Part shown: positions 1 through 64,000 of the stretch, one piece after another
Position numbering within the stretch: the first letter of the stretch is position 1
Layout of the letters: every line of letters starts with the position of its first letter
Assembly (NCBI GenBank): GCA_043817075.1
Contig: JBDRHG010000022.1
Span: 39,102 to 103,101 of the forward strand
DNA: 64,000 nt
Direction of reading: 5' to 3'
Origin: an archaeon
Lineage (GTDB): Archaea; Nanobdellota; Nanobdellia; Woesearchaeales; JAADFO01
The notes under the pieces: generated by a model
What the model saw: only the letters and a program-made list of their open reading frames with translations
Told to the model about the DNA's origin: nothing
Database searches by the model: none
Program-made: the position numbers and the translations under genes

Positions 1-1208
1 GCGCCCCACCGACAGTCCAGATCGACAGCCCGACGCAGGACAGCTACGTGAAGGGACAATCGCTCGAGATCAACGGGTCGGTACAGGACAATAAGTGCAT
101 CTCCGCCTATCTGCTCGAGGCATGCAACGCATCGGCATGCGATACCCTGAGCACCGGCACCGCCAACATCAGCGGAACGCTCGCCACCTGGGACACCACA
201 ACAAAGACTGACGGACCCTACACGCTGAGGCTTGCCGCCCAGGACTGCGTGGGAACAGAATCAACCACCGAGATAGGCGTGACCGTCGACAACACCCCGC
301 CGACGATCACCGGCGTCACCCATGATCCGACGCAGCCAAAGCCGGACCAGACCGTGACCATCAGCGCAGACATCGACGTACCGTGCTCACCGTCTGGCGC
401 GACCCTGCACTACCGCCTGAACAGCGGTGAATGGATGACCATGCCCATGCAATGCAACGTATCCTTCATCGCGCAGCTCGGAGACCTCAAGGACGGCAAC
501 GTGGTCGAATATTTCATCACCGCGACAGACAACGCCGGCAACAGCGCCACTGAGGACAACAACGGGACGTACTACCGGTTCTACGTCGGGTTCGCCTACC
601 TCATCGACCTGATGACAGGATGGAACCTCATCGGGCTGCCGGTCACCCCGGACGATTCCGCGATCGCGACGGTCCTCCAGGATGTCGCTGACGGCGTAGA
701 TGTCGTATGGACCTATGACGCGGCCACGGACAGCTGGTCGTCGTACAGGCCCGACGCCGAGCCAGGGACCAACAGCCTGACCGAGATGGAGACAGGCTAT
801 GCGTATTGGTTGCAGGCGACGCAGGACGCTGAGCTCAAAGGCTCGGGAAGCCTGATTTTACCGGGCAACAACATACCTCCACAACGGACGCTTGTCCCTG
901 GATGGAATATGATCGGCTACTACGGCACTGAGATGTATGGCTCCCCGCCATCATTCGTCGGCGAGCGTGTGCCGTGCGCGCTATATTCCTTGGTAAACAA
1001 CCAGGCGTTGCAGCCGGGGTGGTCAAAAATATACGACTATGACAAGAACGGCAAGGAGTTCCATTCCGTCTCCCTGAACAGCGCGCTGGACCCCTACCAG
1101 GGACTATGGATCCTGATGGGCAACAACAAGCCGGATTTCATCTACGGACCAGGACTCTACGACCAGGAATGCAACGACTATTACACCGACGTATGGAGGC
1201 CGTCATAA
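1..1208 (+). CDS. Secreted surface protein, 5' end outside the window (Ig-like domains plus two C-terminal WN(L/M)IG modules)
   Basis: The frame stays open from nt 3 (APPTVQIDSPTQDSY precedes the GTG at 48), with a TAA stop at 1206-1208. The VDNTPPTITGV domain-boundary motif matches those in the neighbouring giant proteins. GWNLIGLP and GWNMIGYY modules recur in 32230..33411. Confidence 0.75.
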   Translation, partial: APPTVQIDSPTQDSYVKGQSLEINGSVQDNKCISAYLLEACNASACDTLSTGTANISGTLATWDTTTKTDGPYTLRLAAQDCVGTESTTEIGVTVDNTPPTITGVTHDPTQPKPDQTVTISADIDVPCSPSGATLHYRLNSGEWMTMPMQCNVSFIAQLGDLKDGNVVEYFITATDNAGNSATEDNNGTYYRFYVGFAYLIDLMTGWNLIGLPVTPDDSAIATVLQDVADGVDVVWTYDAATDSWSSYRPDAEPGTNSLTEMETGYAYWLQATQDAELKGSGSLILPGNNIPPQRTLVPGWNMIGYYGTEMYGSPPSFVGERVPCALYSLVNNQALQPGWSKIYDYDKNGKEFHSVSLNSALDPYQGLWILMGNNKPDFIYGPGLYDQECNDYYTDVWRPS

Positions 1209-1209
1209 A

Positions 1210-2457
1210 ATGCGCCTGACCACTGCAGGGGTGTCTCTTTTTTTTTTCTTCGTCGTTCTGAGCGCCGCATCCGTCGCGATCCCAGGGATACCGCACCAGT
1301 TCTACGGCGATGCGGCCTTCACCCAGGACGCGACGGTTGACGGACTCTCCGTCGAGGCGAGGATCGGAGATGAGAGCGTCGCCGCGACGCTCATCACAGA
1401 CGGCAAGTATGGGTACGAACCATTCTTTCTCTACGTGCCGGACCCTGAGAACGACCGCGCAGGCAGCACAATAACCTTCTACATCGCCGGCATCGACACC
1501 GGCCAGACCGCCGTGTTCGAGAACAACGGCTACACGAGGATCAACCTCTCCGCAGAGGGAGCCATCACCGATGTGACGAGGCAAGAGGGCGAAACGATCA
1601 TGGACATGCCGTTTTCCATCCTCCCATCCCAGCCCATGAAGGTGACGCTGGGGCAAGGCCTCAGCATCGAGATCACATCTGCTCAAACGACGACCGGCAC
1701 GCTCGACACTATCAAGAGGCTGGATGATCCGTTCTTCGCAGACAAACCGCTCGACGGAAAGGTGCAGGTTGCGGGATACGAGATCAAGATAACAGGAGAT
1801 GTGAGCATCAGAGTCACCATCCATTATAATGTCAATGATCTGGAAGAGAACACAATAACGCCGTTCATGCACGACGGCACGGATTGGGTCGAGATCGTCC
1901 CGTACACGATCAACAAGGCCGCGGATACCGTGACATTCAATGTCGGCGGAAACACCCCTTACGCGCTTTTCGCTGCAAAGACCCCAGCAGTCGCGGCAGC
2001 GACGACGGGCAGCAGCAGCGGAGGCACAACAAGGAGCAGCGGATCCTCATCCTCAATAGGGTCAGATGCCATGCAGCAACAAGACGCCAACGATGAATCC
2101 GAGCCGATGAACGCATCCGCTCCTGCGGACGGACAGGAGAAGACATCCGGCGAAGACGCCGAGCCGAAATCCTCTGACCTTGAGCTACCGGATGCCGCAG
2201 CGCCTTCAATCACAGATGACGAGGACAACTCAGATGATGCGACAGCCCAAGGAGAAGAGAATAATGGTGGACAGGCAAAAGTCGGAGGATTGCGGGGATT
2301 TCTCTCGCGGCTTTTCTCAGGCGGCGCTACAGGAAACGTGGCAGGCAGCGGAGGGGAAAGCGGCACATCGAGCGTATCCTCGCTGACAATCATCGCGCTT
2401 TCCATCATCGCCCTCATCACCATTGTCGTCATGATGAAACGAAGGTCGATACCATGA
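1210..2457 (+). CDS. Secreted, C-terminally membrane-anchored protein with acidic Ser/Gly-rich linker
   Basis: N-terminal signal-like segment [17 protein letters not shown] long low-complexity S/G/D/E linker is followed by a C-terminal TM helix ([18 protein letters not shown]) and then KRRSIP. The start lies 2 nt after the upstream stop. Confidence 0.8.
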
Positions 2458-5400
2458 AGCAACGAATGACACTGATCCTCGGAGGGATGCTCCTGTTCCT
2501 GATCTCGATGGCAGTGGTAAACGCATCCTGCTCAGACTACAGCAACCAGACAGAATGCCAGACGAACGCGACGTGCGGATGGTGCCCTGAATGCAGCGAG
2601 GCACAGTACTCTGCAGGATTGTCGCGATGCGTCCTGGCAGGCACATGCCTCTTCTCCTGCGAGATCGGCAGCTGCGGAGCAGGATGCGCGGCACCGGCCG
2701 ATTGCACAGCCACGACCCAATGCCTCAACGGCAGGCTCCAGACCCGCCTGGCCGCATGCACAGGGTGCGAGTGCGATTACGACCCTTGGACCGGATCAGG
2801 AAATGATCAGGACATGGACAACTGGTCCGCAGAGTGCGGAGACTGCGACGACACCAACCCCTCTGTCCATCCTGGCAGCGCAGAGAGCAACTGCAACGAC
2901 GGCCTCGACAACGACTGCGACGGCCTCGTCGATTGCATGGACACCGCTGACTGTTTGAACGGCATATGCGGCGACGCCTCCTGCCCCGGGACCTGCAACA
3001 ATCAGGGCGCCTGCTCATCAGAGAACCAGCGCTGCTTCATCGACTGCCCCGACAGCTGTTACCTGGATGGCAACCCCTACACCTGGGACTTCGCCCGGTA
3101 CGCCAACGGATACTGCGACCAGTCCGGACAGTGCGATACCTCCTGTTCATACGAACACTACTGCTCAGACAACGACCCATATGACGGACAGCCACCCACA
3201 TACGATTATGCCGTCTGCGAAGCGGAATGCGACGAGAACACCGACTGCGGCGGTTTCTGCAACGGGACAATACGATATCACAGCGGAACATGCGACCATG
3301 GCTCCTGCACCTGCGCGTACGAAGCGGAAGACTGCCAAACCCTCACCGGATGGTACTGCGCCGGCAACGGGCTTGAGTACCGGGAATATTTCTGCGCTCC
3401 TGGAGGCTGCGGCTACACCGCCACCAACCAAACATCCTGCGACGACAACATCAGCTGCACCACCGACTCATGCGTCGGCGCTCCAGGCGCGGCGCAATGT
3501 CAACACACCCCGGACAACGCGAGCTGCGACAACGGGCTGTACTGCGACGGAGCGGAATACTGCGATGCTTCCATCGGCTGCATGATGATGACGCCTCCGG
3601 ACTGCGGTTACCTCAATGACAATTGCAACGACGGCTACTGCAACGACACGGCAGGCTCCTGTCTCGCCATGCCAAAGGCACAAGGAACATCTTGCGACCC
3701 AACGCATCTCTGCTCCGATTCGACAGGCGGAAATGGAGCATATGGGGCAGGAGACCGGAAAGCTCCAAGACAAGGACAATGCAATGGACAGGGAAACTGC
3801 GACTACTCGATAGCAACCGGTGCGGTATGTGGCGTGGCGCTGGGCTCTTCACAGGAGGGATCGGGCATTACCATGTGCTGGGACACTGTTCCCTGGTGTC
3901 GCGACACCTGCGACGACACCATCGACAACGATAACAACGGCTGTATAGATTCCCATGATGCGGTATGCGGCGGCACAGAGATGAATTGCACCGACGGACA
4001 GGACGATGACTGTGATGGACTCACAGACTGCATGGATACCGACTGCGGCGCGGATAGCGACTTGGACGGATTTTCCACCTTCTGTGACTGCGACGACGCG
4101 AACCCAACGACCTATCCTGGCGCTCCAGAAGCCTGTGACGGCATCGACAACGACTGCGATGGCATGACCGATGAAAGCTGCTATCAGGCGGACTGCATCG
4201 GCATCTCCGTTTCCGATGTCATGATACCCGGATCAACGGCGGTCGCAAGCGTGATAGTCCACAACAACGGGACAGACGACTGGCATAATCTCACCGGCTA
4301 CAGGCTTGGCTCCCAGAATCCCCAGGACAATGACCTGTGGGGGAGAAGCAGGGTCGAAATGGACCCCGCAGCCACCATCACGTTCTGCCACAACTACACA
4401 TTCACATTCAACATCACCGCGCCCATGGCAGGAGGCGACTACAACCTGGACTGGCAGATGCTCATCGAAGGGAACCGCTGGTTCGGCGAGATATGCCATG
4501 CGCATGTGATTGTGGTGAGCGAGGACATACCGCCAATCACGGCCATCACGGCGCCACCCATAGGTTCATACCAGACAGCTAGCTTCTTTGTGAACGTCAG
4601 CGATCACGACGATGGTTCCGCAGGACTCGCCTATTGCGAATACTTAACGTACTCAAAGATAAATACGACATGGATGCTCACGAGAGACTGGACCAACAGG
4701 ACGTGTAATGCCACACAGGAGATAACTGTAGGACCAACAGGAGACTGTCGGACAGAACTGCTGGATGGATGTAGGGTATGGGCAAGGGCATTCGACCGCG
4801 TCGGCAACGCTGGAACAGAAGTGTATCGTGATTTCTCTGTAGATTATTCGCCGCCAAGCATCCTCTTTGTATATCCTCTGGACGGGTCATTCATAAATGA
4901 TCAGCATCCTCGGATATCAGCCCATTTTAAGGACCTGGAAACAGGGATCACAAGCGCGACCATGACAGTCGATGGAGTCGAGGTCGCTTCCTCCACTGCG
5001 GGAATGTGGATACAGCACATCCCTCCAATCCCTCTCCCTGAAGGGATCCACACCGTCCATGTGCAGGTCATGGACCACGCAGGAAACATCGCAGACGCAG
5101 AATGGATCTTCACGGTCGACATTACAAACCCTGAATTCATCATAAAAGTCCCGGTAAACGGTTCTGTGTTTGGCAGCAGGAAAGTTGCCGTCGAGGTCGA
5201 GGTCACCAATGAGAAAGCCGGTGCCATCTTGATCAGCAAGAACGGCAGGAACCCCCAAACGCTCTGCCAATATTGCACATCATATGCTGGCACCCAGATG
5301 TTCAATGAGAACGACCGGTTGTTCATCATTATCGTGAAGGACTATGCAGGCAACGAGAACAGGGTCTCTGTCGAAATCCTGGTCGACACGACACCGCCAA

Positions 5401-6464
5401 AATTCTTCTCGCTGTCGCCTCCGGATCTCGCGACTGTCAATGGAACAATTTTCACCATACACTACACCGAGGAGAACCTCCAGAACGCGACGATTCGCTA
5501 CGGTCCTGCGCTGGAGAATACCGTCGAGCTGCCATGCCTGTCAGGAAGGAATATGGAATGCTCTGAGAAGATCAACCTGTCGGCCTACAACAACATGACA
5601 ATCTCCTACGAAGCGACGCTGAGCGACAAGAATCATGAGGTATTCTCAGGTGTGTTCTCCATCAGGGTCGATAAGAACGCCCCGGTCCTGCATATCGTGA
5701 GTCCATCTGAAGAGTTCTACAGCACCAATAGGATAAACCTGGAGATCATCACGAACGAAGAGGTCGCGCTCCTGGTATCGACGGACGGCAAGAGATTCAC
5801 CAAGTACTGCAGACGCTGCAGCAGCCTGCTGAGACGCATATATCTCTCCGACGGCATGCACAACATAACGGTCAAGGCCATTGATGACGCCGGAAACGAA
5901 CAGGTCTCGATTAGGAGATTCCTCGTCGACACAAAAGCCCCACGTATTGTGAGCACATGGCCACGGGACAAGAGCTATGTCAACGGCACTGAATTCGGCG
6001 TGAAGTACACCGAGGACAACATCATCGGCGCGACGCTCTTCTTCGCCGACCAGAACAGAACACTTGAATGCATGAGCGGGAGATACCAGACATGCACCAG
6101 TGAGATCAACCTGACAGAATATGATAACCAAACAATAACATATTATTTCGAGCTGAGGGACAACGCGTTCTCTACCGTATCGAGGAACAGCACGCTCCAT
6201 GTTGACACTACACGCCCGAATGTGACCATACATTCCCCCTTGGGCGACACTGAAGGCAGACGGGTCATGCTTAGCACGAGTGCGAATGAGCCAGTCAAGC
6301 TGAGCTATTCACTGGACGGCAAGCGATATATCACCCTCTGCAGTTCCTGCGCGAAGAAGACACGGAGTATCCGGACAACGACAGGCCCACACACGCTCTC
6401 GGTTAGAGGAGTCGACAAGGCAGGAAATGAGGATATCGAGGTGACCTCATTCACCGTCATGTGA
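2454..6464 (+). CDS. Giant secreted Cys-rich surface protein (1336 aa) with MopE-like metal-binding motifs and Ig-like modules
   Basis: ATGA overlap with the upstream gene, and a signal peptide. The N-terminal half is extremely Cys-rich, with [30 protein letters not shown] and [27 protein letters not shown] motifs. The C-terminal half has alternating modules delimited by VD(T/I)T-P-type motifs. Confidence 0.85.
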
Positions 6465-6558
6465 ACCTCTGAAGCGAATATCTACCCGAACCGTGCAACG
6501 GAGATTTCACCGATGGAGACATCTATTTCTGGGGCCAGGCCATCTGAGCTCCGGAGAA

Positions 6559-6571
6559 TTTTTTCTTTTTT
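6559..6571 (+). terminator. Oligo-T tract downstream of the 1336-aa gene (archaeal-type terminator candidate)
   Basis: TTTTTTCTTTTTT in the convergent intergenic region. An A9 run at about 6613-6625 provides the equivalent T-run for the minus-strand operon. Confidence 0.35.
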
Positions 6572-6631
6572 GATTCTTCATTTTCTCGGATAAGATTTTT
6601 AGAAAGGAACAACTAAAAAAAAATAGAAAAA

Positions 6632-7300
6632 TCAGCCATACGCTGGACGTGGCTGGTACTTCGGTTTGAGGAGTCCAGGAAACCTTTTCTTGATCCATCT
6701 GTCGATACGGTGATATGGTGCTTCTGCTTCCCCGCCATCGCCTCTCAGCTCCTGCAAGAGTTCCTTCTTGACCCGTTGCTTGACGCGGTACTTGAGGAAT
6801 TTCTCCTGGATACCGGTGCCGATCAGTGGACCGAGGAAGGGGATGGCAAGCTCCAGCGGCTTGAGACCCAGCCAGACCAGGCCGTAGAGGACGTCCTTGC
6901 TCTTCGCGAAATATTTGGCGAACTGGATGGTGTCAGGCACCCATTTCGCATAGGTGAGCAGATTGGCCACACTAGCGTATTTCAGCGGTGAAAGCGGTGC
7001 CTTGGACACATATCGCTGGTAGATGTCGCTGAGCAGCACACCGAGCCCACCGACACGACCTGCCTGCTTGGACCACCCATGGAGCACGCCATCATATTTC
7101 TTGATGGTCTGGACAAGACGCTCCTCCAGCTGCTGGTACACCTTAGGACGTTGATCATGCGGGATGCGATCGAGGTAGGGCCGCAGATCCTTGTCCTGCA
7201 GATAGTCCTGCAGCTGCTTACTGACATCGGCATGAGAGAGGAATTCCCGTGCTTTCTGCGCGTTCTTCTTGACGATACCTTCGAGGGACATGGCATTCAC
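6632..7300 (-). CDS. Hypothetical protein (222 aa), last gene of a minus-strand operon
   Basis: ORF with balanced composition whose start overlaps the stop of the CBS gene. I recognised no domain. Confidence 0.65.
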   Translation of the reverse strand: MNAMSLEGIVKKNAQKAREFLSHADVSKQLQDYLQDKDLRPYLDRIPHDQRPKVYQQLEERLVQTIKKYDGVLHGWSKQAGRVGGLGVLLSDIYQRYVSKAPLSPLKYASVANLLTYAKWVPDTIQFAKYFAKSKDVLYGLVWLGLKPLELAIPFLGPLIGTGIQEKFLKYRVKQRVKKELLQELRGDGGEAEAPYHRIDRWIKKRFPGLLKPKYQPRPAYG

Positions 7301-7689
7301 CCCTCAGTCGGCAGCACGCATTGCATCTTGTCGTCGATGTCCTTGCATACCTCGGCGAATTTGACGTATCCAACGAGTTTGCCGTCAGCATCCACGACCG
7401 GACAGGTGAAGGTGTTGAAGTTACGCATGATGACATACGCATATGCGTCCTCTTGGTCTTCGGTCACGGACTTGACATCCTTTTCCATGACATCCTTGGC
7501 CGTGAGCGCTGCGTAGTCCTTCTCTTCGGCCACGACATGGATGATGATGTCGATGCCGGCGAGCACGCCGACGAGCTTACCTTCATCGACGACGTATATG
7601 TGACGGACATCCTTGTCCCTGACCATCTTGGCGACTTCCACGATGGTTGTTGAGATATCACAACTGATCACGTCTTTGTGTATTTTCAT
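7297..7689 (-). CDS. CBS-domain pair protein
   Basis: A 130-aa protein with two CBS-like repeats (VRHIYVVDEGKLVGVLAGIDII and FTCPVVDADGKLVGYVKFAEV). It overlaps both neighbours by 4 nt. Confidence 0.85.
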   Translation of the reverse strand: MKIHKDVISCDISTTIVEVAKMVRDKDVRHIYVVDEGKLVGVLAGIDIIIHVVAEEKDYAALTAKDVMEKDVKSVTEDQEDAYAYVIMRNFNTFTCPVVDADGKLVGYVKFAEVCKDIDDKMQCVLPTEG

Positions 7690-8663
7690 TGTCTAAACCT
7701 CCGGACCACTCGCCTAATTGCGGCCCACCGTCTATATCTTCGTAGAAAAGGAACGACAGTCGTCAGCTTCAGGAATGAGAAGAAGAGGAGCCAAAATAAG
7801 AGCCCGATGCTGAAGACATGTGCGGAGAAATTGAAATGAAAAACATCGGGCCTGATATGCTGGAGTTCAGATTTCATGGTTGTGAGCATGGTCGAGTCGG
7901 CCTGTCCGATGCCTATCCGGGCCTGCTCTTCCAATCTGTAGAATGTCGCTGCAGCGGTGTCGGTGCGCACCATCTGTGTGATCATAGCGTTCAGATCAGA
8001 TGTCTTGCCCTCCTTTTTGTGGGTCATCGTGTGTTTAATCACCTTGCCCATGGCGTCCCGGTATGTCTCCACTGAGGCCTGCCAATTCTGGACCATGAGT
8101 TCCTGGTTTTTATCGTAATTCGGAGAGGAAAATTCGTCTTCTCGTTTAGTCTGACCGTCATTGATTCCAGGAATCCCCACCTCGAGCAATTTAGACCTGA
8201 GCTTTGAAAGAACAGTACTCTGCGGAATGTCTTTCGCGGCTTCATAGACTTTGAGATACTGACTATCAAGGTTGACCTCCGCCTCACGGATGCGCTGGTC
8301 CAACACGCGGAGTGAGGAGAAATTGACGATGAAATCCTGGGTCACTTTCACATCCTTGCCGGTAATGACTTGGTTACGCAACAGCGTTTCCAAGTGCATG
8401 ATGACCATCTCGTCCCGCTGGGTGAAGATGTCATGATAGGCGTCACCGAGGGTGTCTTTAAGTACCTTGATGACTGAGATGCTCATATCGATGGCAGCGT
8501 CGGCCAATTTTGCAAAGGGCAAGATTATCTCCGGGATGGTCTTGCCGATAAAAGGCACATGCCAATGATTATATCCATAGTAGTACACCACTCCTTCAAC
8601 ACCGAGCAAGAACACGAAAAAAGGCCAGACCCTATCTGATTCGTTTTTTAGAGCCTCACCCAT
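7686..8663 (-). CDS. Hypothetical membrane-associated protein (325 aa)
   Basis: N-terminal and C-terminal hydrophobic segments (WPFFVFLLGVEGVVYYYGY; IGLLFWLLFFSFL). It is in the same frame as 8814..9158, separated by a single TAA plus 150 nt of coding-like sequence. Confidence 0.65.
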   Translation of the reverse strand: MGEALKNESDRVWPFFVFLLGVEGVVYYYGYNHWHVPFIGKTIPEIILPFAKLADAAIDMSISVIKVLKDTLGDAYHDIFTQRDEMVIMHLETLLRNQVITGKDVKVTQDFIVNFSSLRVLDQRIREAEVNLDSQYLKVYEAAKDIPQSTVLSKLRSKLLEVGIPGINDGQTKREDEFSSPNYDKNQELMVQNWQASVETYRDAMGKVIKHTMTHKKEGKTSDLNAMITQMVRTDTAAATFYRLEEQARIGIGQADSTMLTTMKSELQHIRPDVFHFNFSAHVFSIGLLFWLLFFSFLKLTTVVPFLRRYRRWAAIRRVVRRFRQ

Positions 8664-8813
8664 GTCTATCGCCGTAGTCCTCTTGTTCTCGAAAAGAAGC
8701 TGATTAACGACGTGTTCGTTCTCGATAATCGCGTTGACTCTTTTTGCGGTCTCCTCGAATTCCTTGAACCATTCATCGACACCCCGTTCTTCTATCTCGG
8801 CGATCTGCCAATT

Positions 8814-9158
8814 TTAATAGTCTCTGAGCAAGGCATGCTCTCCCGATAATAGACGCTCGAAACCCTCCCTGAGCTTATCCTTTTGATCCGTGCCCATGCT
8901 CGAAAACTTAGTCCCGGATGTGAGGACGCGCTGCACCATCACCTTCAGTATGAATTCGAAGTAATCATGGAGCTGCTTGATCTCCTTGATGTGATGCTCT
9001 TTCCAGACGAGACCATGACTATGGGCGAGCTCACCGAGGAATCTGCCGAGAAGACGTTGTTCTCTTCCGAATATTCTCTTGGCTTGAAGTATTCGGTCGA
9101 TCCGCGTGTTCATCTCGTTTGCCATAGCTATCGCCTGTCCGGATATCATTCCCGTCAT
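8814..9158 (-). CDS. Hypothetical protein (114 aa), possibly the N-terminal part of a disrupted longer gene
   Basis: The ORF ends at TAA 8814-8816 in the same frame as the downstream 325-aa ORF. Confidence 0.5.
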   Translation of the reverse strand: MTGMISGQAIAMANEMNTRIDRILQAKRIFGREQRLLGRFLGELAHSHGLVWKEHHIKEIKQLHDYFEFILKVMVQRVLTSGTKFSSMGTDQKDKLREGFERLLSGEHALLRDY

Positions 9159-9312
9159 TGGGATATTTATTAGTATCGGTAACCCACCAATAAATGAACG
9201 AAAAAAACAAATACTGCCCCGCCGACCTCCTTCATCAACCAGATGGTCGGGCGATCATGACCGGCCGATGATTTAATGATCAGCGGGACAGCGTGCAATC
9301 AGTCAAAACAGA

Positions 9313-9924
9313 TCATGCCGGGGCAGCCGCGGGGACAGGACCCTTTTTCTTCTTCCTCTTGAACATGTTGATGGTCTTGCCTCCTGTGAAAGGCAATACA
9401 TGCGCGAACTTCTGTAGCGTCTTGATACCCAGATAGGCGAGGCCTATATACGAGAGGATACCCGCGGCAGCGGTGATGCTGGCCGGGAATGCATACTGAA
9501 GACCCGTACCGAGAGCGCTCAGGCCCTTGCCGGCGTAGGTGAGTATATCACCCACATACGGAACATTGAGGATGTTCTGTCCCAACCAAGCACTTGCCTT
9601 GCCCAAGTACTCTCCGACCACTCCTATAGCGCCAGACACCTTGTCGATCACGGCATATCCAGGCTGCAAAGGAGTAAGCAAAGTGTCAAGGCTGTCAGTC
9701 ACAGGAAGAGGTGAACCAGACCAGAGTTTCTTGACAAGGCCGCTTGCGGCCCCATAGAGCTTCCCAGAGAGTTCGTATGCTCCTGCGGTCATCGCAGCAG
9801 GATTCTGCATATAGGCTCCTGCTGCACCGAGACCTCCAACAGCTACGAGAGGCTTCTCGATAGCCTGCCCGATGTAGTATGTTGGATTAAGCTTCTGCAA
9901 TGCTCCTTTCCAGTTGATAGCCAT
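9313..9924 (-). CDS. Gly/Ala-rich hypothetical membrane protein with poly-Lys tail
   Basis: A 203-aa ORF with repeated small-residue segments (GGLGAAGAY, SITAAAGILSYIGLAYLGI) and a C-terminal KRKKKKGPVPAAAPA. Confidence 0.6.
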   Translation of the reverse strand: MAINWKGALQKLNPTYYIGQAIEKPLVAVGGLGAAGAYMQNPAAMTAGAYELSGKLYGAASGLVKKLWSGSPLPVTDSLDTLLTPLQPGYAVIDKVSGAIGVVGEYLGKASAWLGQNILNVPYVGDILTYAGKGLSALGTGLQYAFPASITAAAGILSYIGLAYLGIKTLQKFAHVLPFTGGKTINMFKRKKKKGPVPAAAPA

Positions 9925-10196
9925 AGTGATCGCCCCGTGTGTGTTTTGTCATACGTCTGAATGTCTGTCTCACCTAACCTCTCGCGAGTGACAGAAACCA
10001 TATAGTGAAAGAAATATAAGAAATGTTTTCCAGAATTTTACGGGAATTCGAAGAATAGGGCAAGAAATTTTCTAGATACATCTAAACCGATAAAAAAAGG
10101 TCCAATTATTAGCCACATGAAGAGAAAAACAGGGCATTTTTTTCCTAGAATTCAAAATACTTAAAATAGTTTACTATTTTCCGGAATACCGAAACA

Positions 10197-10204
10197 TTTA
10201 TATA
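10197..10204 (+). promoter_or_regulatory. TATA box (GAAACATTTATATA context) for the Lrp/AsnC gene; transcript probably leaderless
   Basis: TTTATATA is centred about 30 nt upstream of ATG 10230 and preceded by a purine-rich BRE-like GAAACA. Confidence 0.5.
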
Positions 10205-10229
10205 TTTCAACATCTTCACCCACCTCAAG

Positions 10230-11294
10230 ATGGAACCCGCAGGCCGCATCTCCGAGGAGCTTCGTATCAAGAACGTCAAGATCGACGTCAAGGACAAGAG
10301 GATCCTCGCTCTGCTCGCCGAGAACGCGCGCATACCACTCTCGCAGATCGCGAAGAAGGTTCAGCTTTCCCGAGACGCGATCGACTACCGCATCAAGCGG
10401 CTGCAGCGCGAAGGCGTCATCATCCGATTCTTCCCGGTCATCGACCTCAAGCGCTTCGGTTACTACATCTTCCACGTCTTCTTCCTCATCGACGAGATGA
10501 ACCGCGACAAGCAGGTGGAGCTCCTCGATTTCCTCAAGAACCACCCACATATCAGGAACATCATCGAGTACAGCGATCGGTGGGACCTGGAGATATCAAT
10601 CATCGCCCACGATATCGACGAATTCGACGAGATCTCACAAGGCATCACCCAGCGGTTCCCCCAGCTCATCTTAGAGAAAGAGAATATGCAAATCATCAAG
10701 GGATACCATTCCATCCATCTGCCCAAGAGCATCCAGCACGAGATCAACCATGTATCCCTGCCGCAGGAGGAGCGCTTCGCGCAGGTCCGCCTCGACGAGA
10801 TCGACCTCGCCATCCTCCGCGAATTGGCCAAGAACTGCCGCACCTCTCCCTTCGAGATCGCCAAGCTCGTCGATCTGACCGGCGACGCCATCAACTACCG
10901 CATCCGCCGCATGCTCGAATCCGGCGTGATCCGTTACTTCACCATCCTGACCAACCTCTCAGCGCTCGGATTCCATTGGTACACCTTCTCGATGCAGATG
11001 AAGACCTTCACCAGCGAATTCGACCGTAAGCTCAAGGAGTATGTCAGTCAACACCATTACATCATCCGAGCGGTCAAGACCCTCGGAGTGTGGGACCTCA
11101 TGCTCTATGTGGTGGCGGACTCGCCAAAGCATTTCCATTCCACGGTAAAAGAGCTCAAAGTCGTGTTCTCCGACGTCATCCGCAACCACCAGACCCTGTT
11201 GGGCTACATGGAACACCGGTTCGACCCGTTGCCTGCGGCCGTGGAAATCCCGAACCAGGAAAGACGACACAGAGCAGGCCCCCACGAGTTCTGA
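10230..11294 (+). CDS. Tandem (duplicated) Lrp/AsnC-family transcriptional regulator
   Basis: Two complete HTH_AsnC-like modules: KDKRILALLAENARIPLSQIAKKVQLSRDAIDYRIKRLQREGVI and LDEIDLAILRELAKNCRTSPFEIAKLVDLTGDAINYRIRRMLESGVI. Each is followed by a RAM-like segment. Confidence 0.85.
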   Translation: MEPAGRISEELRIKNVKIDVKDKRILALLAENARIPLSQIAKKVQLSRDAIDYRIKRLQREGVIIRFFPVIDLKRFGYYIFHVFFLIDEMNRDKQVELLDFLKNHPHIRNIIEYSDRWDLEISIIAHDIDEFDEISQGITQRFPQLILEKENMQIIKGYHSIHLPKSIQHEINHVSLPQEERFAQVRLDEIDLAILRELAKNCRTSPFEIAKLVDLTGDAINYRIRRMLESGVIRYFTILTNLSALGFHWYTFSMQMKTFTSEFDRKLKEYVSQHHYIIRAVKTLGVWDLMLYVVADSPKHFHSTVKELKVVFSDVIRNHQTLLGYMEHRFDPLPAAVEIPNQERRHRAGPHEF

Positions 11295-11316
11295 AACCTC
11301 CTCCTCGAGGGAAACA

Positions 11317-11324
11317 TTTAAATA
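11317..11324 (+). promoter_or_regulatory. TATA box (GAAACATTTAAATA) upstream of the 2045-aa gene
   Basis: It shares the GAAACATTTA context with position 10191. It lies about 60 nt upstream of GTG 11385, which is preceded by a GGTGGTGA Shine-Dalgarno-like sequence. Confidence 0.45.
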
Positions 11325-11384
11325 GTGACTTTCCGGGAAGCATACACTAGTCAGAGTGACCGTTCAAAAAGGTGGTGATGCCCT

Positions 11385-14300
11385 GTGAAGAGAGAATCCT
11401 CTGTCATCCTATTAGTAGTTATCATGCTCATTTCCGGCTGTCAGGCCGGCGATATCCCTCCGGAGCCCGGCGCAGTACAACAATCCCCAGTAGGCGAAGC
11501 CTTGCGTTATATCGCAGATGTCGATCCGCGCTACGGCCCGCCATTCGACATCTTCAACGGCGACAAGCAGTTCTTCTTCGCCGAGCCCGAAGTGTTGGAG
11601 TTCGACCTCGATGACCCGGCAAGCTGGCCGGACCTCGGCATAGAGGTAGAACAGGAAGGTCGGGCGATCTATCGCTTCGGCTACTATTTCTCAAAAGGCG
11701 AATGGCGTCAGTTCACCTTCCCTCAAGAGACGGTGAGGGGATCGAACTGGGTGCGGGATTCGGCCAAGACCACCATGCATGTCGACCCTGGACAGTTCGA
11801 CGAAGACGTTGCATATTTCGTGACCTATTCATGCATCAAGATCGACGGAGAGTGGAAATGCGGCTGCCGATCGCCGAATGATTGCGGTTACTGGACCCTT
11901 CAGACCGTCGATATCGAGAGGAACACCGCCGGGATGCCTGACCTCGTCGTGCAGAACGTTGGTATAGAGTCGTCAGATATCGTCGTCGGCCAGAAAATCA
12001 AGGTCATCGTCGACATCACCAACGATGGCGATGCCGAAGCGAAGGGACCTTTCGGCGTGCTCGTGCGCTCCGGACCCAACACCCATCGCATGGAATTCCC
12101 CTCTTTGTTACCCGGCCGCGTGGCGAGGTCAACGATGTATTTCTCATATGACACGCCTGGCGATTATGAGATCGTCGCCCATGCCGACGATACAGGCATC
12201 GTGCAGGAAGCAGAGGAAGGTAACAATATCCTCGGCCGCGCGATCACCGTAGGCACCGACCTGCCTGACGAACCCGCTTTCTGCGGCAACGATGTGTGCG
12301 AGGCAGGCGAAGGGTATTTCTGCATCGAGGAATGCACCGTCTGTGAAGAGCCCCGACCGCTCGGGACGGAGTATGCGCTGGTCGACAAAGATGGGCTGCT
12401 CCCCCATGGACTTGGATTCGCCGACCTCAACATCAGGAGCGTGACCTCCCAACATCTCGGATTCCTGAAGAGCAGCACCCTGAAGAACCAATTCGGCCAA
12501 TACACGCAGACGCAATACATCGAACTCGCGCCTGACACCCATTGGACATGGACAAAAGACCCTGACGATGGCTCGGATGAACCGGCTCCGTTCTTGGTGT
12601 TCAACCAGTACGAGAGCGCTTACAAGTGGCAAGCCGCTTTCACGCCGGCGATCAAATCCGGGCATTATGTGGATCGTCGCGACCTGCGTGACCTCGAGAA
12701 CAAACAGATCAGGATATTCGACAAGGATTACACCGTCATCCGCGCCAGCCATCCGGCTGAACAACACCTCTCGCTCACGTTGCTGGGAGGGGCTGTGCAG
12801 GACACACTGGAAGAATACGACGGCAAGACCTACACGGTCGATGGAAAAGAGCTTCCGGTCAAGATCGTGGCCATCCATGACGGAACAGTCAAATTCGACG
12901 CCGGCGGCGAGATCACCGATCCTCTGCTGCGAGGAGAGATATACCTTCTCGACAACGGCATCATGATCGGCGTCCGTGACGTCCTCCATGCCGAAGAGAT
13001 GGAAGAGGGCGGCAAAGACATCGCGACGTTCTACCTCGGCGCGGACAGGCTCGAACTGACCGATATGCGGACCCATGACGCCGGTGGCGGAACTAGCATC
13101 GTCAAACACAACGGAAATGAGCTCAGCCAGATGCTGGTCGACCTGATAGTCACTACAGAGATGGGCTTTGGAGAGGAGGATCATATCTATATCTCTGGGA
13201 TCACCATCGGCTATGTCCCGAGCCAGGAGCTCTATGTCCCGATTGATGAGGGACTGCTCGAGGTCGCTGAAGAGATCGAAGGCGAGGTCGGCAATGTTCT
13301 TGTAGAGGGATTCGACATCTTCTTCGACGGGATAGACTACCCTGCGGTCGAGGAGATCAAGCTCAAGCCGAGCGGTTCGAACAACTACAAGATCCAGTTC
13401 ACCAACAAAGCGGGTGTCGATTACGACACTGAGATCTTCGGATGGGACGGCGGCATGGTATTGCTCGGCAAGATGGCGGGGACTAGCTTTCGCGAGCTTG
13501 TGACAGACAAGACCGCTCCGGTAGCTGACGAGGACTTTGTGGTCATCGGTGACGGCAAAGACGACGGCTATGCCCGCATCCTGCAGTTCAAGAGTGTGCA
13601 GACCGCGGATGACATCTATCGCATCAAGGACGTCGGCACCGGCGAAGTGTACGATGTCTCATACGACAGCACCGGCACCGGGACATTGGTGGTCGACGGC
13701 TTCTCGACGACCATCACCGGTGATGGAGACGATGCGACGTGGATCTTTTTCTCCACAGCACAGCAACATGTCCCCACTAACTTCGGTGCGACCATACTAT
13801 TCTACAGCCAGGATACCATTGAAGTGCGCTCGAAGATGTTCAGAGGATACCAGGAGAATATCCGGGTCACGGTGATGTATGATCAGGCCCAAAACCAGCT
13901 CGAGATTGACATCCAATCCATCGACATCATGGGACGGCCAGTGTTCGACTACAAGGTCGGCGACGAGAGCAAGTACCGCGGCATCGTCGGGGCCTATGGC
14001 ATGGGATGGGAATACGATCAGGAGGAATTCGGCCAGGACAGCTTCATGTGGATCCAACCTAAATCGCCGCTCTCGGCGCAGGTATATGTGAAACAGAATA
14101 GGGCTCTCATACCCTGCGTATCCATCTGCCGTATGATATGCGAAGAGCAGTGTCCTGAGGACTGTAAGCAGACCAAGATAGAGTATGTAGAGAGTCTCGC
14201 GCGACCGGACATCGTTAGCCCCACCGAAGAGCAAGAGGTGCAGATCGAGGTCAGGGCGAGAGGCAATGCCGAAGGCATGGAAGGGTTGGATATCCCTATG

Positions 14301-17300
14301 GCCACGATCATCGGACCAGGAGCACCTATCCAGGTCCGATTGGAACCGGACGGACCCTACTGCACTGGCGGAGGTGGAGACTGTCCAGTCCCCGAATGCA
14401 TCTGCCCGACCTGCGAGGAAGGGACTGTCTGTGAACCATGCATGTGTCCAGTCCCCCCTCCTTGCCAGTATGAGATCGAGACCACTTGCTATAAGAGCTT
14501 CAAAGGAAGCATCACGAGGCCGTTCAGTGAAGGACGGTACATGATCATCCCGACCAACCTTCCTGACATCGACGAGGAGAAGGTGAGGGAAGGGATGCTC
14601 TATTCCGTGTCCGACGCAATGATCGACGAGCATATCATCAGAGCAGGTGTCGGATCGTTCAGTTTCGAGGACTTCGAAATGAATGCCGAGAGAGAAGGGG
14701 GCTTTCCTGTGCTCCAGTTCATGGCATCTTATGAATCGGAATCTTCTGCAGCCATCGCGCTGGCCTTGAGCTTCTCGAGCAGGGAGGAATCGGCTCTCTT
14801 CCTCAAGGAGATCCTTGAACAGGATGATGTGGAGATGGTCAGCACGTTCGGCAGATATATCTACAGGATGAGCGAGACCTATAATGACCTATGGTTCTGG
14901 AATCATGAGAATAAGCTTATCGCCGTGTTCCTAGAAGGGGAGAGCGACAAGGACGTCGACGGCATGCAGCTGCTTCGAGAATACCTCAAGATGCATGGCG
15001 GCATCGCAGATTGTTTTTCGCAATGCGAGGATGTCCTAGAGCTCTGTGAAGATGATTCCCAGTCATGCCTAGAATCCCATGAGCAATGCGTGATGGAATG
15101 CCTCCCTGCATTCCCCAGCTGTGTTGAGAAGGGCGGCATCTGCAGGGAATCCTGCGCACAAGGCGAAACTAGTCAAGGACCGATGGACTGCAACCAAGGC
15201 GCATGCTGCAAAGGTGAAGGCCTGACCTTCTCCTATCTCCATCTGCAACCGGAATTCGTGGCGCTTCGGGAAGAGTGCGAAGGACCGGTAGCATGCAATA
15301 TGCTATACGCCGACGAGGGCGTCAAGAATAACCTGCCCAGGGCAGTGAGCGACGTCAAGGTACGGATGACTGTTCCTACGCTCGGCTTCTCTGAGGAGCA
15401 GGTGATCGACAATATCCCTGCTGGATATGTCGGGTCTGTCAAAGAACAGTTCCACTTCGAAATCCCGCCCGGCACGCAGAGCGGCATCTACGATGTCCAG
15501 TTCTCCATCATCTATGAAGATGACGGATCCGCGCAGGTGATTACACAATCCTTCAAACGCGAGATTGCGCGCGAGGAGGATATGGAATGCGTCGACGAGG
15601 ACGGTAACGACTACTACGACAAGGCGCAGATCGATGTCTATTTCCCATCAGGCGAGAAGAAGGTCATGCAGGATGCCTGCTGTGCCAACTGCCATACCGC
15701 GCCGAGCGATGAGGGACCATGGGTCTCCGAATACGTCTGCGACGGCAAACTCTGGGACCGCGACATCCATCAATGTCCCAGCGGATGCAAGAACGGTGCC
15801 TGTGTCGGATCACCGGAGCAGCTTGATCTCGGAGACTTCCCTAGGTATCTGATTGATGACGATGGCGTGTTCAACGGCATCGTGGTCGTCGGTGATCACA
15901 GTAAAGCTCAGGATATCTTCACGATGACTGAGATCATGGCCATGCTACAGCAGAACGCGGTCAAGAAAGATGTCATCGACGGCATCCCACGCACCACTGT
16001 CGTGCCCATCCCTGTCTATGCATTGAAGCTGGCGAGCGAAGTCGCCGACTATGCTGCCCAGCATGTGATCAGCGTCGGCTTGCCTTGCGTCAACAGCGTC
16101 GCTGCCGGTGTCATGGGCAATCCAGTTCAATGCACTGAGGGAATCCCGGAACACGCGGGCACCATCAAGATGGTGGACACGGGTAAGGGTTATGTCGCAG
16201 TGCTCGTCATGGGTCTCGATGATCCCAAGACGAAAGCCGCCGGCGAGGCGCTCATCGGATGGAAGAATCACAAGCTCACCGGGATGGAGATGTGCGCCCA
16301 ACTGAACGGAGAACATGATCTTTCGGTCGGCAAATGCGAGGAGATGTCCTCCCTCAACGACATCTGCGAGAACTTCCATCACGACACCTGCCCAGACTAT
16401 TGCATAAAGCGCTGTGTGTCAAGCGTGTGCGAAGACGATGTGTGCACTGATGACTGCGGCGGTCCTGGAAGCTGCGTTACTCCGACCGGCTGCAAGGATT
16501 CTGATGGCGGCATGAGCCCTTACCAGGCAGGCGGAATCGTCAACGGTCCGCAGAACATCTTCCACGACACCTGCGATGAGGACTATGAGCTCTGGGAATA
16601 CAAATGCTTCGGCCCCCAGGGACATGAAGGCAGAAAGGTGTATTGCGCCCATGGATGCGATAATGGCAAGTGCAGCCCCGTCAATCTCCAGATGGTCGCG
16701 CTTGAAGAGGAGAAGCCGATCGATTATGTGCTCATGAGCATGGAGGAACATCCTGATTTCTTGTCATGGATGAGGAATCCAGGATTCCTTCCGATGGAGA
16801 TGTATGGTGAAGCTTTGATGGGACTTGATATCCAGGATGTCGAGTCAGTGTATTCAGCGGTGTATCAGAAACCAGGCGAACATAGAGATATAGGGGTCAT
16901 GACCATCAGTTTCATCTCGGCCTCGACTCTGGACCTGGCGCTTCCGGACTTCTTGGCGCTGGTCGAAGAGCAGGATGTCGACCGATTCGTTCTGTTGAAG
17001 AAGAACGAGCATCTTGTGATGGTCTGGGCAGATTCAGACTCAGAGCATGACATCATCGTCGACGTCGCTGGTGACCTGGTGACCAGGCTCGGACTGCAGT
17101 ATGTCGATTCTTCGTCTGGTGGCGGAGGCGGCGGAGGTGGCTTTGTCCCAGAGAGATGTGCGCTCGTTTCAGGAATCAACTGTGCGGATATGTCGCTGAC
17201 TCCAGAACAGCTTAGACTGAAAGTGGTGAACGGCATCGGAAATGACATCACCATCACCGGCCTGGCCTTCGTCAACGAAGACGGGGCAGTTGGTGTCGAG

Positions 17301-17522
17301 TACTGCGGCAACGAGGAAGACATCGCGATCGCGATCGCCCCAGGCGAGGACGGTATCATCGAGGTCGAATGTGACATCGTCGGAGAGAACGACGACAGGT
17401 ATGAGGGCAAACTCTTCCTGAACTACCGAGATGAGGCCACTCTGTTCGATCACGAGGTCCATGGCGAACTCAGGATATATCTCGACGCAGCAGTAGGTGG
17501 CGGTGGAGGAGGCGGCTCTTAG
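11385..17522 (+). CDS. Giant secreted lipoprotein-like surface protein (2045 aa) with CARDB-like domain and Cys-rich modules
   Basis: GTG start with an upstream GGTGGTGA. Signal peptide with a lipobox-like LISGC. A CARDB-like segment (PDLVVQNVGIESSDIVVGQKIKVIVDITNDGDAEA...EGNN) at about 11934-12250. Several Cys-rich blocks. The C-terminal module is bracketed by G8 and G7 runs. Confidence 0.85.
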   Translation: MKRESSVILLVVIMLISGCQAGDIPPEPGAVQQSPVGEALRYIADVDPRYGPPFDIFNGDKQFFFAEPEVLEFDLDDPASWPDLGIEVEQEGRAIYRFGYYFSKGEWRQFTFPQETVRGSNWVRDSAKTTMHVDPGQFDEDVAYFVTYSCIKIDGEWKCGCRSPNDCGYWTLQTVDIERNTAGMPDLVVQNVGIESSDIVVGQKIKVIVDITNDGDAEAKGPFGVLVRSGPNTHRMEFPSLLPGRVARSTMYFSYDTPGDYEIVAHADDTGIVQEAEEGNNILGRAITVGTDLPDEPAFCGNDVCEAGEGYFCIEECTVCEEPRPLGTEYALVDKDGLLPHGLGFADLNIRSVTSQHLGFLKSSTLKNQFGQYTQTQYIELAPDTHWTWTKDPDDGSDEPAPFLVFNQYESAYKWQAAFTPAIKSGHYVDRRDLRDLENKQIRIFDKDYTVIRASHPAEQHLSLTLLGGAVQDTLEEYDGKTYTVDGKELPVKIVAIHDGTVKFDAGGEITDPLLRGEIYLLDNGIMIGVRDVLHAEEMEEGGKDIATFYLGADRLELTDMRTHDAGGGTSIVKHNGNELSQMLVDLIVTTEMGFGEEDHIYISGITIGYVPSQELYVPIDEGLLEVAEEIEGEVGNVLVEGFDIFFDGIDYPAVEEIKLKPSGSNNYKIQFTNKAGVDYDTEIFGWDGGMVLLGKMAGTSFRELVTDKTAPVADEDFVVIGDGKDDGYARILQFKSVQTADDIYRIKDVGTGEVYDVSYDSTGTGTLVVDGFSTTITGDGDDATWIFFSTAQQHVPTNFGATILFYSQDTIEVRSKMFRGYQENIRVTVMYDQAQNQLEIDIQSIDIMGRPVFDYKVGDESKYRGIVGAYGMGWEYDQEEFGQDSFMWIQPKSPLSAQVYVKQNRALIPCVSICRMICEEQCPEDCKQTKIEYVESLARPDIVSPTEEQEVQIEVRARGNAEGMEGLDIPMATIIGPGAPIQVRLEPDGPYCTGGGGDCPVPECICPTCEEGTVCEPCMCPVPPPCQYEIETTCYKSFKGSITRPFSEGRYMIIPTNLPDIDEEKVREGMLYSVSDAMIDEHIIRAGVGSFSFEDFEMNAEREGGFPVLQFMASYESESSAAIALALSFSSREESALFLKEILEQDDVEMVSTFGRYIYRMSETYNDLWFWNHENKLIAVFLEGESDKDVDGMQLLREYLKMHGGIADCFSQCEDVLELCEDDSQSCLESHEQCVMECLPAFPSCVEKGGICRESCAQGETSQGPMDCNQGACCKGEGLTFSYLHLQPEFVALREECEGPVACNMLYADEGVKNNLPRAVSDVKVRMTVPTLGFSEEQVIDNIPAGYVGSVKEQFHFEIPPGTQSGIYDVQFSIIYEDDGSAQVITQSFKREIAREEDMECVDEDGNDYYDKAQIDVYFPSGEKKVMQDACCANCHTAPSDEGPWVSEYVCDGKLWDRDIHQCPSGCKNGACVGSPEQLDLGDFPRYLIDDDGVFNGIVVVGDHSKAQDIFTMTEIMAMLQQNAVKKDVIDGIPRTTVVPIPVYALKLASEVADYAAQHVISVGLPCVNSVAAGVMGNPVQCTEGIPEHAGTIKMVDTGKGYVAVLVMGLDDPKTKAAGEALIGWKNHKLTGMEMCAQLNGEHDLSVGKCEEMSSLNDICENFHHDTCPDYCIKRCVSSVCEDDVCTDDCGGPGSCVTPTGCKDSDGGMSPYQAGGIVNGPQNIFHDTCDEDYELWEYKCFGPQGHEGRKVYCAHGCDNGKCSPVNLQMVALEEEKPIDYVLMSMEEHPDFLSWMRNPGFLPMEMYGEALMGLDIQDVESVYSAVYQKPGEHRDIGVMTISFISASTLDLALPDFLALVEEQDVDRFVLLKKNEHLVMVWADSDSEHDIIVDVAGDLVTRLGLQYVDSSSGGGGGGGGFVPERCALVSGINCADMSLTPEQLRLKVVNGIGNDITITGLAFVNEDGAVGVEYCGNEEDIAIAIAPGEDGIIEVECDIVGENDDRYEGKLFLNYRDEATLFDHEVHGELRIYLDAAVGGGGGGGS

Positions 17523-17575
17523 TCCGCCCTTCAACACAGGAAAAGAGAGAGAAAAAGAATTTTTCTGAAGGGCCT

Positions 17576-18154
17576 TTACAGGTCCTTCACGATACTTTTC
17601 ATGATACCGGTGATCAGCGGGATCGTGAACATCTCCTCTTTGTACGCCTTGAGCGCGAAGATGATGGAGAAGATGAGGATCGCGACCGATATCAACGGCG
17701 AGAGCAGCCCGAGAATCGTGCCGAGGATGTCGCCGAAGAGCCCGAGCACAGCGCTGATGATGCCGATGCCGAAACTGATGACGAAGTAGATCACCCATGC
17801 GCCGATATTCCAGAACAAGGCCTGGAAGCCATGGTAACGAGCTTCTCGATCGCCCTTCTTGGCGATGATGACCAGGATGAGCGAGATGATACCTATAGGA
17901 TAGGCCAATGCAGCCAACGCCTTGGCGGTGTTGGGGTCGAGCGCTGCTTCGTCGCCACTGGAACCGCCTGATGGCGCGCTAACAGGTGGAGGCGTCGGTT
18001 GCGGGACCGGAGGAGCCCCCCCGGAGGTCTCCTGGACCGCGGCATCTATGTCCGCGGCAGAATAGCCTTGCTTGAGAAGCTGTTGCTTGAGAGAATCGAC
18101 CGGGTATTGGCCTTTGTACTGGTTGATGTAGTTGACCAGGGTTTGGTTCGCCAT
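17576..18154 (-). CDS. Membrane protein, DUF4870-like C-terminal region
   Basis: Soluble N-terminal segment, then a Pro-rich linker (PPVPQPTPPPVSAP), then TM helices with LAYPIGIISLILVIIAKKGDREARYHGFQALFWNI, which resembles DUF4870. Confidence 0.7.
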   Translation of the reverse strand: MANQTLVNYINQYKGQYPVDSLKQQLLKQGYSAADIDAAVQETSGGAPPVPQPTPPPVSAPSGGSSGDEAALDPNTAKALAALAYPIGIISLILVIIAKKGDREARYHGFQALFWNIGAWVIYFVISFGIGIISAVLGLFGDILGTILGLLSPLISVAILIFSIIFALKAYKEEMFTIPLITGIMKSIVKDL

Positions 18155-18212
18155 GGGAATACCTCTTTTTCTGATACATGACGGAAGAATCGGTCTGTAA
18201 TAAATGTTTTGC

Positions 18213-19220
18213 TCAGTTGCGGCCGAGGTCGATCATGTCAGAGACCGTGTAGAACTCGGCGACACCTTTTTTGATGAGGCCGTCGATGACATCCCGGAAC
18301 CATGCTGTCGTCTTGGTCGATCCTCGCTGGGATGAGCCATGAAAGAGGTAGATGCCGCCAGGACGGTGTCTGGAGAGGACGCGTTCGATGCTTTCCTCAG
18401 GCGGACGATACCTGATCGTCGGATCCCCTTCGATGGTCCAGTCGAAACTATCCGTCGTCCAGTAGATCATCTGGTAGCCGAGCTCTGCCGCGCGGCGCAT
18501 GAAGGCAGGGTTGCGTTCCCCATAGGCGTTACGCAAAAGCATAGCCCACTTCAGATGGAGCGGCATCTGATCGTTGAGTTTGGCGACGAGTCTTTCGGCC
18601 TCGAGGATCTCGCGATCGAAATGTGCCTCTGGAAGTTCCTGGGGATGCGGATGGGTGTCGGTATGGTTGGCCAGCTCATGACCGCCGTCCGCGATGCGCT
18701 CGAAGACTGAGAGCATTTGGCCGCTCGCCAGCGCCTGCCGCATGAAATGCCCGGTGATGAAGAAGGTATAATGGATCGAGATGCCTTCAGCCCGGTAGTC
18801 ATCCGCGATGTCAAGGTAGTGATGAAGCATGCCTGGATCACAGTAGTGGGCATCGATGGTGAGCGCTACGCCGGTGCCGTTGCCGACGACGACCTCCTTC
18901 ATCCCTCTCTGGACGGTCTGCGGATCAGTAGATGCGTTGGATGCCCTCGTGGCATAGTACTCGAGCGCTTCCGGCGTGACATATGCAGGTTGGCGGAAAA
19001 TCTTCTTCTCGAGAGATCCGACATCCAAGACAGATTCGGGTATGGCGACATCCTCCAGCACAGGCATGCTTGGAGGTCTAGGCCAATCCTTGAGTATGTG
19101 CTCGATGGCCACCGGCTCAAGAGGTAAGGTGACCTGGCTTTGCGGCGGAGCGGTATCAGAGTGGAACAGGAACGGTATGAGCGCGATCATAACCGCGTTC
19201 AGATACGCCGAAGCCAGCAA
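18213..19220 (-). CDS. Polysaccharide deacetylase (NodB homology / CE4 family), membrane-anchored
   Basis: N-terminal TM helix, LTIDAHY (Asp motif region) and GHELANHTDTHPHP (H-x-x-x-H metal motif), which are typical of CE4 enzymes. Confidence 0.8.
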   Translation of the reverse strand: MLASAYLNAVMIALIPFLFHSDTAPPQSQVTLPLEPVAIEHILKDWPRPPSMPVLEDVAIPESVLDVGSLEKKIFRQPAYVTPEALEYYATRASNASTDPQTVQRGMKEVVVGNGTGVALTIDAHYCDPGMLHHYLDIADDYRAEGISIHYTFFITGHFMRQALASGQMLSVFERIADGGHELANHTDTHPHPQELPEAHFDREILEAERLVAKLNDQMPLHLKWAMLLRNAYGERNPAFMRRAAELGYQMIYWTTDSFDWTIEGDPTIRYRPPEESIERVLSRHRPGGIYLFHGSSQRGSTKTTAWFRDVIDGLIKKGVAEFYTVSDMIDLGRN

Positions 19221-19714
19221 ACTAGGGATATCGCGGTATTGGTATCCTCGAAGAGGAAAGGGAAGAACGCCCCTGGAGGAGGTATGAGGAAACCTTCAGG
19301 ATCGAAATGGCCGTTCATCTGACCCCGATGCCCGTTGCCTTGGGTGGATGTGTACCATTTGCGGATTTCATCCCTAGACATGCCGAGATGAACATGCTCC
19401 ATATGGTCAGCCTTGAACTGCGCGCTGAAGAGGTATGGATACAGATCCTCTGGCTCCTCTGGGACGAGAGACGACGGCAGGACATAGTCAAGGCGCTCGA
19501 GGCGTCCGGTCTTCTTGTCGAAACCGAAGTATCTTGGTTGCCCGGTCGCCCATGCTGCCGCCTGGAAGGAATAAAGCCTCATGAGCTCAGGAGGATCCCA
19601 TCCTTTATCCAAGAACCGAGCATGGTCTCGCGTGAACGCCTCGCTGCCCAGATAGGTATCGAGAGCAAGGTCTAAAGCGCTTATCTTGAAGGCTGTCGCC
19701 ATGGTCGTATCCAT
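19199..19714 (-). CDS. Hypothetical protein (171 aa)
   Basis: The ORF overlaps the deacetylase start by 22 nt. A TATA-like TTATAAATAAA lies about 25 nt upstream of the ATG on the minus strand. I recognised no domain. Confidence 0.55.
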   Translation of the reverse strand: MDTTMATAFKISALDLALDTYLGSEAFTRDHARFLDKGWDPPELMRLYSFQAAAWATGQPRYFGFDKKTGRLERLDYVLPSSLVPEEPEDLYPYLFSAQFKADHMEHVHLGMSRDEIRKWYTSTQGNGHRGQMNGHFDPEGFLIPPPGAFFPFLFEDTNTAISLVCWLRRI

Positions 19715-19814
19715 TCAGAGACCGAGGTTTATTTATAAGGATTAGGGCGAAATCGCGTTTTGAGACCACTCGCCGATAGCAATCTTCTTATTCTCGGCTG
19801 CACCCCACAAGGAT

Positions 19815-21344
19815 ATGGGAGACGATACGGCATTAGGGCTCACACCATACCACTATGGTCTCATCGCAGGCAATGCCCTGTTCGCGCCGAGCCAATTCGC
19901 TCTCGCGTGGATCGGTGTGACCGAACGCGAGGGGATCGCCAAGCATCTGGACGATATCGTCGACGACATTCTCGAGAAGGAAACCACGTCGACGTACAAG
20001 GACGAGACACCGGAACTCTATAGGCTCATTTCTCAGAAAGAAAAAGGCCGGTTCGGCATCGAAGACCTGGAAGAGATGGTCTTCAAAGAGTACAAGACCA
20101 AGAAGATGGTCAGGGATTCTGCCGCGAGAGAGCCCGGCAGGAAGGCAAAACAGACGAAACCGACCCATTACGCGACGATGTCGGACAAGACATTGGTCTC
20201 TATGAAGATCACCTCCCGCAAGAAAGGCCAAGTGGAACGGGACTACAATCCCACATTCCAGTTCCCATTCGTCCAGAAGGCCGAGGACCTGACGAAATTC
20301 GATTTCCACAGGACCGCCCAGCAGGCATACAAGAACCTCGCCAAAGGCCGGCTGTTCTTCGAGGGACACACCCAGGAGAAGATCTACCTGGATATGCTCA
20401 AGAAGACGGTCGATGAACTCCACGACGGAGACAATTTCGTCCTGCAGAAAAAAGATGTGGACAACGACCATTTCCGCAGCCTTAAAGTCGTCGACTACAC
20501 GGCCGCAGCGGGATTGACTAAGCTCTATCAGCTCGTCAAGAACGACCAACTCCACATGATAAAGACCAAAGGTGCGGCGAGCATCGACAAATCCCGAGAT
20601 AAGGTGGTCTGCCCCTTCGATTTCGACAAACGGCCTGATCTCGCCCTCGAGGCTTTCGTGCGTCGATACCATCGACCCGATAAGGATTCTTCGTCCGATG
20701 TCGACGAACATCGGGGCCGACTCATGAGCATCGACAATTTTTTCATCGGCAAGAGCGGATTCTATTCTCCGTTCTTCCAGGAATTGGTCCGGAAACATGA
20801 TGTCATGAAAGGCACCATGATGCTGCATCGTAACCTGCCAAACTATCTCAGGAACATCTATATGGCTCTCGACGAACACTATTACCTTCGCGAGGGCAAG
20901 CAGACACGTTTCCGTGGATTCGGCCTGGAATGGCCTGGCAAAAAGCACCAGGTGATGTCCGCAATCTACAGCCTCGACGAGAAACCGGCCGACAACTCCC
21001 TGAGCATCAGCGTCATCCTCTCGCCGAGGACCAAGATGCCGCTCATCCTCTACCGTGATTTCCATCCCAGTTACGATATTGGATGGGACCATGATCCTTT
21101 AGAAGGGGATCCACTCGAGATGATCAATCTCCCTTCGAATATGGGCTATCCGAAGGAGACTGATAGGAAACGCTGGGTGGAGAAGGATCCTCGGACAGGA
21201 TTAGATTGTGTCTGTACTCTTGTCGCACCGACGGCAGAGATTCTCAATCGGGCCAGCTATTTCTCGAAACTAGGACATCGCAAAGGAGTCGATGGCTCTT
21301 TCTTCGTCAAACAGTATCATCAGCACTATCCGAATAGGATATAG
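19815..21344 (+). CDS. Hypothetical cytoplasmic protein (509 aa)
   Basis: Long ORF with diverse, Lys-rich composition. The 419-aa antisense ORF has shadow-ORF composition. I recognised no domain. Confidence 0.7.
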   Translation: MGDDTALGLTPYHYGLIAGNALFAPSQFALAWIGVTEREGIAKHLDDIVDDILEKETTSTYKDETPELYRLISQKEKGRFGIEDLEEMVFKEYKTKKMVRDSAAREPGRKAKQTKPTHYATMSDKTLVSMKITSRKKGQVERDYNPTFQFPFVQKAEDLTKFDFHRTAQQAYKNLAKGRLFFEGHTQEKIYLDMLKKTVDELHDGDNFVLQKKDVDNDHFRSLKVVDYTAAAGLTKLYQLVKNDQLHMIKTKGAASIDKSRDKVVCPFDFDKRPDLALEAFVRRYHRPDKDSSSDVDEHRGRLMSIDNFFIGKSGFYSPFFQELVRKHDVMKGTMMLHRNLPNYLRNIYMALDEHYYLREGKQTRFRGFGLEWPGKKHQVMSAIYSLDEKPADNSLSISVILSPRTKMPLILYRDFHPSYDIGWDHDPLEGDPLEMINLPSNMGYPKETDRKRWVEKDPRTGLDCVCTLVAPTAEILNRASYFSKLGHRKGVDGSFFVKQYHQHYPNRI

Positions 21345-21402
21345 CGAACACAGCAAAGTCACCTCACCCATGTCGAGGTCCCTTAAGGGAGTATAAGTAA
21401 CC

Positions 21403-21410
21403 TTTATATA
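21403..21410 (+). promoter_or_regulatory. TATA box upstream of the ~3570-aa gene
   Basis: CCTTTATATATC lies about 55 nt upstream of ATG 21464, which has a GAGGGG Shine-Dalgarno-like sequence 7 nt upstream. Confidence 0.45.
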
Positions 21411-21463
21411 TCTAAACTTTCACTCATCCTTTACTATCATTTTAAAAAAAGAGGGGTGTGGGA

Positions 21464-24400
21464 ATGAGGCGTATTCTATTTGCAGTAGTATTGTTGCTAT
21501 GCATCAACATCGCCGCCGGCGAAGTATTGGTTCTGAGCCTGAACAAAGGCGAGTTCACGACCGGTGAGACTGCGGTGATATCAGGAGCTGTCCTAGACGA
21601 CAGTCTCAACGGCGTCAACGCGTCGAACGTATGGGTCTACCTGGACGGGACACTCGAGGCCAGCCTCGTCTCGGACTCCAGCGGCGACTACTCCTACTCG
21701 CTGACGAACCTGTCTGCGGGCGACCACAACCTCACGGCGAACACCACCTCCTCATCCCAACGCCTCACGTTCTCCGTTCTCTCCGCCGCCCTCACACCGT
21801 CCTACCAGATCATCGCCAGCTCCCTGACCGTTCCCTTCCGAGACCCCGCCCTCAACTTCACGGTCAAGAAGTTCCTCGGCACCATCCTCACCTCCGATTC
21901 CTACACCTATGACGTATTCTACGCCAACGGCACCGCCGCCAACACCAACCTCTCAGGCGTCTCCGGCACGGTCGAGACCCTCTCTCTCCCCGCCAAGGTC
22001 GGCCTATTCAGCGTCGTCGTCGACAGCAAGAAGAGCTTCACCGTGTCAGTGACCAAGTTCTCCCTGAAGTTCCGCATCACCGATAAAGCCGGCAATCCCA
22101 AGTACACATTCAAACCGAATGGAGTCGCCTACTTCGAAGTCGAAGGGTTCTCAAACGGCCAGAGGCTCACGAACGCCACGGTAAGTGCGGTCGTGACCGA
22201 TCCTACCACGAGCAAGAAGACCGTGACCTTCACAGAGAACAACGGCGTCTACACCGGCAACACCAATGTGACCAGCACGACGCCGATACAGCTCCAGAGC
22301 GGAGATTATGATGTCGAGTTCAAGATGCAGGACCTATCGAACAACGAGCAGATCATCAAGGGATTCTTCACTGTGCTCGGCCTCTCCGTCGACATGCAGC
22401 TGGTCGACAAACAACCTTATCGCGCAGGAGAGACCGCGGAGTTCGACGTCGTGGTAAAGTCCCTCGAGACCGGCAACCTCCTTTCCCATAACGAGACTTC
22501 GTATACCATCGAGATCGTCAAGGACGGCAATAACTACGACGCCTCTGCCGTCGTGTCGAGCGCCTCGACGGATGCCACCAAGACATCACGGCTTAGCCTC
22601 AGCATCCCATCCGACCTCGCCGACGGCCACTACTTCCTCAAGGCAAGGGCCGCCTCCAGCGGCAAGAAAGGGAAGGGATCGGAATTCTTCGAGGTCGCAA
22701 ATACCGAAGTGTTCGTGGAATTGACCGATAACTATGGTGATTTCCGAGACATCTTCAAGCCTGGCGAGCTGGCGAAGGCCACGGTCGAATCCAACGGGAA
22801 CATGACATTCGTGTCGCTTATAGTAGAGGACACCGCAGGCGTCCAGCAATCCGCGACGAACGACACACCAGGCGACACCACGTCCGCCATGACCTTCAAT
22901 GTGCCGACGACACAGGGCAATTACCGGCTTGCGGTCGTGGCGACCATGGAGAGCGGCGCGACCGTGACCCGGTACCGCTGGTTCAAGGTCCAGAATTATT
23001 TCTCTTTCCTCGATATCAAGAACCTGAACAACCAACCTCAGTTCACCTTCGGGCAAGGGGACTCATTCCTCGGAGATATCAATGTCTTCGACGTCACCAC
23101 GGGACAGGGCGTGGACATCTCCAGCTTCACGGTGAAGTTCGACAAGATCGTCAATGAGAACACCCAGGTGGAATACACCAGCATCCAGGCGGTCAAGAAC
23201 ACCTCGCTGAGCAGCGAGACCACCGGCTCGGCGACATATCTCATCACCCCACAGTCGCTTCCCTACGGAGTCTATCGCATCGATTATACGCTCATCAATA
23301 CGGTTGGTGAGACATTCGACGGCAACGGCTGGTTCGGCGTCTCGGCTTTCGACGTCAGTGTCGAGACCTATGACGAGAACGGACAGCAGAAGAAGGTGTT
23401 CCCCGCAGGCAAGACCATCAATGTCACGATAACACTCTCAGACCCATTGAACGGGACAGCGACGATCCACAGAGAGTTCTTCACACCCATCACCTTCGAT
23501 GTGGAGGAGGGGACGGGATCGGCCCTACTCACTGCCGCATCCGGAGAACTGCCCTCACAGTCAGGCTATTACCATTTCGGGGTCGAAGTCACCACTGACG
23601 ACGGCCAGACCGGCCTTGGCAACAGCTTCTTCGAGATCCGCAACCTCAACTTCAGGAGCATCAGTGTACGGAGCAACGGCCAGTTCGCTCCCACCGCGGA
23701 CATCGTCGCGGACGTGACCCTCGAGAAATCAGGCGACCTGGTCAACGACACCAATATCACAGTCATGCGTGTGTTCCGCGCTTGGGATATGCTTGAGGTC
23801 TCCACCTCATCATCAGCTAATCCGGTGTTGACCAATAACCTTGGACGCACCACGGTGACCATCGATCCTGCAAGCACACTGGAGCCTGGCGATTATTTCG
23901 CAGAGATCCGTGCGACAAAAGGGACAAACAATGTCTTCGCGGGATTCGGTTTCTCCGTCGTCGAGGACAAGGTCATCATCACCATCAACGATGATGACAG
24001 TATCTTCTCGTCCAACGACAATGTCGAGATCAACATCAAGGTCACCTACCAGAACGATACGCCGAAGAACAATGTCACGGTCAACCTCACCGGACTGCTC
24101 AACTTCGCGACCTGGGGTCAGGTGACGACAAGCAAACAGGCCGCCACATCATCCAATGGCGTCGCATCCATCACCATCTCGGCAGCGAACTTCAACGCGG
24201 GCAGATACGCCCCTGTCGTTGCCGTCGAAGGACTGCAGAACACCATCGTCGGTTTCGGCGACGGTGAGTTCGAGATCGTCCCCTTGACTGTTGCCGTGTC
24301 ATTCGCTGAGGATCCTACATTCTCCATCGCTGAGGACCTGACCATCTACGTCAATGTCACAGGAGAGGTCACGGTGACGACCGCAGTAGAAGACATCAAC

Positions 24401-27400
24401 GGCGTCACACAGACCGCGGACTCGTTCTACAGCAGCGGCATATTGACGGTCAACAACGAGCTGCCGCCAGGAGAATATTTCATCGACGTCACCATCACGC
24501 AGAGCTCGAACAGCAAGACGAGAAGGCTTTGGTTCGAGGTGCTTGCCCCCTGGGCGCATATCCCTCCACTCCCGAATCCTACCTATGACGAGAACGGCAC
24601 CATCAATTTCACCCATTCGGTCTTCACCCAAGGCGCCAACGGCTGGAATCCCTCGAGCGGGACCCTGGTCATAGAGACGGTCGAGAACCTCTGGACCGGG
24701 AACACCACGACGGTCAATACCACAATCGCGGCGACCGGTCAAGGGACCTCCCTCTTCGACATCAGCTCGTACAATCTCGGCAAGGGCGACTACTTCCTCA
24801 ATTTCGTCATGACCGAGAATCCGGGCTATGCGGAGTCTTTGTATTTCAGGGTCGAAAAGGACGTGTCCATCTTCGTCTCCCCCATCATCGCGGAGAACAA
24901 TGTGACCATCGTGGTCAATACGACCGGGTTGTCGAGCGGCACCGAACACTATCTCGAACGCTACACCAACTATGAGACAGGCACCGAGACCATCGTCGGC
25001 GGCGGCGTACAGGCGACGGGCACAGACGTGCAGTTCTCCATCGGCAATCTTGACAATGGTTTCTACTATGCCCAGCTCCGAGTCGTCGATGGATCGGATG
25101 AATACTATTGGGATGTCAATTTCGACGTCAGAGTCAGGGAGGTGACCATCGACGGGCCAAGCGACGCTTTCGTCAACAACAATGTCACCTTCAATATCAG
25201 CTCGGCGACCTCGTCGACATTCTGGATCATCGACCCCTTCACGCAGACCGTGCTCATCAGCCAACCCATCACCCCGGGCAACACCACAGTGAACCACACG
25301 TTTTCCTATCCTGGCTTCTTCATGTACAGCTACGGTGACGACAAATGGGATGCGTTCAAGAACCACCAGGGCCTGGAGATCATGAGCGTCGGGTACAGTG
25401 TGCAATGGCCCTTCGACGACAATAGGTATGTGCTGACCGGGACCAAGAATTTCACCTTCAACGTCACCGCAGGCCTGACTGATACACCATTGACCTTGAG
25501 GATCAAGAACCTGTTCACCGGGGATGTGACGACCAGGACGGACCTCACTACACATTCCGTGGCCAATAACATCAAGACCTTCTCGTTCGACATCGACGGC
25601 GACCTTGGACTGGTCAACGGGCCGCATGACGTCGAGCTCGTCCTCGAAGACGGCTCCTCGCAGTCGCCCAAGGCATTCTTCTTCATCGACATCTTCCCGG
25701 ACCAATATCAGATGTGGGCCTGGACAGAGCGATGGGAATACAATGTCGGCGAGAATATCACGCTACGCATCGAGGTCTACGACATCCTGCAGAACTGGCA
25801 GAAACAGACGCCCGACAACGTGGTGCTCGGCCGCCTTGAGGATCCCTTCGGCATGGATGTCAGCGCATCGATGGATTGGGCCGGCGGCGGGACCGCAAGC
25901 ATCCCCATCGGCGTGAGCTGGACGAGCGGCTACTATCATGGCGAACTCAATATCACCGAAAGCGGCACGACAAAGACCGTCCCCTTCGACCTGCAGGTCA
26001 GAGGAAACGACAATATCGAACTGTTCTGGAACCAGAACAAATGGGACTACTCATCGAATGAAGTGTTCTCGCTGCGCGTCGAGGCCCGGGACGGAGGAAG
26101 CCCGGTAGCAGGAGTCCCCGCCCAACTCATGGCCTTCCAGCAATGGCCGGAGGACTATGACAGCGAACCGCAGGATCAGATGGGCAATATCACCGGAGCT
26201 TTCAATTTCTCGACCGCCGATAACACCACAGACGCCAACGGCGTGATCACCTTCAATATCGACCTTGGGACTGCGACGCTGCCTACCGGCGGCTTCACCG
26301 GCCGTCTCAACATCGGAGGCCAGATCGTCTGGTTCGACTTCCAGCAGCGCTCCTACTTCGTCGATGCCTATCCCGAATCGTGGGAGTACGGCATCTCGGA
26401 CACCGTCCAGATCAATGTCCGTGCGAGAAATATCGACAACTGGAATCCGATCAGCGAAGACGGTAACGTGACCATCGAACGAGTTCAGCGCCATGAGCCG
26501 GGTTCCTGGCAACCGGTGGAGATCAGCCCGGCCGCCTTTGGCCTGCAGAACACCCAGTTCTCTGTCGTCGGCGGCGAAGCGCTCCTCGAGATGCAGGCGA
26601 ACAGCACCGCGCTCAACATCACCAAGCCCTATGAATTCGAGCTCAAGCTCTCCATGGATCTGGAGGGATCAGGATCGTCTGAAGGATGGGCCTGGTTCAG
26701 AATGAGCAATACTGACAAGCCCAATGTGACGCTCGTCGACAATACCGGGTCCGCCCCTGAGAGTTATTTCTCCGGCCAGACCTACACAGTCAAGGTGACC
26801 AATATCAACAGCGGCACGATCAGGAATATCTGGGGACCTTGCGGAGGATCAGTCAACACGGCGCTCGTCAATCTCAGTGACGTGTTCCAGGCGAATATCA
26901 CCGGACCCAATTGTCCGGGTTTCTACGATATCGAGATCGAGATCGCTCGCGGAGAGGGATTCACCGAGCATGTCTACAAGCAGTTCTCCATAGGCAGCGG
27001 CATGGAGATGAATTTCGAGTCTGACGGGCATGCGGTGCCCGAAGTCAATTTCTCAGTGATGGTCATGCTGTTCGGAGAAGGCGAGGATCCCTTCTGCCTA
27101 CCGGAGAACGGGTGCAACCCTTGGGGGACCTGGTTCGGACCTTTGGGCAACAAGACCGTGACGCTCATCGGCATGAAGGATCTGGCCAATTTCAGCTATA
27201 TCAACCTGACTGTCCAGGATCTGAGCAAGAAGACGAATGGATTCCCCTCATGGATGATTCCGACCAGTGGAGGTGGGGCCTCCTGTGACAGCGTCAGCAA
27301 CGAGACTGTCTGCAATCAGACGAACGACTGCATATGGGCTTTCAATCCTGGGCAGGGCTTCGACACATGTATGAGCACGCAGATGATGTGCTCCTCGTTC

Positions 27401-30400
27401 AACGGCGACGAATCCGGATGCACTAACGCTGGCTGTGATTATGACATCGGGATGAATGAATGCAACTCTGCTTCTGCGCCCGAGAGCTCAAGCGGTGGAG
27501 GCGGCGGAGAGTTCATGGATTTCGACGAGATGCCCGGCCACGCCACGTTCACCTTGAATCCGACCGTGCTCGGCATGGTCGCAGGCAATAAGTACGACCT
27601 CATCTTCGAATATATCGATGATGATAACGAGTCGAACACCGGCAAACAGCTCATCCAGGTAGAGCGATTCCATGCTGCCATCTCGAAACGTGAGCGCAAC
27701 CTAGGCGCCAATAGCGGACAGCAGGTATGGCTCCAGACCACCGACCTGTACGGCGTTCCTCTGCAAGGATGCGATATCATCTATTCTTCGATCTACGACG
27801 AGAAGAACTATCAACTCGTCAAGACCTTGTCCATCAACAACGAGACGGACGAGAATGGATCATTGTCATTCTCGTACACCACCCCGTCATTGCCGGGAAC
27901 ATACGTCGTGGACGGTACTGCCACCTGCAATATCTCTGGAGTCCTCATCACCCAGGAGTCCGGCTATTTCATCCAGGTCGGCGCAAAAAGCCTTGAGGTC
28001 GACATGAAGACCAAGATCAATGAAGAGGAGAAGATCAAGCTTTCCTTCACGACCAAAGATAGGCTTGGACAGCCCACTGACCAGCGGCTCGAGATATCGC
28101 TCTACCACGAGAGAGCGGATTATAGCCAACCTGTCTATTCCTTGGGCGGTTCCGACTGCACTTCGCTCGACGCCAACCAACAGTGGGAATATATGTCGAG
28201 CGGAGGGACATTCGCAGACAATAGACTCGAGATCACGACAGACGCTTCTGGCCAATACGAGTTGGAGCTCTGCCCCATGCCGAGAGGGACCTATAGCGTA
28301 CACGTGTTCCCGCTGTTCGAATTCGGTGAGGAAGGACCAGCCGGAGGCATAACTGAAGGGCCGAAGGAGGACGAGTCATCATTCGATGCGGCTTTCATCG
28401 TCAGCTCAGCCGACATCACGGTCACCTCTGACCTCATCTACATGGTCGGGGACAACGTGACCCTCAACATCACCGCATATGACGGTGACGGTCTGCCAAT
28501 AAGCGGCCAGATCGTGGCGATGAAATCCGCTCTGGGCATCCATGATGAATCGGCGATCATCCAACGCCTCAGCGACGGACAGACGGTCAACGTGACCAAC
28601 GGCACCGCACAGGTGAGCTATACCATCCCCAGCGTCGCCCAGGACAAGGACGGGGAGAATGTCACGGTGTCGCATGGAGCGGTCGACCTCAGATTTATCC
28701 TAAGAGATTCCGCAGGGAACCGCTTCCCCTATGAGAACATGCAATACGCCGTGCGACGGAGCGCGTTCTCGACGGTGACGGCCCCTACCAGCGTCAAGAC
28801 CAATAGGATGATACCGATACATGTGGAGACCGACAACCTGACCCGATTCAAGGTCCAGGACGGCGTCTATTTCCTCCAGGACAATACCGATAAGACGAAG
28901 GATTGGATCATCGAGAACGGCGTCTTCCTGCAGGATAACGGCGACGGTTCAAGCAGTGCTGATCTACAGATCCTCAGCCCGAGGGAGCCAGGGAGCTACT
29001 TCATCGGGATGCTCATCTTCGACATCGCAAAATCGGCCTTCAATCCCGACGACGCAGCAGAGCTGCTTGTGTTACCCATCGATGTCACCCTGGACCTGAT
29101 CAATGTGACAGGAAATGTGGTTGAATCGGACAATGTGACCCCTATCGATGGCGCGACCGTCCGCATCGGCAAGCTTGAGACGACGACTGCGGCCGACGGC
29201 ACATTCTCGATGGATATCCCCCAAGGGAAGAGCGCCATCGAGATCGAGAGGACGGTGCAGACAGGGAACAAGCAATTCATGAAGACATCTCAGCACACCT
29301 TCGACGCCAATGCAGAGATCAATGTGACGTTCTACGGCGTGATGCTGAACGGATCGTTGCAGCAGACACTGTTCAACATCTCGTCGCCCAGCGTAGACCT
29401 CTCGACCATGAGACTGCGCATCAATGTGTCCATCAACAATACCGGCGGAGTGGAACTGGACAATGTCTCCATAAGGGCGACCGCCATGAGCGGAGACGAA
29501 CTGAAGAACAAGACATTCACCGGATATGGCACGGGAAGCGTCTTCTTCCAGAATCTCTATGCGGGTTTCGAGATAGGCACCTACTCGCTGGCGATCAAGA
29601 TGTCAGAAACGAGCTGGGACGGCTCGTCGTATGTGCTCATCAACGGCCAGCCCACCAATTCGACGGTCGGTGCAATTCTCAAGAAAAGCTATGATGTCTG
29701 GACCTATGCGGTGGCCGGCGACAACCTGGATAATGACGGCGATTGCGCGCTCAATGCCACGATGGTTGCCGGATGCGTCCCGCATGAGTCCTGGGTGGCA
29801 GGCACATGCGTGGATGAAGAGGTCGACAACAACAAGGATGATGATTGCGACGGCAGGATAGACGAGGACCTCGAGGGCACGGGATATTTCGAATGGTGCG
29901 GCAACAGCTTCTGCTCGTCAGAAGAAGCATCGTCCGGCACCTGCTTCGAGGACTGCGCCCAAGGGTATTGCGGCGATTCCACCTGCCAGGCCGGAGAGGA
30001 GACATGGTGCGCGAGCGACTGCTCGGCGAATGTGACTACATGCAACACACCGAACCAATGCTTGACGGACGGATCGCCTAATTTCTGCAACATGTGGAAT
30101 ATCACCGAACCCGCCTCTTGGTGCGGTTCAAGCTGCGACGCGGACAATTGCTGGGCTTGTGGATATGATGAGTGCGCCTCCAAAGGATGCATGCTCGGAG
30201 AAGAAGGCAGCAATTGGTGGTGCTTCATGCAGGAGACCTGCGGCGATGACGCATGCTTCGCATGCAAGACCTCAGGAGAGTGCGGCGGAACCTCAGTGTG
30301 CGAGTGGGATATCGATTCCTACAGCCCCGACGGCGGCTGGTGCAACAGGCCATGGGACTGCAGCTCTGAGTGCGGAGCATGCAACAGCGAACCTGATTGC

Positions 30401-32173
30401 ACAGGATCAGCGGCAGAGATGAACAATGCAAGCTGCGTGTGGAGAGTCGACCAGCAAGGAGGCGGATGGTGTGAATGGAATATGACCTATCTTCCGCCCA
30501 GTTCCGGCGGTGGAGGCATCATCGATAACATCTGGTTGGGCGCAAACCAGAGCATCCAGGATTGGCAGGCACCTATCGACTATAAATGCTGGTCAGGCAA
30601 TTGCGGGACGACCGTGGATGCGGGAGACTACTTCATCCTGCTCCATATGGGCGACACTATGGTCAATGTGACGGTCAACGGCACCTATGTCGACATGATC
30701 GACAATACCGGCGGGTGGTTCACGGACAAATACACCAGCTCGACGTTTACCTTCTCCAACGGCTCCTGGCTCGTCGAGATCGAGGACCTCATCGGACCGG
30801 ATTACATCGCGTGGACCGTGGAGATCGGCGGTAACGGCAGCAGCGGCTCATCAATCTGCGGCAACGGCGCGCTCGAAGACGGAGAACAATGCGATGACAG
30901 CAACACCGACGATGGTGACGGATGCTCATCGGTCTGCGAGAGCGAACCATCGAGCATGCTGAGCTTCTCTGTCAGCAAGACGTGCGTGAACTGCCCGGTC
31001 AATGTCGACGAGTATGCCATCTTCGAGCTGTTCGTGTGGAACAATGGGACGGTCAATGCGACGGACATCTTCATCGAGGACCAATTCAACAACAGCTACC
31101 TCAATGTGACAGGAGCGATACCCTCATGGGACGGTCTGATGGCGGACGGCAACAGCGTGCCCGAGTCTGTGGAGTGGAACGTCAATCTCACGGTCAACGA
31201 GAACTTGACGTTCTACATCAACTTCACGGCCGTGAGCAACGGGACCACCCTCAACCAGCTGATGGTCAATAACAACTCCGCTTCTGGTGAACACTTCATG
31301 TACAAGATGACCAACGAAGTAATCAATATCGGCAGCGGTGGCGGTCCCGGACCCTCCCCGAGCGCGAGAGTCGTCAAGACCTGCCTCAATTGCCCTGTAG
31401 AAGTCGGCGAGGGCGTGCTGTTCGAACTTAAGGCGATAAATAACGGTTCGGTCGACCTCAACGTGACGCTCATCGACGAATACAACACCTCTTTCCTCAA
31501 TTACACCTGGTCTGATGTGTTGTATGACACCCTCGACCTCCTCATAGGAATGGTGAGCTGGAATATCAGCACAGTAGCAGGCGAGAACGTCACTATCATC
31601 GCGAATTTCACCGCGATGAGCGCGGGAAACACAACGAACTATGCGATACTCAATAATGGCACAGCCAATATAGGAAGCTTATGGTTTGATTTCCAGATAA
31701 ACCCCGGACCTCAAGCGAACGGCGGAGCATGCGGCGACAATAGCTCATGCATCAGTGGCTACTGCAACAACGACTTCTGCTGTGATTCAGGAGAATGCTG
31801 CAGCATATCAGCAGATTGTCCAGGCGCATACAGCACCGCGGCCCAATGCGACAATATGACTGGATGCCAAGGCTACAGGATAGATGCGACATGCAGCAGC
31901 AACCAATGCGGAAGCACAGCGAGCATAGATGACGACAGCGCGTGCAATGGCGCTGTCGAAGCGCTGACATGCGGATATTACCAGTCAGAATACTGTACTG
32001 GCGCCGCTGACCAGAGCGCACCGACATGCCCGGTGACCTGCAGCATCGACGGAGAATGCGATGCCAATGCGCATTGCGACATCGTCTGTCTAGAGGACCT
32101 CAGCAGCGGCCAAGCATGCGATGAGCCCAGCGATTGCGTATCCGATTCGTGCTCTGGAGGATTCTGCGACTGA
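21464..32173 (+). CDS. Giant secreted surface protein (~3570 aa): sequon-dense Ig-like domains, Cys-rich blocks, DUF11-like repeats
   Basis: The ORF is open from GTG 21458, but ATG 21464 has the better RBS. Signal peptide ILFAVVLLLCINIAAG. There are very many N-x-S/T sequons. Other motifs are DNDGDC / DDDCDGRIDED, CGNGALEDGEQCDDSNTDDGDGCSSVCE (myxococcal-type Cys-rich repeat) and two VxKTCxNCPV... DUF11-like repeats. Confidence 0.85.
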   Translation: MRRILFAVVLLLCINIAAGEVLVLSLNKGEFTTGETAVISGAVLDDSLNGVNASNVWVYLDGTLEASLVSDSSGDYSYSLTNLSAGDHNLTANTTSSSQRLTFSVLSAALTPSYQIIASSLTVPFRDPALNFTVKKFLGTILTSDSYTYDVFYANGTAANTNLSGVSGTVETLSLPAKVGLFSVVVDSKKSFTVSVTKFSLKFRITDKAGNPKYTFKPNGVAYFEVEGFSNGQRLTNATVSAVVTDPTTSKKTVTFTENNGVYTGNTNVTSTTPIQLQSGDYDVEFKMQDLSNNEQIIKGFFTVLGLSVDMQLVDKQPYRAGETAEFDVVVKSLETGNLLSHNETSYTIEIVKDGNNYDASAVVSSASTDATKTSRLSLSIPSDLADGHYFLKARAASSGKKGKGSEFFEVANTEVFVELTDNYGDFRDIFKPGELAKATVESNGNMTFVSLIVEDTAGVQQSATNDTPGDTTSAMTFNVPTTQGNYRLAVVATMESGATVTRYRWFKVQNYFSFLDIKNLNNQPQFTFGQGDSFLGDINVFDVTTGQGVDISSFTVKFDKIVNENTQVEYTSIQAVKNTSLSSETTGSATYLITPQSLPYGVYRIDYTLINTVGETFDGNGWFGVSAFDVSVETYDENGQQKKVFPAGKTINVTITLSDPLNGTATIHREFFTPITFDVEEGTGSALLTAASGELPSQSGYYHFGVEVTTDDGQTGLGNSFFEIRNLNFRSISVRSNGQFAPTADIVADVTLEKSGDLVNDTNITVMRVFRAWDMLEVSTSSSANPVLTNNLGRTTVTIDPASTLEPGDYFAEIRATKGTNNVFAGFGFSVVEDKVIITINDDDSIFSSNDNVEINIKVTYQNDTPKNNVTVNLTGLLNFATWGQVTTSKQAATSSNGVASITISAANFNAGRYAPVVAVEGLQNTIVGFGDGEFEIVPLTVAVSFAEDPTFSIAEDLTIYVNVTGEVTVTTAVEDINGVTQTADSFYSSGILTVNNELPPGEYFIDVTITQSSNSKTRRLWFEVLAPWAHIPPLPNPTYDENGTINFTHSVFTQGANGWNPSSGTLVIETVENLWTGNTTTVNTTIAATGQGTSLFDISSYNLGKGDYFLNFVMTENPGYAESLYFRVEKDVSIFVSPIIAENNVTIVVNTTGLSSGTEHYLERYTNYETGTETIVGGGVQATGTDVQFSIGNLDNGFYYAQLRVVDGSDEYYWDVNFDVRVREVTIDGPSDAFVNNNVTFNISSATSSTFWIIDPFTQTVLISQPITPGNTTVNHTFSYPGFFMYSYGDDKWDAFKNHQGLEIMSVGYSVQWPFDDNRYVLTGTKNFTFNVTAGLTDTPLTLRIKNLFTGDVTTRTDLTTHSVANNIKTFSFDIDGDLGLVNGPHDVELVLEDGSSQSPKAFFFIDIFPDQYQMWAWTERWEYNVGENITLRIEVYDILQNWQKQTPDNVVLGRLEDPFGMDVSASMDWAGGGTASIPIGVSWTSGYYHGELNITESGTTKTVPFDLQVRGNDNIELFWNQNKWDYSSNEVFSLRVEARDGGSPVAGVPAQLMAFQQWPEDYDSEPQDQMGNITGAFNFSTADNTTDANGVITFNIDLGTATLPTGGFTGRLNIGGQIVWFDFQQRSYFVDAYPESWEYGISDTVQINVRARNIDNWNPISEDGNVTIERVQRHEPGSWQPVEISPAAFGLQNTQFSVVGGEALLEMQANSTALNITKPYEFELKLSMDLEGSGSSEGWAWFRMSNTDKPNVTLVDNTGSAPESYFSGQTYTVKVTNINSGTIRNIWGPCGGSVNTALVNLSDVFQANITGPNCPGFYDIEIEIARGEGFTEHVYKQFSIGSGMEMNFESDGHAVPEVNFSVMVMLFGEGEDPFCLPENGCNPWGTWFGPLGNKTVTLIGMKDLANFSYINLTVQDLSKKTNGFPSWMIPTSGGGASCDSVSNETVCNQTNDCIWAFNPGQGFDTCMSTQMMCSSFNGDESGCTNAGCDYDIGMNECNSASAPESSSGGGGGEFMDFDEMPGHATFTLNPTVLGMVAGNKYDLIFEYIDDDNESNTGKQLIQVERFHAAISKRERNLGANSGQQVWLQTTDLYGVPLQGCDIIYSSIYDEKNYQLVKTLSINNETDENGSLSFSYTTPSLPGTYVVDGTATCNISGVLITQESGYFIQVGAKSLEVDMKTKINEEEKIKLSFTTKDRLGQPTDQRLEISLYHERADYSQPVYSLGGSDCTSLDANQQWEYMSSGGTFADNRLEITTDASGQYELELCPMPRGTYSVHVFPLFEFGEEGPAGGITEGPKEDESSFDAAFIVSSADITVTSDLIYMVGDNVTLNITAYDGDGLPISGQIVAMKSALGIHDESAIIQRLSDGQTVNVTNGTAQVSYTIPSVAQDKDGENVTVSHGAVDLRFILRDSAGNRFPYENMQYAVRRSAFSTVTAPTSVKTNRMIPIHVETDNLTRFKVQDGVYFLQDNTDKTKDWIIENGVFLQDNGDGSSSADLQILSPREPGSYFIGMLIFDIAKSAFNPDDAAELLVLPIDVTLDLINVTGNVVESDNVTPIDGATVRIGKLETTTAADGTFSMDIPQGKSAIEIERTVQTGNKQFMKTSQHTFDANAEINVTFYGVMLNGSLQQTLFNISSPSVDLSTMRLRINVSINNTGGVELDNVSIRATAMSGDELKNKTFTGYGTGSVFFQNLYAGFEIGTYSLAIKMSETSWDGSSYVLINGQPTNSTVGAILKKSYDVWTYAVAGDNLDNDGDCALNATMVAGCVPHESWVAGTCVDEEVDNNKDDDCDGRIDEDLEGTGYFEWCGNSFCSSEEASSGTCFEDCAQGYCGDSTCQAGEETWCASDCSANVTTCNTPNQCLTDGSPNFCNMWNITEPASWCGSSCDADNCWACGYDECASKGCMLGEEGSNWWCFMQETCGDDACFACKTSGECGGTSVCEWDIDSYSPDGGWCNRPWDCSSECGACNSEPDCTGSAAEMNNASCVWRVDQQGGGWCEWNMTYLPPSSGGGGIIDNIWLGANQSIQDWQAPIDYKCWSGNCGTTVDAGDYFILLHMGDTMVNVTVNGTYVDMIDNTGGWFTDKYTSSTFTFSNGSWLVEIEDLIGPDYIAWTVEIGGNGSSGSSICGNGALEDGEQCDDSNTDDGDGCSSVCESEPSSMLSFSVSKTCVNCPVNVDEYAIFELFVWNNGTVNATDIFIEDQFNNSYLNVTGAIPSWDGLMADGNSVPESVEWNVNLTVNENLTFYINFTAVSNGTTLNQLMVNNNSASGEHFMYKMTNEVINIGSGGGPGPSPSARVVKTCLNCPVEVGEGVLFELKAINNGSVDLNVTLIDEYNTSFLNYTWSDVLYDTLDLLIGMVSWNISTVAGENVTIIANFTAMSAGNTTNYAILNNGTANIGSLWFDFQINPGPQANGGACGDNSSCISGYCNNDFCCDSGECCSISADCPGAYSTAAQCDNMTGCQGYRIDATCSSNQCGSTASIDDDSACNGAVEALTCGYYQSEYCTGAADQSAPTCPVTCSIDGECDANAHCDIVCLEDLSSGQACDEPSDCVSDSCSGGFCD

Positions 32174-32229
32174 TCGCGGTGATGAAAATGCACAACACTA
32201 ACCAAAAAATGAGAACGAGGGGAAACACG

Positions 32230-33411
32230 ATGAAAACGACCATCATCATGATCTTAGCGCTTCTGTTCGTGCCTGCCGCGATGGCAGCGACACTCACCTG
32301 CCAGCAGACGACGGACGCCAGCCTGTCCATCCCGCAGTTCTCGAGCCAGAACGTCGAGATCACCTGTACGGCGAGCGGCGGGACGGTGAGCACGATACAG
32401 ATCTCACCAAACCCTGATCCTTCGACCGGGCTGACGTTCACGAGCTCTCAGACCATGAGCTCCAGCCTGACCGACCAGGAGACAGGGACGGCGACATGGA
32501 GCGTGACGGGTGATTCACCCAACACCTATTCGGTGTCGTACACGCTCTTGTCCGACGGGACCAATTCGTGGACAGGCGCGCAGACGACCTCGATCGTCGT
32601 GCCGTCGGCGGCGCAGCTCACGGTCGAATACGTGCTCCCTCCCGCCCTCTTCACTCCGGCGGTCGAGACGCTCGACTTCAAGATCAACAATATCGGCGGG
32701 ACGACCGCCAACGACGTCAAGATCCAGCTCGACGACGGAACCATCCGCGACTATCCGGTCACGATCGGTGCGGGCGCCTCATCAGCCTACAGCTGGACCA
32801 ACACGACAGGTTTCAACACGTCAGGGACCTATACCACCAAAGTCTATATCGGTTCTGTATTGCATGACAGCGCGACCGCCCAGGTGCTGACCAGCAGCGA
32901 GGGGAATAATATGACTGCTAATTGGAATCTGATCAGCCTGGTCGAAGAGCCGGCGGATCTCAGCGTCAGTTCCGTGCTCACCGGTGCGAACTGGAGCAGC
33001 GTCTGGGCATGGAACACCGGCCTGAAGAGCTTCCAGCAGAGCATCTGGACCGAGGATGGCCCTGCAGGTCCGCTCACGACCTTCGAGATGAATCGCGGAT
33101 ATTGGGTGCTGTTCAACGAAGCGTTCACGCTCAATCTCGATGGAAGCGTTCCCTCGAACCACAATATCTCACTGGCGACAGAATGGAACCTGATCGGGTA
33201 CTCATCGGACAGCGCAGCGACCGCGACGACCATCCTGACAGGCCTCAATTACAGCAGCCTCTGGATGTGGAATGAGTCGGCTAACGCCGGTGCAGGCGGT
33301 TGGAAGAGTCACCTCATCATCGACGGAACCGTGGTAGGGCCTCTGGAGACATTCCATCCGGGCTACGGCTACTGGATCGACATGAATGAGGCCGGAAACC
33401 TGGTCTATTAG
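32230..33411 (+). CDS. Secreted protein with two C-terminal WNLI(S/G) modules
   Basis: The ORF is open from 32134, but MKTTIIMILALLFVPAAMA at 32230 is a clean signal peptide. NWNLISL... and EWNLIGY... modules end in GYWV/GYWI, as in 1..1208. Confidence 0.75.
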   Translation: MKTTIIMILALLFVPAAMAATLTCQQTTDASLSIPQFSSQNVEITCTASGGTVSTIQISPNPDPSTGLTFTSSQTMSSSLTDQETGTATWSVTGDSPNTYSVSYTLLSDGTNSWTGAQTTSIVVPSAAQLTVEYVLPPALFTPAVETLDFKINNIGGTTANDVKIQLDDGTIRDYPVTIGAGASSAYSWTNTTGFNTSGTYTTKVYIGSVLHDSATAQVLTSSEGNNMTANWNLISLVEEPADLSVSSVLTGANWSSVWAWNTGLKSFQQSIWTEDGPAGPLTTFEMNRGYWVLFNEAFTLNLDGSVPSNHNISLATEWNLIGYSSDSAATATTILTGLNYSSLWMWNESANAGAGGWKSHLIIDGTVVGPLETFHPGYGYWIDMNEAGNLVY

Positions 33412-33420
33412 GAGTAGAGG

Positions 33421-34170
33421 ATGAAAAAGACGACCATCATCGGGGCTGCTATGTTGTTGCTTGCCATAGGTATGGTAACCGCTCAGGCTCCTCCTGAGCG
33501 GCCCATCATCATCGCCGGCGAAGTCATCATCGACGGGCAGCCCGGAGACGGAGCACTATTCGAGATCAAGGTGACAGATGATGCATCCGGCGTTGATCTC
33601 TATTCAGGTACCGGCACGGTCGGATCGGTCACATCAGGATTCATCTATGACGCTGAGGTCCCGGCGAACAGCATCGGGGACGAGATCACGCTGACCGTGG
33701 TGGCTACGGATACGCCTGGTTTCTCGTGGACCCATGCCATCTCTGGAGAGGAATGGGAGAATTCAGCCGTCGTGGTACCGACGGTGACATTGGAGACCAG
33801 CCAGACAAATCCCCCTAGCAGCCAGACTAATGACGGCGGTTCAGGAGGACAAACGACCGGAACGGATGGCTCGACAGGGACGGAAACGACGGGTGATGAT
33901 GAATTATTGCCTCTGACTGATGAACCTGAAGCAGAGGATCAGCCTCCCGCTGCGGAGACCATCGGGACAAAGGGCGAACCTGAGCCAATGTTGGCAGATA
34001 CGGAAGATACAAAACCGGAAGCGACCCAAGATCAGCCTGAAACAGAACCTGGTACTGATGAAGGAGAAAGGACAAAAGGCATCGGTCTGCCGATGACGAT
34101 TGCCATTGTCGCTGTGATCATAGTAATCATTGTGATGTTATTCGTGTTCAAAAAAAGGGGTGTGAATTAA
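33421..34170 (+). CDS. Secreted, C-terminally anchored protein with acidic Pro/Glu/Thr linker
   Basis: Signal peptide (AAMLLLAIGMVTAQA), a beta-rich domain, an acidic linker, then a TM helix (MTIAIVAVIIVIIVMLFVF) followed by KKRGVN. Confidence 0.8.
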   Translation: MKKTTIIGAAMLLLAIGMVTAQAPPERPIIIAGEVIIDGQPGDGALFEIKVTDDASGVDLYSGTGTVGSVTSGFIYDAEVPANSIGDEITLTVVATDTPGFSWTHAISGEEWENSAVVVPTVTLETSQTNPPSSQTNDGGSGGQTTGTDGSTGTETTGDDELLPLTDEPEAEDQPPAAETIGTKGEPEPMLADTEDTKPEATQDQPETEPGTDEGERTKGIGLPMTIAIVAVIIVIIVMLFVFKKRGVN

Positions 34171-34171
34171 T

Positions 34172-37100
34172 ATGAGATTGTCCAGCATTTTGTTGTTCGG
34201 GGCGCTGTTTATATCGCTCGCGCTTGTGAGCTCAGCGGCCCCACCATCGACATCTCTCGTGGTGTTCGGTAAGGTCTATATGGCCAATGGATCGAATGCC
34301 ACCGGAGCGAATTACACCATCAATGCCTACGTGTCGTACACCAACCTCACATCGGTGAACCAGACCACGGGTCAACTACCGACAGGTCTCGACGTCAATA
34401 ATAACCTGTACGATAATGGCCTCTATGTCCAGGGCGCAGGTAACCTCCTCGAGGTCATCGTCGCCTACTACAGCAGTGGCGTGGTGCAGCAGAACGACAG
34501 CTGGCTATACAACATCACGGCTAGCGATGAATCGAATTCCTTCGTCATGATGCCGACGATGACCCTCACCGACGTGCAGGCACCCAGCCAGGTAAGCGGA
34601 TTCTCAGGCGTCTCGATGGGCGACGGAGAAGCGGTCAACCTCACCTGGACCGCCAACACCGACGACACGCTCGGATATAAGCTGTACAGGGACGGATCAG
34701 TGATCGGAAGCTTCACCCCTGCTTCCAACGCCACCTACCTGGACACGGGCCTGACCAACGGCCAGCAATACGACTACTCAATCACCGCATACGACAGCGC
34801 ACCCAATTTCGCCACGAACGCGACGACGTCCGTCACACCCCAGGACACGCTCGCGCCCGCCCAGGTCACTGGTGTCGTCGTATCATCAAGCAACCAGACA
34901 CTCAATATGTCATGGAGCGGCGTCTCCACCAATAGCGACGGATCATCGATCAGCGATTTCGCGACCTACCGGGTCTACAGCAATATGAGCGGCGCATGGG
35001 GTCTGATCGCGTCCACCACCTCATTGCTCTGGAGCAATAGCTCACTGCAGAACCAGGTCGCCTATTATTTCACCGTCGCCGCAGTGGATGATGATGGCAA
35101 CGAAGGCCAGAACTCGTCGACAACCACAGGCACCCCTGCAGCGAGGCCCACCATCAGCATCGCACCGAGCGAAGGCATCATCACCTCAGGGACCACGATC
35201 AATGTGACCATCTCGTCGTCAGCGAACCTCGATGCTGCGAGCTACCAGGTCTATAACTCATCGATCGACATCATCGACAATCAGCAGAATGGCTCGATCG
35301 ACGCTGCATCATGGACCTACACCATCGATCCGTCTGCGTGGGCAGAAGCGATGGCGCATACTGTCGCGATCTGGGCGAATGACACCAACGCCCAGGCGAA
35401 TTCACAGAACTTCACGTATACCGTCGACGATACCAGGCCCGCGGTGACCGGGATGCTCATGGAAGACGGCGATAGCCTCGTGACGAGCAGCGCCAGCGTC
35501 CGGTTCAATGTGACCGTGACAGACGTGAGCACGATTGCCACCGTGACTTTCGGGGCTTCCGGCACAGAGGTCGGCTTGACAAATAGCACTCCGACGCTGT
35601 TCTCGGCGACGACCGATGCCTCGACGCTCGGTTGCTCATCCACTGACGGTAATTGTACTGTCACCTTCGTCGCGACCGATGTCGCAGGGAACATCAACAG
35701 CAGCGAGACGCTGACATTTTCCATCGACGATGTCTCACCGACCGTGACAGGAGCTATCGCGGACGACGCTGACGGCTATCTGAAGAGCACCGACGCCGTC
35801 AAGATCAATGTCACCGTCGCCGACAGCAATACGATTTCGACCGTGAATGTCTCTGGAGGGACGGCGTTGCCCATGAGCCTGCTCACGGGCAGCGTCTACA
35901 ACCTGACCGCGACACCTGCGGCCTTAGGATGCAGCGAAGGAAGCTGCATATTGACTTTTACCGCAGTCGATCTCTTAGGGAATAGCAATACGACAACAAC
36001 GCTCTCACTGACCGTGGACGATACTGAGCCATCGCTCTGGGACTCCGGCGTCAATGATACAGACGCAAAGGTAAAGAGCACCGACAGCGTGCTGTTCAGG
36101 ATCAATGTCTCTGACACCAATCTCTCAACCGTGTCTATCAACGGGACTATGATGACCAACACCGCAGGAAACCTTTACACGACTACCAACACCACCGCGG
36201 ATTGGGGCTGTGCCGGTTCTGGTTCCTGCACGTTTTCCATCACAGCGACCGATCTCGTCGGGAACACCAATACCACGACGGCGACGGTGACTGTGGACGA
36301 TATCGTCCCGACTGTCTTCAATGGCGCGATCGACGATACAGATTCCCTGGTGAAGAGCACTGACACCATCACGGTGACGGTCAACGCCACCGACACCGGC
36401 ACCAGCATCACGAATGTCTCAGTCTCCGGCATCACTATGACCGGCAGCGGCACCGCATATACGTTGAGCAGCACGACGGCTGCTGCGCTCGGATGCACCA
36501 CGACAGGAGCATGCGTGCTCACGGTGACCGCGGTCGACGAGGTGCTCAATACCAATACCACGACGATCGCCTTCACTGTAGATGATGATATGCCTGCGGT
36601 GTTCGCGCAAGGATATAACGAAACGACCATCGGGCTGTCGAAGACCATCCAGCTCTACGCCAATGTGACCGACAATATCGGCGTGTTCAATGTCAGTGCC
36701 AGGTTCGAGAGCAATGCGCCGATCCCACTGAGCCTCTCTTCGGGCGCGCTGTATTCAGTGGAGACGACCGCGACCGCGCTGGGGATATCGACGACCGGCA
36801 GCCATACCGTGACCATCACCGCGTATGACAACGTCAGCAACATGAACAGTTCAGAGACTGTGGTGCTCGATGTCGACGCAAGCATGCCGGTGGTGCTGAG
36901 CGCGACCGCCAACACGACGTATGCCTTCTCGACGACGTCCATCAACTTCTCCGCGTTCGTCAACGACACGTCGCTGACCAGCGTGCTGCTCAACGGCACG
37001 GTGATGAGCGGGACCGCAGGCGGCACCTTCTCGACGATCAACACAACGGCCGACTGGGGATGCCAGGGGATAGAAGGCGACTGCACGTTCCTCGTAGAGG

Positions 37101-40087
37101 CGAGCGACAGCGTGGGCAACCTCAACGACAGCTCATGGATCACCGTGACCATCGACGACCTCAATCCGCGGGTCATCAGCATCAGCCATGACGCGACCGG
37201 AGGGTATGTGACCGGAGACCAGGTGGTGACGATCAGCGTCAATGTCACCGACGCCAACACCTCGACCGTGACCATCAACGGCTCTGCGCTCACTGAGAGT
37301 GCGGGCGTGTACACCATCAGCTCTAACCTGACCGCTCTCGGCTGCACCGCAGGGGCTTCCTGCGTTCTGACCGTGGTGGCGACTGATGCGCTGGGCAACA
37401 TCAATGATAGTGAGACGACGTCGATCACAGTCGACGATGAATCGCCAGTGATAGTGATTTCCATCCCTAGCAACGGAAGCACGACCAACCTATCGCTTGT
37501 CAATTTCACCGTGTCCGACGGATTCTCTATCGACAATAGCACGATAGCGGTCAGCGGCATCAGCGGCTATGCTTTGATGAGCTGTCAGGGCAACACCACA
37601 TGGATGAACTGCCAGTTCGTGGGTACTGGATTGAGCCAGGGCTCGAACACCATCACTGTATCGACGAGCGACCAGGCAGGCAACTCAGCGTCGAACACCT
37701 CGACGTTCTCCTACGACACAGCAGGACCGGTGATCACCGCGTCGTATTCGCCCGTAACGACACCGACGTCGCCTGCTGCAGGCGTGACCCTGAACTATAG
37801 CTCGTCTGACGCGACATCGTCGATGTCCCAGGCATGGTATGAGATCGATAGGAATGGCACCTTGATCGCGCTGAACATTTCGGCCAACTCCGCAGCGTTG
37901 CCGACGCTCGCGGCCGGCGCCCATAGCTTGGTGATCACAGCCAACGATTCGTTCAATAACGAGGCGAACCTTTCCGTCGGCACATTCTACATCCTACAAC
38001 CGGTCAATGTCACCGAGATGACAGGGATCATGGAACAGGACGCGACGGTCGAGGATGTCGAGATTTTCCTCGAGAACGGCAGCGTGGCCGAAGGAGAGGT
38101 CTATTTCAACCAGAGCATCGTCCAGGTCATCACGCCCAATTCGACGACCGCAGGCGTCAATGTGACCATCAACATCTCTCTGTTGGGGACCAATGTCAAC
38201 ACCGGCAATGCCGACGACCCTGTGCTTGAAGTCGATGTGACGAGCAATATCGGCACCACGGTGTCCAACAACATCGGAGGCAGCAGCCTGACCGCGATGG
38301 TGATGTACACGAACATGAGTCTGCTCATAGAGGATGACGCCTACACGGACGCGAGCGGTATCGCTCAATGGGTGCAGATACACTTCGAACGAGCATTGGG
38401 CATCGACCTTGCTGTATATATAGCCGATGATGAAGGAGCGACCGCGTATACGCTTGCGCAATGCGACAGCAATGCTGAACCGGCGACACCTGCGACGCTC
38501 ACCGGATCATGCTATGTCAACGGCACCGGCTTCGTGGACGTCTATGTCCCGCATCTTTCCGGCGTCATCATGGCGAACCCGTCGGACGCCCCTGATGTGG
38601 TGATGAACAATCCGACCGCGGTGGTGAGCAACAGCTACTTCAACCTGAGCGGCCATGTGGGAGACCTCAACCTGGATTCCTGCGCCTATCAGTTGTACAA
38701 CAACAGCAACGAGACGATCGGCTCGCAGACCAGCCTGAGCGTCACCCAGAGCGAGACCAACCTCGCCAACTACAGCTTCATCGTGACCAACGCGAATGAC
38801 GCCAACTTCGAGGACTGGACCAACGGCACCGTGCTCAACATGACCGTGACCTGCACATCGACGGACACCAATAGCACATCGACGTATATCGCCGTGGTGA
38901 TCGACGACACGACTGCACCTGTGATCACGGCAAGGAGCATCGCAGGGACGGCAAGCGACTCCGAGACAGGCACGATGACAGTGACCTGGACCACGGACGA
39001 GTACACCATATGCGGATACAACGCATCCAATGCGCTCCAGAACCATACGGCCTACAATTCCGGGTTGACCAACCTGACCACCGCCTACGCCAAGAGCCAG
39101 GTCTATTCGGTCGGATTCTCTGCCGCCGGGGCCATCGCGGTACCAAGCATCATCTGCATCGACCGCAACGGCAATAGCCAGTCGTCGCACAATGCCACGG
39201 CAAGCCAGAGCGTGACCATCACGGAATCCTCCGGAGACAGCAGCTCAAGCGGTGGCGGCAGCACAGGCGGCACGACACCGGTATCCGCATCGACCAGTAC
39301 CGCGAAGGTCTGGACAGAGCTGCCGAAGGGCGAGAATGCGATGATCCTGGAGGAGACCTTGATACCCTTCAAGAAGTTGACATTCTCGACGAAGAGCGAT
39401 CTCAAGGATGTCGAGCTCAAAGTGGTGGCCTTCACGGGCAAGCCGTCTGCGCTGACCGAGGTCGAGGGAGTCGCGTACAAGTATATCGAGGTCGAAGAGA
39501 AGAATATCGGCAACGACGACATCTCATGGGCTGAACTCTCCTTCAAGGTCGAGAAGACCTGGCTCGTCAATAATGGACTCAATGCCGACAGCGTATCCCT
39601 CTTCCGTTGGGAGAACGGCGCATGGACGCAGCTCAAGACGAAGAGAGTGACCTGGGACGGCGTGTATGAGTACTATACCGCGGACTCCCCTGGCCTCTCG
39701 TACTTCGTCATCTCGGGAGCGGTCGTGACCGTCGAGCCAGAACCCATGCCTGAACCGGAGCCTGAACCGACACCGCCTGTGGAAGAGCCCACTGAGGCGC
39801 CGGTCGTCGTGACGCCTGACACTGAGACAGAGACCGAACCTGAGGCAGGACCGGAGAAGGGCGGAATCTCGGCCAGCGGCATCATCGCGCTCGCCCTGCT
39901 CGTCATCGTGTTCGCAGGGATCTTCTTCTTGGTGCACAAGAAGCAAGAGGATGACGACAAGGGACCTCCAGAGGAAATCACCAAGGACGACGACGAGGAA
40001 GGCGAAGAGGTGGCGGTCGAAGGACAGCCCGCAGAGGAGAAGCCCGAGACCATCGACAAGGAGAGATACAAGCCGCCGAAGAATTAG
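34172..40087 (+). CDS. Giant S-layer/adhesin-like surface protein (1971 aa): FN3 domains, tandem Ig-like repeats, PGF-pre-PGF-like domain, TM anchor, acidic tail
   Basis: Signal peptide. Two FN3-like domains (LTWTANTDDTLGYKLYRDG...; NMSWSG...YRVYSN...). At least 8 tandem ~95-aa repeats delimited by VDD-x-P. The C-terminal segment YKYIEVEEKNIG...FKVEKTWL...LFRWENGAWTQL...SPGLSYFVISG is followed by a PEPEP linker, a TM helix and a cytoplasmic acidic tail. Confidence 0.9.
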   Translation: MRLSSILLFGALFISLALVSSAAPPSTSLVVFGKVYMANGSNATGANYTINAYVSYTNLTSVNQTTGQLPTGLDVNNNLYDNGLYVQGAGNLLEVIVAYYSSGVVQQNDSWLYNITASDESNSFVMMPTMTLTDVQAPSQVSGFSGVSMGDGEAVNLTWTANTDDTLGYKLYRDGSVIGSFTPASNATYLDTGLTNGQQYDYSITAYDSAPNFATNATTSVTPQDTLAPAQVTGVVVSSSNQTLNMSWSGVSTNSDGSSISDFATYRVYSNMSGAWGLIASTTSLLWSNSSLQNQVAYYFTVAAVDDDGNEGQNSSTTTGTPAARPTISIAPSEGIITSGTTINVTISSSANLDAASYQVYNSSIDIIDNQQNGSIDAASWTYTIDPSAWAEAMAHTVAIWANDTNAQANSQNFTYTVDDTRPAVTGMLMEDGDSLVTSSASVRFNVTVTDVSTIATVTFGASGTEVGLTNSTPTLFSATTDASTLGCSSTDGNCTVTFVATDVAGNINSSETLTFSIDDVSPTVTGAIADDADGYLKSTDAVKINVTVADSNTISTVNVSGGTALPMSLLTGSVYNLTATPAALGCSEGSCILTFTAVDLLGNSNTTTTLSLTVDDTEPSLWDSGVNDTDAKVKSTDSVLFRINVSDTNLSTVSINGTMMTNTAGNLYTTTNTTADWGCAGSGSCTFSITATDLVGNTNTTTATVTVDDIVPTVFNGAIDDTDSLVKSTDTITVTVNATDTGTSITNVSVSGITMTGSGTAYTLSSTTAAALGCTTTGACVLTVTAVDEVLNTNTTTIAFTVDDDMPAVFAQGYNETTIGLSKTIQLYANVTDNIGVFNVSARFESNAPIPLSLSSGALYSVETTATALGISTTGSHTVTITAYDNVSNMNSSETVVLDVDASMPVVLSATANTTYAFSTTSINFSAFVNDTSLTSVLLNGTVMSGTAGGTFSTINTTADWGCQGIEGDCTFLVEASDSVGNLNDSSWITVTIDDLNPRVISISHDATGGYVTGDQVVTISVNVTDANTSTVTINGSALTESAGVYTISSNLTALGCTAGASCVLTVVATDALGNINDSETTSITVDDESPVIVISIPSNGSTTNLSLVNFTVSDGFSIDNSTIAVSGISGYALMSCQGNTTWMNCQFVGTGLSQGSNTITVSTSDQAGNSASNTSTFSYDTAGPVITASYSPVTTPTSPAAGVTLNYSSSDATSSMSQAWYEIDRNGTLIALNISANSAALPTLAAGAHSLVITANDSFNNEANLSVGTFYILQPVNVTEMTGIMEQDATVEDVEIFLENGSVAEGEVYFNQSIVQVITPNSTTAGVNVTINISLLGTNVNTGNADDPVLEVDVTSNIGTTVSNNIGGSSLTAMVMYTNMSLLIEDDAYTDASGIAQWVQIHFERALGIDLAVYIADDEGATAYTLAQCDSNAEPATPATLTGSCYVNGTGFVDVYVPHLSGVIMANPSDAPDVVMNNPTAVVSNSYFNLSGHVGDLNLDSCAYQLYNNSNETIGSQTSLSVTQSETNLANYSFIVTNANDANFEDWTNGTVLNMTVTCTSTDTNSTSTYIAVVIDDTTAPVITARSIAGTASDSETGTMTVTWTTDEYTICGYNASNALQNHTAYNSGLTNLTTAYAKSQVYSVGFSAAGAIAVPSIICIDRNGNSQSSHNATASQSVTITESSGDSSSSGGGSTGGTTPVSASTSTAKVWTELPKGENAMILEETLIPFKKLTFSTKSDLKDVELKVVAFTGKPSALTEVEGVAYKYIEVEEKNIGNDDISWAELSFKVEKTWLVNNGLNADSVSLFRWENGAWTQLKTKRVTWDGVYEYYTADSPGLSYFVISGAVVTVEPEPMPEPEPEPTPPVEEPTEAPVVVTPDTETETEPEAGPEKGGISASGIIALALLVIVFAGIFFLVHKKQEDDDKGPPEEITKDDDEEGEEVAVEGQPAEEKPETIDKERYKPPKN
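35420..37450 (+). repeat. Tandem coding repeats (~285 nt / ~95 aa, at least 8 copies) inside 34172..40087
   Basis: Recurrent (T/S)VDD(T/V/I/E)xP...V(N/T)V(T/S)D...LGC(x5-6)C(T/V/I)(L/F)T..A.D..GN.N pattern. The copies are diverged at DNA level. Confidence 0.8.
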
Positions 40088-40096
40088 GTCCGGCGA

Positions 40097-40120
40097 TTTT
40101 CTTTTTCTTTCTTATCTTTT
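40097..40120 (+). terminator. T-rich tract after the 1971-aa gene (terminator candidate)
   Basis: TTTTCTTTTTCTTTCTTATCTTTT lies immediately downstream of TAG 40085-40087, in a convergent gap. Confidence 0.35.
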
Positions 40121-40130
40121 CTTCCGATTT

Positions 40131-41291
40131 CTATCCGAAAGTCTTATTCCTGGATGTCAGCGTCCCGTGGACGGTCGCCAGCACGATGCTGTAGAGCACG
40201 AATAGGAGGCTGAGGTTGAGGACCGTATCCATACCGTCGACCGTGGAGAATGATGTCGTGATCAGCAGTATGATGACTGAGACGTCGATGCCTTTTGGGA
40301 CAGTGAGGGTCAATAGGAGCTTGTCCCTCGACGGCATTGCCGGATAAGCTGCCTGGACCGCGAAGAGGCGTATGGCCAGGTAGCAGAGGAAGAGCAGGGT
40401 GCCCTTGAGGAGATACTGGGTCTGGACGATGAGTATGGTCCCGATGAGGATAAAGACCAATATCTCAAGTGTGTGGGTGAAGATGCAGGCGAATTTGCGG
40501 AGCTCTATCTTGTGCTCGACATGGAAATTGCCGAACATCAGCCCGAGCACTACGACAGCCAGAACCCCGCTTCCTCCGATCCACTCAGAGATCACGAAGG
40601 TGATGACGACGGCGGTGAGCACCATGAGATGGCTCAGGTTTCCCATGAAGCTCTTGCGCAGGATGGAGAGGAGGATGCTGCCCACGAGAAGCCCGATGAC
40701 CAATCCGAGGCCGACCTGTAGGAAAAGGGAGAGGATTGGTGAGAATGCACCGCCGAAACCGGCCTTGCCTACGCCTTCCAGTGACCTCAGGAGCATGAGG
40801 GAGATGATGAGGGTGATTGGCTGGTTGAGGAGAGATTCGACCTCCAGGAGCTCGACGGCTTTCCGTTTCGCCTTACCAAGGAGGGTCAGAGCGATAGCCG
40901 GATCGATGCCGAACATGAGCGAGGAGAAGAAGAAGGCAAGGAGGGGATGGATGTCGAAGAGGAAGACCGCGACGGCAGAGAGCAGGACGACGGTCCCGAC
41001 CCAGTAGAAGCCGGTCAGCCGCAGAGCGGGCATGAGGAAACTGCGCAGCTCTTTGAATTTGAGCTTGTTGGTGGAATCGAAGACGATCATGACAAGAGCG
41101 AGCACGCAGATCGTGATGACCGCGACCGGAGAGAAACTGATGAGGCCGAGGCCACCGAATATCATTCCGGCGAGGATGAGGAAGAAGACATTGGATGTGC
41201 GCAGGCCTTTGGCCAGTGCGGTGCAGAGCGTGCCGAGCAGCAGGATCATGGCGATATAGACCAGATGGACCAGGCTCTGTAGCATCTCCAT
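40131..41291 (-). CDS. Cation:proton antiporter (Na+/H+ exchanger family, CPA-type) membrane protein
   Basis: A 386-aa polytopic membrane protein with about 11-12 hydrophobic helices. The N-terminal ILLLGTLCTALAKGLRTSNVFFLILAGMIFG is typical of the Na_H_exchanger family. Confidence 0.8.
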   Translation of the reverse strand: MEMLQSLVHLVYIAMILLLGTLCTALAKGLRTSNVFFLILAGMIFGGLGLISFSPVAVITICVLALVMIVFDSTNKLKFKELRSFLMPALRLTGFYWVGTVVLLSAVAVFLFDIHPLLAFFFSSLMFGIDPAIALTLLGKAKRKAVELLEVESLLNQPITLIISLMLLRSLEGVGKAGFGGAFSPILSLFLQVGLGLVIGLLVGSILLSILRKSFMGNLSHLMVLTAVVITFVISEWIGGSGVLAVVVLGLMFGNFHVEHKIELRKFACIFTHTLEILVFILIGTILIVQTQYLLKGTLLFLCYLAIRLFAVQAAYPAMPSRDKLLLTLTVPKGIDVSVIILLITTSFSTVDGMDTVLNLSLLFVLYSIVLATVHGTLTSRNKTFG

Positions 41292-41314
41292 GCCCTGTCC
41301 CTTGATTCAAGGCT

Positions 41315-41356
41315 ATTTAAACGTTTTGGCGGGCGACAATGGGGGAAAAATATATT
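41315..41356. promoter_or_regulatory. Divergent promoter pair (two TATA boxes) between the antiporter and galE; both transcripts probably leaderless
   Basis: Minus-strand AAACGTTTAAATAGCC has its TATA at 41315-41322, about 27 nt from ATG 41291. Plus-strand AAAAATATATTAA at about 41349-41356 is about 27 nt from ATG 41381. Confidence 0.5.
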
Positions 41357-41380
41357 AATCGCAGCCATCACTGACGAAGG

Positions 41381-42364
41381 ATGCGAGTCCTCGTCACCGG
41401 CGGAGCCGGATATATCGGAAGCCATGTCGCACTATCCCTGCTCGAGCAGGGCCATGAGGTCACCGTGCTGGACAATGTCTCGACAGGGTTCTCCTGCCTC
41501 GTGCCGAAAGGCGCGCGTTTCGTCCATGCCGATCTGGCCGAGAAGGACGTGGTCGAGAAGACGCTGCGTGAGGACAAGATAGAGGCGGTCATGCATATGG
41601 CCGCAGCAGCGGTGGTCAGCGAGTCCGCAAGTGATCCAGGTAAGTACTTCCGCAACAATGTGACCTATGCCCAGAATCTCCTGGATGCCATGGTCGCGGT
41701 CGGGGTCAAGAGATTGATCTTCTCATCCAGCTGTGCAGTGTACGGCACCCCAAAGAAGGTACCGATCGACGAGAGCCATCCGTTCGCACCCATCAGCACC
41801 TATGGCTGGACCAAGCTCATGTTCGAGCGCATGCTGCAGGCCTACGGACGGGCCCACGGGATAGAGCATGTCTCGCTACGCTATTTCAACGCTGCCGGCG
41901 CTGCCTTGGACAGCTCCATAGGCGAGATGCACGATCCCGAGACCCATCTCATCCCTAATGTGTTGAAGGTGTCCACAGGCGAGAAGGAACGCCTAGAGGT
42001 ATACGGCAAGGACTATCCCACCGAGGACGGAACCTGCATCCGTGACTATGTGCATATCCTTGACATCGCCCGGGCCCATGTGCTAGCCATGGAGAAGATG
42101 GACGGAGGGATATCGCCTGCCTACAATATCGGTACTGGTGACGGCCACAGCGTGCTCTCCGTCATCGAGATGTCGAGAAAAGTGTCAGGCAAGGACATCC
42201 CGGTCCACTACGCTGATCGACGTCCGGGCGATCCTCCCAGATTAGTGGCGTCCAGCGGCCTGATCAAGAAAGAGTTGGGCTGGTCACCACGCTTCGACCT
42301 AAAAAAGATCATCGAGACCGCGTGGGACTGGGAGTCCCGGGACAAGGGGGAGAGACACGCATGA
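41381..42364 (+). CDS. galE: UDP-glucose 4-epimerase (NAD-dependent epimerase/dehydratase, SDR family)
   Basis: MRVLVTGGAGYIGSH Rossmann motif, STYGWTKLM (YxxxK catalytic motif), and the full-length GalE-like pattern (HVSLRYFNAAGA, DGTCIRDYVHILD). Confidence 0.9.
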   Translation: MRVLVTGGAGYIGSHVALSLLEQGHEVTVLDNVSTGFSCLVPKGARFVHADLAEKDVVEKTLREDKIEAVMHMAAAAVVSESASDPGKYFRNNVTYAQNLLDAMVAVGVKRLIFSSSCAVYGTPKKVPIDESHPFAPISTYGWTKLMFERMLQAYGRAHGIEHVSLRYFNAAGAALDSSIGEMHDPETHLIPNVLKVSTGEKERLEVYGKDYPTEDGTCIRDYVHILDIARAHVLAMEKMDGGISPAYNIGTGDGHSVLSVIEMSRKVSGKDIPVHYADRRPGDPPRLVASSGLIKKELGWSPRFDLKKIIETAWDWESRDKGERHA

Positions 42365-43440
42365 GAGTCGTGTTCGCGATCAACACCGTCGGGTTGGGGC
42401 ATGCGACGAGATCGTTGCCGCTGATCAGAGGAGCGCTGGAACGTGGCCATGAGGTCAGCATCATCTCGAACTTCCGTTCGCTCGCATTCCTGAAGAATGA
42501 GCTTGGGAACAAGATAAAGCGGTATTTTCGATTGCATGATTATTCATTCGCCAGCAAATTATTTTCAAACAAGAAGGTCTCGATGCAGAAATTCATCCTC
42601 AACCTGCCCCTATTCCTCAAGGAGTACAAGACCGAGCATGATTCCTTCATCCGGATGCAGAAACGCTACAAGTTCGAATGTATCATCACCGACACCCGTT
42701 TCGGCATCTTCGACCGCAAGACGCCTTCCTATCTCTTAAGCCATCATATCAGGAATAAAATCAAAGGTCTTGCCAGGGTGTCCGAGATGCTGTCAGAAAT
42801 CCCCTATTTCGCCTTGATGTCTAGGTTCCGCAAGATACTCATCCCTGATTTCAGGAAAGGAGATATCGCAGGGTCCTATACGCATGGATTCAAGTTCCTG
42901 TCTAAGGATGATGTCTCCTATCTCGGCGTGCTCTCCATGATCCAGAAGAGGAAGGTCAAGGAGGACATCGATTATTTCTTCACGGTGTCAGGGCCTGAAC
43001 CACAACGCACCGTGTTCGAGAAGAAGGTGCTCGCCTGTCTGCCTAAGCTGGAAGGCAAGAGGGTCGTGGTGACCCTAGGCAAACCCGAGGTCAAGAAGAC
43101 GATAAGGAAGGGCCATACCACCATCTTCAGCTTCCTGGACAACAAGAAGCAGGAAGAGATGATGAACCGGGCCAAGCTCGTGGTGACACGTTCTGGTTAC
43201 ACGACGGTGATGGAATTGGCCGAACTCGGCAAGAAGGCGCTGCTGATACCGACGAAAGGCCAGGAAGAGCAAGAATACCTGGCGAAATATCATCATGAGA
43301 GAGGTAATTATCTCTCTGTGGACCTCGATGACCTCAATCTGCCTGACGACCTCGAGACCGCTGCCCAGTATCCGGGTATCCAGACCAAGAAGAAGACCAA
43401 GGACTCGGTGAAACGATTCCTGGACGTGACCGGGCTATAG
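42361..43440 (+). CDS. GT-B fold glycosyltransferase (MurG/GT28-like C-terminal domain)
   Basis: ATGA overlap with the galE stop. N-terminal MRVVFAINTVGLGHATRS and C-terminal VVTRSGYTTVMELAELGKKALLIPTKGQEEQEYLAKY match the GT1/GT28 nucleotide-sugar binding region. Confidence 0.8.
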   Translation: MRVVFAINTVGLGHATRSLPLIRGALERGHEVSIISNFRSLAFLKNELGNKIKRYFRLHDYSFASKLFSNKKVSMQKFILNLPLFLKEYKTEHDSFIRMQKRYKFECIITDTRFGIFDRKTPSYLLSHHIRNKIKGLARVSEMLSEIPYFALMSRFRKILIPDFRKGDIAGSYTHGFKFLSKDDVSYLGVLSMIQKRKVKEDIDYFFTVSGPEPQRTVFEKKVLACLPKLEGKRVVVTLGKPEVKKTIRKGHTTIFSFLDNKKQEEMMNRAKLVVTRSGYTTVMELAELGKKALLIPTKGQEEQEYLAKYHHERGNYLSVDLDDLNLPDDLETAAQYPGIQTKKKTKDSVKRFLDVTGL

Positions 43441-43674
43441 GTTCCTGGCGAAGAAGAAGGCTATCACGCCTGCGAGCAGCATGCCGAGGCCCACCAATAG
43501 GGTCATAGTTCTCAAGCGCTCTTCCTTCTCCGTGAGAGGGCGGAGCTCTTTCTCGTGCTTCTTCTCCATGCTGGCGCCGATGGCCATACCTATGGTGGGA
43601 CCGAGAGCGATGTTTCCCATAACGCTGCCGATAGGGATGCCTATAGGCAATCCGAATGCGATGCCGAGACCCAT
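43435..43674 (-). CDS. Small glycine-zipper membrane protein (79 aa)
   Basis: GLGIAFGLPIGIPIGSVMGNIALGPTIGMAIG followed by a second TM helix. I recognised no domain. Confidence 0.55.
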   Translation of the reverse strand: MGLGIAFGLPIGIPIGSVMGNIALGPTIGMAIGASMEKKHEKELRPLTEKEERLRTMTLLVGLGMLLAGVIAFFFARNL

Positions 43675-43838
43675 ATAGTGGCCTTTCGGACGCTTGCCGG
43701 TGCGCTTGAATTCCTAAGCCTTCAGACAGAATGCGAAGAAGCTGACCACAAGAAGGACCAGGATGATGGCTGCGATGAAGACTGACGGGATGTGGAATGC
43801 CGTGGTGCCCTTGTGTTCTTATGGATATAGAAAAACTG

Positions 43839-44345
43839 CTATTCAGGTGGCTGTCCGCTGGAATGCTTACGGATCATCGCATGGATCTCACGTTCGACCC
43901 CTTCGGGCCTGTTGACGTATTTGAGCACGACATCAGGCGTCCGATCCTCTGCGGTGTGCAGGACGATGTCTCCTGCTTTGCTCAACCGATCCCAGATGGA
44001 GATGACTGTGGTGAGATTGACGATCTGGGAGTATGGTACCGATGCCCTCTTGATGACGAGGAACTTGAACTCTTTGAGCACATAATCATCATAGAAGGAA
44101 TACGTCGTCGAATGGAGGAACAATGACGCGATACCCACCCAAAGCAGGACGAGGATGAACGATCCGAGGCAGATATAGAAGATGGTGATGGGCGATCCGA
44201 ATATCATGATACCTGAGAAAAGCTGGTCGATCCCTGCGAGGAGGAGGAGGAGGAGAGCGATGATGCCCAGCGCGGCGTATTTTGCGAACTGCGGGACGAG
44301 GGCGTTTGGGATGTCCGGTTTGATGACGAGATGGGGCTGCTCCAT
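43839..44345 (-). CDS. Membrane protein with bacterial PH (bPH_2/YdbS-like) domain
   Basis: Two N-terminal TM helices, then YSFYDDYVLKEFKFLVIKRASVPYSQIVNLTTVISIWDRLSKAGDIVLHTA, which is typical of DUF304/bPH_2. This is the last GC-rich gene before the island. Confidence 0.75.
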   Translation of the reverse strand: MEQPHLVIKPDIPNALVPQFAKYAALGIIALLLLLLAGIDQLFSGIMIFGSPITIFYICLGSFILVLLWVGIASLFLHSTTYSFYDDYVLKEFKFLVIKRASVPYSQIVNLTTVISIWDRLSKAGDIVLHTAEDRTPDVVLKYVNRPEGVEREIHAMIRKHSSGQPPE

Positions 44346-44593
44346 GGGATGGCCGGGGGCATCGCGTCATAAAAAGATTACGCAATCGAACTTGAGAAGG
44401 GGAAGATACGGCTGCCAAACATGGGTAAAAAGTGCAGATACGGGCAAATAAATTCCTATTAAACCGAAAATCTTGTGCCTATTTCGAAAAATATTTATCA
44501 ACAGCAATATTTATACTGTAATGCTCCCAGAATTAGGGGGTAATAGATAAGGGGATAAAATTTGACGCTCTTATAAAATATATATTGAAAAAT

Positions 44594-44646
44594 AAGGATT
44601 TTTTTGATTAATCCTTTATTAGGATTTAAAAAGAACTTTAAATCCT
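44594..44646. repeat. Two adjacent hairpins sharing AGGATT / AATCCT arms near the island's left edge
   Basis: AAGGATT-N9-AATCCTT (44594-44616) and AGGATTTAAA-AAGAAC-TTTAAATCCT (44621-44646). Confidence 0.6.
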
Positions 44647-44700
44647 GACAATAGTTTGAATATATGGTGCTTTCTCCTATGAATACTGAAGTCTATTTTC

Positions 44701-44880
44701 CTATGGTAACTCGTTTTCGAGGATTATTCTGTTTAATTTGTTGTATAAATTTTTATGACATCGAATACTTCCTTCAATATTATTGACTGAACTCAATGTG
44801 TCACCAATTCTTATCGCAATGCCATTAGCTTTATTCTTATGTCTCCAAATGGATACATTATCCAGGTTTATTGTTTTCAT
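44701..44880 (-). CDS. Small hypothetical protein (59 aa)
   Basis: ATG at 44880 is preceded by GAGGTGG 8 nt upstream (the track ORF begins at an upstream TTG). I recognised no domain. Confidence 0.4.
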   Translation of the reverse strand: MKTINLDNVSIWRHKNKANGIAIRIGDTLSSVNNIEGSIRCHKNLYNKLNRIILENELP

Positions 44881-44954
44881 ACCGTACCACCTCAACCAAG
44901 GTTATCATCAACTGATTAAAAGTTTGTGGTAAAATAGATAGAAATCAATTGCAA

Positions 44955-45185
44955 CTAAAGTTTTCCATTGTGTTTCTTGTCAAATGCATAGAGCTGCTCA
45001 TCCACCTTATCTGGGGATAGGTCTGTCTGGTCTCGGATTCTGTATATTTCATCAGCATAGTTCATGTAGATAGCAATGGTGTATTGGCGCATATATGTCT
45101 TTTTAGCGAAGAGAACCTTGTAAGCTTTTACATTGATGATTGGAAAGATGTTGGACCTGAGAAATTTAAGAATTGCGCTAGCCAT
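44955..45185 (-). CDS. Small hypothetical protein (76 aa)
   Basis: ORF in AT-rich DNA. I recognised no domain. Confidence 0.4.
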   Translation of the reverse strand: MASAILKFLRSNIFPIINVKAYKVLFAKKTYMRQYTIAIYMNYADEIYRIRDQTDLSPDKVDEQLYAFDKKHNGKL

Positions 45186-45238
45186 CGGAAAGACCTAGGT
45201 TAAAGGCATATCCTTCATCTAATTAATGTTAGCCAAAA

Positions 45239-45453
45239 TTTTCTTACTGCCTCCTCCGTTGGTAAACCTCGAATCCCTTAGATAGGTGCCTTCGTTAAAT
45301 CGAGAAAGAGAAAACGGTTTTTCAATAACAAAGCTACTAAACCTAACAATGATTTAACGACTACATTTCATTCCGTCCAAATTTTTACTTACTTTAAAAC
45401 GGACGAGAAAGGGGGCTGGTGCTACGCACATATTGCCTTTTACTTCGTAAAAG
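45239..45453 (+). repeat. Repeat arm A: four sequence blocks plus a CTTCG-loop hairpin, matched in inverted order-preserving fashion by arm B (50874..51003)
   Basis: The blocks are TTTTCTTACTGCC (45239-51), AGATAGGTGCC (45280-90), TTTTTACTTACTTTAAAA (45382-99) and GGACGAGAAAGGGGGCTG (45401-18). The hairpin is CTTTTA-CTTCG-TAAAAG (45437-53). Confidence 0.7.
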
Positions 45454-45469
45454 AAGATTTGTATTAATC

Positions 45470-46441
45470 TTAAAAGTATGAACCTAAACTCTGTTGATTT
45501 TTATCTTGTTCTTTTTTCCTACTTTTTTTACCTTTCTGACTATTTTGAATGTAGTCTCGATATTCGGCAGAAGTCATGCTTTCTATCTTGGATATTTTTT
45601 TCTGAATTTTATCGTATCTTATTGATGGTCTGAATTTTAAAGTGTCATCTGATAATTCACCTACTTCTGGAAAAATTCTCAGTGCACATCGAACCAGAGA
45701 CTTCATTTTATTGTCTGATAAAACGCTGTCATTTTGTTGTCTTTGGATAAAATCAGCCATTAGTGATTCCCTATTAAGAAGCTGCACTTGGTGTGATAGA
45801 AGCCTTTTCGTAATCTCTGCCACCAAAACGTTTTCTGGCGATTCAGGTGAGTTAAATAAAACTGTCTTGATCGGCTTGGCAAGGAAACCATCTTGGCTCA
45901 TTTTTGTTTCCAGATCTTGATCATGTGTGTGGTTTCCATAAACTTTCTTTATTTTATGATTCCCATCTTGGTCTGGTTCTGATACTACCCATACAACAAT
46001 GTTTGTTTCATAGCCTTCTTCTTGTTGCACTTCTTCAATTATTGATATTATTTTTTCAATTTCTTCTTGTTTGTCAAAACATACAACCAGAATCTCGTTA
46101 TCATGATCATCATTTATGAATACTTCTTTGAATCTATCGTTTTTGCCGTAAAAAAGTAGTTGTTCTTTGAATCTATCATCTGATTCATCTATATACGATT
46201 TGCATTCTACAGTAATGCTTTTTTTCTTTATTGAGTTGTTCAAGAATCCATCGCTTGGTCGGAAGTTATCTCCAAATATTGTTTCAAATTCTTCTCTGAA
46301 CTTTTTTATGTCGAAGTTATATCCATAGTCCCTTTTGAGGAGGCCATTCTCTGCTACTGGTGACTCTGTTGTAGATACAGATAATGCAAGATTTGCGATG
46401 AGATTCGCAAGAACATCATGAGGACGCATCGATTTGACCAT
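45470..46441 (-). CDS. Hypothetical protein (~323 aa), last gene of the six-gene operon
   Basis: The ORF is open from GTG 46453, and ATG 46441 is preferred. It overlaps the upstream gene's end. The C-terminus is Lys-rich and I recognised no domain. Confidence 0.65.
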   Translation of the reverse strand: MVKSMRPHDVLANLIANLALSVSTTESPVAENGLLKRDYGYNFDIKKFREEFETIFGDNFRPSDGFLNNSIKKKSITVECKSYIDESDDRFKEQLLFYGKNDRFKEVFINDDHDNEILVVCFDKQEEIEKIISIIEEVQQEEGYETNIVVWVVSEPDQDGNHKIKKVYGNHTHDQDLETKMSQDGFLAKPIKTVLFNSPESPENVLVAEITKRLLSHQVQLLNRESLMADFIQRQQNDSVLSDNKMKSLVRCALRIFPEVGELSDDTLKFRPSIRYDKIQKKISKIESMTSAEYRDYIQNSQKGKKSRKKEQDKNQQSLGSYF

Positions 46442-47552
46442 AATGTTCACCAATATTTATTGAAGGATCTACTCTTGATTGTAAAGCAGAGAGTATTTTT
46501 GACATGGCTTCATGTTCTGGCGGTTCGCCAAGAGTTGGAGCTATAGTGATTTGTTTTTTATCTGTGGATATGTAGTATTTGTTTCCTGTTTCCATATCCA
46601 TGACTTCTGTGATAAAATAAGTGTCATCTTCATCTTTCTCAAAAAGCATTATTTTGAATTCTGATAAATATCCTATATTCAGCATTTTCATAAGATTGTC
46701 AAACCAGTTTTCGTAAAATGCGGTTGACATATCCAATCGAATAACTTGAAGATTGTCAAGGGTGACGGTGTGAATGTCAATATTGCTTCTTTGTTCCACC
46801 TTGATTTGGTAATTCAAGCGGCTGGATAATATGTTTTTCAAGTGTTCGGAGTAATCAAGAATTCCTTTTCCGACTTCAATAAAATCAAGTATTGAGCCTG
46901 AATATAAAGCAAATTCTCCTCTATCAGACAACGATAGTTTGCTTCCAAGACCTCCATTTCGAGATACTTTGTATTTTCCTCTTTTAACATAGCACAGTTC
47001 TTCAAATTTTCCGTAGTGAAACCTTCTGACTTCTGATATATCTTCCTTCTTTCGTGGAATCCAGTTTCTACTGCTACCTTTTCTTTTTTTGGAACTTACA
47101 TCTCTATATTCAATGGTAAACTCAAGAAGCTCTGATTTTGAATCTGCATAGTAGTTTTTTACAAATTGGTTGAAGTTCTCAAGAAACTTTGATCCGAGCC
47201 AAGGCTTCCAAAGGGCTCTAATACTATACAAAAGTCTGTTAAACTGTTCATATTCTGGATGGTCTGCATAAGTGAATATAGCGTATTTGTTATTTCTTTC
47301 AAACTCCTTAATGAAAAAATATGTTTCCTCCTGATTATCGTTCCTTCTGAGAATTATGACTGTAAAATCATCTTCAGGAGTTTTTGCAAGGTCTGCTTGC
47401 CAGGTTTCCGAATAAGAATTGTAATTTAGGACTGCACTTTGAAAGACATTATCAATTTGCTGGAGATTGAGAACAAAGTAACCTCTGATAGTCTTCTTTT
47501 TCTCTCTATGGTCCTGTAGGAATTGATTGAAACTGAGTGTTGACTTAACCAT
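46416..47552 (-). CDS. Hypothetical protein (378 aa), fifth gene of the operon
   Basis: The start lies 3 nt after the stop of the DUF262-HNH gene. I found no recognisable domain, NTPase motif or TM segment. Confidence 0.7.
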   Translation of the reverse strand: MVKSTLSFNQFLQDHREKKKTIRGYFVLNLQQIDNVFQSAVLNYNSYSETWQADLAKTPEDDFTVIILRRNDNQEETYFFIKEFERNNKYAIFTYADHPEYEQFNRLLYSIRALWKPWLGSKFLENFNQFVKNYYADSKSELLEFTIEYRDVSSKKRKGSSRNWIPRKKEDISEVRRFHYGKFEELCYVKRGKYKVSRNGGLGSKLSLSDRGEFALYSGSILDFIEVGKGILDYSEHLKNILSSRLNYQIKVEQRSNIDIHTVTLDNLQVIRLDMSTAFYENWFDNLMKMLNIGYLSEFKIMLFEKDEDDTYFITEVMDMETGNKYYISTDKKQITIAPTLGEPPEHEAMSKILSALQSRVDPSINIGEHYGQIDASS

Positions 47553-47554
47553 CT

Positions 47555-48649
47555 TTATCCTTTCTTAGATTTTTCTCTATGGTCATCCCTACATAACATT
47601 TGACAATTTTCATCAATAGATTTTCCGCCTTCACTCCAAAGTTTGATATGGTCAGCTTCCATTTCTTCTATTTTGAAATGTTTTTTACATTTAGGACATA
47701 TACCTTTTTGTCTTTCGTATGCCTTCCTTTTTTGCTTATCATTAAAAGTTCGAATATTAAGATATTTTTCATCTCTTATCAAAACATATGGGTAAATACC
47801 TTTCTGATTCGTAACGTCTTCATCTTGCATTAATTCAGAGATTTCTTTTTCTAGTTTTTTAGTATCATATTTTTTGCTTCTGAATTTATTATACAACTCT
47901 CCCCAATTAACTCCTTTCATTTCTCGTCTATAATTTGGAAAAGTATTTCTTACCCATTCTATTACTTTCTGAAAATATCCCCATAACTCGTTTGCATTTT
48001 TATCGTGTTGGTGTTTAGACATATATTCCTCTATCTTCCCGTTATTAATCCACAACAAAACTGTTTCTAGAAATTCTTGTCTGATTGGCGAACCAGTTAC
48101 TAATTGCCCTCCGTCACTCGCTAAAAGATATGCTGCACAATTAGTTTTACTAAATTTTAACTTAGCATCTGAAAGCCATGTTCCCGTGTATACTGAATTT
48201 CGAAGCTCTTGTTCAGTTAGTTTTTCTCCAGAGATATTTACAATTCTGAACCAATTTAATTTTTCTCTTTCATTTCCTTCACAAAAATAGATCATCAACT
48301 CATAATTTAATATTTGATTTTGTTCATCTCCTGTCAAACTATGGAAGTATTTCTCGTTTATTGAAAAATCTCCTGCAACATACTGAGCAATACTAATTGT
48401 TCTTTGCTGTCCATCCAAAACCTCAAAATTTCCGTCAGGTTTTTTTACCCAATACATAATATTTAGTGGAAAATCTTTTCTCACAGTTTCAATCACTTCA
48501 TTTCTCTGCTTCTCTTTATAGATAAACTCCCTCTGGTATTTTGGACGAATATCTAATTTTCCACCATATGCAGTAACTCCTTCTTCTGCACTGTCTTTAT
48601 ACTCTTTTACTACTTCTCTTATTGGGATTTTATGTAGTTCTATCTTCAT
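47555..48649 (-). CDS. DUF262 (ParB-like/GmrS-type) domain fused to a C-terminal HNH endonuclease
   Basis: IRPKYQREFIY and LDGQQRTISI are the DUF262 signature motifs. The C-terminal CPKCKKHF...ADHIKLWSEGGKSIDENCQMLCRDDHREKS is a canonical HNH (C-x2-C ... H-x ... N ... C-x2-x-H). There is a 4-nt overlap with the methyltransferase gene. Confidence 0.85.
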   Translation of the reverse strand: MKIELHKIPIREVVKEYKDSAEEGVTAYGGKLDIRPKYQREFIYKEKQRNEVIETVRKDFPLNIMYWVKKPDGNFEVLDGQQRTISIAQYVAGDFSINEKYFHSLTGDEQNQILNYELMIYFCEGNEREKLNWFRIVNISGEKLTEQELRNSVYTGTWLSDAKLKFSKTNCAAYLLASDGGQLVTGSPIRQEFLETVLLWINNGKIEEYMSKHQHDKNANELWGYFQKVIEWVRNTFPNYRREMKGVNWGELYNKFRSKKYDTKKLEKEISELMQDEDVTNQKGIYPYVLIRDEKYLNIRTFNDKQKRKAYERQKGICPKCKKHFKIEEMEADHIKLWSEGGKSIDENCQMLCRDDHREKSKKG

Positions 48650-49725
48650 TTTGGGCTTTTTAGTTTAATTAGAATACGACCATAGAGTCGTTTTCCATTT
48701 AAATAACCTCGGTCAATTTTTCCTTTCCATTTTGGTTTAATCAGTTTAGGCAATAAACCCTCCTTTACGCTATAATCACAACCTAAAATCTCAAATTGTT
48801 TTGGATTATATTTATTCAGAAATGTGATTGGAACTCCCATAACACCACCATAATCTCTTGGAATTTCGTAAAATCTTGATACTTCGATAGCTTTGTAATT
48901 GTCATATTCAGGATATTCTTTTGGTGAGTATTTTTTATACAAATCAAGTTCTTCATAGCGTTTTGGGGTGTCCAAATTTGTAAACCATAAAATACGTCCC
49001 ATGCTAAAATATTTTTTACCTCCCACAATTTTTTTTCTTGACTCTGTTGGTATATCATAATCCATAGGGACTTGAAACCATTTGGTACCCCCATTATCGT
49101 AACCAAACCATAATTTGTTATCTTTGACTAAACTGAAAATCTCTTTGTAGGTAGTAGCATTTTGATCTCCTAGAATCAAAAATTTCTTACCATATTTTAC
49201 AAGCTGTAAAACATATTCACGAAATAGAGAAAATGGCGGATTAGTGACAACTATGTCAGCTTCCTTGAGTAGCTCTATACATTCATTGCTACGAAAATCA
49301 CCATTGCCCTTAAGATGTGAGGACGTATTAGCATCATGCTTTAGTAACCACTCAACATCTGTGAGATCTATGGCCCCATCAGCATTAGCATCAGGAACTT
49401 CAGATATTTCAATTTTAAAAGGGGTTTTACCTTGAGGTTTTAATCCAGCTACTTCAAATAACTTCAGCTGACCCCCAGCAATCATAGATTTATCATAGGT
49501 TGTGGTGATTATCTTTTTGAGTTTCAAAGAGTTAAAGTTTGCGGCAAAATACTTGAAAAAGTTACTTTCGAATGGATCATCGCAATTGCAATATACAATT
49601 TTTCCTTTAAATTGTTCTTTATAATACTTTAACTCCTTCTCAATATCAACAAGCTGAGTATAAAACTCGTCATTCTTCGCCTTATTTGCTCTTTGCAAAT
49701 TTTTATTTAATGACTTAGTTGCCAT
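48646..49725 (-). CDS. N6-adenine DNA methyltransferase (EcoRI-methylase-like family by recollection)
   Basis: IVVTNPPFSLFREY contains the NPPF catalytic motif IV. The N-terminal KNDEFYTQLVDIEKELKYYKEQFKGKIVYCNCDDP resembles the EcoRI_methylase family signature. Confidence 0.85.
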   Translation of the reverse strand: MATKSLNKNLQRANKAKNDEFYTQLVDIEKELKYYKEQFKGKIVYCNCDDPFESNFFKYFAANFNSLKLKKIITTTYDKSMIAGGQLKLFEVAGLKPQGKTPFKIEISEVPDANADGAIDLTDVEWLLKHDANTSSHLKGNGDFRSNECIELLKEADIVVTNPPFSLFREYVLQLVKYGKKFLILGDQNATTYKEIFSLVKDNKLWFGYDNGGTKWFQVPMDYDIPTESRKKIVGGKKYFSMGRILWFTNLDTPKRYEELDLYKKYSPKEYPEYDNYKAIEVSRFYEIPRDYGGVMGVPITFLNKYNPKQFEILGCDYSVKEGLLPKLIKPKWKGKIDRGYLNGKRLYGRILIKLKSPK

Positions 49726-49727
49726 AA

Positions 49728-49874
49728 TTAAACACTACCTTTCTCCATTTTTAATTGTGCTTCCATCATTATTTCTACTTGACGAGAAACTAATAACCCT
49801 TTCTTCTTGCAAAGCTCTCTATATTTGTCATAAAGTTCAGAATTTACTCTTAATGTGATATTTTTTGATTCCAT
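49728..49874 (-). CDS. Ribbon-helix-helix (CopG/Arc-like) protein, 48 aa, not in the ORF track (below its size cutoff)
   Basis: Hand translation gives MESKNITLRVNSELYDKYRELCKKKGLLVSRQVEIMMEAQLKMEKGSV, with a beta-strand ITLRV followed by two helices. The stop lies 2 nt before the methyltransferase ATG. Confidence 0.6.
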   Translation of the reverse strand: MESKNITLRVNSELYDKYRELCKKKGLLVSRQVEIMMEAQLKMEKGSV

Positions 49875-49882
49875 TTTAACCT

Positions 49883-50797
49883 TTATTTATTTTTTTCATA
49901 ACTTTGTTTTATTAGCGATAGTAAAACAGGCAATTCTTCAGAATTTGAAAATGAAACTTCATAATCTCCATTCCCCCAATGACCTACATTTGAAACATCT
50001 CGTGTAATTGAATCAATATCTTTAAGTTGTCCCTTAGACAGATTAAGCCAAAATTTTATTTTATTCTTTTGTGGCAAGAGATCTACAAAATTTCTATCTG
50101 CTTTAAACGCAATGTATTTCTTTTTTGAGATTACTTCAATATTTTCATCAATAGATAAAATCTGATTTTTTAATTCGTCATATAATGATTTAATTTCTTC
50201 TGAACAATGGCTTAAATGGTCTTCTTCAGTGTAAACTTTTACTTCACTGCTTACTTTCTCAACAACATCGCTTTTTTTACTAATCTTGTTTATTGATTCA
50301 GAATTCTCATGGGACCTTAATCTTGTATATTGGATTAAATCATTTTCATATCTTGATATTTCCCACAATTCAATCGGCAAATCCTTAAAATTAATCGCTT
50401 GTTGTTGATATTTTGAAAATGCAGGAGAAACAAATAAAACTCTTGATTGCGACCAATCAACATTATCTCGTTTTATAGTCTTATCACAATTCTCATTATA
50501 CTCTAAAATAAATTCTGCCTTATTATTAAGCATTAAAGAAAGATAAGCATATCCTTGATCTATAACACTAAAATTCTTATCCCTCTTATATTCTATTATT
50601 ACAAAACTATTATTTTCATTATCATATGCGAGAGTATCTATTCTTAACCCATTCAAAGAGAATTCTGATTTAACTATCTGTAACCCAAAAATATCGCTTA
50701 AATTCTTCTCTGTCAAATCCTGAATTTCTTTCTCTAACTTAAAAGATAATTGTTTTATTCTACTAAGATTATTTGATGAATTCTTGAATATTGACAT
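49883..50797 (-). CDS. RecB-like PD-(D/E)xK nuclease-fold protein (HSDR_N-like N-terminus) with DUF5655-like C-terminus; first gene of the operon
   Basis: The motif series is LRIDTLAYD ... VIIEYKRD ... DQGYAY (D, ExK, QxxxY). The C-terminal YIAFKADRNFVDLLPQKNKIKFWLNL...VGHWGNGDYEV resembles DUF5655. Confidence 0.7.
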   Translation of the reverse strand: MSIFKNSSNNLSRIKQLSFKLEKEIQDLTEKNLSDIFGLQIVKSEFSLNGLRIDTLAYDNENNSFVIIEYKRDKNFSVIDQGYAYLSLMLNNKAEFILEYNENCDKTIKRDNVDWSQSRVLFVSPAFSKYQQQAINFKDLPIELWEISRYENDLIQYTRLRSHENSESINKISKKSDVVEKVSSEVKVYTEEDHLSHCSEEIKSLYDELKNQILSIDENIEVISKKKYIAFKADRNFVDLLPQKNKIKFWLNLSKGQLKDIDSITRDVSNVGHWGNGDYEVSFSNSEELPVLLSLIKQSYEKNK

Positions 50798-50823
50798 TAG
50801 TATAATACAAATATAATCAAATA

Positions 50824-50831
50824 TATATAAA
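50824..50831 (-). promoter_or_regulatory. TATA box for the six-gene operon (minus strand AACATTTATATATA)
   Basis: It is centred about 30 nt upstream of ATG 50797 and has the same AACATTTATATA context as host promoters. Confidence 0.45.
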
Positions 50832-50873
50832 TGTTGTTATACCTATGTTCTTTTTCAGAAAAAGAACCAAAAA

Positions 50874-51003
50874 CAGCTCCCTCTCTCGTCCTAACGGACA
50901 TATTGTCTGCTACGCAGTAATTGATTTTAAAGTAAGTAAAAACTACGGCACCTATCTGATTCTTCGGTAGTAAGAAAACTCTGCGGATTTACTTCGTAAA
51001 TCC
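50874..51003 (-). repeat. Repeat arm B: reverse complement carries the same four blocks as arm A in the same order, plus a CTTCG-loop hairpin in direct orientation
   Basis: The reverse complement reads TTTTCTTACTACC ... AGATAGGTGCC ... TTTTTACTTACTTTAAAA ... GGACGAGAGAGGGAGCTG, giving block matches of 12/13, 11/11, 18/18 and 16/18. The hairpin is GGATTTA-CTTCG-TAAATCC at 50985-51003. Confidence 0.7.
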
Positions 51004-51083
51004 TTGGGGACGCTGCGCTTTCGGACTCCGTCCTCACCCTCGGCTAACAGGAACCGATGTTATACACAATAAAGAAAAAGCCC

Positions 51084-51380
51084 TTAGAAAAATGTTAGTT
51101 TTAGTAATATAGTTGCAACTACAAAAAATGATACTTTGAATTTCCATCCGTTAATTTTTATCTTAAAGTATTTTGTTTCAAGATTGTTCCCTGTGAATCT
51201 AATAATTATGGCTTGTGCTATGGCTGTCGTAGCAAAGGCTAAAACAAGACTTGTTGCCAAATCTGTTATTAAAGGCCAATATTGTTTCAGATCAAACCTA
51301 TCCAAAACTAAAAAAACGGCCACTAAAGAAATTAGTATTAAACCAGCTTTTTCATTAAATTCACGTTCTGGATCTTTCAT
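51084..51380 (-). CDS. Small membrane protein (98 aa, ~3 TM helices)
   Basis: Hydrophobic segments LILISLVAVFLVL, LVLAFATTAIAQAIII and FFVVATILLKLTFF. I recognised no domain. Confidence 0.5.
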   Translation of the reverse strand: MKDPEREFNEKAGLILISLVAVFLVLDRFDLKQYWPLITDLATSLVLAFATTAIAQAIIIRFTGNNLETKYFKIKINGWKFKVSFFVVATILLKLTFF

Positions 51381-51493
51381 GCCAATAAGTAATTCAAGAC
51401 TTCTATTTATAAATTCCGAAACATGAATCGCGAATTCAGATAGCTCACACGTTCAAAACGTTTATATACATTAGTTACTTCGCGATAAGGTAG

Positions 51494-52357
51494 ATGGTAC
51501 AAATTCGTATAACTGAAGATTTTGAAGAAGTTGCTGAACAAGAAGAAAAGCTGTCTATTTCAGATATGAAGAAGAAAGAAAAGTTTTCTCATTTAACTTT
51601 TCATGGTAACCCCAAAAGACTCATATCTTTTATTAAAAATGAATTAGATAATAATGGCTATCAAGTAAAATATGATGGTCTTAGTGGTCTGGATGGGGGC
51701 ACAATGAATGATATTAAAGATGTATCCCTAAGAGTGTATGCTGAAAAAAGAAGTGATATTAAGGGAAAAATTGATTTACGTATTCCGAGAAGTCTAATCT
51801 TTTTAACAGGTATTGGATCTTTATTATTTATTTTTTCAGTCCTTTTTTTTAAAGCAAATTGGAGTGGACTCGGAGCAACATCCATGGTTATTTCATTGAC
51901 ATTAATGGCTGGCGGGATATTCTTAATTATTAAAGGTCCAAAACAAAAAATGTTTTCTTATCATCCATCATCTCATATTTTATGGCTGGTTGGAGAAGGA
52001 GAAGCTTTTTTTGGAACCAAAACGCAAGAATCTAAAAGCGGACATGATCTAAAATCAGGTAGTGTTAGTGCAATAAAGACATCTTACCTTACTAGTGATA
52101 TGGATGTTTATATTGCCGCATCTGCTAAGAGTTTGGATACTCTTTATAGAGAAAAGTTATTGAGAGATAAAGAGAAACCAAATCCTTCTTTCTGGGACTT
52201 AATTAAGGGGACAAAAAACAATATTAAAGAGATTAGCATGGAGAATGAAGAGGAATATATTAGCCTACCAAAAGACAAAGACGAACATAAAAAACATATC
52301 TCTCGTGAGATGGAAGATATATCAAAAAAAATGGGTAAGTTTATGGGTATAGATTAG
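51494..52357 (+). CDS. Hypothetical membrane protein (287 aa, two central TM helices)
   Basis: AAACGTTTATATAC has its TATA at 51461-51468, about 30 nt upstream of the ATG. The TM helices are LIFLTGIGSLLFIFSVLFF and MVISLTLMAGGIFLII. I recognised no domain. Confidence 0.6.
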   Translation: MVQIRITEDFEEVAEQEEKLSISDMKKKEKFSHLTFHGNPKRLISFIKNELDNNGYQVKYDGLSGLDGGTMNDIKDVSLRVYAEKRSDIKGKIDLRIPRSLIFLTGIGSLLFIFSVLFFKANWSGLGATSMVISLTLMAGGIFLIIKGPKQKMFSYHPSSHILWLVGEGEAFFGTKTQESKSGHDLKSGSVSAIKTSYLTSDMDVYIAASAKSLDTLYREKLLRDKEKPNPSFWDLIKGTKNNIKEISMENEEEYISLPKDKDEHKKHISREMEDISKKMGKFMGID

Positions 52358-52614
52358 GTTGGTTATGCTCTAACTCTGTACTTTCCGACAAATTTCCTCC
52401 AAGGGTTGCTTCTGAAGGTTCAATGCCTTCGGTTTAAGAATGTAATACACTCCCTGAAAACTACTGAAATCGACATGGTCATATCGACGATGAAAATCCG
52501 GACTCATACATTGTCTGTTCAGAATACTGGCGTCTTTATCTGTACTAAATGAAGTAATAGAAACATTTACAACTATCACAGATAAGGATGGGTATCATCA
52601 ACGATATTAGCTAT

Positions 52615-52809
52615 TCAGTTCTTAATGATATTGTGGATGCATTCTCCAAACTCATTGCTATGTATGCATTCTTTTAATCTGTCGATGCATGCACCGTGTT
52701 CTTGAGTTCTTCCTGGTTGGCCTTTAGGTATGGGGTTTTGGACCGCGCATACTGCTTGGATTGCTCCAAGTCGTTGCCCTATTGTTTCTGGTTGTTTGTT
52801 GGTTTCCAT
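52615..52809 (-). CDS. Small hypothetical protein (64 aa)
   Basis: The ORF lies downstream of, and co-oriented with, the wHTH genes. I recognised no domain. Confidence 0.45.
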   Translation of the reverse strand: METNKQPETIGQRLGAIQAVCAVQNPIPKGQPGRTQEHGACIDRLKECIHSNEFGECIHNIIKN

Positions 52810-52863
52810 TGTTATCCCTCCAACTAGTGTAAGTTGCTTGTCCTAATATGCTTTGTTCATCGC

Positions 52864-53193
52864 TTAAGCGTTGACAGCTTCTTCTGGTAGAAGGATGCAG
52901 GTGAGGACTTCTTCTTTGGTGATGACCGCTACCTTTTGGTTGATGCGAAAACTCTTCCTGATGACCTTTTTTTCAATGGAATAGAGCTTTCTCTTTCCAT
53001 CTTGGTTGGATTCTACGACTCCAAGTTTTTGCATTTTTTTCAGGTGTCTGCGGATCAGCACGTCCTGTTTGATAAGATCATATCGATCAGTTATGGCGAA
53101 GAGTGTCTTTGCTAGGCTTGTCGTGCTTAGCGATACCCCTTGCCGGTGGAGCACTGTGAGGATCTTGAGATCGATGCTATCAAAGATTGTCAA
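52864..53193 (-). CDS. Winged-helix DNA-binding protein (MarR/ArsR-like fold)
   Basis: DLKILTVLHRQGVSLSTTSLAKTLF...IRRHLKKMQKLGVVESNQDGKRKLYSI has an HTH plus a wing hairpin. Confidence 0.7.
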   Translation of the reverse strand: MTIFDSIDLKILTVLHRQGVSLSTTSLAKTLFAITDRYDLIKQDVLIRRHLKKMQKLGVVESNQDGKRKLYSIEKKVIRKSFRINQKVAVITKEEVLTCILLPEEAVNA

Positions 53194-53509
53194 TCAACTC
53201 CTTGAATATCTTTTTTCTGTTTCTTGCCTTTGTTCTGGCTCGCCCTGTAAGGGGGTTTCCGAGTAGGAATGAGTGGAGTTTATGTGTTCTGAGGACTTTC
53301 CAGGCGTTCTTGCTGAGTGCATAGCGTACCGGTCTTGCACCCTTTGCTTTGACTACGAGGTTTTTTAGCCGCAAACGTTCAAGGGCTTTGTAGCCTTCGA
53401 GTCTTGAGATTGGTAGAACGTCTTCTATCTGGGTTATGCTCATGGGTCCGTCAGCGATTCGTAGGGCCTCCAAAAAGTGCCAGTACGACACATAAAACTC
53501 TCTTGTCAT
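53180..53509 (-). CDS. Winged-helix DNA-binding protein
   Basis: MSITQIEDVLPISRLEGYKALERLRLKNLVVKAKGARPVRYAL. It overlaps the next wHTH gene by 14 nt. Confidence 0.7.
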   Translation of the reverse strand: MTREFYVSYWHFLEALRIADGPMSITQIEDVLPISRLEGYKALERLRLKNLVVKAKGARPVRYALSKNAWKVLRTHKLHSFLLGNPLTGRARTKARNRKKIFKELIDNL

Positions 53510-53577
53510 GCCTGTTATCCCCTCCTGTTATGTATGGATGTTATGGTTATTCGCTGCCAAAAAAGGCAGCGAAAGCA

Positions 53578-54225
53578 TTATTCGTCATGTTCGTTGGCAT
53601 AATATCTGCCATTATCATCTCTGGAAATTTCTCCGACCTGCTCAAGCTGCTTAAGAAGCTTATTCGCTCGCGGTTGTGATAATGCTAAAGCATCACACAC
53701 ATCCTTTTCAAGAACACCCTCAGGGGATGACTTGACCAATTCAATGACTTTCGCTTGGGTTGGACCCATATCTGAATGGCTTACTGGTACATCGGGCTTA
53801 GAATTTAAGGAGACTAAATCCTGCCAGGGCATTTTAAGCAGAACCGAGAGTTGAGAATCAGTTATGTTAGCAAACCGTTGCCCTATGAGGTATTTCTTTG
53901 CCGAGATAAGCTCGATCATCATTTCCCTCATTTTGTTCTGAAAGGATTCCAGGTCCTGAGCTTTGTCCTTCTGCAGATTCACAATCTGGTCCTGGAGGGA
54001 TTGGGAGTCTCCACTATTATGATGTTCAAGGACTTTCTTTAGCTGACCGTTCTGTTCGTATAACTCCTTGAAGGACTCTATGAATTTTTCGCTTCTCACG
54101 ATTTCCGGGAGGTTTCTGAGCCTTTCGCATTCCTCTCGCAGATAGTTGCGACCAGAGTCAGGATCTCTCAGCGATACCGGATTGTGCCTCTGAAAAAAGG
54201 AGTCAGGTTGAGGTTGCCCGATCAT
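53578..54225 (-). CDS. Coiled-coil protein with C-terminal winged-helix domain
   Basis: The preferred start is ATG 54225 (TAATG overlap with the upstream stop, AGGGAGGA Shine-Dalgarno-like sequence). The C-terminus reads TQAKVIELVKSSPEGVLEKDVCDALALSQPRANKLLKQLEQVGEISRDDNGRYY. Confidence 0.7.
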   Translation of the reverse strand: MIGQPQPDSFFQRHNPVSLRDPDSGRNYLREECERLRNLPEIVRSEKFIESFKELYEQNGQLKKVLEHHNSGDSQSLQDQIVNLQKDKAQDLESFQNKMREMMIELISAKKYLIGQRFANITDSQLSVLLKMPWQDLVSLNSKPDVPVSHSDMGPTQAKVIELVKSSPEGVLEKDVCDALALSQPRANKLLKQLEQVGEISRDDNGRYYANEHDE

Positions 54226-54422
54226 TAAGAGTCCTCCCTTGCACAAACAACATAGCCATCTAGGAAGGCGTAGAGGCTTTTGTCTAGACAGAAGATTACC
54301 GGGCGTTCAGACACCTTTTTCGCCAGTCTGAACAAGTCTTCCTTGCTCTGAAGTTCAATTAATGTTAATACTTCAGGCAAGAAAATGTGCTTTGCTTGAA
54401 TAGGTTTAATCAGGCCGTTCAT
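54225..54422 (-). CDS. Small hypothetical protein (65 aa) coupled to the polymerase gene
   Basis: There is a 4-nt overlap with the end of the polymerase ORF. I recognised no domain. Confidence 0.5.
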   Translation of the reverse strand: MNGLIKPIQAKHIFLPEVLTLIELQSKEDLFRLAKKVSERPVIFCLDKSLYAFLDGYVVCAREDS

Positions 54423-56674
54423 TTGCCCTCCAACTTTTTCAGTCGTTCAATGATCTTCTCACTGAGTTTTGGCACAGCGTCCTCTCCCAGCCGTTTCCTG
54501 ATCTCGAACTCTGTTTGGCGGCTTATACCTGCTGCTCGGAGTTCAGGAGAAGAAGCCTTCCGGAACTTCGAAACCAACTTTGAGATATTCACGACTTCTT
54601 GTGGTGCTTCACCTTCAAGGATTTGGAGGTCCACGTTCTTGACCTGTTTCCCGATATACCGAAAGCCATCAACAGTCAGATGTCTCCTTTTCATCCAACC
54701 CTCCTCTGACCCGTTCTCGTACTTGTCTTCAGGATGGTTGAGGAAGCGAATGAATGTGTCTTCCAATGTGGCCCAGTACTGAGAACCTTGCAGCACTTCT
54801 CCGGTCTCGTAATTGATAAACGGCTTATGCACAACACTTCGAGGGTCCTTACAGAAGGGGGCGATAGGCTTGACCATTCGACCGTCTTTGAGACTGGAAG
54901 GTTGGCCTACAATGAAGAAATTAAATGGTTTCACCTGCTTGCAGAAAGGTCTGCCTTCGTTCATTTTTGAGAACCGATCCAATACATTCATGGACGTGAT
55001 GCTGAGCTTGCTCAACGCAGGTAGACCTCTGTACCGCTCAAGCACGGAAGGAGGATCAGCGAGTCCAAGTGATACGGAGACGATGTCGTGCCAGAACTTC
55101 TTCATCCATGCATCGCCTTTTCCGCCAAAAGGATTCATCAAATAGCCAAGGCCGTGAGCCTTCCACCATCCATCAACAATTTCTATGCCTTTCTTGGTTT
55201 GTTCAAAGAGGCAGTACCGCTTTGCTGAGATCCCGAAAAACCATTTTTTCCGGATCTCGACCTCTAGAAAGGGAGCATTCTTCCCGAGAGGGCTTAGTGG
55301 CTGAAAGAACTTGACAAGTTCATCTTCATAGCCTACAGGGCAAAAAATCGAATCGGTATCGTTGTAGATTGGTCTTGTTCCTATCTGCTTTAACTTTGCC
55401 TCACCCAAACACAAGAGAAGCCGACCTCCGGCAGCGATGGATGAACCGATCCAAGGGGCAAAGTAGGGTCCTGGCTCCTCATACTCCATCTCTGCTTCAA
55501 ACTGCTCATTACTATAAACACTGACGTTCTCCAGTGACTCCTGAGGGTTGAGTTCTATTGAGATGCCGTAAAGGGAGCTGGCTACGGTTTTAAGCATCTT
55601 AGCATACATTCGTTCCCTTGATTCTTCCGGATATTTCTTGAGTTCAGCACGCCGATTCAGAAGCTTAAGTGCGATATCATCCTTAGAAGGGTTGAGTTCC
55701 ATTCCCAATACTTTTACAGTTTTCAGGTCTTGCTGGCCTACGGCCTCAAACCGGAAAGCTTTTGTGATCTTCGGCGTTCTTCCGGTGAGCAACTTTGAAG
55801 CTATAAGGTCTGGCAATGAATAATTCGCTTTGGACTTCATCCTTACGTGGGAAAGGGAGAGCTTTGGGAGCCTGCCAGAACCGCAGAGGGCATTAACTGG
55901 TAAGAGGTATTCTCCAGGAGGCATCTCGCAAGTCACCGCTAGACGCGGCCAGAGCGACTTATCCTGCAAGCTTTCAATCGTTACATGATCCAGTAAGCGT
56001 TGAACTTCTTCAGTACAGTCCTTTACTAAAATTTTCTCTGCAAAGAGAAGGCTTTGGAGTTTTAAAAGAAAGAAGAGTGAGATGTACATACCATTGAAGT
56101 CAAGGACAGAAATCTCAATGGGCTGCTTTCGAATGAAAAGCTGGCATAACCCTCCATAATAGGTTGAAAAGACCTTTCCTGCCGGACCCAGAAGATTATT
56201 CTCAATAGGCCAAGATGACCTTAAACCCATCTTGCGAAGGATATATTTTACGATGGTTGCCGTGGAGTATATCTTTCCAAGTTCCAGATCGCCCAGCCCT
56301 AACTTTGCATATTCATTTTTCAGGGAATGATACAATTCTGCCGTTGCAGACACATCAGCTAGGTTGTACTCAATGAGTTTAGGTGATATTTTAAAGTCGT
56401 TATTATCAGTCTGTTTGAAATGAGTCGTATTCAGTATTTTGCTCGCTTGATCCAAAGTTATATGACGCTTTTGAAGCAGAACCGCAGTCGCAGCCTTCAA
56501 ATCGATGATCTTGCCCGTAGAAAACTCCTTGCGCCCTCTTGGCCGTGGGTAAGTGAAGGAGATGAACGACGAGATTCGATCTCTTGGGATGATACGAATT
56601 CGTGGGAAGTCATTTGATGAAAGGAACTGCAAAGAGAACCCTTTAGACTTATTTCCTTGCTTTCTTCGTATCAT
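54419..56674 (-). CDS. polB: Family-B DNA polymerase, main part (Exo III plus all polymerase motifs)
   Basis: Exo III is EYNLADVSATAELY. Motif A is VLDFNGMYISL, motif B is KMLKTVASSLYGIS and motif C is IYNDTDSIF. The KxY motif is SAKRYC. Confidence 0.9.
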   Translation of the reverse strand: MIRRKQGNKSKGFSLQFLSSNDFPRIRIIPRDRISSFISFTYPRPRGRKEFSTGKIIDLKAATAVLLQKRHITLDQASKILNTTHFKQTDNNDFKISPKLIEYNLADVSATAELYHSLKNEYAKLGLGDLELGKIYSTATIVKYILRKMGLRSSWPIENNLLGPAGKVFSTYYGGLCQLFIRKQPIEISVLDFNGMYISLFFLLKLQSLLFAEKILVKDCTEEVQRLLDHVTIESLQDKSLWPRLAVTCEMPPGEYLLPVNALCGSGRLPKLSLSHVRMKSKANYSLPDLIASKLLTGRTPKITKAFRFEAVGQQDLKTVKVLGMELNPSKDDIALKLLNRRAELKKYPEESRERMYAKMLKTVASSLYGISIELNPQESLENVSVYSNEQFEAEMEYEEPGPYFAPWIGSSIAAGGRLLLCLGEAKLKQIGTRPIYNDTDSIFCPVGYEDELVKFFQPLSPLGKNAPFLEVEIRKKWFFGISAKRYCLFEQTKKGIEIVDGWWKAHGLGYLMNPFGGKGDAWMKKFWHDIVSVSLGLADPPSVLERYRGLPALSKLSITSMNVLDRFSKMNEGRPFCKQVKPFNFFIVGQPSSLKDGRMVKPIAPFCKDPRSVVHKPFINYETGEVLQGSQYWATLEDTFIRFLNHPEDKYENGSEEGWMKRRHLTVDGFRYIGKQVKNVDLQILEGEAPQEVVNISKLVSKFRKASSPELRAAGISRQTEFEIRKRLGEDAVPKLSEKIIERLKKLEGK

Positions 56675-57114
56675 TTTTTATCACCTGTCGTGGTTGTTCT
56701 ATGGCGGGTGTTGCCGAAATGCATCGTCATACGACTAAGATCGAATGGAGCATTGAAGAATACAATATCACTTTTCAAATCTAGAACCTCGACGTAGAAA
56801 ACTTTTTCTAGAAACTCTGACAATGTGTACAGATACAGATTGTGCTTTGAGCAATACCTTTGGATAACTTTAATCTCCTGAGGAGAATTATTACAGGGGT
56901 GGTAAAATAATCCTCCCCCACAAATTCTTTCCGTTTGATGGATCTCAAATGCTCCAATAGTGGTATTCTGAAAAGCATCCGGTGTCGTTTCCGTATCAAT
57001 GATTAGGATTCGGTCATCATCTGGCCCTTCATCTGCCTGACTAACCTTCCCTTTGTTATTTTTTGGATCTTCTTTTCGACGTGGAAACATCCTTATGAAT
57101 GCATGTTTCTTCAA
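56671..57114 (-). CDS. polB: Family-B DNA polymerase, N-terminal exonuclease fragment (Exo I and Exo II) in a separate ORF
   Basis: Exo I is ILIIDTETT (DxE) and Exo II is VFFNAPFDLSRM (Nx2-3FD). The ORF ends in ...GDKK at an A6 run whose last A starts the downstream ATG (ATGA overlap). Confidence 0.8.
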   Translation of the reverse strand: MKKHAFIRMFPRRKEDPKNNKGKVSQADEGPDDDRILIIDTETTPDAFQNTTIGAFEIHQTERICGGGLFYHPCNNSPQEIKVIQRYCSKHNLYLYTLSEFLEKVFYVEVLDLKSDIVFFNAPFDLSRMTMHFGNTRHRTTTTGDKK

Positions 57115-57424
57115 GTTTTTTCACCTCCTCTTCTTCGAGTAATGAAACACCCTCAAAGATGTATGAACCCCACTCGAGCCAAACAGTAACCATACTCTTT
57201 AGGTGTCTAAGTTGCAGTAACCGCGAATTCTTTTTCTGATCCTTATTCAGCTGATTTACTAACTTGGATAGGTTTCTGTGAAATGCCCGATCCAATGGCA
57301 TCGTGAACTTCGGGAAATCTCCGCCCAATGGGTGATGCATCTCGATTTCATCGCTTTCTCGAAAAGAGACCTTTCTGAGCGAACGAATGAATTTCTCTTT
57401 CCATATGTTTATCACAGGATTCAT
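57056..57424 (-). CDS. Hypothetical protein (122 aa) upstream of polB
   Basis: ORF in the operon that overlaps the polB-exo ORF by 59 nt. I recognised no domain. Confidence 0.5.
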   Translation of the reverse strand: MNPVINIWKEKFIRSLRKVSFRESDEIEMHHPLGGDFPKFTMPLDRAFHRNLSKLVNQLNKDQKKNSRLLQLRHLKSMVTVWLEWGSYIFEGVSLLEEEEVKKLEETCIHKDVSTSKRRSKK

Positions 57425-58068
57425 GGGTTCACGTTGTAGATATCATAAAACTCAATTTCATCAATCTGCTCATCGAGCTCTCGCACCTTTTTTGGATTAC
57501 GTTCAAGGGTGTAAGCTCTACCCTCTGCGTCATGAATCTTTGCAGGCAGGAAGTTTATCAGAGCATCAGGATTGCCACGAGTCAGCAAGTCCCATCTTAC
57601 GGTGGAGTGATATCTTCCTATGGTCGAGGCCTCTTTTAAGGAGTCAACTACGATTACCTTTTTTTCACCTCGCGTGAATATCTCCATTCCGCGCTGGATT
57701 TTATCCGATGCCTTTGCCCTCCACGTCCCTTTCTTTTTTTCCAACGCACTCGCAACATGCTTCTTCACCAAACGGCGATCCACACCTTCCCTCTTGGATG
57801 CCTCAGTCAATGATAATCCCTTCCTTCGCATTTGGTTAATCACTCTCAGAGAATCAACCCGGTCAGTTCTTTCCTTTGCTGTGAGTTCCGACCAAGGCTT
57901 TCGCGATTGGTCCAAATCAGAGAACTTCACAATTTGCAACTCGCATAGAGACAAGGACTTATCCAACTCATGCTTCCTCTCAATAGTTATGGCATATCTT
58001 GTAAGTCGCGATCGATCGGTTCTCCATTCCGAGATGGTTTTAAACTTCTTCGAGAACCGTCGTTTCAT
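57421..58068 (-). CDS. Hypothetical basic protein (215 aa) with an internal HTH-like segment
   Basis: MRRKGLSLTEASKREGVDRRLVKKHV resembles a helix-turn-helix. The gene overlaps both neighbours by 4 nt. Confidence 0.6.
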   Translation of the reverse strand: MKRRFSKKFKTISEWRTDRSRLTRYAITIERKHELDKSLSLCELQIVKFSDLDQSRKPWSELTAKERTDRVDSLRVINQMRRKGLSLTEASKREGVDRRLVKKHVASALEKKKGTWRAKASDKIQRGMEIFTRGEKKVIVVDSLKEASTIGRYHSTVRWDLLTRGNPDALINFLPAKIHDAEGRAYTLERNPKKVRELDEQIDEIEFYDIYNVNP

Positions 58069-58418
58069 TTGTGCTCCTCCGAAGAAGTAAGACTATCTTC
58101 AGTCGGTAATTTGATGATTTGTGTAGGCTTTTTTGGTTCGTCCCAGACCTTTACAGTCACTATTTCCGTATCTTCTTGATCTTTCCGGGAATTTTTGATC
58201 GGTAATTCGATAGTCTGTATGGGCTTTTTTGGTTCGTCATAGACCTTTACAGTCACTATTTGCTCTTTTTCTTGTTCCTTCTGATCTTTTTTTTGGATTG
58301 TTTTCAGAACTTTGTGACGTATGAAGCTAGAAATCGAACGGTGTTCTTTCGTTGCTAACCTTCGTAATTCCGAGTAATCTGGTGGGTCTAATCGGATCGA
58401 AATATGTCGTTTTGCCAT
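58065..58418 (-). CDS. Ribbon-helix-helix protein with two C-terminal 32-aa tandem repeats; first gene of the polB operon
   Basis: The preferred start is ATG 58418 (MAKRHISIRLDPPDYSELRRLATKEHRSISSFIRHKVL, an RHH). It is followed by IVTVKVYDEPKKPIQTIELP... and IVTVKVWDEPKKPTQIIKLP... Confidence 0.7.
   Translation of the reverse strand: MAKRHISIRLDPPDYSELRRLATKEHRSISSFIRHKVLKTIQKKDQKEQEKEQIVTVKVYDEPKKPIQTIELPIKNSRKDQEDTEIVTVKVWDEPKKPTQIIKLPTEDSLTSSEEHK
58068..58259 (-). repeat. 96-bp tandem direct repeat (2 copies) encoding the 32-aa repeats of the RHH protein
   Basis: GGCTTTTTTGGTTCGTC(CC/AT)AGACCTTTACAGTCACTATT occurs at 58126 and 58222, giving a period of 96 nt. Confidence 0.8.
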
Positions 58419-58491
58419 GATTTGATTGGTAATATGGCAAAGTTTATATATAGCTATAATTCTCATCTAATCAGAAATAGAGGAATTCATC

Positions 58492-59340
58492 ATGGCATAC
58501 TATACTGGAAATCCCTACAAATTAAAGGATTGGGAAACGGAACCTTTATCGATGTTTCAGGATATTGATGGAAGATATCTATTTTGTCATTTTTTTCATC
58601 AACCAACGAGCCTTCAGATGTTAATGAAGAATTCAGAGAAGTACAAACCGAACAATACTAAAGCGTACAGACTTTATAATCTCTTTAAAAAATTTGGTTA
58701 TATTAAAAAAACGAAAACTACCGTTTCAAGTTATGAGAGAAAACAAGACAATAAACTAATCCCCACAAGAGACTTTGGGTATCTGGGAACAACTCAACCG
58801 TTTTATGATTACTTAAGATCTCTACATCTGCGGGATGATTTTAATATAATAGAAGAGTTAGTTGAAGAACTGTTTTCACATCCTGAGATGCGATTGTTTC
58901 TATTAGATTCATATGCATACCATATTGAAGATAAACGCTTCGAACTGTTTACTATTTTTTCCAGTCTTGATTTGCTACAAAGCTTTCGAGATATTATGAG
59001 TGTATTTTACTATTTTGATCAACATCCAAAAGTCCTACGGCAGTTGCTTTCACTGCACAACACGAAATGTAAATCTTATAACTGTTTGAAAGAACGTATC
59101 AATTCTGTGCGTGAAAAAAGAGAGCTAAGAAAAAAAATGCATGATATGAACGTGTTCCCTTACTTCATATTAGCATCCTATTTTCAGCATCTATTGAATC
59201 TTGTTCGAGAAGACATCAACTTTGAAAAGTGTTTATCAGATCTTTATGCTACCACAACATCAAATTATCACCACATGCAATATTTGAACGAATTAGAACG
59301 AAGCAAGTCTCTTAAGAATATGCGTGTTCAAAGAAAATGA
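58492..59340 (+). CDS. Hypothetical protein (282 aa) in a very AT-rich patch, convergent with cas1
   Basis: Long ORF whose 3' end overlaps the 3' end of cas1 by 48 nt. I recognised no domain. Confidence 0.6.
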   Translation: MAYYTGNPYKLKDWETEPLSMFQDIDGRYLFCHFFHQPTSLQMLMKNSEKYKPNNTKAYRLYNLFKKFGYIKKTKTTVSSYERKQDNKLIPTRDFGYLGTTQPFYDYLRSLHLRDDFNIIEELVEELFSHPEMRLFLLDSYAYHIEDKRFELFTIFSSLDLLQSFRDIMSVFYYFDQHPKVLRQLLSLHNTKCKSYNCLKERINSVREKRELRKKMHDMNVFPYFILASYFQHLLNLVREDINFEKCLSDLYATTTSNYHHMQYLNELERSKSLKNMRVQRK

Positions 59341-60483
59341 TTCGTTTCCTTCGGCGTTTTTTTTCATGTAGTGCAGTGATCCCCGGGAGTATCCTCTTTT
59401 TTCCCATTCGCTGTAGCTGATGGCTAGGATCTTTTTTCTTATGGCTTCGGTGTCTTGACGATCAAGTACTGGGCGGGGTTTGGTGAGGTCTAGCGTTTTT
59501 CGTTTGCCGTTGAGGTGGTGTGCGAGTTCTGTGGTTTTGTTGAGGATGAGGGCTTTCCAGCTGCATGTTTTTCCTTTGTAGGTGGTCTTTTTTCCTAGCT
59601 GGCGGTTGAACTCCCGGATGGCTTTTTTTGCTCCGCTTGGTCGAAGCTTGAGGGTGTAGGTTTCGGTTCTGATGAAGTCTTTGGGCTGCATTGTTCCTTG
59701 TTCTGTGAGTGCGAGGACTGCGAGGTCTGTGAGGAAGCGGAATGGTTCCTGGAGGTCGTATGCGAGGCTGTTCTTTCCCGGGGCGGTTTTGTGGAGGAAT
59801 CCTACGTGCGGGTCTAGCCCTGCGGTGTTGATGGCTCGCAGGACTTCTGCTTCAAGAATCGAGTAAAGGTAGTTGAGAAGGGTGTTTGTGGGGTCTCCGG
59901 ACCCCCAGGGCTTTCGGCGGTAGCCTCTGGACATAAATCCGGCCTTTTCTGGAAGGATTTTTGCGATCTGGCTCCAGTAGTGCTGTGCTGCTACTGCTTC
60001 GACTCTGAGGATTTCTGGGGCGTTTCTTGCGGCCTGGAGGCCTTTTGCTTCTGTTGGTAGGTTTTCTTCGACTTGTGGGTATCGTTCTTTGAGCCAGGAG
60101 AGCATGTCTGTGGTGCGGCAGAACTTTGCCTCAATAAACTTCTTAGCAAGAAAAAGCCTCTGTGAGTCGTCTTCTGAGGCCTTGTACTGGCAGAATTTTG
60201 TCTGTACAGCGACGCTTCCCGGCGGGAGCATGGTGGTGAGGAGCTTTCCGTTCCAGTCGAGCAGGGTGACTTGTGTTCCGTGCTTGATAAGCCACCGTGC
60301 AGCGTCTAGCGTGAAGCTTCCTGAACGCCCGTAGATTACCAGATTATCTATGCCTATCCTTTTAGGCCTGAACGTCCACTCGTGGGGTGTTCCTTCTCCG
60401 GTTTGTCCGTCACGGATTTTTAGCCGTGCAGCGTCAACCCATACCTTGATGCCGTGCCCGTTGAGGACAAGTATGCGATCCAT
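59293..60483 (-). CDS. cas1: Cas1 family integrase without CRISPR context (casposase-like), with C-terminal HTH tail
   Basis: Cas1 core motifs are present: LRVEAVAAQHYW, DPTNTLLNYLYSILEAEV, GLDPHVGFLHKTAPGKNSLAYDLQEPFRFLTD. The N-terminal beta domain is MDRILVLNGHGIKVWVD. The C-terminal ISYSEWEKRGYSRGSLHYMKKNA is HTH-like. Confidence 0.92.
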   Translation of the reverse strand: MDRILVLNGHGIKVWVDAARLKIRDGQTGEGTPHEWTFRPKRIGIDNLVIYGRSGSFTLDAARWLIKHGTQVTLLDWNGKLLTTMLPPGSVAVQTKFCQYKASEDDSQRLFLAKKFIEAKFCRTTDMLSWLKERYPQVEENLPTEAKGLQAARNAPEILRVEAVAAQHYWSQIAKILPEKAGFMSRGYRRKPWGSGDPTNTLLNYLYSILEAEVLRAINTAGLDPHVGFLHKTAPGKNSLAYDLQEPFRFLTDLAVLALTEQGTMQPKDFIRTETYTLKLRPSGAKKAIREFNRQLGKKTTYKGKTCSWKALILNKTTELAHHLNGKRKTLDLTKPRPVLDRQDTEAIRKKILAISYSEWEKRGYSRGSLHYMKKNAEGNESFSLNTHILKRLASF

Positions 60484-60489
60484 CGATAC

Positions 60490-60645
60490 CTAGCCATCCT
60501 TCTTTTCGATGCGTACCTTGATATCTCCAGGGTTGAGGACGATGGTGACGGGTTTTCCGCAGTGCGGGCATTGGCCTTCGGTGGCGTATTCAAGATTCAT
60601 AGAGCATTCACCCCTTTCACAATCGGTGCAGGAGGCCCCCATCAT
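60490..60645 (-). CDS. Small zinc-ribbon protein (CxxC...CxxC) immediately upstream of cas1
   Basis: MMGASCTDCERGECSMNLEYATEGQCPHCGKPVTIV... The track ORF extends upstream through the overlapping, better-looking 99-aa ORF, so the internal ATG-ATG at 60645 is preferred. Confidence 0.55.
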   Translation of the reverse strand: MMGASCTDCERGECSMNLEYATEGQCPHCGKPVTIVLNPGDIKVRIEKKDG

Positions 60646-60916
60646 CTTCAAAGAAGTCTCCGGACTCTTTGAAGTAGCTGATGAGTTTTTGGCTGGCATC
60701 TTTGGGTATGCCGTGTTGTAAGCAATTGTTGAGAAGCTCTTCTTTCGGGAATGCTGTTCCGATCTGCTTCTCAAGCTCCTGTATGGCCTGCTTGAAGGCC
60801 TCTCCATAGGCATTGAAGTCCGCAGCGGGACCACCCTTAAGCTTTTGGGTTATCGCAGCTCGTGCTATTCGCAAAGAGACTTCTGGGTCGTTGTCGAGAT
60901 CAACTTCTAGCTTCAT
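60617..60916 (-). CDS. Hypothetical helical protein (99 aa)
   Basis: Balanced composition (MKLEVDLDNDPEVSLRIARAAITQKLKGG...). It ends 29 nt inside the zinc-ribbon ORF, just after a G5 run. Confidence 0.6.
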   Translation of the reverse strand: MKLEVDLDNDPEVSLRIARAAITQKLKGGPAADFNAYGEAFKQAIQELEKQIGTAFPKEELLNNCLQHGIPKDASQKLISYFKESGDFFEDDGGLLHRL

Positions 60917-60972
60917 GGTATCACCTGTGGAATTTTTCGGTCTGTGTGGTTTCAGATCAGAAAAAAATGTTT

Positions 60973-60986
60973 CAACAATATTGTGG
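60973..60986. promoter_or_regulatory. Operator-like palindrome CAACAATATTGTGG upstream of the 99-aa/Zn-ribbon/cas1 transcription unit
   Basis: This is a 13/14 match to the perfect palindrome at 61754-61767. It lies in the intergenic region about 60 nt upstream of ATG 60916. Confidence 0.5.
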
Positions 60987-61044
60987 AAGAAAAAAATTAT
61001 AAGCTTTTCGGTACAAAAAAATCACAACTAATTTGGGACAAAAA

Positions 61045-61557
61045 TCAGTCCTCAAGCACCCAGCCCTTCTGATCATTATCGTAGCGATAATTGAAGCTTG
61101 CAGGATTCTCTTTCTGCTCCTTCTCAAAATCGGGATTCGGAATCCACTTCTCCAGATTCTTATCATAAATCTGTTCCCTTGGCTTCTTCCAACTCTTGTT
61201 TGGAACACTGGCCTGAACCACTTTGTCATCCTCAATAGTCATAGTTTCAGGGTCAACAACCCAGACAGTCCTATCACCTTTTACAGCGTAGATGTCTCTG
61301 GGTGCTACTTCACGCTTATGCACAACCGAAAGCTTGACCTCCTTGCCCTGAAGGGACGGCTCGACCTCGTTGGTAGATTTCACCTTCTCGATGGTCAGAG
61401 CCTTGTCCATTTCTGGATACAGTTCCATGAGTTCATCTATGGCTTTTTTCAATCCCTTATTGGTCAGCTTGAGTTTCTCGTTCTCCAGCACTTTGACATG
61501 GCTATCTTTGATCTCTGCTCTGTATGCTACTGGTTGCGTATACGTACTCATATACAT
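61045..61557 (-). CDS. Hypothetical protein (170 aa)
   Basis: ORF with balanced composition. The antisense 249-aa ORF is low-complexity. I recognised no domain. Confidence 0.6.
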   Translation of the reverse strand: MYMSTYTQPVAYRAEIKDSHVKVLENEKLKLTNKGLKKAIDELMELYPEMDKALTIEKVKSTNEVEPSLQGKEVKLSVVHKREVAPRDIYAVKGDRTVWVVDPETMTIEDDKVVQASVPNKSWKKPREQIYDKNLEKWIPNPDFEKEQKENPASFNYRYDNDQKGWVLED

Positions 61558-61730
61558 TCACCTTTTCTTGTTTTTATTGCTGATCGCACCTTAGTAAGGT
61601 CAGATGCTGTGAGTGCTTTTCCTTTCAGTTTCGGGTTGGCTTTATTGAGTTCTTTCCTGATTCCCTTCGGGAGTACAAATGGGGTTCCGAAGATATCGAT
61701 ATTCCTAGGTTTTATTTTCTTAGAGGGCAT
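61548..61730 (-). CDS. Small basic protein (60 aa)
   Basis: The preferred start is ATG 61730, with AGGTGG 9 nt upstream. The sequence MPSKKIKPRNIDIFGTPFVLPKGIRKELNKANPKLKGK... is Lys-rich. Confidence 0.5.
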   Translation of the reverse strand: MPSKKIKPRNIDIFGTPFVLPKGIRKELNKANPKLKGKALTASDLTKVRSAIKTRKGECI

Positions 61731-61753
61731 TTTTTTACCACCTTTACGAATCT

Positions 61754-61802
61754 CCACAATATTGTGGAATACTACCTTATAAATCTTTCCACAATAATGT
61801 GG
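61754..61802. promoter_or_regulatory. Two operator-like palindromes flanking a TATA box in a divergent promoter
   Basis: CCACAATATTGTGG (61754-67, a perfect 14-bp palindrome) and CCACAATAATGTGG (61789-802) bracket CTTATAAATC. The second site abuts ATG 61804. Confidence 0.6.
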
Positions 61803-61803
61803 T

Positions 61804-62091
61804 ATGAGCAAGCGCACATCCCTACAAGTACGCATAGACATACTCCAAGCCCTAAACGACGGAAAACCCCACTCCTACGGAAGCATAGAACGGAAAGCAA
61901 ACACGAACTGGGAAACCGTCAGAACCCACATCAAAGAACTCAAAATCTACAACGCCATAGAAGAAACACCGCAAGGATACCAAATCACACCACAAGGACG
62001 CACCATCCTAAAAAACCTGAAGAAAGAGCAATCAAAGCCTACAAAAGAAAGCACCCAGACCAGTAACAGACAATTAGTTGGAGATATCTGA
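61804..62091 (+). CDS. Small winged-helix DNA-binding protein (candidate autoregulator)
   Basis: LQVRIDILQALNDGKPHSYGSIERKANTNWETVRTHIKELKIYNAIEETPQGYQITPQGR is a wHTH. It sits directly next to the palindromes. Confidence 0.75.
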   Translation: MSKRTSLQVRIDILQALNDGKPHSYGSIERKANTNWETVRTHIKELKIYNAIEETPQGYQITPQGRTILKNLKKEQSKPTKESTQTSNRQLVGDI

Positions 62092-62170
62092 TCAAGATTT
62101 GAAAAAATAAAAAGGACCCTGATTGAGAAGTTCAATAATACGAATAATTCGAGAAATCAAAAAGCAGGGC

Positions 62171-63481
62171 TTATTCAAATAACTTTTTCAACTCCTTACA
62201 TAACCGTAGGATTACCTTTTGCGGGCCGGTCGAGACCTTCTCGGAATATACGGTAGTGTCTAACTGCTTAACATAATAATGTTTATTCAAATAATCGAAA
62301 TGAATATAGTTATGTGGCACATTAACACGACGTTCAAAATCTACAAACAGTACGAACTTACCATCTTGATCCAACCCCACCTCGAAAGATCTCTCGCTTT
62401 TCTTTTCTTTCATTAAGAAGACTATTGAACGATTAATAAATTTATCATCATAGTATTCAATCTCAAGAGAACTGATAGTACGTCTTTCAAATTCCAAATC
62501 CAACACACCTTTGAGTTGTAAAATCACTTGCTTAATGATATAGCCAAATAAGAGATAAAATTGTTTTATTTGCTCATAAGTATCATCAAATCTTCTCTTG
62601 AATTCTTCTTCAGAATTTAAACCCAGTAGGTCCATGTCCAATCTTAAAGCAGTAGCCTTCTTCTTCAACTTAAGGAAACTAATCTGCTTGAATCTTTCGA
62701 TATCCCTACCATTACTCCTTTTCCTTATGATTTGCTGAAAATATGATTCATTGTCTTTAGGCTCCCAAAGCTGACCCCAAAATCCGAGCACTCCATTGTC
62801 TTCATGCACATATACCTCACCGTGCTCAATAAAATCTCTTAGACCCGCTTTTAGGTTTTTTAACATGTTTTTACATATATACCTGTAAGAGAAATAACGT
62901 TTCACCGAATCAATAACATGTTTATTGAATTCCAGCCATATTATCTCTTCATCTTTGTTAAAATCTGGAAAGTCAAGATTAAACTTCTCAAGGAGATCAA
63001 GAAGCGATTCGATCAGACTATCTAACATCGGATTGCATTCCTTCCAGTTATGTTGTCGAATTTTTTCAGAAAGCGATTCCCAATAAAGGGTCTGCCATCC
63101 CAATTCTTTGAGTTTATTAGCCTCAGAAGTGATGATGTAATAATGCTTAGCTTCTTCATACCTTTTTTTATATCTCTTTAATTGATCAATTCCAGATAAT
63201 CCACTCATGATTTTATGTTCACAAACACAAAATGGTTTGTCTTTGAGATAAAAAACTAGATCAGGAATCTCAAAATTCTTAACACCTCCTGTTATTCTAT
63301 CCTGAGGAATGAACGATAGCTCCTCACATCTAGTTTTTTGGATTCCCAGAAAATCATGTATATAAAAGTCCTTAAATTCGATTGAAGCATCACATAATAG
63401 AACGATACTCTCTGTAAGGAAATCTTCCATCTGCTGGTTGACAGTTCCTTCTCGTTTTTTGTAAAGCCGAAAAAGACTCAT
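62171..63481 (-). CDS. RecB-like PD-(D/E)xK nuclease-fold protein (436 aa) with a large uncharacterised C-terminal region
   Basis: The motif series is MEDFLTE ... EIPDLVFYL ... CVCEHKI ... GIDQLKRY (E, D, ExK, QxxxY). It lies in a very AT-rich patch. Confidence 0.65.
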   Translation of the reverse strand: MSLFRLYKKREGTVNQQMEDFLTESIVLLCDASIEFKDFYIHDFLGIQKTRCEELSFIPQDRITGGVKNFEIPDLVFYLKDKPFCVCEHKIMSGLSGIDQLKRYKKRYEEAKHYYIITSEANKLKELGWQTLYWESLSEKIRQHNWKECNPMLDSLIESLLDLLEKFNLDFPDFNKDEEIIWLEFNKHVIDSVKRYFSYRYICKNMLKNLKAGLRDFIEHGEVYVHEDNGVLGFWGQLWEPKDNESYFQQIIRKRSNGRDIERFKQISFLKLKKKATALRLDMDLLGLNSEEEFKRRFDDTYEQIKQFYLLFGYIIKQVILQLKGVLDLEFERRTISSLEIEYYDDKFINRSIVFLMKEKKSERSFEVGLDQDGKFVLFVDFERRVNVPHNYIHFDYLNKHYYVKQLDTTVYSEKVSTGPQKVILRLCKELKKLFE

Positions 63482-63722
63482 GAATGGAAAGAACTAAAAG
63501 GAGTTATAAAAACCTTTAGACTACGATCACGATTAATCAGTTACAAGCGGCAGTCTGCGGCAATTGCGGTAAACCAGTCGATTTTGCAACTCACGATGGT
63601 TCAAACGGCTGGGAAATGGATTACATAAGAAGAAGAAGAATGTATCCCATCTGTGATGAATGTGATGCAAAATCTTTGGGAGAATACGTTTAGCAAAATT
63701 GTTAAAGGTGTTAAAGAAAAAA

Positions 63723-63742
63723 GATGAGGCCGAAGCCTCATC
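63723..63742. terminator. GC-rich hairpin between convergent ORFs followed by a T-run
   Basis: GATGAGGC-CGAA-GCCTCATC abuts the stop of 63743..63910, with CCGTTTTTT just downstream on the plus strand. Confidence 0.4.
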
Positions 63743-63910
63743 CTAAAGATTCCGTTTTTTCAGGGGTGTAGCTTCTGCCTTTTTACAAGGCAGATCCTCG
63801 ATATTGATATATTCAGGTTCACTCTTTTTTCCCTGAACAAACATCACTACCTTCTCAAGAAAACAAATTAGCTCGTCTATCCAGCCCATATCCTTCTTGG
63901 CAGCGTTCAT
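63743..63910 (-). CDS. Small hypothetical protein (55 aa)
   Basis: ATG 63910 is preceded by GGAGG 8 nt upstream (the track ORF starts at an upstream TTG). I recognised no domain. Confidence 0.4.
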   Translation of the reverse strand: MNAAKKDMGWIDELICFLEKVVMFVQGKKSEPEYINIEDLPCKKAEATPLKKRNL

Positions 63911-64000
63911 GTTATCATCCTCCAATATTTTTACGTTGCATGATTGGCTGCCTCTGGAACTTCTAATAAACCCGGCTGTATTGCGGATTTTTCCCCTTCC

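What the first reader, a model, noticed from the sequence alone, without database searches (positions are those of the whole stretch)
45239..51003. Order-preserving modular inverted repeats bracket exactly the six-gene operon
- **Arm A (45239-45428):** it contains four blocks, TTTTCTTACTGCC, AGATAGGTGCC, TTTTTACTTACTTTAAAA and GGACGAGAAAGGGGGCTG.
- **Arm B (50874-50978):** its reverse complement contains the same four blocks in the same order, with matches of 12/13, 11/11, 18/18 and 16/18. The indels between blocks differ in size: 28 versus 8 nt, 91 versus 4 nt, and 1 versus 33 nt.
- **What lies between:** the arms enclose only the operon 45470..50797 and its promoter.
- **Mixed orientation:** each arm is followed on the plus strand by a hairpin with the same CTTCG loop, CTTTTA-CTTCG-TAAAAG at 45437-53 and GGATTTA-CTTCG-TAAATCC at 50985-51003. 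So inverted and direct components are mixed. GCTACGCA and CATATTG also occur in both arms, but rearranged.
- **Possible interpretations:**
  - degenerate terminal inverted repeats of a non-autonomous, casposon- or transposon-derived cargo cassette;
  - a pair of MITE-like insertions;
  - recombination sites for cassette exchange or inversion.
- An 18-nt perfect match plus three co-linear blocks is very unlikely by chance in 64 kb.
Basis: seen in the sequence. Interest (0 to 1): 0.65.

Follow-up and report, generated by a model that had tools for sequence, protein, structure and literature searches.

The report
Conserved end-arms of archaeal defence cassettes
The two inverted arms are real. They are the standard left and right end-pieces of a widespread family of mobile, integron-like gene cassettes that carry interchangeable anti-virus (restriction) genes, and the real recombination sites lie just outside the arms.

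Summary
**Observation: confirmed.** All four blocks, their match scores and the unequal spacers are exactly as described, and they are far beyond chance.

**The arms are not private to this operon.**
- In a biofilm metagenome they are 40-400x deep against 0-9x for the operon.
- Collection scans recovered about 80 related loci, mostly labelled Woesearchaeota/Nanoarchaeota.
- At least 14 of these are complete units with a long arm A and a short arm B, always convergent. They bracket 1.2-7 kb of varied cargo: type I, II, IIG and III restriction-modification, helicases and nucleases.

**Where the edges are.**
- Both arms end outward in GTTAGCC (window 45228-45234 and 51042-51048).
- They abut hairpin sites built like integron attC sites: R''..TAAC, complementary L boxes, then GTTA.. 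R'.
- One cassette presence/absence difference, and one identical cassette found in two contexts, place the crossover at G|TT.

**Interpretation.**
- The arms are a cassette "chassis", often together with a 48-aa RHH-like gene. They are not casposon or transposon terminal repeats, and not MITEs.
- All GAA-triloop mini-hairpins lie on one strand, and the innermost block co-varies between partner arms.
- I infer that the arms pair as single-stranded DNA to assist site-specific recombination. This step is not demonstrated.

**Verdict:** new variant of a known kind; interest about 0.6.

The parts
45228..45234 (+). GTTAGCC: the R'-type box and left cassette boundary (G|TTAGCC). The attC-like partner hairpin expected upstream is not recognisable in the window.
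   Evidence: The outer 7-mer is GTTAGCC in 31 of 38 A-type arms. L086 differs from L073 by an insertion exactly at this GTTAG. The window's own upstream flank has no R''/L''/L' architecture.
45235..45455 (+). Arm A (the long arm), in order:
- b1 45239-45251
- b2 45280-45290
- a self-folding A-specific insert with stem 45292-45303 / 45350-45360
- b3 45382-45399
- b4 45401-45418
- the 38-nt 'unit' 45419-45456, which includes hairpin CTTTTA-CTTCG-TAAAAG at 45437-45453
   Evidence: It is 90.8% identical over 229 nt to L046. 39 A-type copies were found. Metagenome depth rises at about 45226 and falls at about 45454.
45470..50797 (-). Cargo operon, in transcription order:
- PDC-S18/DUF5655 protein, 49883-50797
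- 48-aa RHH-like protein, 49728-49874
- EcoRI-family N6-methyltransferase, 48646-49725
- DUF262(GmrSD_N)-HNH type II endonuclease, 47555-48649
- unknown 378-aa protein, 46416-47552
- unknown 327-aa protein, 45470-46453
   Evidence: Pfam and PADLOC scans. The RHH-like assignment rests only on sub-threshold hits. The 378/327-aa pair recurs next to other restriction-modification systems.
50822..50831 (-). TTTATATATA: a TATA-like element 25-34 nt upstream of the first start codon. It is the likely operon promoter (inferred).
   Evidence: Sequence. Relatives carry TTTATAAATA at the same place inside arm B.
50845..50983 (-). Arm B (the short arm), in order on the + strand:
- hairpin hp1 50847-50867
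- b4' 50874-50891
- a 33-nt insert containing the CTGC-GTA-GCAG mini-hairpin
- b3' 50925-50942
- b2' 50947-50957
- b1' 50966-50978
   Evidence: It is 92% identical over 115 nt to L038 and 94% over 86 nt to L046. 25 B-type copies were found. Metagenome depth profile.
50985..51041 (+). Hairpin GGATTTA-CTTCG-TAAATCC (50985-51003) followed by a GC-rich hairpin module (GGGGACGCTGCGCT...CCTCACCCTC). This module lies between arm B and the R'' box.
   Evidence: The same module stands in front of b1 in most B-type copies. Similar GC-rich modules precede R'' boxes that have no arms, in L094.
51042..51065 (+). Short attC-like site GGCTAAC-AGGAACCGAT-GTTATAC. It comprises the R'' box 51042-51048, fused L boxes with a GAT spacer, and the R' box 51059-65. 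It is the right cassette boundary, at G|TTATAC.
   Evidence: Near-identical short sites (GGCTAACAGGAATTCCGATGTTATAT and others) occur in relatives. Long forms with complementary L boxes occur in 17 of 34 flanks, against 1.75 in shuffles.

Best explanation
**What it is.** The region 45229-51059 is one integron-type gene cassette. Its composition (about 32% GC) and its relatives point to DPANN-archaeal-type DNA. It sits in a low-GC island beside a casposon core, in a host of about 55% GC.

**Where recombination happens.** The crossover sites are hairpin sites built like integron attC sites, and they abut the arms.
- On the left is GTTAGCC (45228-45234).
- On the right is GGCTAAC-AGGAACCGAT-GTTATAC (51042-51065).
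- Crossover is at G|TT.

**What the arms are.**
- Arms A and B lie just inside these boundaries.
- They are the conserved, polar 5' and 3' end-modules (a "chassis") of a family of cassettes that carry interchangeable defence cargo.
- A 48-aa RHH-like gene next to arm B often belongs to the chassis.
- No recombinase is carried, so movement must depend on a tyrosine recombinase supplied in trans.
- An XerA/IntI-like enzyme lies beside a sister arm family in four loci.

**Shown.**
- Membership of the family.
- The boundaries.
- Cargo turnover.
- The polarity of the arms.
- Hairpin loops confined to one strand.

**Inferred: how the arms work.**
- On the bottom strand the shared blocks b1-b4 of the two arms pair into a long bulged stem.
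- The arm-specific inserts fold away as stable GAA-triloop side hairpins.
- In the integrated state this loops out the multi-kb cargo and brings the two flanking attC-like sites together.
- In the excised circle it extends the attC stem.
- Either way, large cargo could then be excised and inserted like a short cassette.
For: **Multicopy.** Arms are 40-400x deep against 0-9x for the operon in runs X1/X2, and many contigs leave the arms into unrelated DNA.

**Same arms, different cargo.**
- L038 has arm B, then RHH, MTase and REase, then arm A.
- L046 carries a type I/IIG-like system instead.
- A b1..b2 pattern scan gave 52 metagenome loci. Eleven hold two matches, always convergent, always one long plus one short.
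- Cargo is restriction-modification of types I, II, IIG and III, a Schlafen-like helicase, a PLD nuclease and an AAA ATPase.

**Boundaries.**
- The outer box is GTTAGCC on both arms.
- L086 differs from L073 by an extra one-gene cassette of about 690 nt with its own hairpin site of about 150 nt. It is inserted exactly at GTTTAATAGGT-G|TTAG in front of arm A.
- L067 and L081 share a 5.76-kb unit at 99.97% identity in different contexts. The arm-B-side break falls at the AAC/GTT of the flanking site.

**attC-like architecture.**
- 17 of 34 distinct flanks have ..TAAC-(0-3 nt)-L''...L'-(1-4 nt)-GTTA.., spanning 49-158 nt.
- The L boxes differ in sequence but stay complementary.
- Shuffled flanks give 1.75.
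- GTTAGCC is the R' box of an archaeal attC that was selected for recombination assays with IntI1 (PMC9668308 supplementary data).

**Recombinase.** A 268-288-aa tyrosine recombinase lies divergently 50-230 nt from the GTTATAC edge of the sister arm family in L031, L039, L042 and L051.

**Pairing and strand polarity.**
- The inner block b4 matches its own partner better than other elements' partners: score 14.5 vs 8.5, with 0 of 10000 permutations as high.
- On the top strand CTTCG outnumbers CGAAG 138 to 4, and GCTTCGC outnumbers GCGAAGC 44 to 0, in 55 distinct arms plus flanks. Cargo shows no such bias.
- d(GCGAAGC) is the classic hyper-stable DNA mini-hairpin (PMC13037366).
- With the cargo replaced by a linker, the bottom strand folds into the predicted long stem with side hairpins, z = -6.3. 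An inverted repeat gives this by construction.
Against: - The window's own left flank has no recognisable partner hairpin site. This copy may be a fossil, or may have been inserted at a secondary site.
- No integrase is present in the window.
- The adjacent recombinases lack the IntI-specific insert and score as archaeal XerA. They lie beside only 4 of 27 sister-family loci.
- A strict RYYYAAC...GTTRRRY screen found no canonical attC.
- On the arm-A side of the L067/L081 pair, homology runs 62 nt beyond G|TTAGCC and ends at no obvious box. The L096/L105 boundary is also unclear.
- Co-variation of b4 could reflect common descent or gene conversion rather than selection for pairing.
- The stem model rests on prediction only. 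No circular junction or strand-switch joint was seen in the metagenome contigs.
- The loci were retrieved with b1 and b2 fixed, so conservation of those two blocks is not independent evidence.
Confidence: 0.6

Rival explanations
1. The arms are regulatory insulators. On this reading the inward-facing blocks are operators for the chassis RHH-like protein and/or oligo-T terminators. They would shield a toxic restriction-modification operon from read-through coming from either side of the array. Recombination would not involve them at all.
For: - A 48-aa RHH-like gene (58-86% identical in most copies) travels with arm B in about 18 loci, whatever the cargo.
- b1 and b3 share a T-run plus CTTACT core, and each arm carries at least two copies.
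- Inward strands carry T4-T5 runs. Oligo-T termination in archaea is my own knowledge, not a tool result.
- A conserved TATA-like promoter lies just inside arm B.
Against: - Three elements with reversed cargo (L092, L093, L102) keep the arms but have no RHH hit.
- All hairpin loops lie on one strand in both arms. Symmetric double-stranded operators would not be expected to show that.
- Metatranscriptome contigs gave only trace coverage, which is uninformative.
- The RHH fold itself rests only on sub-threshold hits.
Confidence: 0.2
2. The arms are asymmetric terminal inverted repeats of a non-autonomous DNA transposon. On this reading the differently spaced binding sites at the left and right ends resemble Mu or Tn7 ends. 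An unidentified transposase would mobilise the element in trans, and it would prefer hairpin or attC-like targets.
For: - The block order is preserved with conserved long/short spacing in every copy.
- b1 is outermost on both sides, and both arms end in GTTAGCC.
- The cargo is variable and includes no recombinase.
Against: - No target-site duplication is seen in the window or relatives.
- No 'L'-spacer-L''' empty-site junction was found.
- Copies of the same unit share 62-97 nt beyond the arm ends.
- A neighbouring cassette without any arms inserts at the same G|TTAG.
- No transposase recurs near about 80 loci.
- No Cas1 or PolB lies near them.
Confidence: 0.1
3. The arms are passive homology. 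On this reading they are conserved flanks left from one ancestral cassette. They persist because homologous recombination between arms of different cassettes swaps cargo, and they have no structural or binding role.
For: - Whole arms, spacers included, are 88-95% identical between elements with unrelated cargo.
- Similarity is mosaic: REase 86% but MTase 57% amino-acid identity between the window and L038.
Against: - This does not explain why the two arms are inverted copies of one another with conserved asymmetric inserts.
- It does not explain the strict one-strand polarity of loop sequences.
- It does not explain a second, unrelated arm family (type C/D) built on the same plan.
Confidence: 0.1

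Closest known systems
Integron gene cassettes and attC sites, including the archaeal integrons/CALINs of Ghaly et al. 2022 (PMC9668308)
   Same: - Cassettes form arrays and are separated by imperfect-palindrome sites of 49-158 nt.
- The sites have conserved outer boxes (..TAAC / GTTA..), inner boxes that vary but stay complementary, and an asymmetric spacer (A vs GAT).
- Insertion is at G|TT.
- The sites all face the same direction (L094).
- Cassettes carry no recombinase.
- Restriction-modification cargo is common.
- The GTTAGCC box is shared with an archaeal attC that Ghaly et al. selected for recombination assays with IntI1.
   Different: - Cassettes here are multi-gene (up to 7 kb).
- They carry conserved inverted arms of 140-230 nt inside both boundaries, plus a chassis RHH-like gene.
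- The outer boxes do not strictly fit RYYYAAC/GTTRRRY.
- Some sites are only 24-26 nt long.
- The only neighbouring recombinases lack the IntI-specific domain.
pdif (Xer-dependent) modules of Acinetobacter plasmids (e.g. PMC6449649, PMC13141974)
   Same: - Discrete accessory-gene modules without their own recombinase.
- Bounded by sites for a host Xer-type tyrosine recombinase.
- Shuffled between replicons.
- The termini of a module read as inverted repeats.
   Different: - pdif sites are 28-bp double-stranded cores (11-6-11) in alternating orientation.
- Here the sites are hairpins of variable length, all facing the same direction.
- The long inverted arms have no counterpart in pdif modules.
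Asymmetric transposon ends (Mu attL/attR, Tn7 left/right ends) and MITE-flanked composite elements
   Same: Inverted ends with the same ordered sites at different spacing on the two sides. The cargo lies between them.
   Different: - No target duplication and no transposase.
- The boundaries lie outside the repeats.
- The four blocks are different sequences, not repeats of one binding site.
Casposon terminal inverted repeats (family 2; PMC4046053, PMC4779613)
   Same: The cassette lies next to a Cas1 + PolB casposon core in the window.
   Different: - The terminal repeat of related casposons (GGGATATATACATCT..TGAAATCGAAC) is unrelated to the arms.
- That repeat is absent from the window.
- The arms never accompany Cas1 or PolB elsewhere.

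Membership tests
Integron-type gene cassette / attC site | Outer R''/R' boxes that are inverted copies of each other (consensus RYYYAAC ... GTTRRRY) | tested here: inconclusive
   The AAC...GTT core and the box pairing are conserved: GGCTAAC/GTTAGCC and GTATAAC/GTTATAC. A strict-consensus screen found none. GTTAGCC is itself the R' box of an archaeal attC chosen for recombination assays.
Integron-type gene cassette / attC site | Inner L''/L' boxes that are complementary but variable in sequence, an unpaired asymmetric spacer and a variable loop; total size about 55-140 nt | tested here: met
   17 of 34 distinct flanks show this, against 1.75 in shuffles, with sizes of 49-158 nt. Example L-box pairs are GGAATTTAAC/GTTAAATTCC, GGGCTTAAAC/GTTTAAGCCC and GCGATTATCT/AGATAATCGC. 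The spacers are A on one side and GAT on the other. The window's own right-hand site is a 24-nt short form.
Integron-type gene cassette / attC site | Cassette insertion or excision by crossover at G|TT of the R' box | tested here: met
   L086 vs L073 shows an extra cassette, carrying its own site, inserted at G|TTAG. The arm-B-side break between L067 and L081 falls at GTT|/|AAC. This was shown in relatives, not at the window's own site.
Integron-type gene cassette / attC site | Neighbouring IntI integrase carrying the IntI-specific additional domain, plus an attI site | tested here: not met
   There is no integrase in the window. The recombinases beside the sister arm family match the integron-integrase model in two pieces, with the IntI-specific region missing. 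They score at the archaeal XerA threshold of 220 bits (189-229 bits).
Integron-type gene cassette / attC site | Recombination of the folded bottom strand | not testable with these tools
   Only indirect evidence is available: all GAA-triloop mini-hairpins lie on the bottom strand.
Casposon (terminal inverted repeats with target duplication around Cas1 + PolB) | The arms are the terminal inverted repeats of an element that encodes, or is mobilised by, a casposase | tested here: not met
   No Cas1 or PolB lies near about 80 arm loci. The terminal repeat of relatives is different and absent from the window. There is no target duplication.
TIR transposon / MITE pair | Terminal inverted repeats at the exact element ends, flanked by a target-site duplication; multiple solo copies | tested here: not met
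   There is no target duplication. Homology between copies runs beyond the arm ends. No arms-only (cargo-less) copy or empty palindromic target was found.
Xer/dif-type module (pdif-like) | 28-bp core of two 11-bp arms around a 6-bp spacer, in alternating orientation | tested here: not met
   The sites vary in length from 24 to 158 nt, form hairpins and face the same direction. Only the recombinase type (XerA-like) fits.

The most novel reading that the evidence does not exclude
The arms plus the RHH-like gene would form a self-contained "cassette chassis". It would be a structure-specific, recombinase-less carrier. Its two ends would zip together as single-stranded DNA, stabilised by GAA-triloop mini-hairpins confined to one strand. 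A multi-gene defence locus would then behave like a short integron cassette.

The chassis would be moved by an XerA-like recombinase rather than an IntI-type one. It would spread across archaeal lineages, from DPANN-type DNA into a casposon-bearing host of about 55% GC.

That would be a new class of integron-like system, one that extends the cassette paradigm to large cargo.
Probability: 0.25. Interest if true: 0.8.

Novelty: new variant of a known kind. Interest (0 to 1): 0.6.

Why it matters
- **Defence-gene turnover in archaea.** If correct, this explains how small-genome DPANN-type archaea and their neighbours exchange whole restriction-modification and other defence operons. The operons would plug into a standard carrier that sits in integron-like arrays.
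- **A sequence signature.** It gives a simple way to find such cassettes in metagenomes: GTTAGCC plus b1-b3, with TTC/GAA loops confined to one strand.
- **A testable gap in integron biology.** It asks how multi-kb cassettes can be recombined through folded single-stranded sites, and whether a Xer-type enzyme can do the work of an integron integrase.
- **Transfer between lineages.** Here a 32% GC cassette sits in a 55% GC host next to a casposon.

Tried and rejected
**Known RNA or tRNA.**
- Rfam gave no match at gathering threshold on the whole window, and none at E up to 1 on 45100-51150.
- ARAGORN found no tRNA.
- RNA folds of each arm alone are unremarkable, z = -1.4 and -1.9.

**Uninformative searches.**
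- Global MAFFT and cheap-gap local alignment of the arms were uninformative because of the large indels.
- The 18-mer b3 and a 16-mer from the unit gave only chance hits in viral contigs.
- An exact look-up of the window's own protein found nothing on record.

**Arms linked to the 378/327-aa gene pair.** Rejected. Relatives of the pair (L020-L026) have no arms.

**Casposon ends.**
- No inverted or direct repeat in the window links 44300-45240 with 50980-64000.
- The terminal repeat of relatives is absent.
- The casposon ends therefore remain unresolved, and whether the cassette lies inside the casposon cannot be told.

**Other checks.**
- The strict canonical attC regular expression gave no hits.
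- The flanking-site sequences were not found in the supplement of the archaeal-integron paper.
- Metatranscriptome contigs gave trace coverage only and carry no strand information.
- The second possible site at 52804 looks like chance.
- The idea that b4 variants encode the cargo's recognition site was rejected: the same variant accompanies different cargo.

Full report
**1.

Reading 45000-45600 and 50700-51300 and the repeat finder (I4, I13, I16, I17) confirm the four co-linear inverted blocks.

| Block | Arm A (+) | Arm B (-) | Match |
|---|---|---|---|
| b1 | 45239-45251 | 50966-50978 | 12/13 |
| b2 | 45280-45290 | 50947-50957 | 11/11 |
| b3 | 45382-45399 | 50925-50942 | 18/18 |
| b4 | 45401-45418 | 50874-50891 | 16/18 |

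- The spacers are 28/8, 91/4 and 1/33 nt.
- Window-wide, b3 and b4 each occur exactly twice even with three mismatches allowed, against 0.03 and 0.04 expected.
- The two CTTCG-loop hairpins lie on the + strand. A direct-orientation motif GCTACGCA-N3-ATTG-N1-2-TTTTA-loop-TAAAA is also real, at 45421-45452 and 50909-50941, both +.
- Between the arms lie six minus-strand genes:
  - a PDC-S18/DUF5655 protein;
  - a 48-aa RHH-like protein;
  - an EcoRI-family methyltransferase;
  - a DUF262-HNH type II endonuclease;
  - two unknown proteins of 378 and 327 aa.

**2. Context**

- GC drops from about 55% to 28-40% at about 44400 and stays low to the end of the window.
- The island also holds a protein-primed PolB (54419-56674) and a Cas1 (59293-60483), which together form a casposon core.
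- The Cas1 is 50-57% identical to casposases of Methanosarcinales and Methanomicrobiales.
- Two related casposons (L109, L111) have terminal repeats GGGATATATACATCT..TGAAATCGAAC. Nothing like this is in the window.
- No repeat ties the island's left edge to the rest of the window. The casposon ends are therefore unresolved.
- The cassette (about 32% GC) differs in composition from the casposon genes (about 44%).

**3. The arms are a multicopy family**

- In a biofilm metagenome that holds parts of this region, word depth is 40-400 over 45226-45454 and 50855-51006 but 0-9 over the operon. Many contigs run from the arms into unrelated DNA.
- A scan of one genome per species with the direct motif gave 28 loci, 27 of them genuine. 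Most are MAGs labelled Woesearchaeota or Nanoarchaeota, with some labelled Methanosarcinales. They often lie at contig ends and have nearly identical flanks.
- Two of these loci carry full copies of both window arms around different cargo:
  - L038 has arm B, then RHH, MTase and REase, then arm A.
  - L046 has arm A, then a specificity subunit, a type I/IIG-like enzyme and RHH, then arm B.
- A metagenome scan with b1..b2 gave 52 loci. Eleven have two matches, always convergent and always one long (A) plus one short (B), 1.2-5.9 kb apart.
- Further mapping added L092 and L100 (7.1 kb), so there are at least 14 distinct complete units.
- Cargo is almost entirely defence:
  - restriction-modification of types I, II, IIG and III;
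  - a Schlafen-like helicase;
  - a PLD nuclease;
  - an AAA ATPase.
- No locus carries Cas1, PolB or a transposase next to the arms.

**4. Where the unit really ends**

- Both arms end outward in GTTAGCC.
  - Arm A reads GTTAGCC-AAAA-b1. The outer 7-mer is GTTAGCC in 31 of 38 copies.
  - Arm B reads GTTAGCC, then a GC-rich hairpin module of about 65 nt, then b1.
- In the window this places the boxes at 45228-45234 and 51042-51048.
- Outside these boxes lie sites with the architecture ..TAAC-(A)-L''...loop...L'-(GAT)-GTTA...
  - 17 of 34 distinct flanks have it, with sizes of 49-158 nt.
  - The L boxes differ in sequence but remain complementary.
  - Shuffled flanks give 1.75.
- Short forms also exist, such as the window's GGCTAAC-AGGAACCGAT-GTTATAC at 51042-51065.
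- Arm A always follows an R' box and arm B always precedes an R'' box, so the unit is polar within the array. In L094 the sites all face the same way.
- Two natural experiments place the crossover.
  - L086 differs from L073 by one extra one-gene cassette, with its own site of about 150 nt, inserted exactly at GTTTAATAGGT-G|TTAG in front of arm A.
  - L067 and L081 share a 5.76-kb unit at 99.97% identity in different contexts. The arm-B-side break is at the AAC/GTT of the flanking site.
- This is the integron cassette plan. GTTAGCC is also the R' box of an archaeal attC that Ghaly et al. chose for their recombination assays with IntI1 (PMC9668308).

**5. What does not fit a canonical integron**

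- A strict RYYYAAC/GTTRRRY screen finds nothing.
- Some sites are only 24-26 nt long.
- The window's left flank has no recognisable partner hairpin.
- On the arm-A side, L067/L081 homology runs 62 nt past the box.
- The only recurrent neighbouring recombinase lies beside the GTTATAC edge of a sister arm family in L031, L039, L042 and L051.
  - It is 268-288 aa long.
  - It scores as archaeal XerA.
  - It matches the integron-integrase model only in two pieces, without the IntI-specific region.

**6. What the arms are**

- They lie inside the cassette boundaries and are conserved as whole modules. Arm A is 90.8% identical to L046 over 229 nt. Arm B is 92-94% identical to L038 and L046.
- The cargo between them is replaced. 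Cargo orientation can even be reversed, as in L092, L093 and L102.
- A 48-aa RHH-like gene (58-86% identical in most copies) sits directly inside arm B in about 18 loci. The fold assignment rests only on sub-threshold hits.
- In the window a PDC-S18 gene lies between arm B and the RHH-like gene. One metagenome contig joins 49881 to 50804 and so lacks that gene.
- A second arm family, type C on the left and type D on the right, is built on the same plan with different sequences. It shares with arm A only the 38-nt unit GGTGCTACGCACATATTGCC-TTTTACTTCGTAAAA-GAA.

**7. How the arms may work (inference)**

Three features argue for a role as single-stranded DNA.

- **Co-variation.** The innermost block varies between elements (GGGGGCTG, GGGGGGAATTCCG, GGGGCACGTTAATT, GGGGGCGTTC) but matches its own partner arm. 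The score is 14.5 against 8.5, with 0 of 10000 permutations as high.
- **Self-folding inserts.** The sequences that make the arms unequal fold on themselves: CGTTAAATC...GATTTAACG in arm A and CTGC-GNA-GCAG in arm B.
- **Strand polarity.** Blocks b1-b4 are inverted, yet every hairpin loop keeps the same strand.
  - On the top strand CTTCG outnumbers CGAAG 138 to 4 and GCTTCGC outnumbers GCGAAGC 44 to 0, in 55 distinct arms plus flanks. Cargo shows no such bias.
  - The bottom strand therefore carries GAA-triloop hairpins of the d(GCGAAGC) type, which are exceptionally stable in DNA (PMC13037366).
  - Integron attC sites are recombined as folded bottom strands (PMC5027507).

With the cargo replaced by a linker, the bottom strand folds into one long bulged stem, b1:b1' to b4:b4', with the inserts as side hairpins, z = -6.3. 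An inverted repeat gives this by construction.

I therefore propose that the arms zip the cassette ends together. In the integrated state this brings the two flanking sites side by side. In the excised circle it extends the attC stem. Either way a multi-kb cargo could be handled like a short cassette.

This mechanism is not demonstrated. The rivals cannot be excluded: RHH operators or terminators, ends for an unknown transposase, or passive homology handles.

**8. Verdict**

- The casposon, transposon-end and MITE readings are not supported.
- "Recombination sites for cassette exchange" is close to the truth, but the sites are the hairpins next to the arms, not the arms themselves.
- I found no description of such arm-bearing cassettes in the literature searched.
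- I rate it a new variant of a known kind, the integron-type cassette.

Noticed in passing
window 54419-56674 (-), 59293-60483 (-), about 51-64 kb: This is a casposon core: a protein-primed PolB and a Cas1 that is 50-57% identical to Methanosarcinales casposases, with HTH/RHH genes around them. The terminal repeat of the closest relatives (GGGATATATACATCT..TGAAATCGAAC) is absent, so the element's ends are not in the window or differ.
   Followed up: partly
window 49883-50797; run X2 joint 49881->50804: One metagenome contig joins 49881 to 50804 and so lacks the PDC-S18/DUF5655 gene. In relatives the 48-aa RHH-like gene sits directly inside arm B, so this gene looks like a later addition to the cassette.
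   Followed up: partly
window 45470-47552 (-); L020 10001-12086; L026 4758-5754: The two unknown genes (378 and 327 aa) form a conserved pair. The pair recurs next to a type I restriction-modification system plus a PD-(D/E)XK gene in an archaeal-looking contig. The 378-aa gene also occurs, cut by the contig end, in a Nanoarchaeota MAG. The pair is probably an accessory defence module with no family assignment.
   Followed up: partly
L029-L055 (e.g. L048 2897-3110 and 7424-7720): A second arm family exists. Type C is the left arm (G|TTATAC-GCAATTAAATTTTCAC..hairpins..38-nt unit) and type D is its inverted modular partner on the right. It brackets other restriction-modification cassettes. An XerA-like tyrosine recombinase lies beside it in L031, L039, L042 and L051.
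   Followed up: partly
window 60972-60988, 61753-61769, 61788-61804: A 17-nt palindrome TCCACAATATTGTGGAA occurs three times around ORF 61033-61782 in the casposon part. It may be an operator or a binding site.
   Followed up: no
window 58103-58292: Two tandem copies of 94 nt, spaced 96 nt start to start (79% identity), lie inside the RHH-domain ORF 58065-58466 (-).
   Followed up: no
window 51059-51084: Right after the cassette's short attC-like site, the sequence G|TTATAC-ACAATAAAG resembles the first 12 nt of a type C arm. It may be the truncated start of a further cassette, in front of the small membrane-protein ORF 51084-51380.
   Followed up: no
window 11385-40087: The high-GC host part encodes giant proteins of 2045, 3571 and 1971 aa. 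The last has a Big_13 Ig-like domain. The host itself was not identified.
   Followed up: no

Follow-up and report, generated by a model that had tools for sequence, protein, structure and literature searches.

Six genes on the minus strand occupy positions 45470-50797 of the window, the term used here for the whole 64,000-nt stretch of archaeal DNA that was analysed. In order of transcription they are g1 (49883-50797, 304 aa), g2 (49728-49874, 48 aa), g3 (48646-49725, 359 aa), g4 (47555-48649, 364 aa), g5 (46416-47552, 378 aa) and g6 (45470-46441, 323 aa from its ATG, or 327 aa if an upstream TTG is the start). All six ORFs of the original prediction, including the 48-aa RHH gene g2, are confirmed, and so is the spacing claimed for them, of gaps of 2-8 nt or overlaps: the junctions from g1 to g6 are, in order, +8, +2, -4, +2 and -26 nt, with the start of g4 and the stop of g3 sharing 4 nt (ATGA) and g5 and g6 sharing 26 nt. 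The motifs attributed to g1 (D, ExK, QxxxY), g3 (NPPF) and g4 (DGQQR plus HNH) can likewise be read in the translations. The single TATA box that had been placed at 50824-50831 also holds, as the TATA-box-like TTTATATA there (minus strand), 27 nt before the g1 ATG, is the sole minus-strand match to TTTAWATA between 45.4 and 50.9 kb; other matches to this pattern within the window are 23-42 nt ahead of ORF starts. TTTATATA is a candidate for the single archaeal promoter of all six genes, from which the transcript would be near-leaderless, and g1-g6 form one tightly coupled unit that is probably served by it. The GC content of the individual operon genes is 0.27-0.35, against 0.565 in the host flank, and GC3 rises stepwise from 0.20 in g1, through 0.24-0.26 in g2-g4, to 0.29-0.32 in g5-g6.

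The same low-GC island encodes Cas1 (59293-60483; PF01867, E 2.5e-57) and PolB (54419-56674; DNA_pol_B_2, E 4.7e-6), 4-10 kb from the operon, as well as HTH proteins, in agreement with the proposal that the six genes are cargo on an AT-rich mobile island. Casposons are self-synthesising transposons with Cas1 and PolB (PMC4046053, PMC4779613), and because both are encoded here the island can be termed casposon-like. Its likeness to casposons is that of an archaeal low-GC island with Cas1, PolB and HTH proteins; the difference is that a search of the window revealed neither terminal inverted repeats nor a target-site duplication. Between 43.8 and 64 kb there is no long inverted repeat that convinces, and the far end of the element is probably beyond position 64000. 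Of the inverted repeats said to bracket the operon, what stands is one perfect 18-bp pair, with its left copy at 45382-45399, 71 nt downstream of the g6 stop, and its right copy at 50925-50942, 128 nt upstream of the g1 ATG (0 of 100 shuffles reached two matches). The remainder is just four weak collinear blocks.

The first gene, g1, specifies an N-terminal PD-(D/E)xK domain with RID, EYK and QGYAY motifs and a C-terminal DUF5655. The latter is matched at E 1e-17 in a Pfam scan, where the N-terminus weakly matches NucS_C and HSDR_N_2, and the PADLOC profile for PDC-S18 (PDLC04945) aligns over positions 1-301 of its 302 with g1 residues 1-300 (E 9.2e-133). Such a match identifies g1 as a catalogued PADLOC phage-defence candidate, PDC-S18, and hence as not new. 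The 145 PDC families were predicted by 'guilt-by-embedding' and are untested candidates in the source paper (bioRxiv 10.1101/2024.01.29.577857); a literature search found no mention of PDC-S18 by name. A g1 homologue with 46% identity sits between hsdS and hsdR in a type I R-M operon on the Acinetobacter plasmid pRBH2-4, embedded just as in the cases by which PDC families were defined. Both share the orientation of the R-M operon that they lie in or against, but g1 is the first gene of an archaeal type II operon whereas the Acinetobacter homologue is inside a type I operon.

With g3 and g4 the ground is familiar. The product of g3 is matched by EcoRI_methylase in Pfam (PF13651, E 6.3e-135) and by MTase_II in PADLOC (PDLC03297, E 3.2e-124), and is an EcoRI-family N6-adenine DNA methyltransferase, with its NPPF motif read in 'VVTNPPFSLF'. 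That of g4 has GmrSD_N/DUF262 (with DGQQR) followed by HNH (PF01844, E 9.5e-11), and matches the PADLOC REase_II profile PDLC03418, a REBASE-derived type II REase profile, over residues 1-363 of 364 (E 1.6e-133). Its DUF262 domain also has similarity in PADLOC to NsnA (E 2.1e-24) and PD-T4-2_A (E 3.2e-10), and PtuB and MkoA are marginal matches (E about 0.01). Classification of g4 as a GmrSD-type type IV enzyme was considered and rejected: the C-terminus is a canonical HNH (PF01844) rather than DUF1524/GmrSD_C, the protein is half the usual length, and it is translationally coupled to the MTase. Relatives of this M-R pair adjoin and overlap in all four unrelated contigs examined, which derive from a JGI metagenome, Woesearchaeota (L037), Desulfobacteraceae and Roizmanbacteria (the others being L035, L038 and L039), and none of these four loci contains a relative of g1, g5 or g6. 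The pair is found in archaea and CPR bacteria as well as Desulfobacteraceae, and recurs on many bacterial plasmids, with both annotated genes under the match. By homology, g2-g3-g4 is a widespread, ordinary type II R-M cassette, for which both cleavage and protection are predicted. Like PF13651 plus DUF262-HNH type II cassettes generally, it has full-length matches for g3 and g4 (PDLC03297 and PDLC03418), M-then-R order and a 4-nt overlap; it differs in being part of a longer operon that also has g1 and g5-g6, and in the 48-aa RHH gene in front, which is met again only in L037. The counterpart there is a 48-aa ORF, 78% identical and in the same place ahead of M-R, and no g2 relative is present in L035, L038 or L039. 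The profile matches of g2 are weak (RHH/Arc-like, RelB, RepB-regulator), and it is probably a transcriptional controller of the cassette. Classical C proteins are Xre-type HTH proteins with C-box operators; g2 has the right position for one, upstream of R-M, but on its weak matches is RHH-like and not HTH.

The products of the last two genes had been described as having no known domain, and neither has a match in Pfam, NCBIfam, PADLOC or PHROGs. For g5 the description stands: searches gave no profile, PDB or fold match, and its AF2 model is of low confidence (pLDDT 44), while conserved motifs (WxxWLGSxFLENF, SLSDR, IDxExG and VDPSI) mark the family. For g6 it does not. The g6 family has the signature D-x14-ECK...QxxF(Y/F), with D64, E79, C80, K81, S82, Q94 and F97 unchanged in all 16 sequences compared, the most divergent of which have 23% identity; E26, the first acidic residue, is not kept in the distant clade. 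Weak Pfam matches of family members, all below curated thresholds, are to HSDR_N_2 (11/16, best E 0.0022), VRR_NUC (8/16) and BsuBI_PstI_RE (2/16), every one a PD-(D/E)xK family; profile-profile comparison with HsdR N-terminal domains by hhalign was negative and PDB profile searches gave no match. In the AF2 model the N-terminus has pLDDT <50 and the nuclease region, residues 16-87, is unmodelled, and residues 200-300 (pLDDT 76-92 per 10-residue block, with one block at 63) match winged-helix domains, the C-terminus consisting of a predicted winged helix plus a basic tail. On this evidence g6 is probably a PD-(D/E)xK endonuclease, and nuclease activity and complex formation with g5 may be envisaged. 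Its D...(E)xK core followed by a Q-x-x-F-(Y/F) helix motif resembles HsdR-N, VRR-NUC and RecB/Cas4-type (QxxxY) domains; the differences are fusion to a winged helix and an obligate 380-aa partner, g5, an arrangement for which no described counterpart was found.

The g5 family is very rare, with 17 clusters among 1.84 billion (1.84e9) representatives. When the six proteins were compared by tblastn with 34 loci carrying g5 relatives, a g6 relative was directly downstream of the g5 relative in every locus with downstream sequence, and no relative of g1-g4 was detected in any of the 34. The pairing holds across 18 lineages (defined at 90% identity), the pairwise identities of g5 rise and fall with those of g6 (Pearson 0.97), and hosts are archaeal wherever neighbours or labels point to a host. 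What accompanies the pair varies by lineage: type II R-M, type I R-M, a lone MTase or housekeeping genes. R-M or MTase genes are within five genes in 5 of the 18 lineages, namely that of the window, L001 (type I plus a Cas4-like nuclease, with g5-g6 after hsdRMS), L007 (type II MTase plus RHH, on a T4SS element), and L020/L022 and L024/L028 (both type I). This enrichment is modest, at a rough binomial p of about 0.03 with an assumed, unmeasured, 10% background of R-M/MTase within five genes. In the more distant lineages with enough flank, g5-g6 is usually isolated, separated by about 30-340 nt (mostly >120) from the gene upstream and set among unrelated genes that are often encoded on the other strand. 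In most of the distant lineages the neighbours are housekeeping genes, and many copies of the pair lie among such genes as those for TBP, eIF-6, ribosomal protein S19e, the proteasome and tRNA synthetases. By homology and gene order, g5-g6 is a conserved, previously undescribed two-gene module found repeatedly alongside R-M/MTase genes, and a role in defence may be suspected. Since g1, g2-g4 and g5-g6 occur apart from one another elsewhere, the six genes, judged by that distribution, are three separable modules and not one conserved six-gene system.

The explanation favoured here, and considered fairly probable, is that three defence-type modules, each mobile in its own right, lie stacked at this locus and have been gathered into a single transcription unit, within an AT-rich, casposon-like island of an archaeal genome. 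In it g1 would be a stand-alone PD-(D/E)xK/DUF5655 protein of the kind that inserts into or beside R-M operons; the g3 m6A methyltransferase would shield host DNA while the g4 DUF262-HNH enzyme would cut incoming unmethylated DNA, with the g2 RHH protein probably timing expression of the two. The effector of the third module would be g6, a PD-(D/E)xK DNA endonuclease held on DNA by its winged helix and basic tail, and its obligate partner g5 would most likely serve as sensor, regulator or specificity subunit, keeping the nuclease in check or guiding it. Together they would add a further nuclease-based line of immunity, either type IV-like or abortive, that is expressed and transferred along with the R-M. 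Occurrence of g5-g6 beside three unrelated MTase types, and in most lineages beside none, makes it most likely that the pair is independent of the neighbouring methylase, though the MTase operon in all three nearest lineages leaves room for a functional link to methylation. A more ambitious proposal, by analogy with PrrC, is tentative and on balance doubtful: g5-g6 might be an archaeal two-component immune system in which the g6 nuclease is under a novel-fold sensor, g5, and which, at the 3' end of R-M operons, steps in as guard or back-up where restriction has been evaded or inhibited, having been spread by casposons and conjugative elements.

The six genes had been presented as a candidate undescribed defence system, and an integrated one with interdependent components would accord with the very tight coupling, the single TATA box and the low GC common to all of them. 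However, the two unknowns, thought to be obligately co-transcribed with the rest, turn up in g5-g6 loci without g1-g4, just as M-R loci lack g1, g5 and g6; co-occurrence of the six families was looked for and the neighbourhood is conserved in no other locus examined. A scan of the six proteins against PADLOC-DB v2 returned as significant matches, besides the DUF262-domain similarities of g4, PDC-S18 (g1), MTase_II (g3) and REase_II (g4) and no hallmark of BREX, DISARM, Dnd/Ssp, Gabija, Septu, Zorya or its other systems, so that the earlier claim that the hallmarks of BREX, DISARM, Dnd/Ssp and Gabija are absent is sustained, and 'undescribed' applies to g5-g6 but not to g1 or g4, each matched full length by an existing model. 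The GC3 steps between modules also fit separate origins, and a single six-component system is very improbable. Another reading makes the function of g5-g6 depend on the R-M genes beside it: the pair might be a guard or back-up nuclease that the R-M or MTase keeps silent until a virus blocks restriction, or a second restriction activity with self-protection from the neighbouring methylase. In its favour, the pair is the last of the MTase-containing operon in each of the three lineages nearest the window (47-100% identity), and in L007 that operon consists of nothing but MTase-RHH-g5-g6 and lacks any further nuclease. There is also the precedent of PrrC in the EcoprrI operon (discussed in bioRxiv 10.1101/2024.01.29.577857), to which the window is alike in having extra predicted nuclease genes, g1 and g5-g6, co-oriented and co-transcribed with a complete R-M, as is L001 for g5-g6. 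Against it, the three MTases are mutually unrelated (EcoRI-like, type I HsdM/S and N6_N4), which makes a shared specificity or interaction surface unlikely, and most distant lineages have no MTase nearby. Unlike PrrC, moreover, g5-g6 has no ABC-ATPase, anticodon-nuclease domain or sequence similarity to it, is appended 3' rather than between hsd genes, and is mostly without any R-M. Dependence of this kind is accordingly rated unlikely.

Two further readings would give g5-g6 no antiviral role. As a module for addiction or maintenance, in which a nuclease toxin paired with a large antitoxin would stabilise casposons, conjugative elements and islands, it would account for the strict two-gene unit with overlapping genes, the patchy distribution, and the occurrence on a T4SS element in L007 and on the casposon-like island of the window. 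Yet both proteins are far larger than those of typical type II TA pairs, it is the putative toxin, g6, and not its partner that carries the DNA-binding domain, and most of the distant copies are amid housekeeping genes, with no mobile-element families among 77 neighbouring proteins in Pfam and PADLOC scans; the reading is decidedly improbable. The housekeeping neighbours of many copies would instead suit a DNA repair or recombination factor confined to certain lineages, in which an accessory protein accompanies a structure-specific nuclease and the adjacency to R-M is coincidental, and PD-(D/E)xK plus winged-helix architectures are known in repair enzymes too. The extreme sparseness of the family, its variable genomic position and its recurrence in R-M/MTase operons and on mobile elements make this the least probable of the readings.

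Should g5-g6 prove not to be defensive, the locus would be an ordinary type II R-M with hitch-hikers. In either case there is a caution for genome scanning, as tight operon packing does not equate to one defence 'system', and here three modules probably share one promoter. The locus is also an example of a casposon-like element with stacked defence cargo. Its new part is g5-g6, a rare, strict pair of a predicted nuclease effector and a partner of no known family. The list of characterised archaeal immune systems is short, and g5-g6, if validated, would add a new protein family to it.

Six consecutive minus-strand ORFs fill 45470-50797, here termed g1 (49883-50797, the 5' gene), g2 (49728-49874), g3 (48646-49725), g4 (47555-48649), g5 (46416-47552) and g6 (45470-46441, the last). 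Read on the coding strand, the junctions from g1/g2 to g4/g5 are +8, +2, -4 (ATGA) and +2 nt, and with the ATG of g6 taken at 46441 the g5/g6 junction is -26 nt; the tightly packed operon of the original prediction is borne out, as is its single TATA box. The TATA-like TTTATATA at 50824-50831 (-) is the sole minus-strand TTTAWATA match in the operon region and lies 27 nt upstream of the ATG of g1. Window-wide, there are nine strict TTTAWATA matches against about 2 expected from shuffling, and those at 41314-41321 (-), 51461-51468 (+), 58443-58450 (+) and 50824-50831 (-) are 23-42 nt 5' of same-strand ORF starts, a spacing that suggests archaeal near-leaderless promoters. The block is also, as had been claimed, the AT-richest portion of its low-GC island, with GC by gene of 0.27-0.35 versus 0.565 for the host flank, and GC3 climbing in steps from 0.20 (g1) through 0.24-0.26 (g2-g4) to 0.29-0.32 (g5-g6).

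For the first four genes, profile matches uphold the motif calls made earlier for g1, g3 and g4. The g1 product has an N-terminal PD-(D/E)xK-type domain, in which RID, EYK and QGYAY are readable and matches to NucS_C and HSDR_N_2 are weak, and a C-terminal DUF5655 (Pfam, 1e-17); over its full length it matches the PADLOC phage-defence candidate PDC-S18 (9.2e-133). The assignment of g2 as an RHH protein is supported by RHH/Arc-like matches that are weak yet consistent. With g3, an EcoRI-family methyltransferase (6.3e-135) with NPPF, and g4, a DUF262 (DGQQR) plus HNH protein matching a PADLOC type II restriction enzyme model full length (1.6e-133), it would make up a conventional type II restriction-modification (R-M) system, g3 providing m6A protection, g4 HNH cleavage and g2 RHH-mediated control, and g1 would be a PDC-S18 hitch-hiker on the R-M operon. 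A type IV GmrSD identity for g4 was rejected, its C-terminal domain being wrong for this and the gene being coupled to a methyltransferase.

How far the six genes belong together is answered by where their relatives occur. The g4 family is very large (at least 8000 proteins at E < 1e-20), and in 4/4 unrelated contigs examined (L035, L037, L038 and L039, from a JGI metagenome, a Woesearchaeota MAG, a Desulfobacteraceae MAG and a Roizmanbacteria genome) the gene directly 5' of it overlaps it and encodes an EcoRI-family methyltransferase, with variable flanks that lack relatives of g1, g5 and g6; the annotated pair is found on bacterial plasmids too. Across these archaea, CPR bacteria and Desulfobacteraceae, g4 is 75-88% identical to its window counterpart and g3 only 56-59% (window 47555-49725), an inversion of the norm, methyltransferases usually being better conserved than restriction enzymes. 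Among the four loci, a g2 counterpart (48-aa RHH, 78% identity) is present only in the Woesearchaeota one, L037, where a GmrSD enzyme gene takes the place of g1 upstream of the RHH gene. There (JACPMR010000004, locus positions 1-4949) the genes for the 622-aa type IV enzyme (GmrSD) and for two tyrosine integrases are 5' of the cassette, on which basis this flank looks like a hot spot where other defence genes collect. On an Acinetobacter plasmid, a g1 homologue (46% identical) has hsdS and hsdR of a type I system on either side, the same 'embedded gene' situation from which PDC candidates derive. Since the parts are found away from one another in other loci, the operon is, on comparative sequence evidence, a composite of three separable modules, g1, g2-g3-g4 and g5-g6. 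The proposal of one undescribed six-gene system is not supported: the set is not conserved in other genomes, tblastn with the six window proteins against 34 g5-relative loci finding no relative of g1, g2, g3 or g4. 'Undescribed' is apt for g5-g6 and not for the remainder, g1 being PDC-S18 and g3-g4 type II R-M.

Also encoded on the low-GC island are Cas1 (59293-60483, minus strand; PF01867, 2.5e-57), a DNA polymerase of family B (54419-56674, minus strand; DNA_pol_B_2, 4.7e-6) and a MarR-like protein (53578-54246, minus strand). Because of the Cas1 and PolB genes the island looks casposon-like (compare PMC4779613), with the putative defence operon as its cargo, in support of the earlier cargo reading. 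Within the 64-kb window no terminal repeats, TIR or TSD were found, Rfam gave nothing and there are no tRNAs, hence no tRNA attachment site there. The inverted repeats said to bracket the operon come down to one perfect 18-bp pair (45382-45399/50925-50942), the other four collinear blocks being weak (45239-45248/50969-50978, 45280-45290/50947-50957, 45401-45418/50874-50891 and 45457-45466/50803-50812). The 18-mer occurs nowhere else in the window and in none of the fetched loci; an insertion may have split a palindromic element into these two halves, or the pair could mark the ends of a cassette. Just upstream of the operon, ORFs of 287 aa (51494-52357, plus strand, having a TATA box of its own and matching nothing in Pfam) and 98 aa (51084-51380, minus strand) have long hydrophobic stretches and look membrane-spanning.

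The remaining pair, g5-g6, is rare. A word-seeded search of 5.8 billion proteins gave only two homologues of g5 and three of g6, and 1.84 billion cluster representatives, searched exhaustively by profile, yielded 17 clusters for g5. The 34 loci, whose contexts came from exact look-up and a metagenome scan, represent 18 lineages of g5 at 90% identity, and in every one with sequence there a g6 relative is directly 3' of g5, overlapping it or at most 41 nt away. Pairwise identities of the two proteins co-vary (Pearson 0.97). Searches of plasmids with both proteins and of phages with g5 (tblastn) gave zero matches, scanning viral contigs with the alignment of the g5 family gave zero relatives, and a genome-collection search recovered only the already known Nanoarchaeota MAG (L007).

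Neither protein gave anything usable in Pfam, NCBIfam, PADLOC or PHROGs scans, and searching the PDB by sequence and by profile, from shallow as well as deep alignments, returned only noise. The view that both lack a known domain holds for g5 and probably not for g6, the profile and structure searches proposed for them yielding no confident family for g5 and weak PD-(D/E)xK matches for g6. Invariant in a 16-sequence alignment of the g6 family are D64, E79-C80-K81-S82, Q94 and F97, which by motif form a predicted PD-(D/E)xK core and, after it, a Q-x-x-x-(Y/F) helix motif resembling that of RecB/Cas4. Taken singly, its members match HSDR_N_2 (11/16), VRR_NUC (8/16) and BsuBI_PstI_RE (2/16), all PD-(D/E)xK families, weakly and below curated thresholds. 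A very similar signature, 'D...IECK', is seen in HsdR proteins of the fetched loci; no cross-family match was obtained between the g6 family and HsdR N-terminal domains (hhalign), or on running the N-terminal profile of g6 over every fetched locus (local hmmsearch). The AlphaFold2 model of g6 (4-sequence alignment, pLDDT 61) leaves residues 16-87 unmodelled, and its sole usable portion is a winged-helix-like C-terminal domain (residues ~200-300; pLDDT 76-92 per 10-residue block, one block at 63), followed by a basic tail. Foldseek matched this portion to the winged helix at the C-terminus of Cdt1 (probability 1.0; RMSD 2.1 Å across 89 columns) as well as to MarR, SarX and MecI-type domains. 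The g5 family, unrelated to g6 by hhalign, has the conserved motifs WxxWLGSxFLENF, SLSDR, IDxExG and VDPSI, and no Pfam match member by member, nor any profile, PDB or reliable fold match. Its model (pLDDT 44, made before the deeper alignments) is uninterpretable and its Foldseek matches are untrustworthy; the one to RnlA N-terminal domains (probability 0.97, TM about 0.2) is a lead only.

In mechanistic terms, g6 would be a DNA-binding PD-(D/E)xK endonuclease and g5 an obligate partner restraining or directing it. The principal rival, a less likely one, is a guard or methylase-dependent role, given that in all three lineages closest to the window g5-g6 is at the 3' end of a methyltransferase-containing operon. 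The partner genes differ: type II R-M (g2-g4) in the window; hsdR-hsdM-hsdS, a 123-aa ORF and a Cas4-like PD-(D/E)xK gene in L001, where a DUF262 protein is encoded upstream; and in L007 a β-class (N6_N4-family) type II methyltransferase with an RHH gene on a T4SS-bearing element. The RHH proteins of the window and L007 are unrelated, as are g1 and the L001 Cas4-like protein, so the accessory genes beside g5-g6 are non-homologous between loci. In distant lineages (~25% identity) whose flanks are long enough, the pair is usually alone: a gap of some 30-340 nt (mostly >120) precedes it, opposite-strand genes are often beside it, and housekeeping genes of archaea make up most of its surroundings (TBP, eIF-6, ribosomal protein S19e, proteasome, archaeal ThrRS editing domain); in two more lineages it adjoins type I R-M genes. 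Because the three methylases found with it have no relation to one another, and in most lineages there is no methylase close by, g5-g6 most likely acts independently of a neighbouring methylase. Identity as R-M specificity or helper subunits was rejected, the pair occurring without R-M.

The two fetched loci have points of their own. In L001, a Logan metagenome contig, 1119-12086 is a nine-gene co-oriented block that has, in order, the DUF262 protein (PDC-M55C-like), hsdR, hsdM, hsdS, the 123-aa protein, the Cas4-like nuclease, g5 and g6, with a convergent RadC gene; its genes for the 123-aa and Cas4-like proteins add two more uncharacterised hitch-hikers on R-M. In L007 (JAHISS010000129, 905-12135) the methyltransferase-RHH-g5-g6 operon adjoins TraC-like, TrbC-pilin and T4SS genes as well as a further N6_N4 methyltransferase, neighbours suggesting a conjugative or integrative element of a DPANN archaeon.

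The new element is g5-g6, a rare, strictly paired, predicted-nuclease module in archaeal contexts wherever the host is inferable, for which association and motifs suggest a possible role in defence.

Follow-up and report, generated by a model that had tools for sequence, protein, structure and literature searches.

The window (the whole stretch of DNA analyzed, 64 kb) belongs to the draft genome, in 26 contigs, of a small-genome archaeon with an archaeal 16S rRNA. Its minus strand carries a DNA polymerase gene in two pieces, polB-N and polB-C, with further genes of the same operon upstream and an intact gene for a casposase-like Cas1 protein beside it. The genes of this locus are the following.

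54419..56674, minus strand: polB-C, 751 aa, ATG start, with Exo III, motifs A, B and C, KxY and the C-terminal region
56671..57114, minus strand: polB-N, 147 aa, TTG start, with Exo I and Exo II
57056-57424, minus strand: orf122, upstream of polB-N in the same operon
57421-58068, minus strand: orf215, upstream of polB-N in the same operon
58065-58466, minus strand: gene for an RHH protein, upstream in the same tightly overlapped operon
57056..58466, minus strand: full span of the upstream genes of the polB operon
59293..60483, minus strand: Cas1 (casposase-like), 396 aa, PF01867, E value 2.5e-57

A polB gene in two pieces beside a Cas1 gene

Both polB pieces were identified from the ORF list and from alignments, to which a PF03175 match adds in the case of polB-C. 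That match (DNA_pol_B_2, protein-primed PolB) is marginal, at 26.2 bits against a cut-off of 25.8, and covers only residues 79 to 198 of polB-C. On an 884-position family profile, polB-N occupies positions 2-135 and polB-C positions 131-882; together they make up one whole polymerase with no segment missing, and neither a profile position nor a conserved residue is lost at the split. The alignments place Exo I (DTETT) and Exo II (NAPFDLSR) in polB-N, and Exo III (YNLADVSATAELY), motif A (DFNGMY), motif B (KTVASSLYG), motif C (NDTDS) and KRY in polB-C. The residues are those of the alignments, and we take them to be the ones to which the names Exo I-III and motifs A, B and C apply. The first-pass annotation had described a PolB split between Exo II and Exo III at an A6 run with an ATGA overlap, and a joined polymerase of ~898 aa. 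The sequence and the ORF list bear out the split, and the lengths of the pieces add up to the same figure (147 + 751 = 898). Other than at the junction, both ORFs are open across these 898 codons, and every catalytic residue checked is present.

A Cas1 homologue adjoins the polB relative at 113 of 159 related loci. The element is present as one copy in the genome. Around the Cas1-polB core we found neither convincing terminal inverted repeats nor a target-site duplication, only a weak inverted pair (22 nt, 86%, 44542-44563 / 66771-66792). A low-GC island reaches the contig end, so the right end of the element may be missing. Neither orf215 nor orf122 had a match in Pfam, and the 64-kb window contained no Rfam match and no tRNA genes.

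The junction and the related loci

The following features surround the junction and the two start codons.

56674..56679, minus strand: A6 run, coding for Lys-Lys; the final A of the run doubles as the first base of the polB-C ATG
56671..56674, minus strand: ATGA stop/start overlap, 4 nt
56680..56686, minus strand: Shine-Dalgarno (SD) sequence AGGTGAT, 7-nt match, 5 nt upstream of the polB-C ATG
57121..57129, minus strand: SD sequence AGGAGGTGA, 9-nt match, 6 nt upstream of the polB-N TTG
56665..56674, minus strand: 5' arm, AUGAUACGAA, of a perfect 10-bp stem that takes in the polB-C start codon
56589..56598, minus strand: 3' arm of the stem, UUCGUAUCAU, within the conserved PRIRI codons
56645..56703, minus strand: lineage-specific insertion, 59 nt as against about 6-12 nt in relatives

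In the assembly, the junction on the minus strand reads ...ACA GGT GAT AAA AAA TGA, with TGA at 56673-56671 and ATG at 56674-56672. The codons ahead of the ATG in the polB-C frame are TGA TAA AAA, so the two frames can be joined only within the A run. We also considered TGA as a sense codon and rejected it: when the polB-N frame is read on, its product (...YEESKEISLKG...) is unlike the family. No trace of an intein was found at the split.

The insertion encodes HRTTTTGDKK / MIRRKQGNKS and contains the SD sequence, the A run and the stop/start overlap. It amounts to ~16 residues that are found in none of the 91 relatives aligned. The segment from Exo II to PRI is accordingly 42 aa long here, compared with 25-27 aa in 81 of the 91 relatives and 38 aa at most. 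No second copy of the insertion was found in the genome, and its likeness to the initiation region of polB-N is not significant (79 of 1,000 shuffles).

A single near-full-length polB ORF is present at 127 of the 159 related loci, most of the others being cut by contig ends, and the same split occurs at none of the 159. The closest relative in a protein word search is 36% identical. With a single case and a closest relative this distant, nothing indicates that the split form is conserved or under purifying selection. At 8 of the 159 loci, polB carries a frameshift, contains an in-frame stop or has large gaps. One of these, L127, loses its frame at an A8 run within the homologous Lys-rich loop; its shift goes in the direction opposite to that of the split polB and comes without the coupling features. 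Given L127, the loop that holds the split is a hot spot of mutation or of sequencing error in the family. Runs of at least six A are present at the Exo II-to-PRI segment in 9 of 91 relatives.

A search of 201 same-order genomes gave 4 matches, including the genome of the split polB itself, and none was close. The element was absent from the same-genus and same-family genomes searched, no relative was found among viral contigs, and no DNA match was obtained among plasmids and phages. A word search for a cluster of stand-alone N-terminal fragments gave 5 candidates, of which the only match was the query itself. HMMER returned 83 short matches in the best 150; these end at widely differing points within profile positions 95-338, and a cut at a contig edge and a split are indistinguishable among them without genomic context.

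The split polymerase departs from its relatives at 6 of the 36 columns that are invariant in 87 relatives and at 30 of the 120 columns that are at least 90% conserved. The departures include motif A (S to G, P to I) and the Asn of motif B (to Ser), and could point to relaxed constraint. Similar numbers were obtained with intact long-branch relatives, namely, P0110 (35 of 121 conserved columns) and P0115 (25 of 122).

Start signals, simulated breaks, and predicted structures

Each polB ORF has its own start signal, a 9-nt SD with TTG for polB-N and a 7-nt SD with ATG for polB-C, and these are the two strongest SDs of the element's operon. AGGTGAT is a perfect 7-nt match to the genome's own anti-Shine-Dalgarno (16S 3' end ...GGATCACCTCCT). 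Overlaps of the ATGA type are found at 79 host junctions and at the neighboring junctions of the polB operon, and the identical layout AGGTGAT-N5-ATGA occurs at host junctions on C5 and C8. An SD match of at least 7 nt is present at 19 of 147 overlapping host junctions, compared with 0.32% of 20,000 random coding positions. A stem of at least 10 bp over the ATG, a feature spotted after the fact, arose in 7 of 3,000 dinucleotide shuffles, and the local RNA fold as a whole showed no unusual stability (z = -1.29).

As a null, we simulated one-base indels at homopolymers of at least 5 nt, which gave 1,626 events in host genes and 2,223 in intact polB relatives (3,849 in total). A start no more than 10 nt from the new stop, combined with an SD match of at least 7 nt, resulted from one of the 1,626 host-gene events and from none of the 2,223 events in polB relatives; none of the 1,626 host-gene events combined such an SD with the exact 4-nt overlap. 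An overlapping [A/G/T]TGA start alone arose in 306 of the 1,626 events. Such a start is thus common after a frameshift, and the ATGA by itself carries little weight. At the real breaks (10 junctions in the 8 broken relatives), start and stop never overlap, and the best SD within 12 nt was 4 nt. Simulation of indels is a cheap way to separate a real break from a coupled gene boundary.

The AlphaFold2 (AF2) model of polB-N has a mean pLDDT of 81.5, with values above 90 for residues 35-125 and below 50 for residues 139-144 (the last block averages 47); the chain is thus predicted to be a folded subdomain with a low-confidence C-terminal tail. The two chains are also predicted to dock. Their two-chain model scored 0.89 (best control, 0.00), a mark that 116 of 157 solved complexes and 2 of 215 mismatched pairs also attained. 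Because each chain is half of a fold whose solved structures are of single chains, passing this mark is to be expected; it shows likeness, not binding, and carries little weight. Across the two-chain runs at least 81% of the contacts agreed, and the partner pLDDT was at least 77.

Proposed synthesis as two coupled chains, rival explanations, and known systems

The cut resembles an ordinary boundary between coupled genes, complete with a ribosome-binding site, and two chains rather than none are probably made. On balance, we lean toward the reading that the polymerase of this casposon-like element is produced as two polypeptides from one mRNA by termination-reinitiation. Ribosomes would start at TTG 57114 behind the 9-nt SD and make a 147-aa chain with strands beta1-beta4, Exo I and Exo II. 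They would terminate at UGA 56673-56671 and re-initiate at the overlapping AUG 56674-56672, where the 7-nt SD AGGUGAU five nt upstream would hold the ribosome, giving a 751-aa chain with Exo III, palm, fingers and thumb. The 10-bp stem may otherwise mask the AUG, which would tie translation of the second chain to that of the first. We infer that both chains assemble into a single, active exonuclease-polymerase fold, with the new ends in the flexible lineage-specific loop after the Exo II helix. The split most likely originated when an A7 run beside an in-frame Met codon lost one A; this loss may have been tolerated, or else retained, because ribosomes could already restart there.

The first-pass annotation had offered four explanations. 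The two-chain polymerase made by translational coupling is the one that we favor, on the strength of the 7-nt SD, the lineage-specific insertion and the host-like layout, whereas programmed frameshifting as a conserved device found no support: the homologues are essentially uninterrupted and have no conserved slippery run, and the frame of L127 is shifted the opposite way. A recent inactivating one-base deletion in a decaying element, with a dead or crippled polymerase and a coincidental SD and ATG, is in our view rather unlikely. Broken polB genes are not rare among the related loci, L127 being broken in the homologous loop, and the failure to find terminal inverted repeats around the Cas1-polB core, the many differing conserved columns (motif A and B positions included) and the absence of the element from the same-genus and same-family genomes searched are all in line with decay. 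However, the coupled architecture arose in at most 1 of the 3,849 simulated indels and at 0 of the 10 real break junctions, the lesion is the only one in 898 codons, Cas1 is intact, and the count of differing columns is similar to that of P0110 and P0115. Moreover, a recent deletion at such a site can still leave an active split enzyme, as reported for Pfu PolB (PMC3061061), so that "recent deletion" and "functional" are not mutually exclusive. A homopolymer sequencing or assembly error, with a true run of A7 and an ordinary single ORF of ~898 codons, seems improbable. The break falls exactly on a homopolymer in a draft genome, and L127 is likewise shifted at an A run of the same loop, but the assembly is otherwise clean (ORFs of at least 150 aa cover 84% of the genome and remain intact up to 6,203 aa), 556 A/T runs of at least 6 nt sit inside intact long ORFs, plus-or-minus-one merges at homopolymers are found at 33 of 2,370 sites compared with 19 of 2,370 random sites, and an error leaves the well-placed 7-nt SD and ATG unexplained.

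Programmed -1 frameshifting or transcriptional slippage on the A run, with a fused ~898-aa main product and a stop that sets the dose, is less probable still. A tRNA-Lys on the second AAA in the P site, with UGA in the A site, re-pairs perfectly one base back, and the next codon after the slip is AUG (...GDKK-MIRRK...); an SD-like sequence and a stem are nearby, and an archaeal precedent exists at A-AAA-AAT in Sulfolobus fucA1, with a reported 5-10% (PMC1616953). Against this, the zero frame GAT AAA AAA TGA contains no X XXY YYZ heptamer, and since a T precedes the run, only single P-site slippage re-pairs fully. Judging by dnaX and RF2, a -1 shift has its stimulators at least ~10 nt upstream and 5-9 nt downstream, whereas here the gap between SD and shift codon is 3 nt, and the stem sets in before the run is over. 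Nor is the local fold significantly stable or the A run conserved, and six A is short for transcriptional slippage. Low-level slipping may nevertheless take place alongside restart. That A6/A7 length variation in the population switches between a single-chain and a split or inactive polymerase we find barely credible: the homopolymer does lie within the hot-spot loop of the family, but the genome has one copy of the element, and runs of six are short for frequent slipped-strand switching.

The two-chain reading has a counterpart in a laboratory split of Pfu PolB (4C11/SQ): deletion of a single dA put a TGA directly after an ATG, termination-reinitiation yielded the second chain, and the coupled two-chain enzyme had wild-type behavior (PMC3061061). 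Both splits place a stop beside an ATG, and a second chain made by restart is proposed here as well. The Pfu split, however, is at the fingertip of the fingers domain, came from a selection experiment and works in E. coli (PMC3061061), whereas the split in the casposon polymerase occurs naturally, falls in an added loop between Exo II and Exo III, and has a strong SD. Natural split PolBs are described for Methanobacteriales PolB3 (Kelman 1999), the split-intein PolB of Nanoarchaeum equitans and T4-like phage gp43 (PMC4104785, PMC3061061). These are likewise one PolB encoded by two genes, whose products assemble, but their cuts, which are conserved within lineages, fall either at intein sites or in the polymerase part, whereas the present cut is in the exonuclease domain, shows no intein trace and is a singleton. 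We found no tested precedent in the literature for an exonuclease active site split between Exo II and Exo III. The fucA1 gene of Sulfolobus solfataricus is likewise archaeal and spread over two ORFs whose frames differ by -1, and its slippery site is rich in A, but there the overlap is 40 nt, the heptamer A-AAA-AAT is a true one and the downstream ORF alone yields no product (PMC1616953); the overlap at the split polB is 4 nt, and its downstream ORF has its own SD and AUG.

Family 1 casposons likewise have a solo Cas1 beside a PolB that matches the Pfam protein-primed type (Krupovic 2014, PMC4046053), and the relatives of the split polB that adjoin Cas1 include Nitrosopumilus loci. Unlike those casposons as described there, the present element has a small-genome archaeal host and a split polymerase, and our search gave neither terminal inverted repeats nor a target duplication. 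None of the terms split, frameshift, disrupted, pseudogene and truncated appears in the main text of that paper (PMC4046053).

As regards annotation, a one-base "frameshift" with a well-placed ribosome-binding site is not automatically a pseudogene. Casposons are thought to be the origin of the CRISPR adaptation machinery, and to our knowledge their replication has hardly been studied. It is doubtful that the split is an adaptive device, with a proofreading site formed from two chains in a ratio set by SD-assisted restart and the start-masking stem; if it were, the large chain without the small one would be an exonuclease-deficient, error-prone polymerase, and a self-replicating transposon would have a built-in fidelity switch. 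If the proposed coupling is true, the locus would allow restart-coupled translation to be studied on a simple natural example in an archaeon with a small genome, and if the natural split is real, the PolB fold would tolerate two-piece synthesis at a new position, inside the exonuclease domain.

Stop/start junction and its ribosome-binding sites

The window's PolB is divided between two overlapping frames, which are listed below together with the elements of their junction.

56671..57114, minus strand: polB-N, 147 aa, TTG start (ORF listing)
54419..56674, minus strand: polB-C, 751 aa (ORF listing)
56679-56674, minus strand: A6 run (sequence)
56673-56671, minus strand: TGA stop of the upstream ORF (sequence)
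56674-56672, minus strand: ATG start of the downstream ORF (sequence)

The minus strand at the junction reads ...ACA GGT GAT AAA AAA TGA TAC.... The first-pass annotation had reported an A6 run, an ATGA overlap and two ORFs, and both the sequence and the ORF coordinates agree with this description. Its further claim that the frames can be joined only within the A run was confirmed, since the codons directly before the ATG in the downstream frame are TGA TAA AAA and thus include stops. Alignment with relatives located DTETT and NAPFDLSR (Exo I and Exo II) in the short ORF, and YNLADVSATAELY, DFNGMY, KTVASSLYG, NDTDS (Exo III and motifs A, B and C, respectively) and KRY in the long ORF, bearing out the proposed separation of Exo I and II from Exo III and the polymerase motifs. 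A family profile of 884 positions, derived from 87 full-length relatives, was covered by the short ORF at positions 2-135 and by the long ORF at positions 131-882, with no segment lost.

The heptamer AGGTGAT (56686-56680) is located 5 nt ahead of the polB-C ATG and, given the 3' end of the host 16S rRNA (...GGATCACCTCCT), forms a perfect 7-nt complement, i.e., a Shine-Dalgarno (SD) match. Among 147 overlapping junctions of the host (79 ATGA, 32 GTGA, 13 TTGA, and 23 one-base overlaps), SD matches of at least 7 nt were present at 19, as compared to 0.32% of 20,000 random coding positions, and matches of at least 6 nt at 35, as compared to 2.1%. The identical layout AGGTGAT-N5-ATGA occurs at host junctions on contigs C5 and C8. 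These sequences indicate that the host uses SD sites of this kind at coupled junctions. The polB-N start signal is AGGAGGTGA-N6-TTG, its TTG aligns with Met1 of relatives, and the SDs of polB-N and polB-C are the two strongest in the operon, which is tightly packed with 4-nt overlaps from the RHH protein gene (58466) to orf65 (54225).

Several further observations were made at these sites. polB-N and orf122 overlap by 59 nt (57056-57114) in different frames, and the end of orf122 contains both the SD and the TTG start of polB-N. The RHH protein gene (58065-58466) contains an 83-nt tandem direct repeat (58103-58185 and 58199-58281, 82% identical) that duplicates the peptide IVTVKV(Y/W)DEPKKP.Q.I.LP. 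The sequence AAAAAATGA, as at the polB junction, is also found on host contigs C4 (minus strand, script offset 226870) and C24 (minus strand, script offset 55463), where it separates two long open frames of 904/1,340 and 122/462 codons, respectively; the C4 site is one of the host's ATGA junctions. The host genome has two 16S rRNA loci, C3 (1263-2648) and C14 (100393-101359, partial and at a contig end), which differ in 3'-end sequence and could represent two operons or a small amount of foreign DNA in the bin.

Casposon setting and relatives of the polymerase

A Cas1 gene (PF01867, E 2.5e-57) is encoded 2.6 kb upstream of the polymerase on the same strand, and the long ORF matched the Pfam protein-primed PolB family marginally (26.2 bits, cut-off 25.8). 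Since a Cas1 homologue was present within 6 kb of the polymerase relative in 113 of the 159 fetched loci, the window polymerase is a member of the casposon polymerase family. The draft host genome (1.52 Mb in 26 contigs, 89.9% complete, 52.7% GC) carries archaeal 16S rRNA and a single polB copy. The element sits in a low-GC island (28-50% GC) that extends from ~44.4 kb to the contig end and includes the Cas1-polB core. No convincing terminal inverted repeats were found around the element, and no tRNA genes within the window. Positions 44542-44563, exactly at the island's left GC transition, and 66771-66792, beyond the window and ~30 nt from the contig end, form a weak inverted pair (22 nt, 86%, blastn E 5.8); it could mark the ends of a larger element of ~22 kb or be due to chance.

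Among the matches listed, the closest non-self protein shared 36% identity with the window polymerase, and 87 of 119 non-self proteins were 840-960 aa long. Searches of same-genus and same-family genomes gave no match to the polymerase, and 4 of 201 same-order genomes, the window's own included, contained one; the best of these, in genome G102, is an unbroken 876-aa frame with 36% identity. The first-pass annotation had suggested inspecting the same junction in related elements. A single near-full-length ORF was found in 127 of the 159 loci, the remaining 32 being mostly cut by contig ends, and the shorter protein matches had scattered ends and starts, none starting at the window's junction. 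Judging from these single-chain relatives, the split is not a trait of the polymerase family. Truly broken copies, with frameshifts, in-frame stops or large gaps, account for 8 loci or ~5% (L013, L037, L038, L081, L097, L125, L127, and L135). L038 (3512-9667, a Pseudomonadales MAG) carries the relative as three fragments (profile positions 3-95, 89-604, and 608-817), and the gaps of ~1.6 and 1.2 kb suggest inserted elements.

The window protein also carries an added stretch at the junction. From the Arg trailing the Exo II helix to the conserved (K/N)GF strand there are 2-4 intervening residues in relatives and 20 in the window (HRTTTTGDKK before and MIRRKQGNKS after the break). Of 135 ORFs examined, 44 were left out for motif-pattern mismatch; in 81 of the other 91, the distance from Exo II to PRI was 25-27 residues (maximum 38), as compared to 42 in the window. 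All of the junction elements (SD, A run and stop/start) fall within this stretch, and no second copy of it was found in the host genome. AUGAUACGAA (56674-56665) pairs perfectly with UUCGUAUCAU (56598-56589), the latter in conserved PRIRI codons. Of 3,000 dinucleotide shuffles, 7 produced a stem of at least 10 bp spanning the start codon; as this stem was spotted post hoc and the overall fold of the region is not unusual (z = -1.29), it is only a hint.

Alternative origins of the split

To judge chance breaks, one-base insertions and deletions were simulated at all homopolymers of at least 5 nt. An overlapping [A/G/T]TGA start appeared in 306 of 1,626 host-gene events; the ATGA overlap alone therefore says little, because a premature TGA usually creates one. 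The combination of an SD of at least 7 nt and a start no more than 10 nt from the new stop was obtained in 1 of these 1,626 events and in 0 of 2,223 events in intact polB relatives, and such an SD with an exact 4-nt overlap in 0 of the 1,626. At the 10 real break junctions in the eight broken relatives, starts overlapping the stop were absent, and no SD within 12 nt exceeded 4 nt. The metagenomic relative L127 (3040-3060), an instructive control, is frameshifted in the homologous loop at an A8 run (...GLGRKK / WRGGFIFTLS), in the direction opposite to the window's; the upstream frame continues for ~20 codons, and neither start nor SD is present. Relatives often have many Lys residues in this loop, and 9 of 91 carry an A run of at least 6 there. 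The loop is a hot spot, where an ordinary slip looks unlike the window's junction.

The A6 run may instead be an assembly error. However, the host assembly is clean: 84% of the genome is covered by ORFs of at least 150 aa, intact ORFs reach 6,203 aa, and 556 A/T runs of at least 6 lie inside intact long ORFs. One-base shifts merged two long frames at 33 of 2,370 homopolymer sites versus 19 of 2,370 random sites, mostly ordinary gene boundaries, and an assembly error would leave the SD and ATG at the junction without explanation. The gene may also be decaying or under relaxed constraint, as the window protein deviates at 30 of the 120 columns conserved to at least 90% in the family and at 6 of 36 invariant columns (among them the motif A changes S to G and P to I and the motif B change Asn to Ser), the second-highest deviation count at conserved columns among 88. 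Yet there is one lesion in 898 codons, and all catalytic residues checked are present. Two intact, equally isolated relatives, P0110 (35/121) and P0115 (25/122), bracket the window protein, whose deviations fit a long branch better than decay. Programmed -1 frameshifting at the A run is mechanistically possible: tRNA-Lys slippage in the P site while a stop codon occupies the A site would permit it, and archaeal ribosomes shift at A-AAA-AAT in fucA1 with 5-10% efficiency (PMC1616953). However, a zero-frame heptamer is absent at the window junction, and the putative slip site is not conserved in relatives. By the usual spacing rules, no stimulator lies at a working distance from it either.

Proposed termination and restart, and the fit of the two chains

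In the best-supported reading, ribosomes would terminate at the UGA of the short ORF and, aided by the SD, restart at the overlapping AUG, and the two resulting chains would assemble; a small fused fraction may be made alongside.

The model of the 147-aa chain, built with an alignment, had a mean pLDDT of 81.5 (above 90 for residues 35-125), with predicted strands at 35-43, 51-60, 63-71, 94-97, and 116-120 and helices at 78-90, 98-112, and 124-139. Residues 139-144 were below 50 and the last block averaged 47; the cut thus falls in the loop that directly follows the Exo II helix. The two-chain model scored 0.89 (best control, 0.00), a value that 116 of 157 solved complexes, and 2 of 215 mismatched pairs, also attained. 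At least 81% of its ~350 contacts agreed between runs, partner pLDDT was at least 77, and the confident interface did not include N-chain residues 138-147 and C-chain residues 1-11. The two chains could thus fit together; because they are halves of a fold for which many single-chain structures exist, the model is limited to fit and says nothing on binding.

A single dA deletion in Pfu PolB introduced a TGA directly behind an ATG, yielding a coupled enzyme of two chains that was wild-type-like (PMC3061061), a close match to the termination and restart proposed here. Natural split PolBs are recorded in Methanobacteriales, Nanoarchaeum equitans, and T4-like phages (PMC4104785 and PMC3061061). For casposon or protein-primed PolBs, the literature covered gave no case of a split that separates Exo II from Exo III, and the terms split, frameshift, disrupted, pseudogene, and truncated are all absent from the main text of PMC4046053. 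Split PolBs as such are known; one between Exo II and Exo III is apparently unreported in casposons, and the window provides a single example of it.
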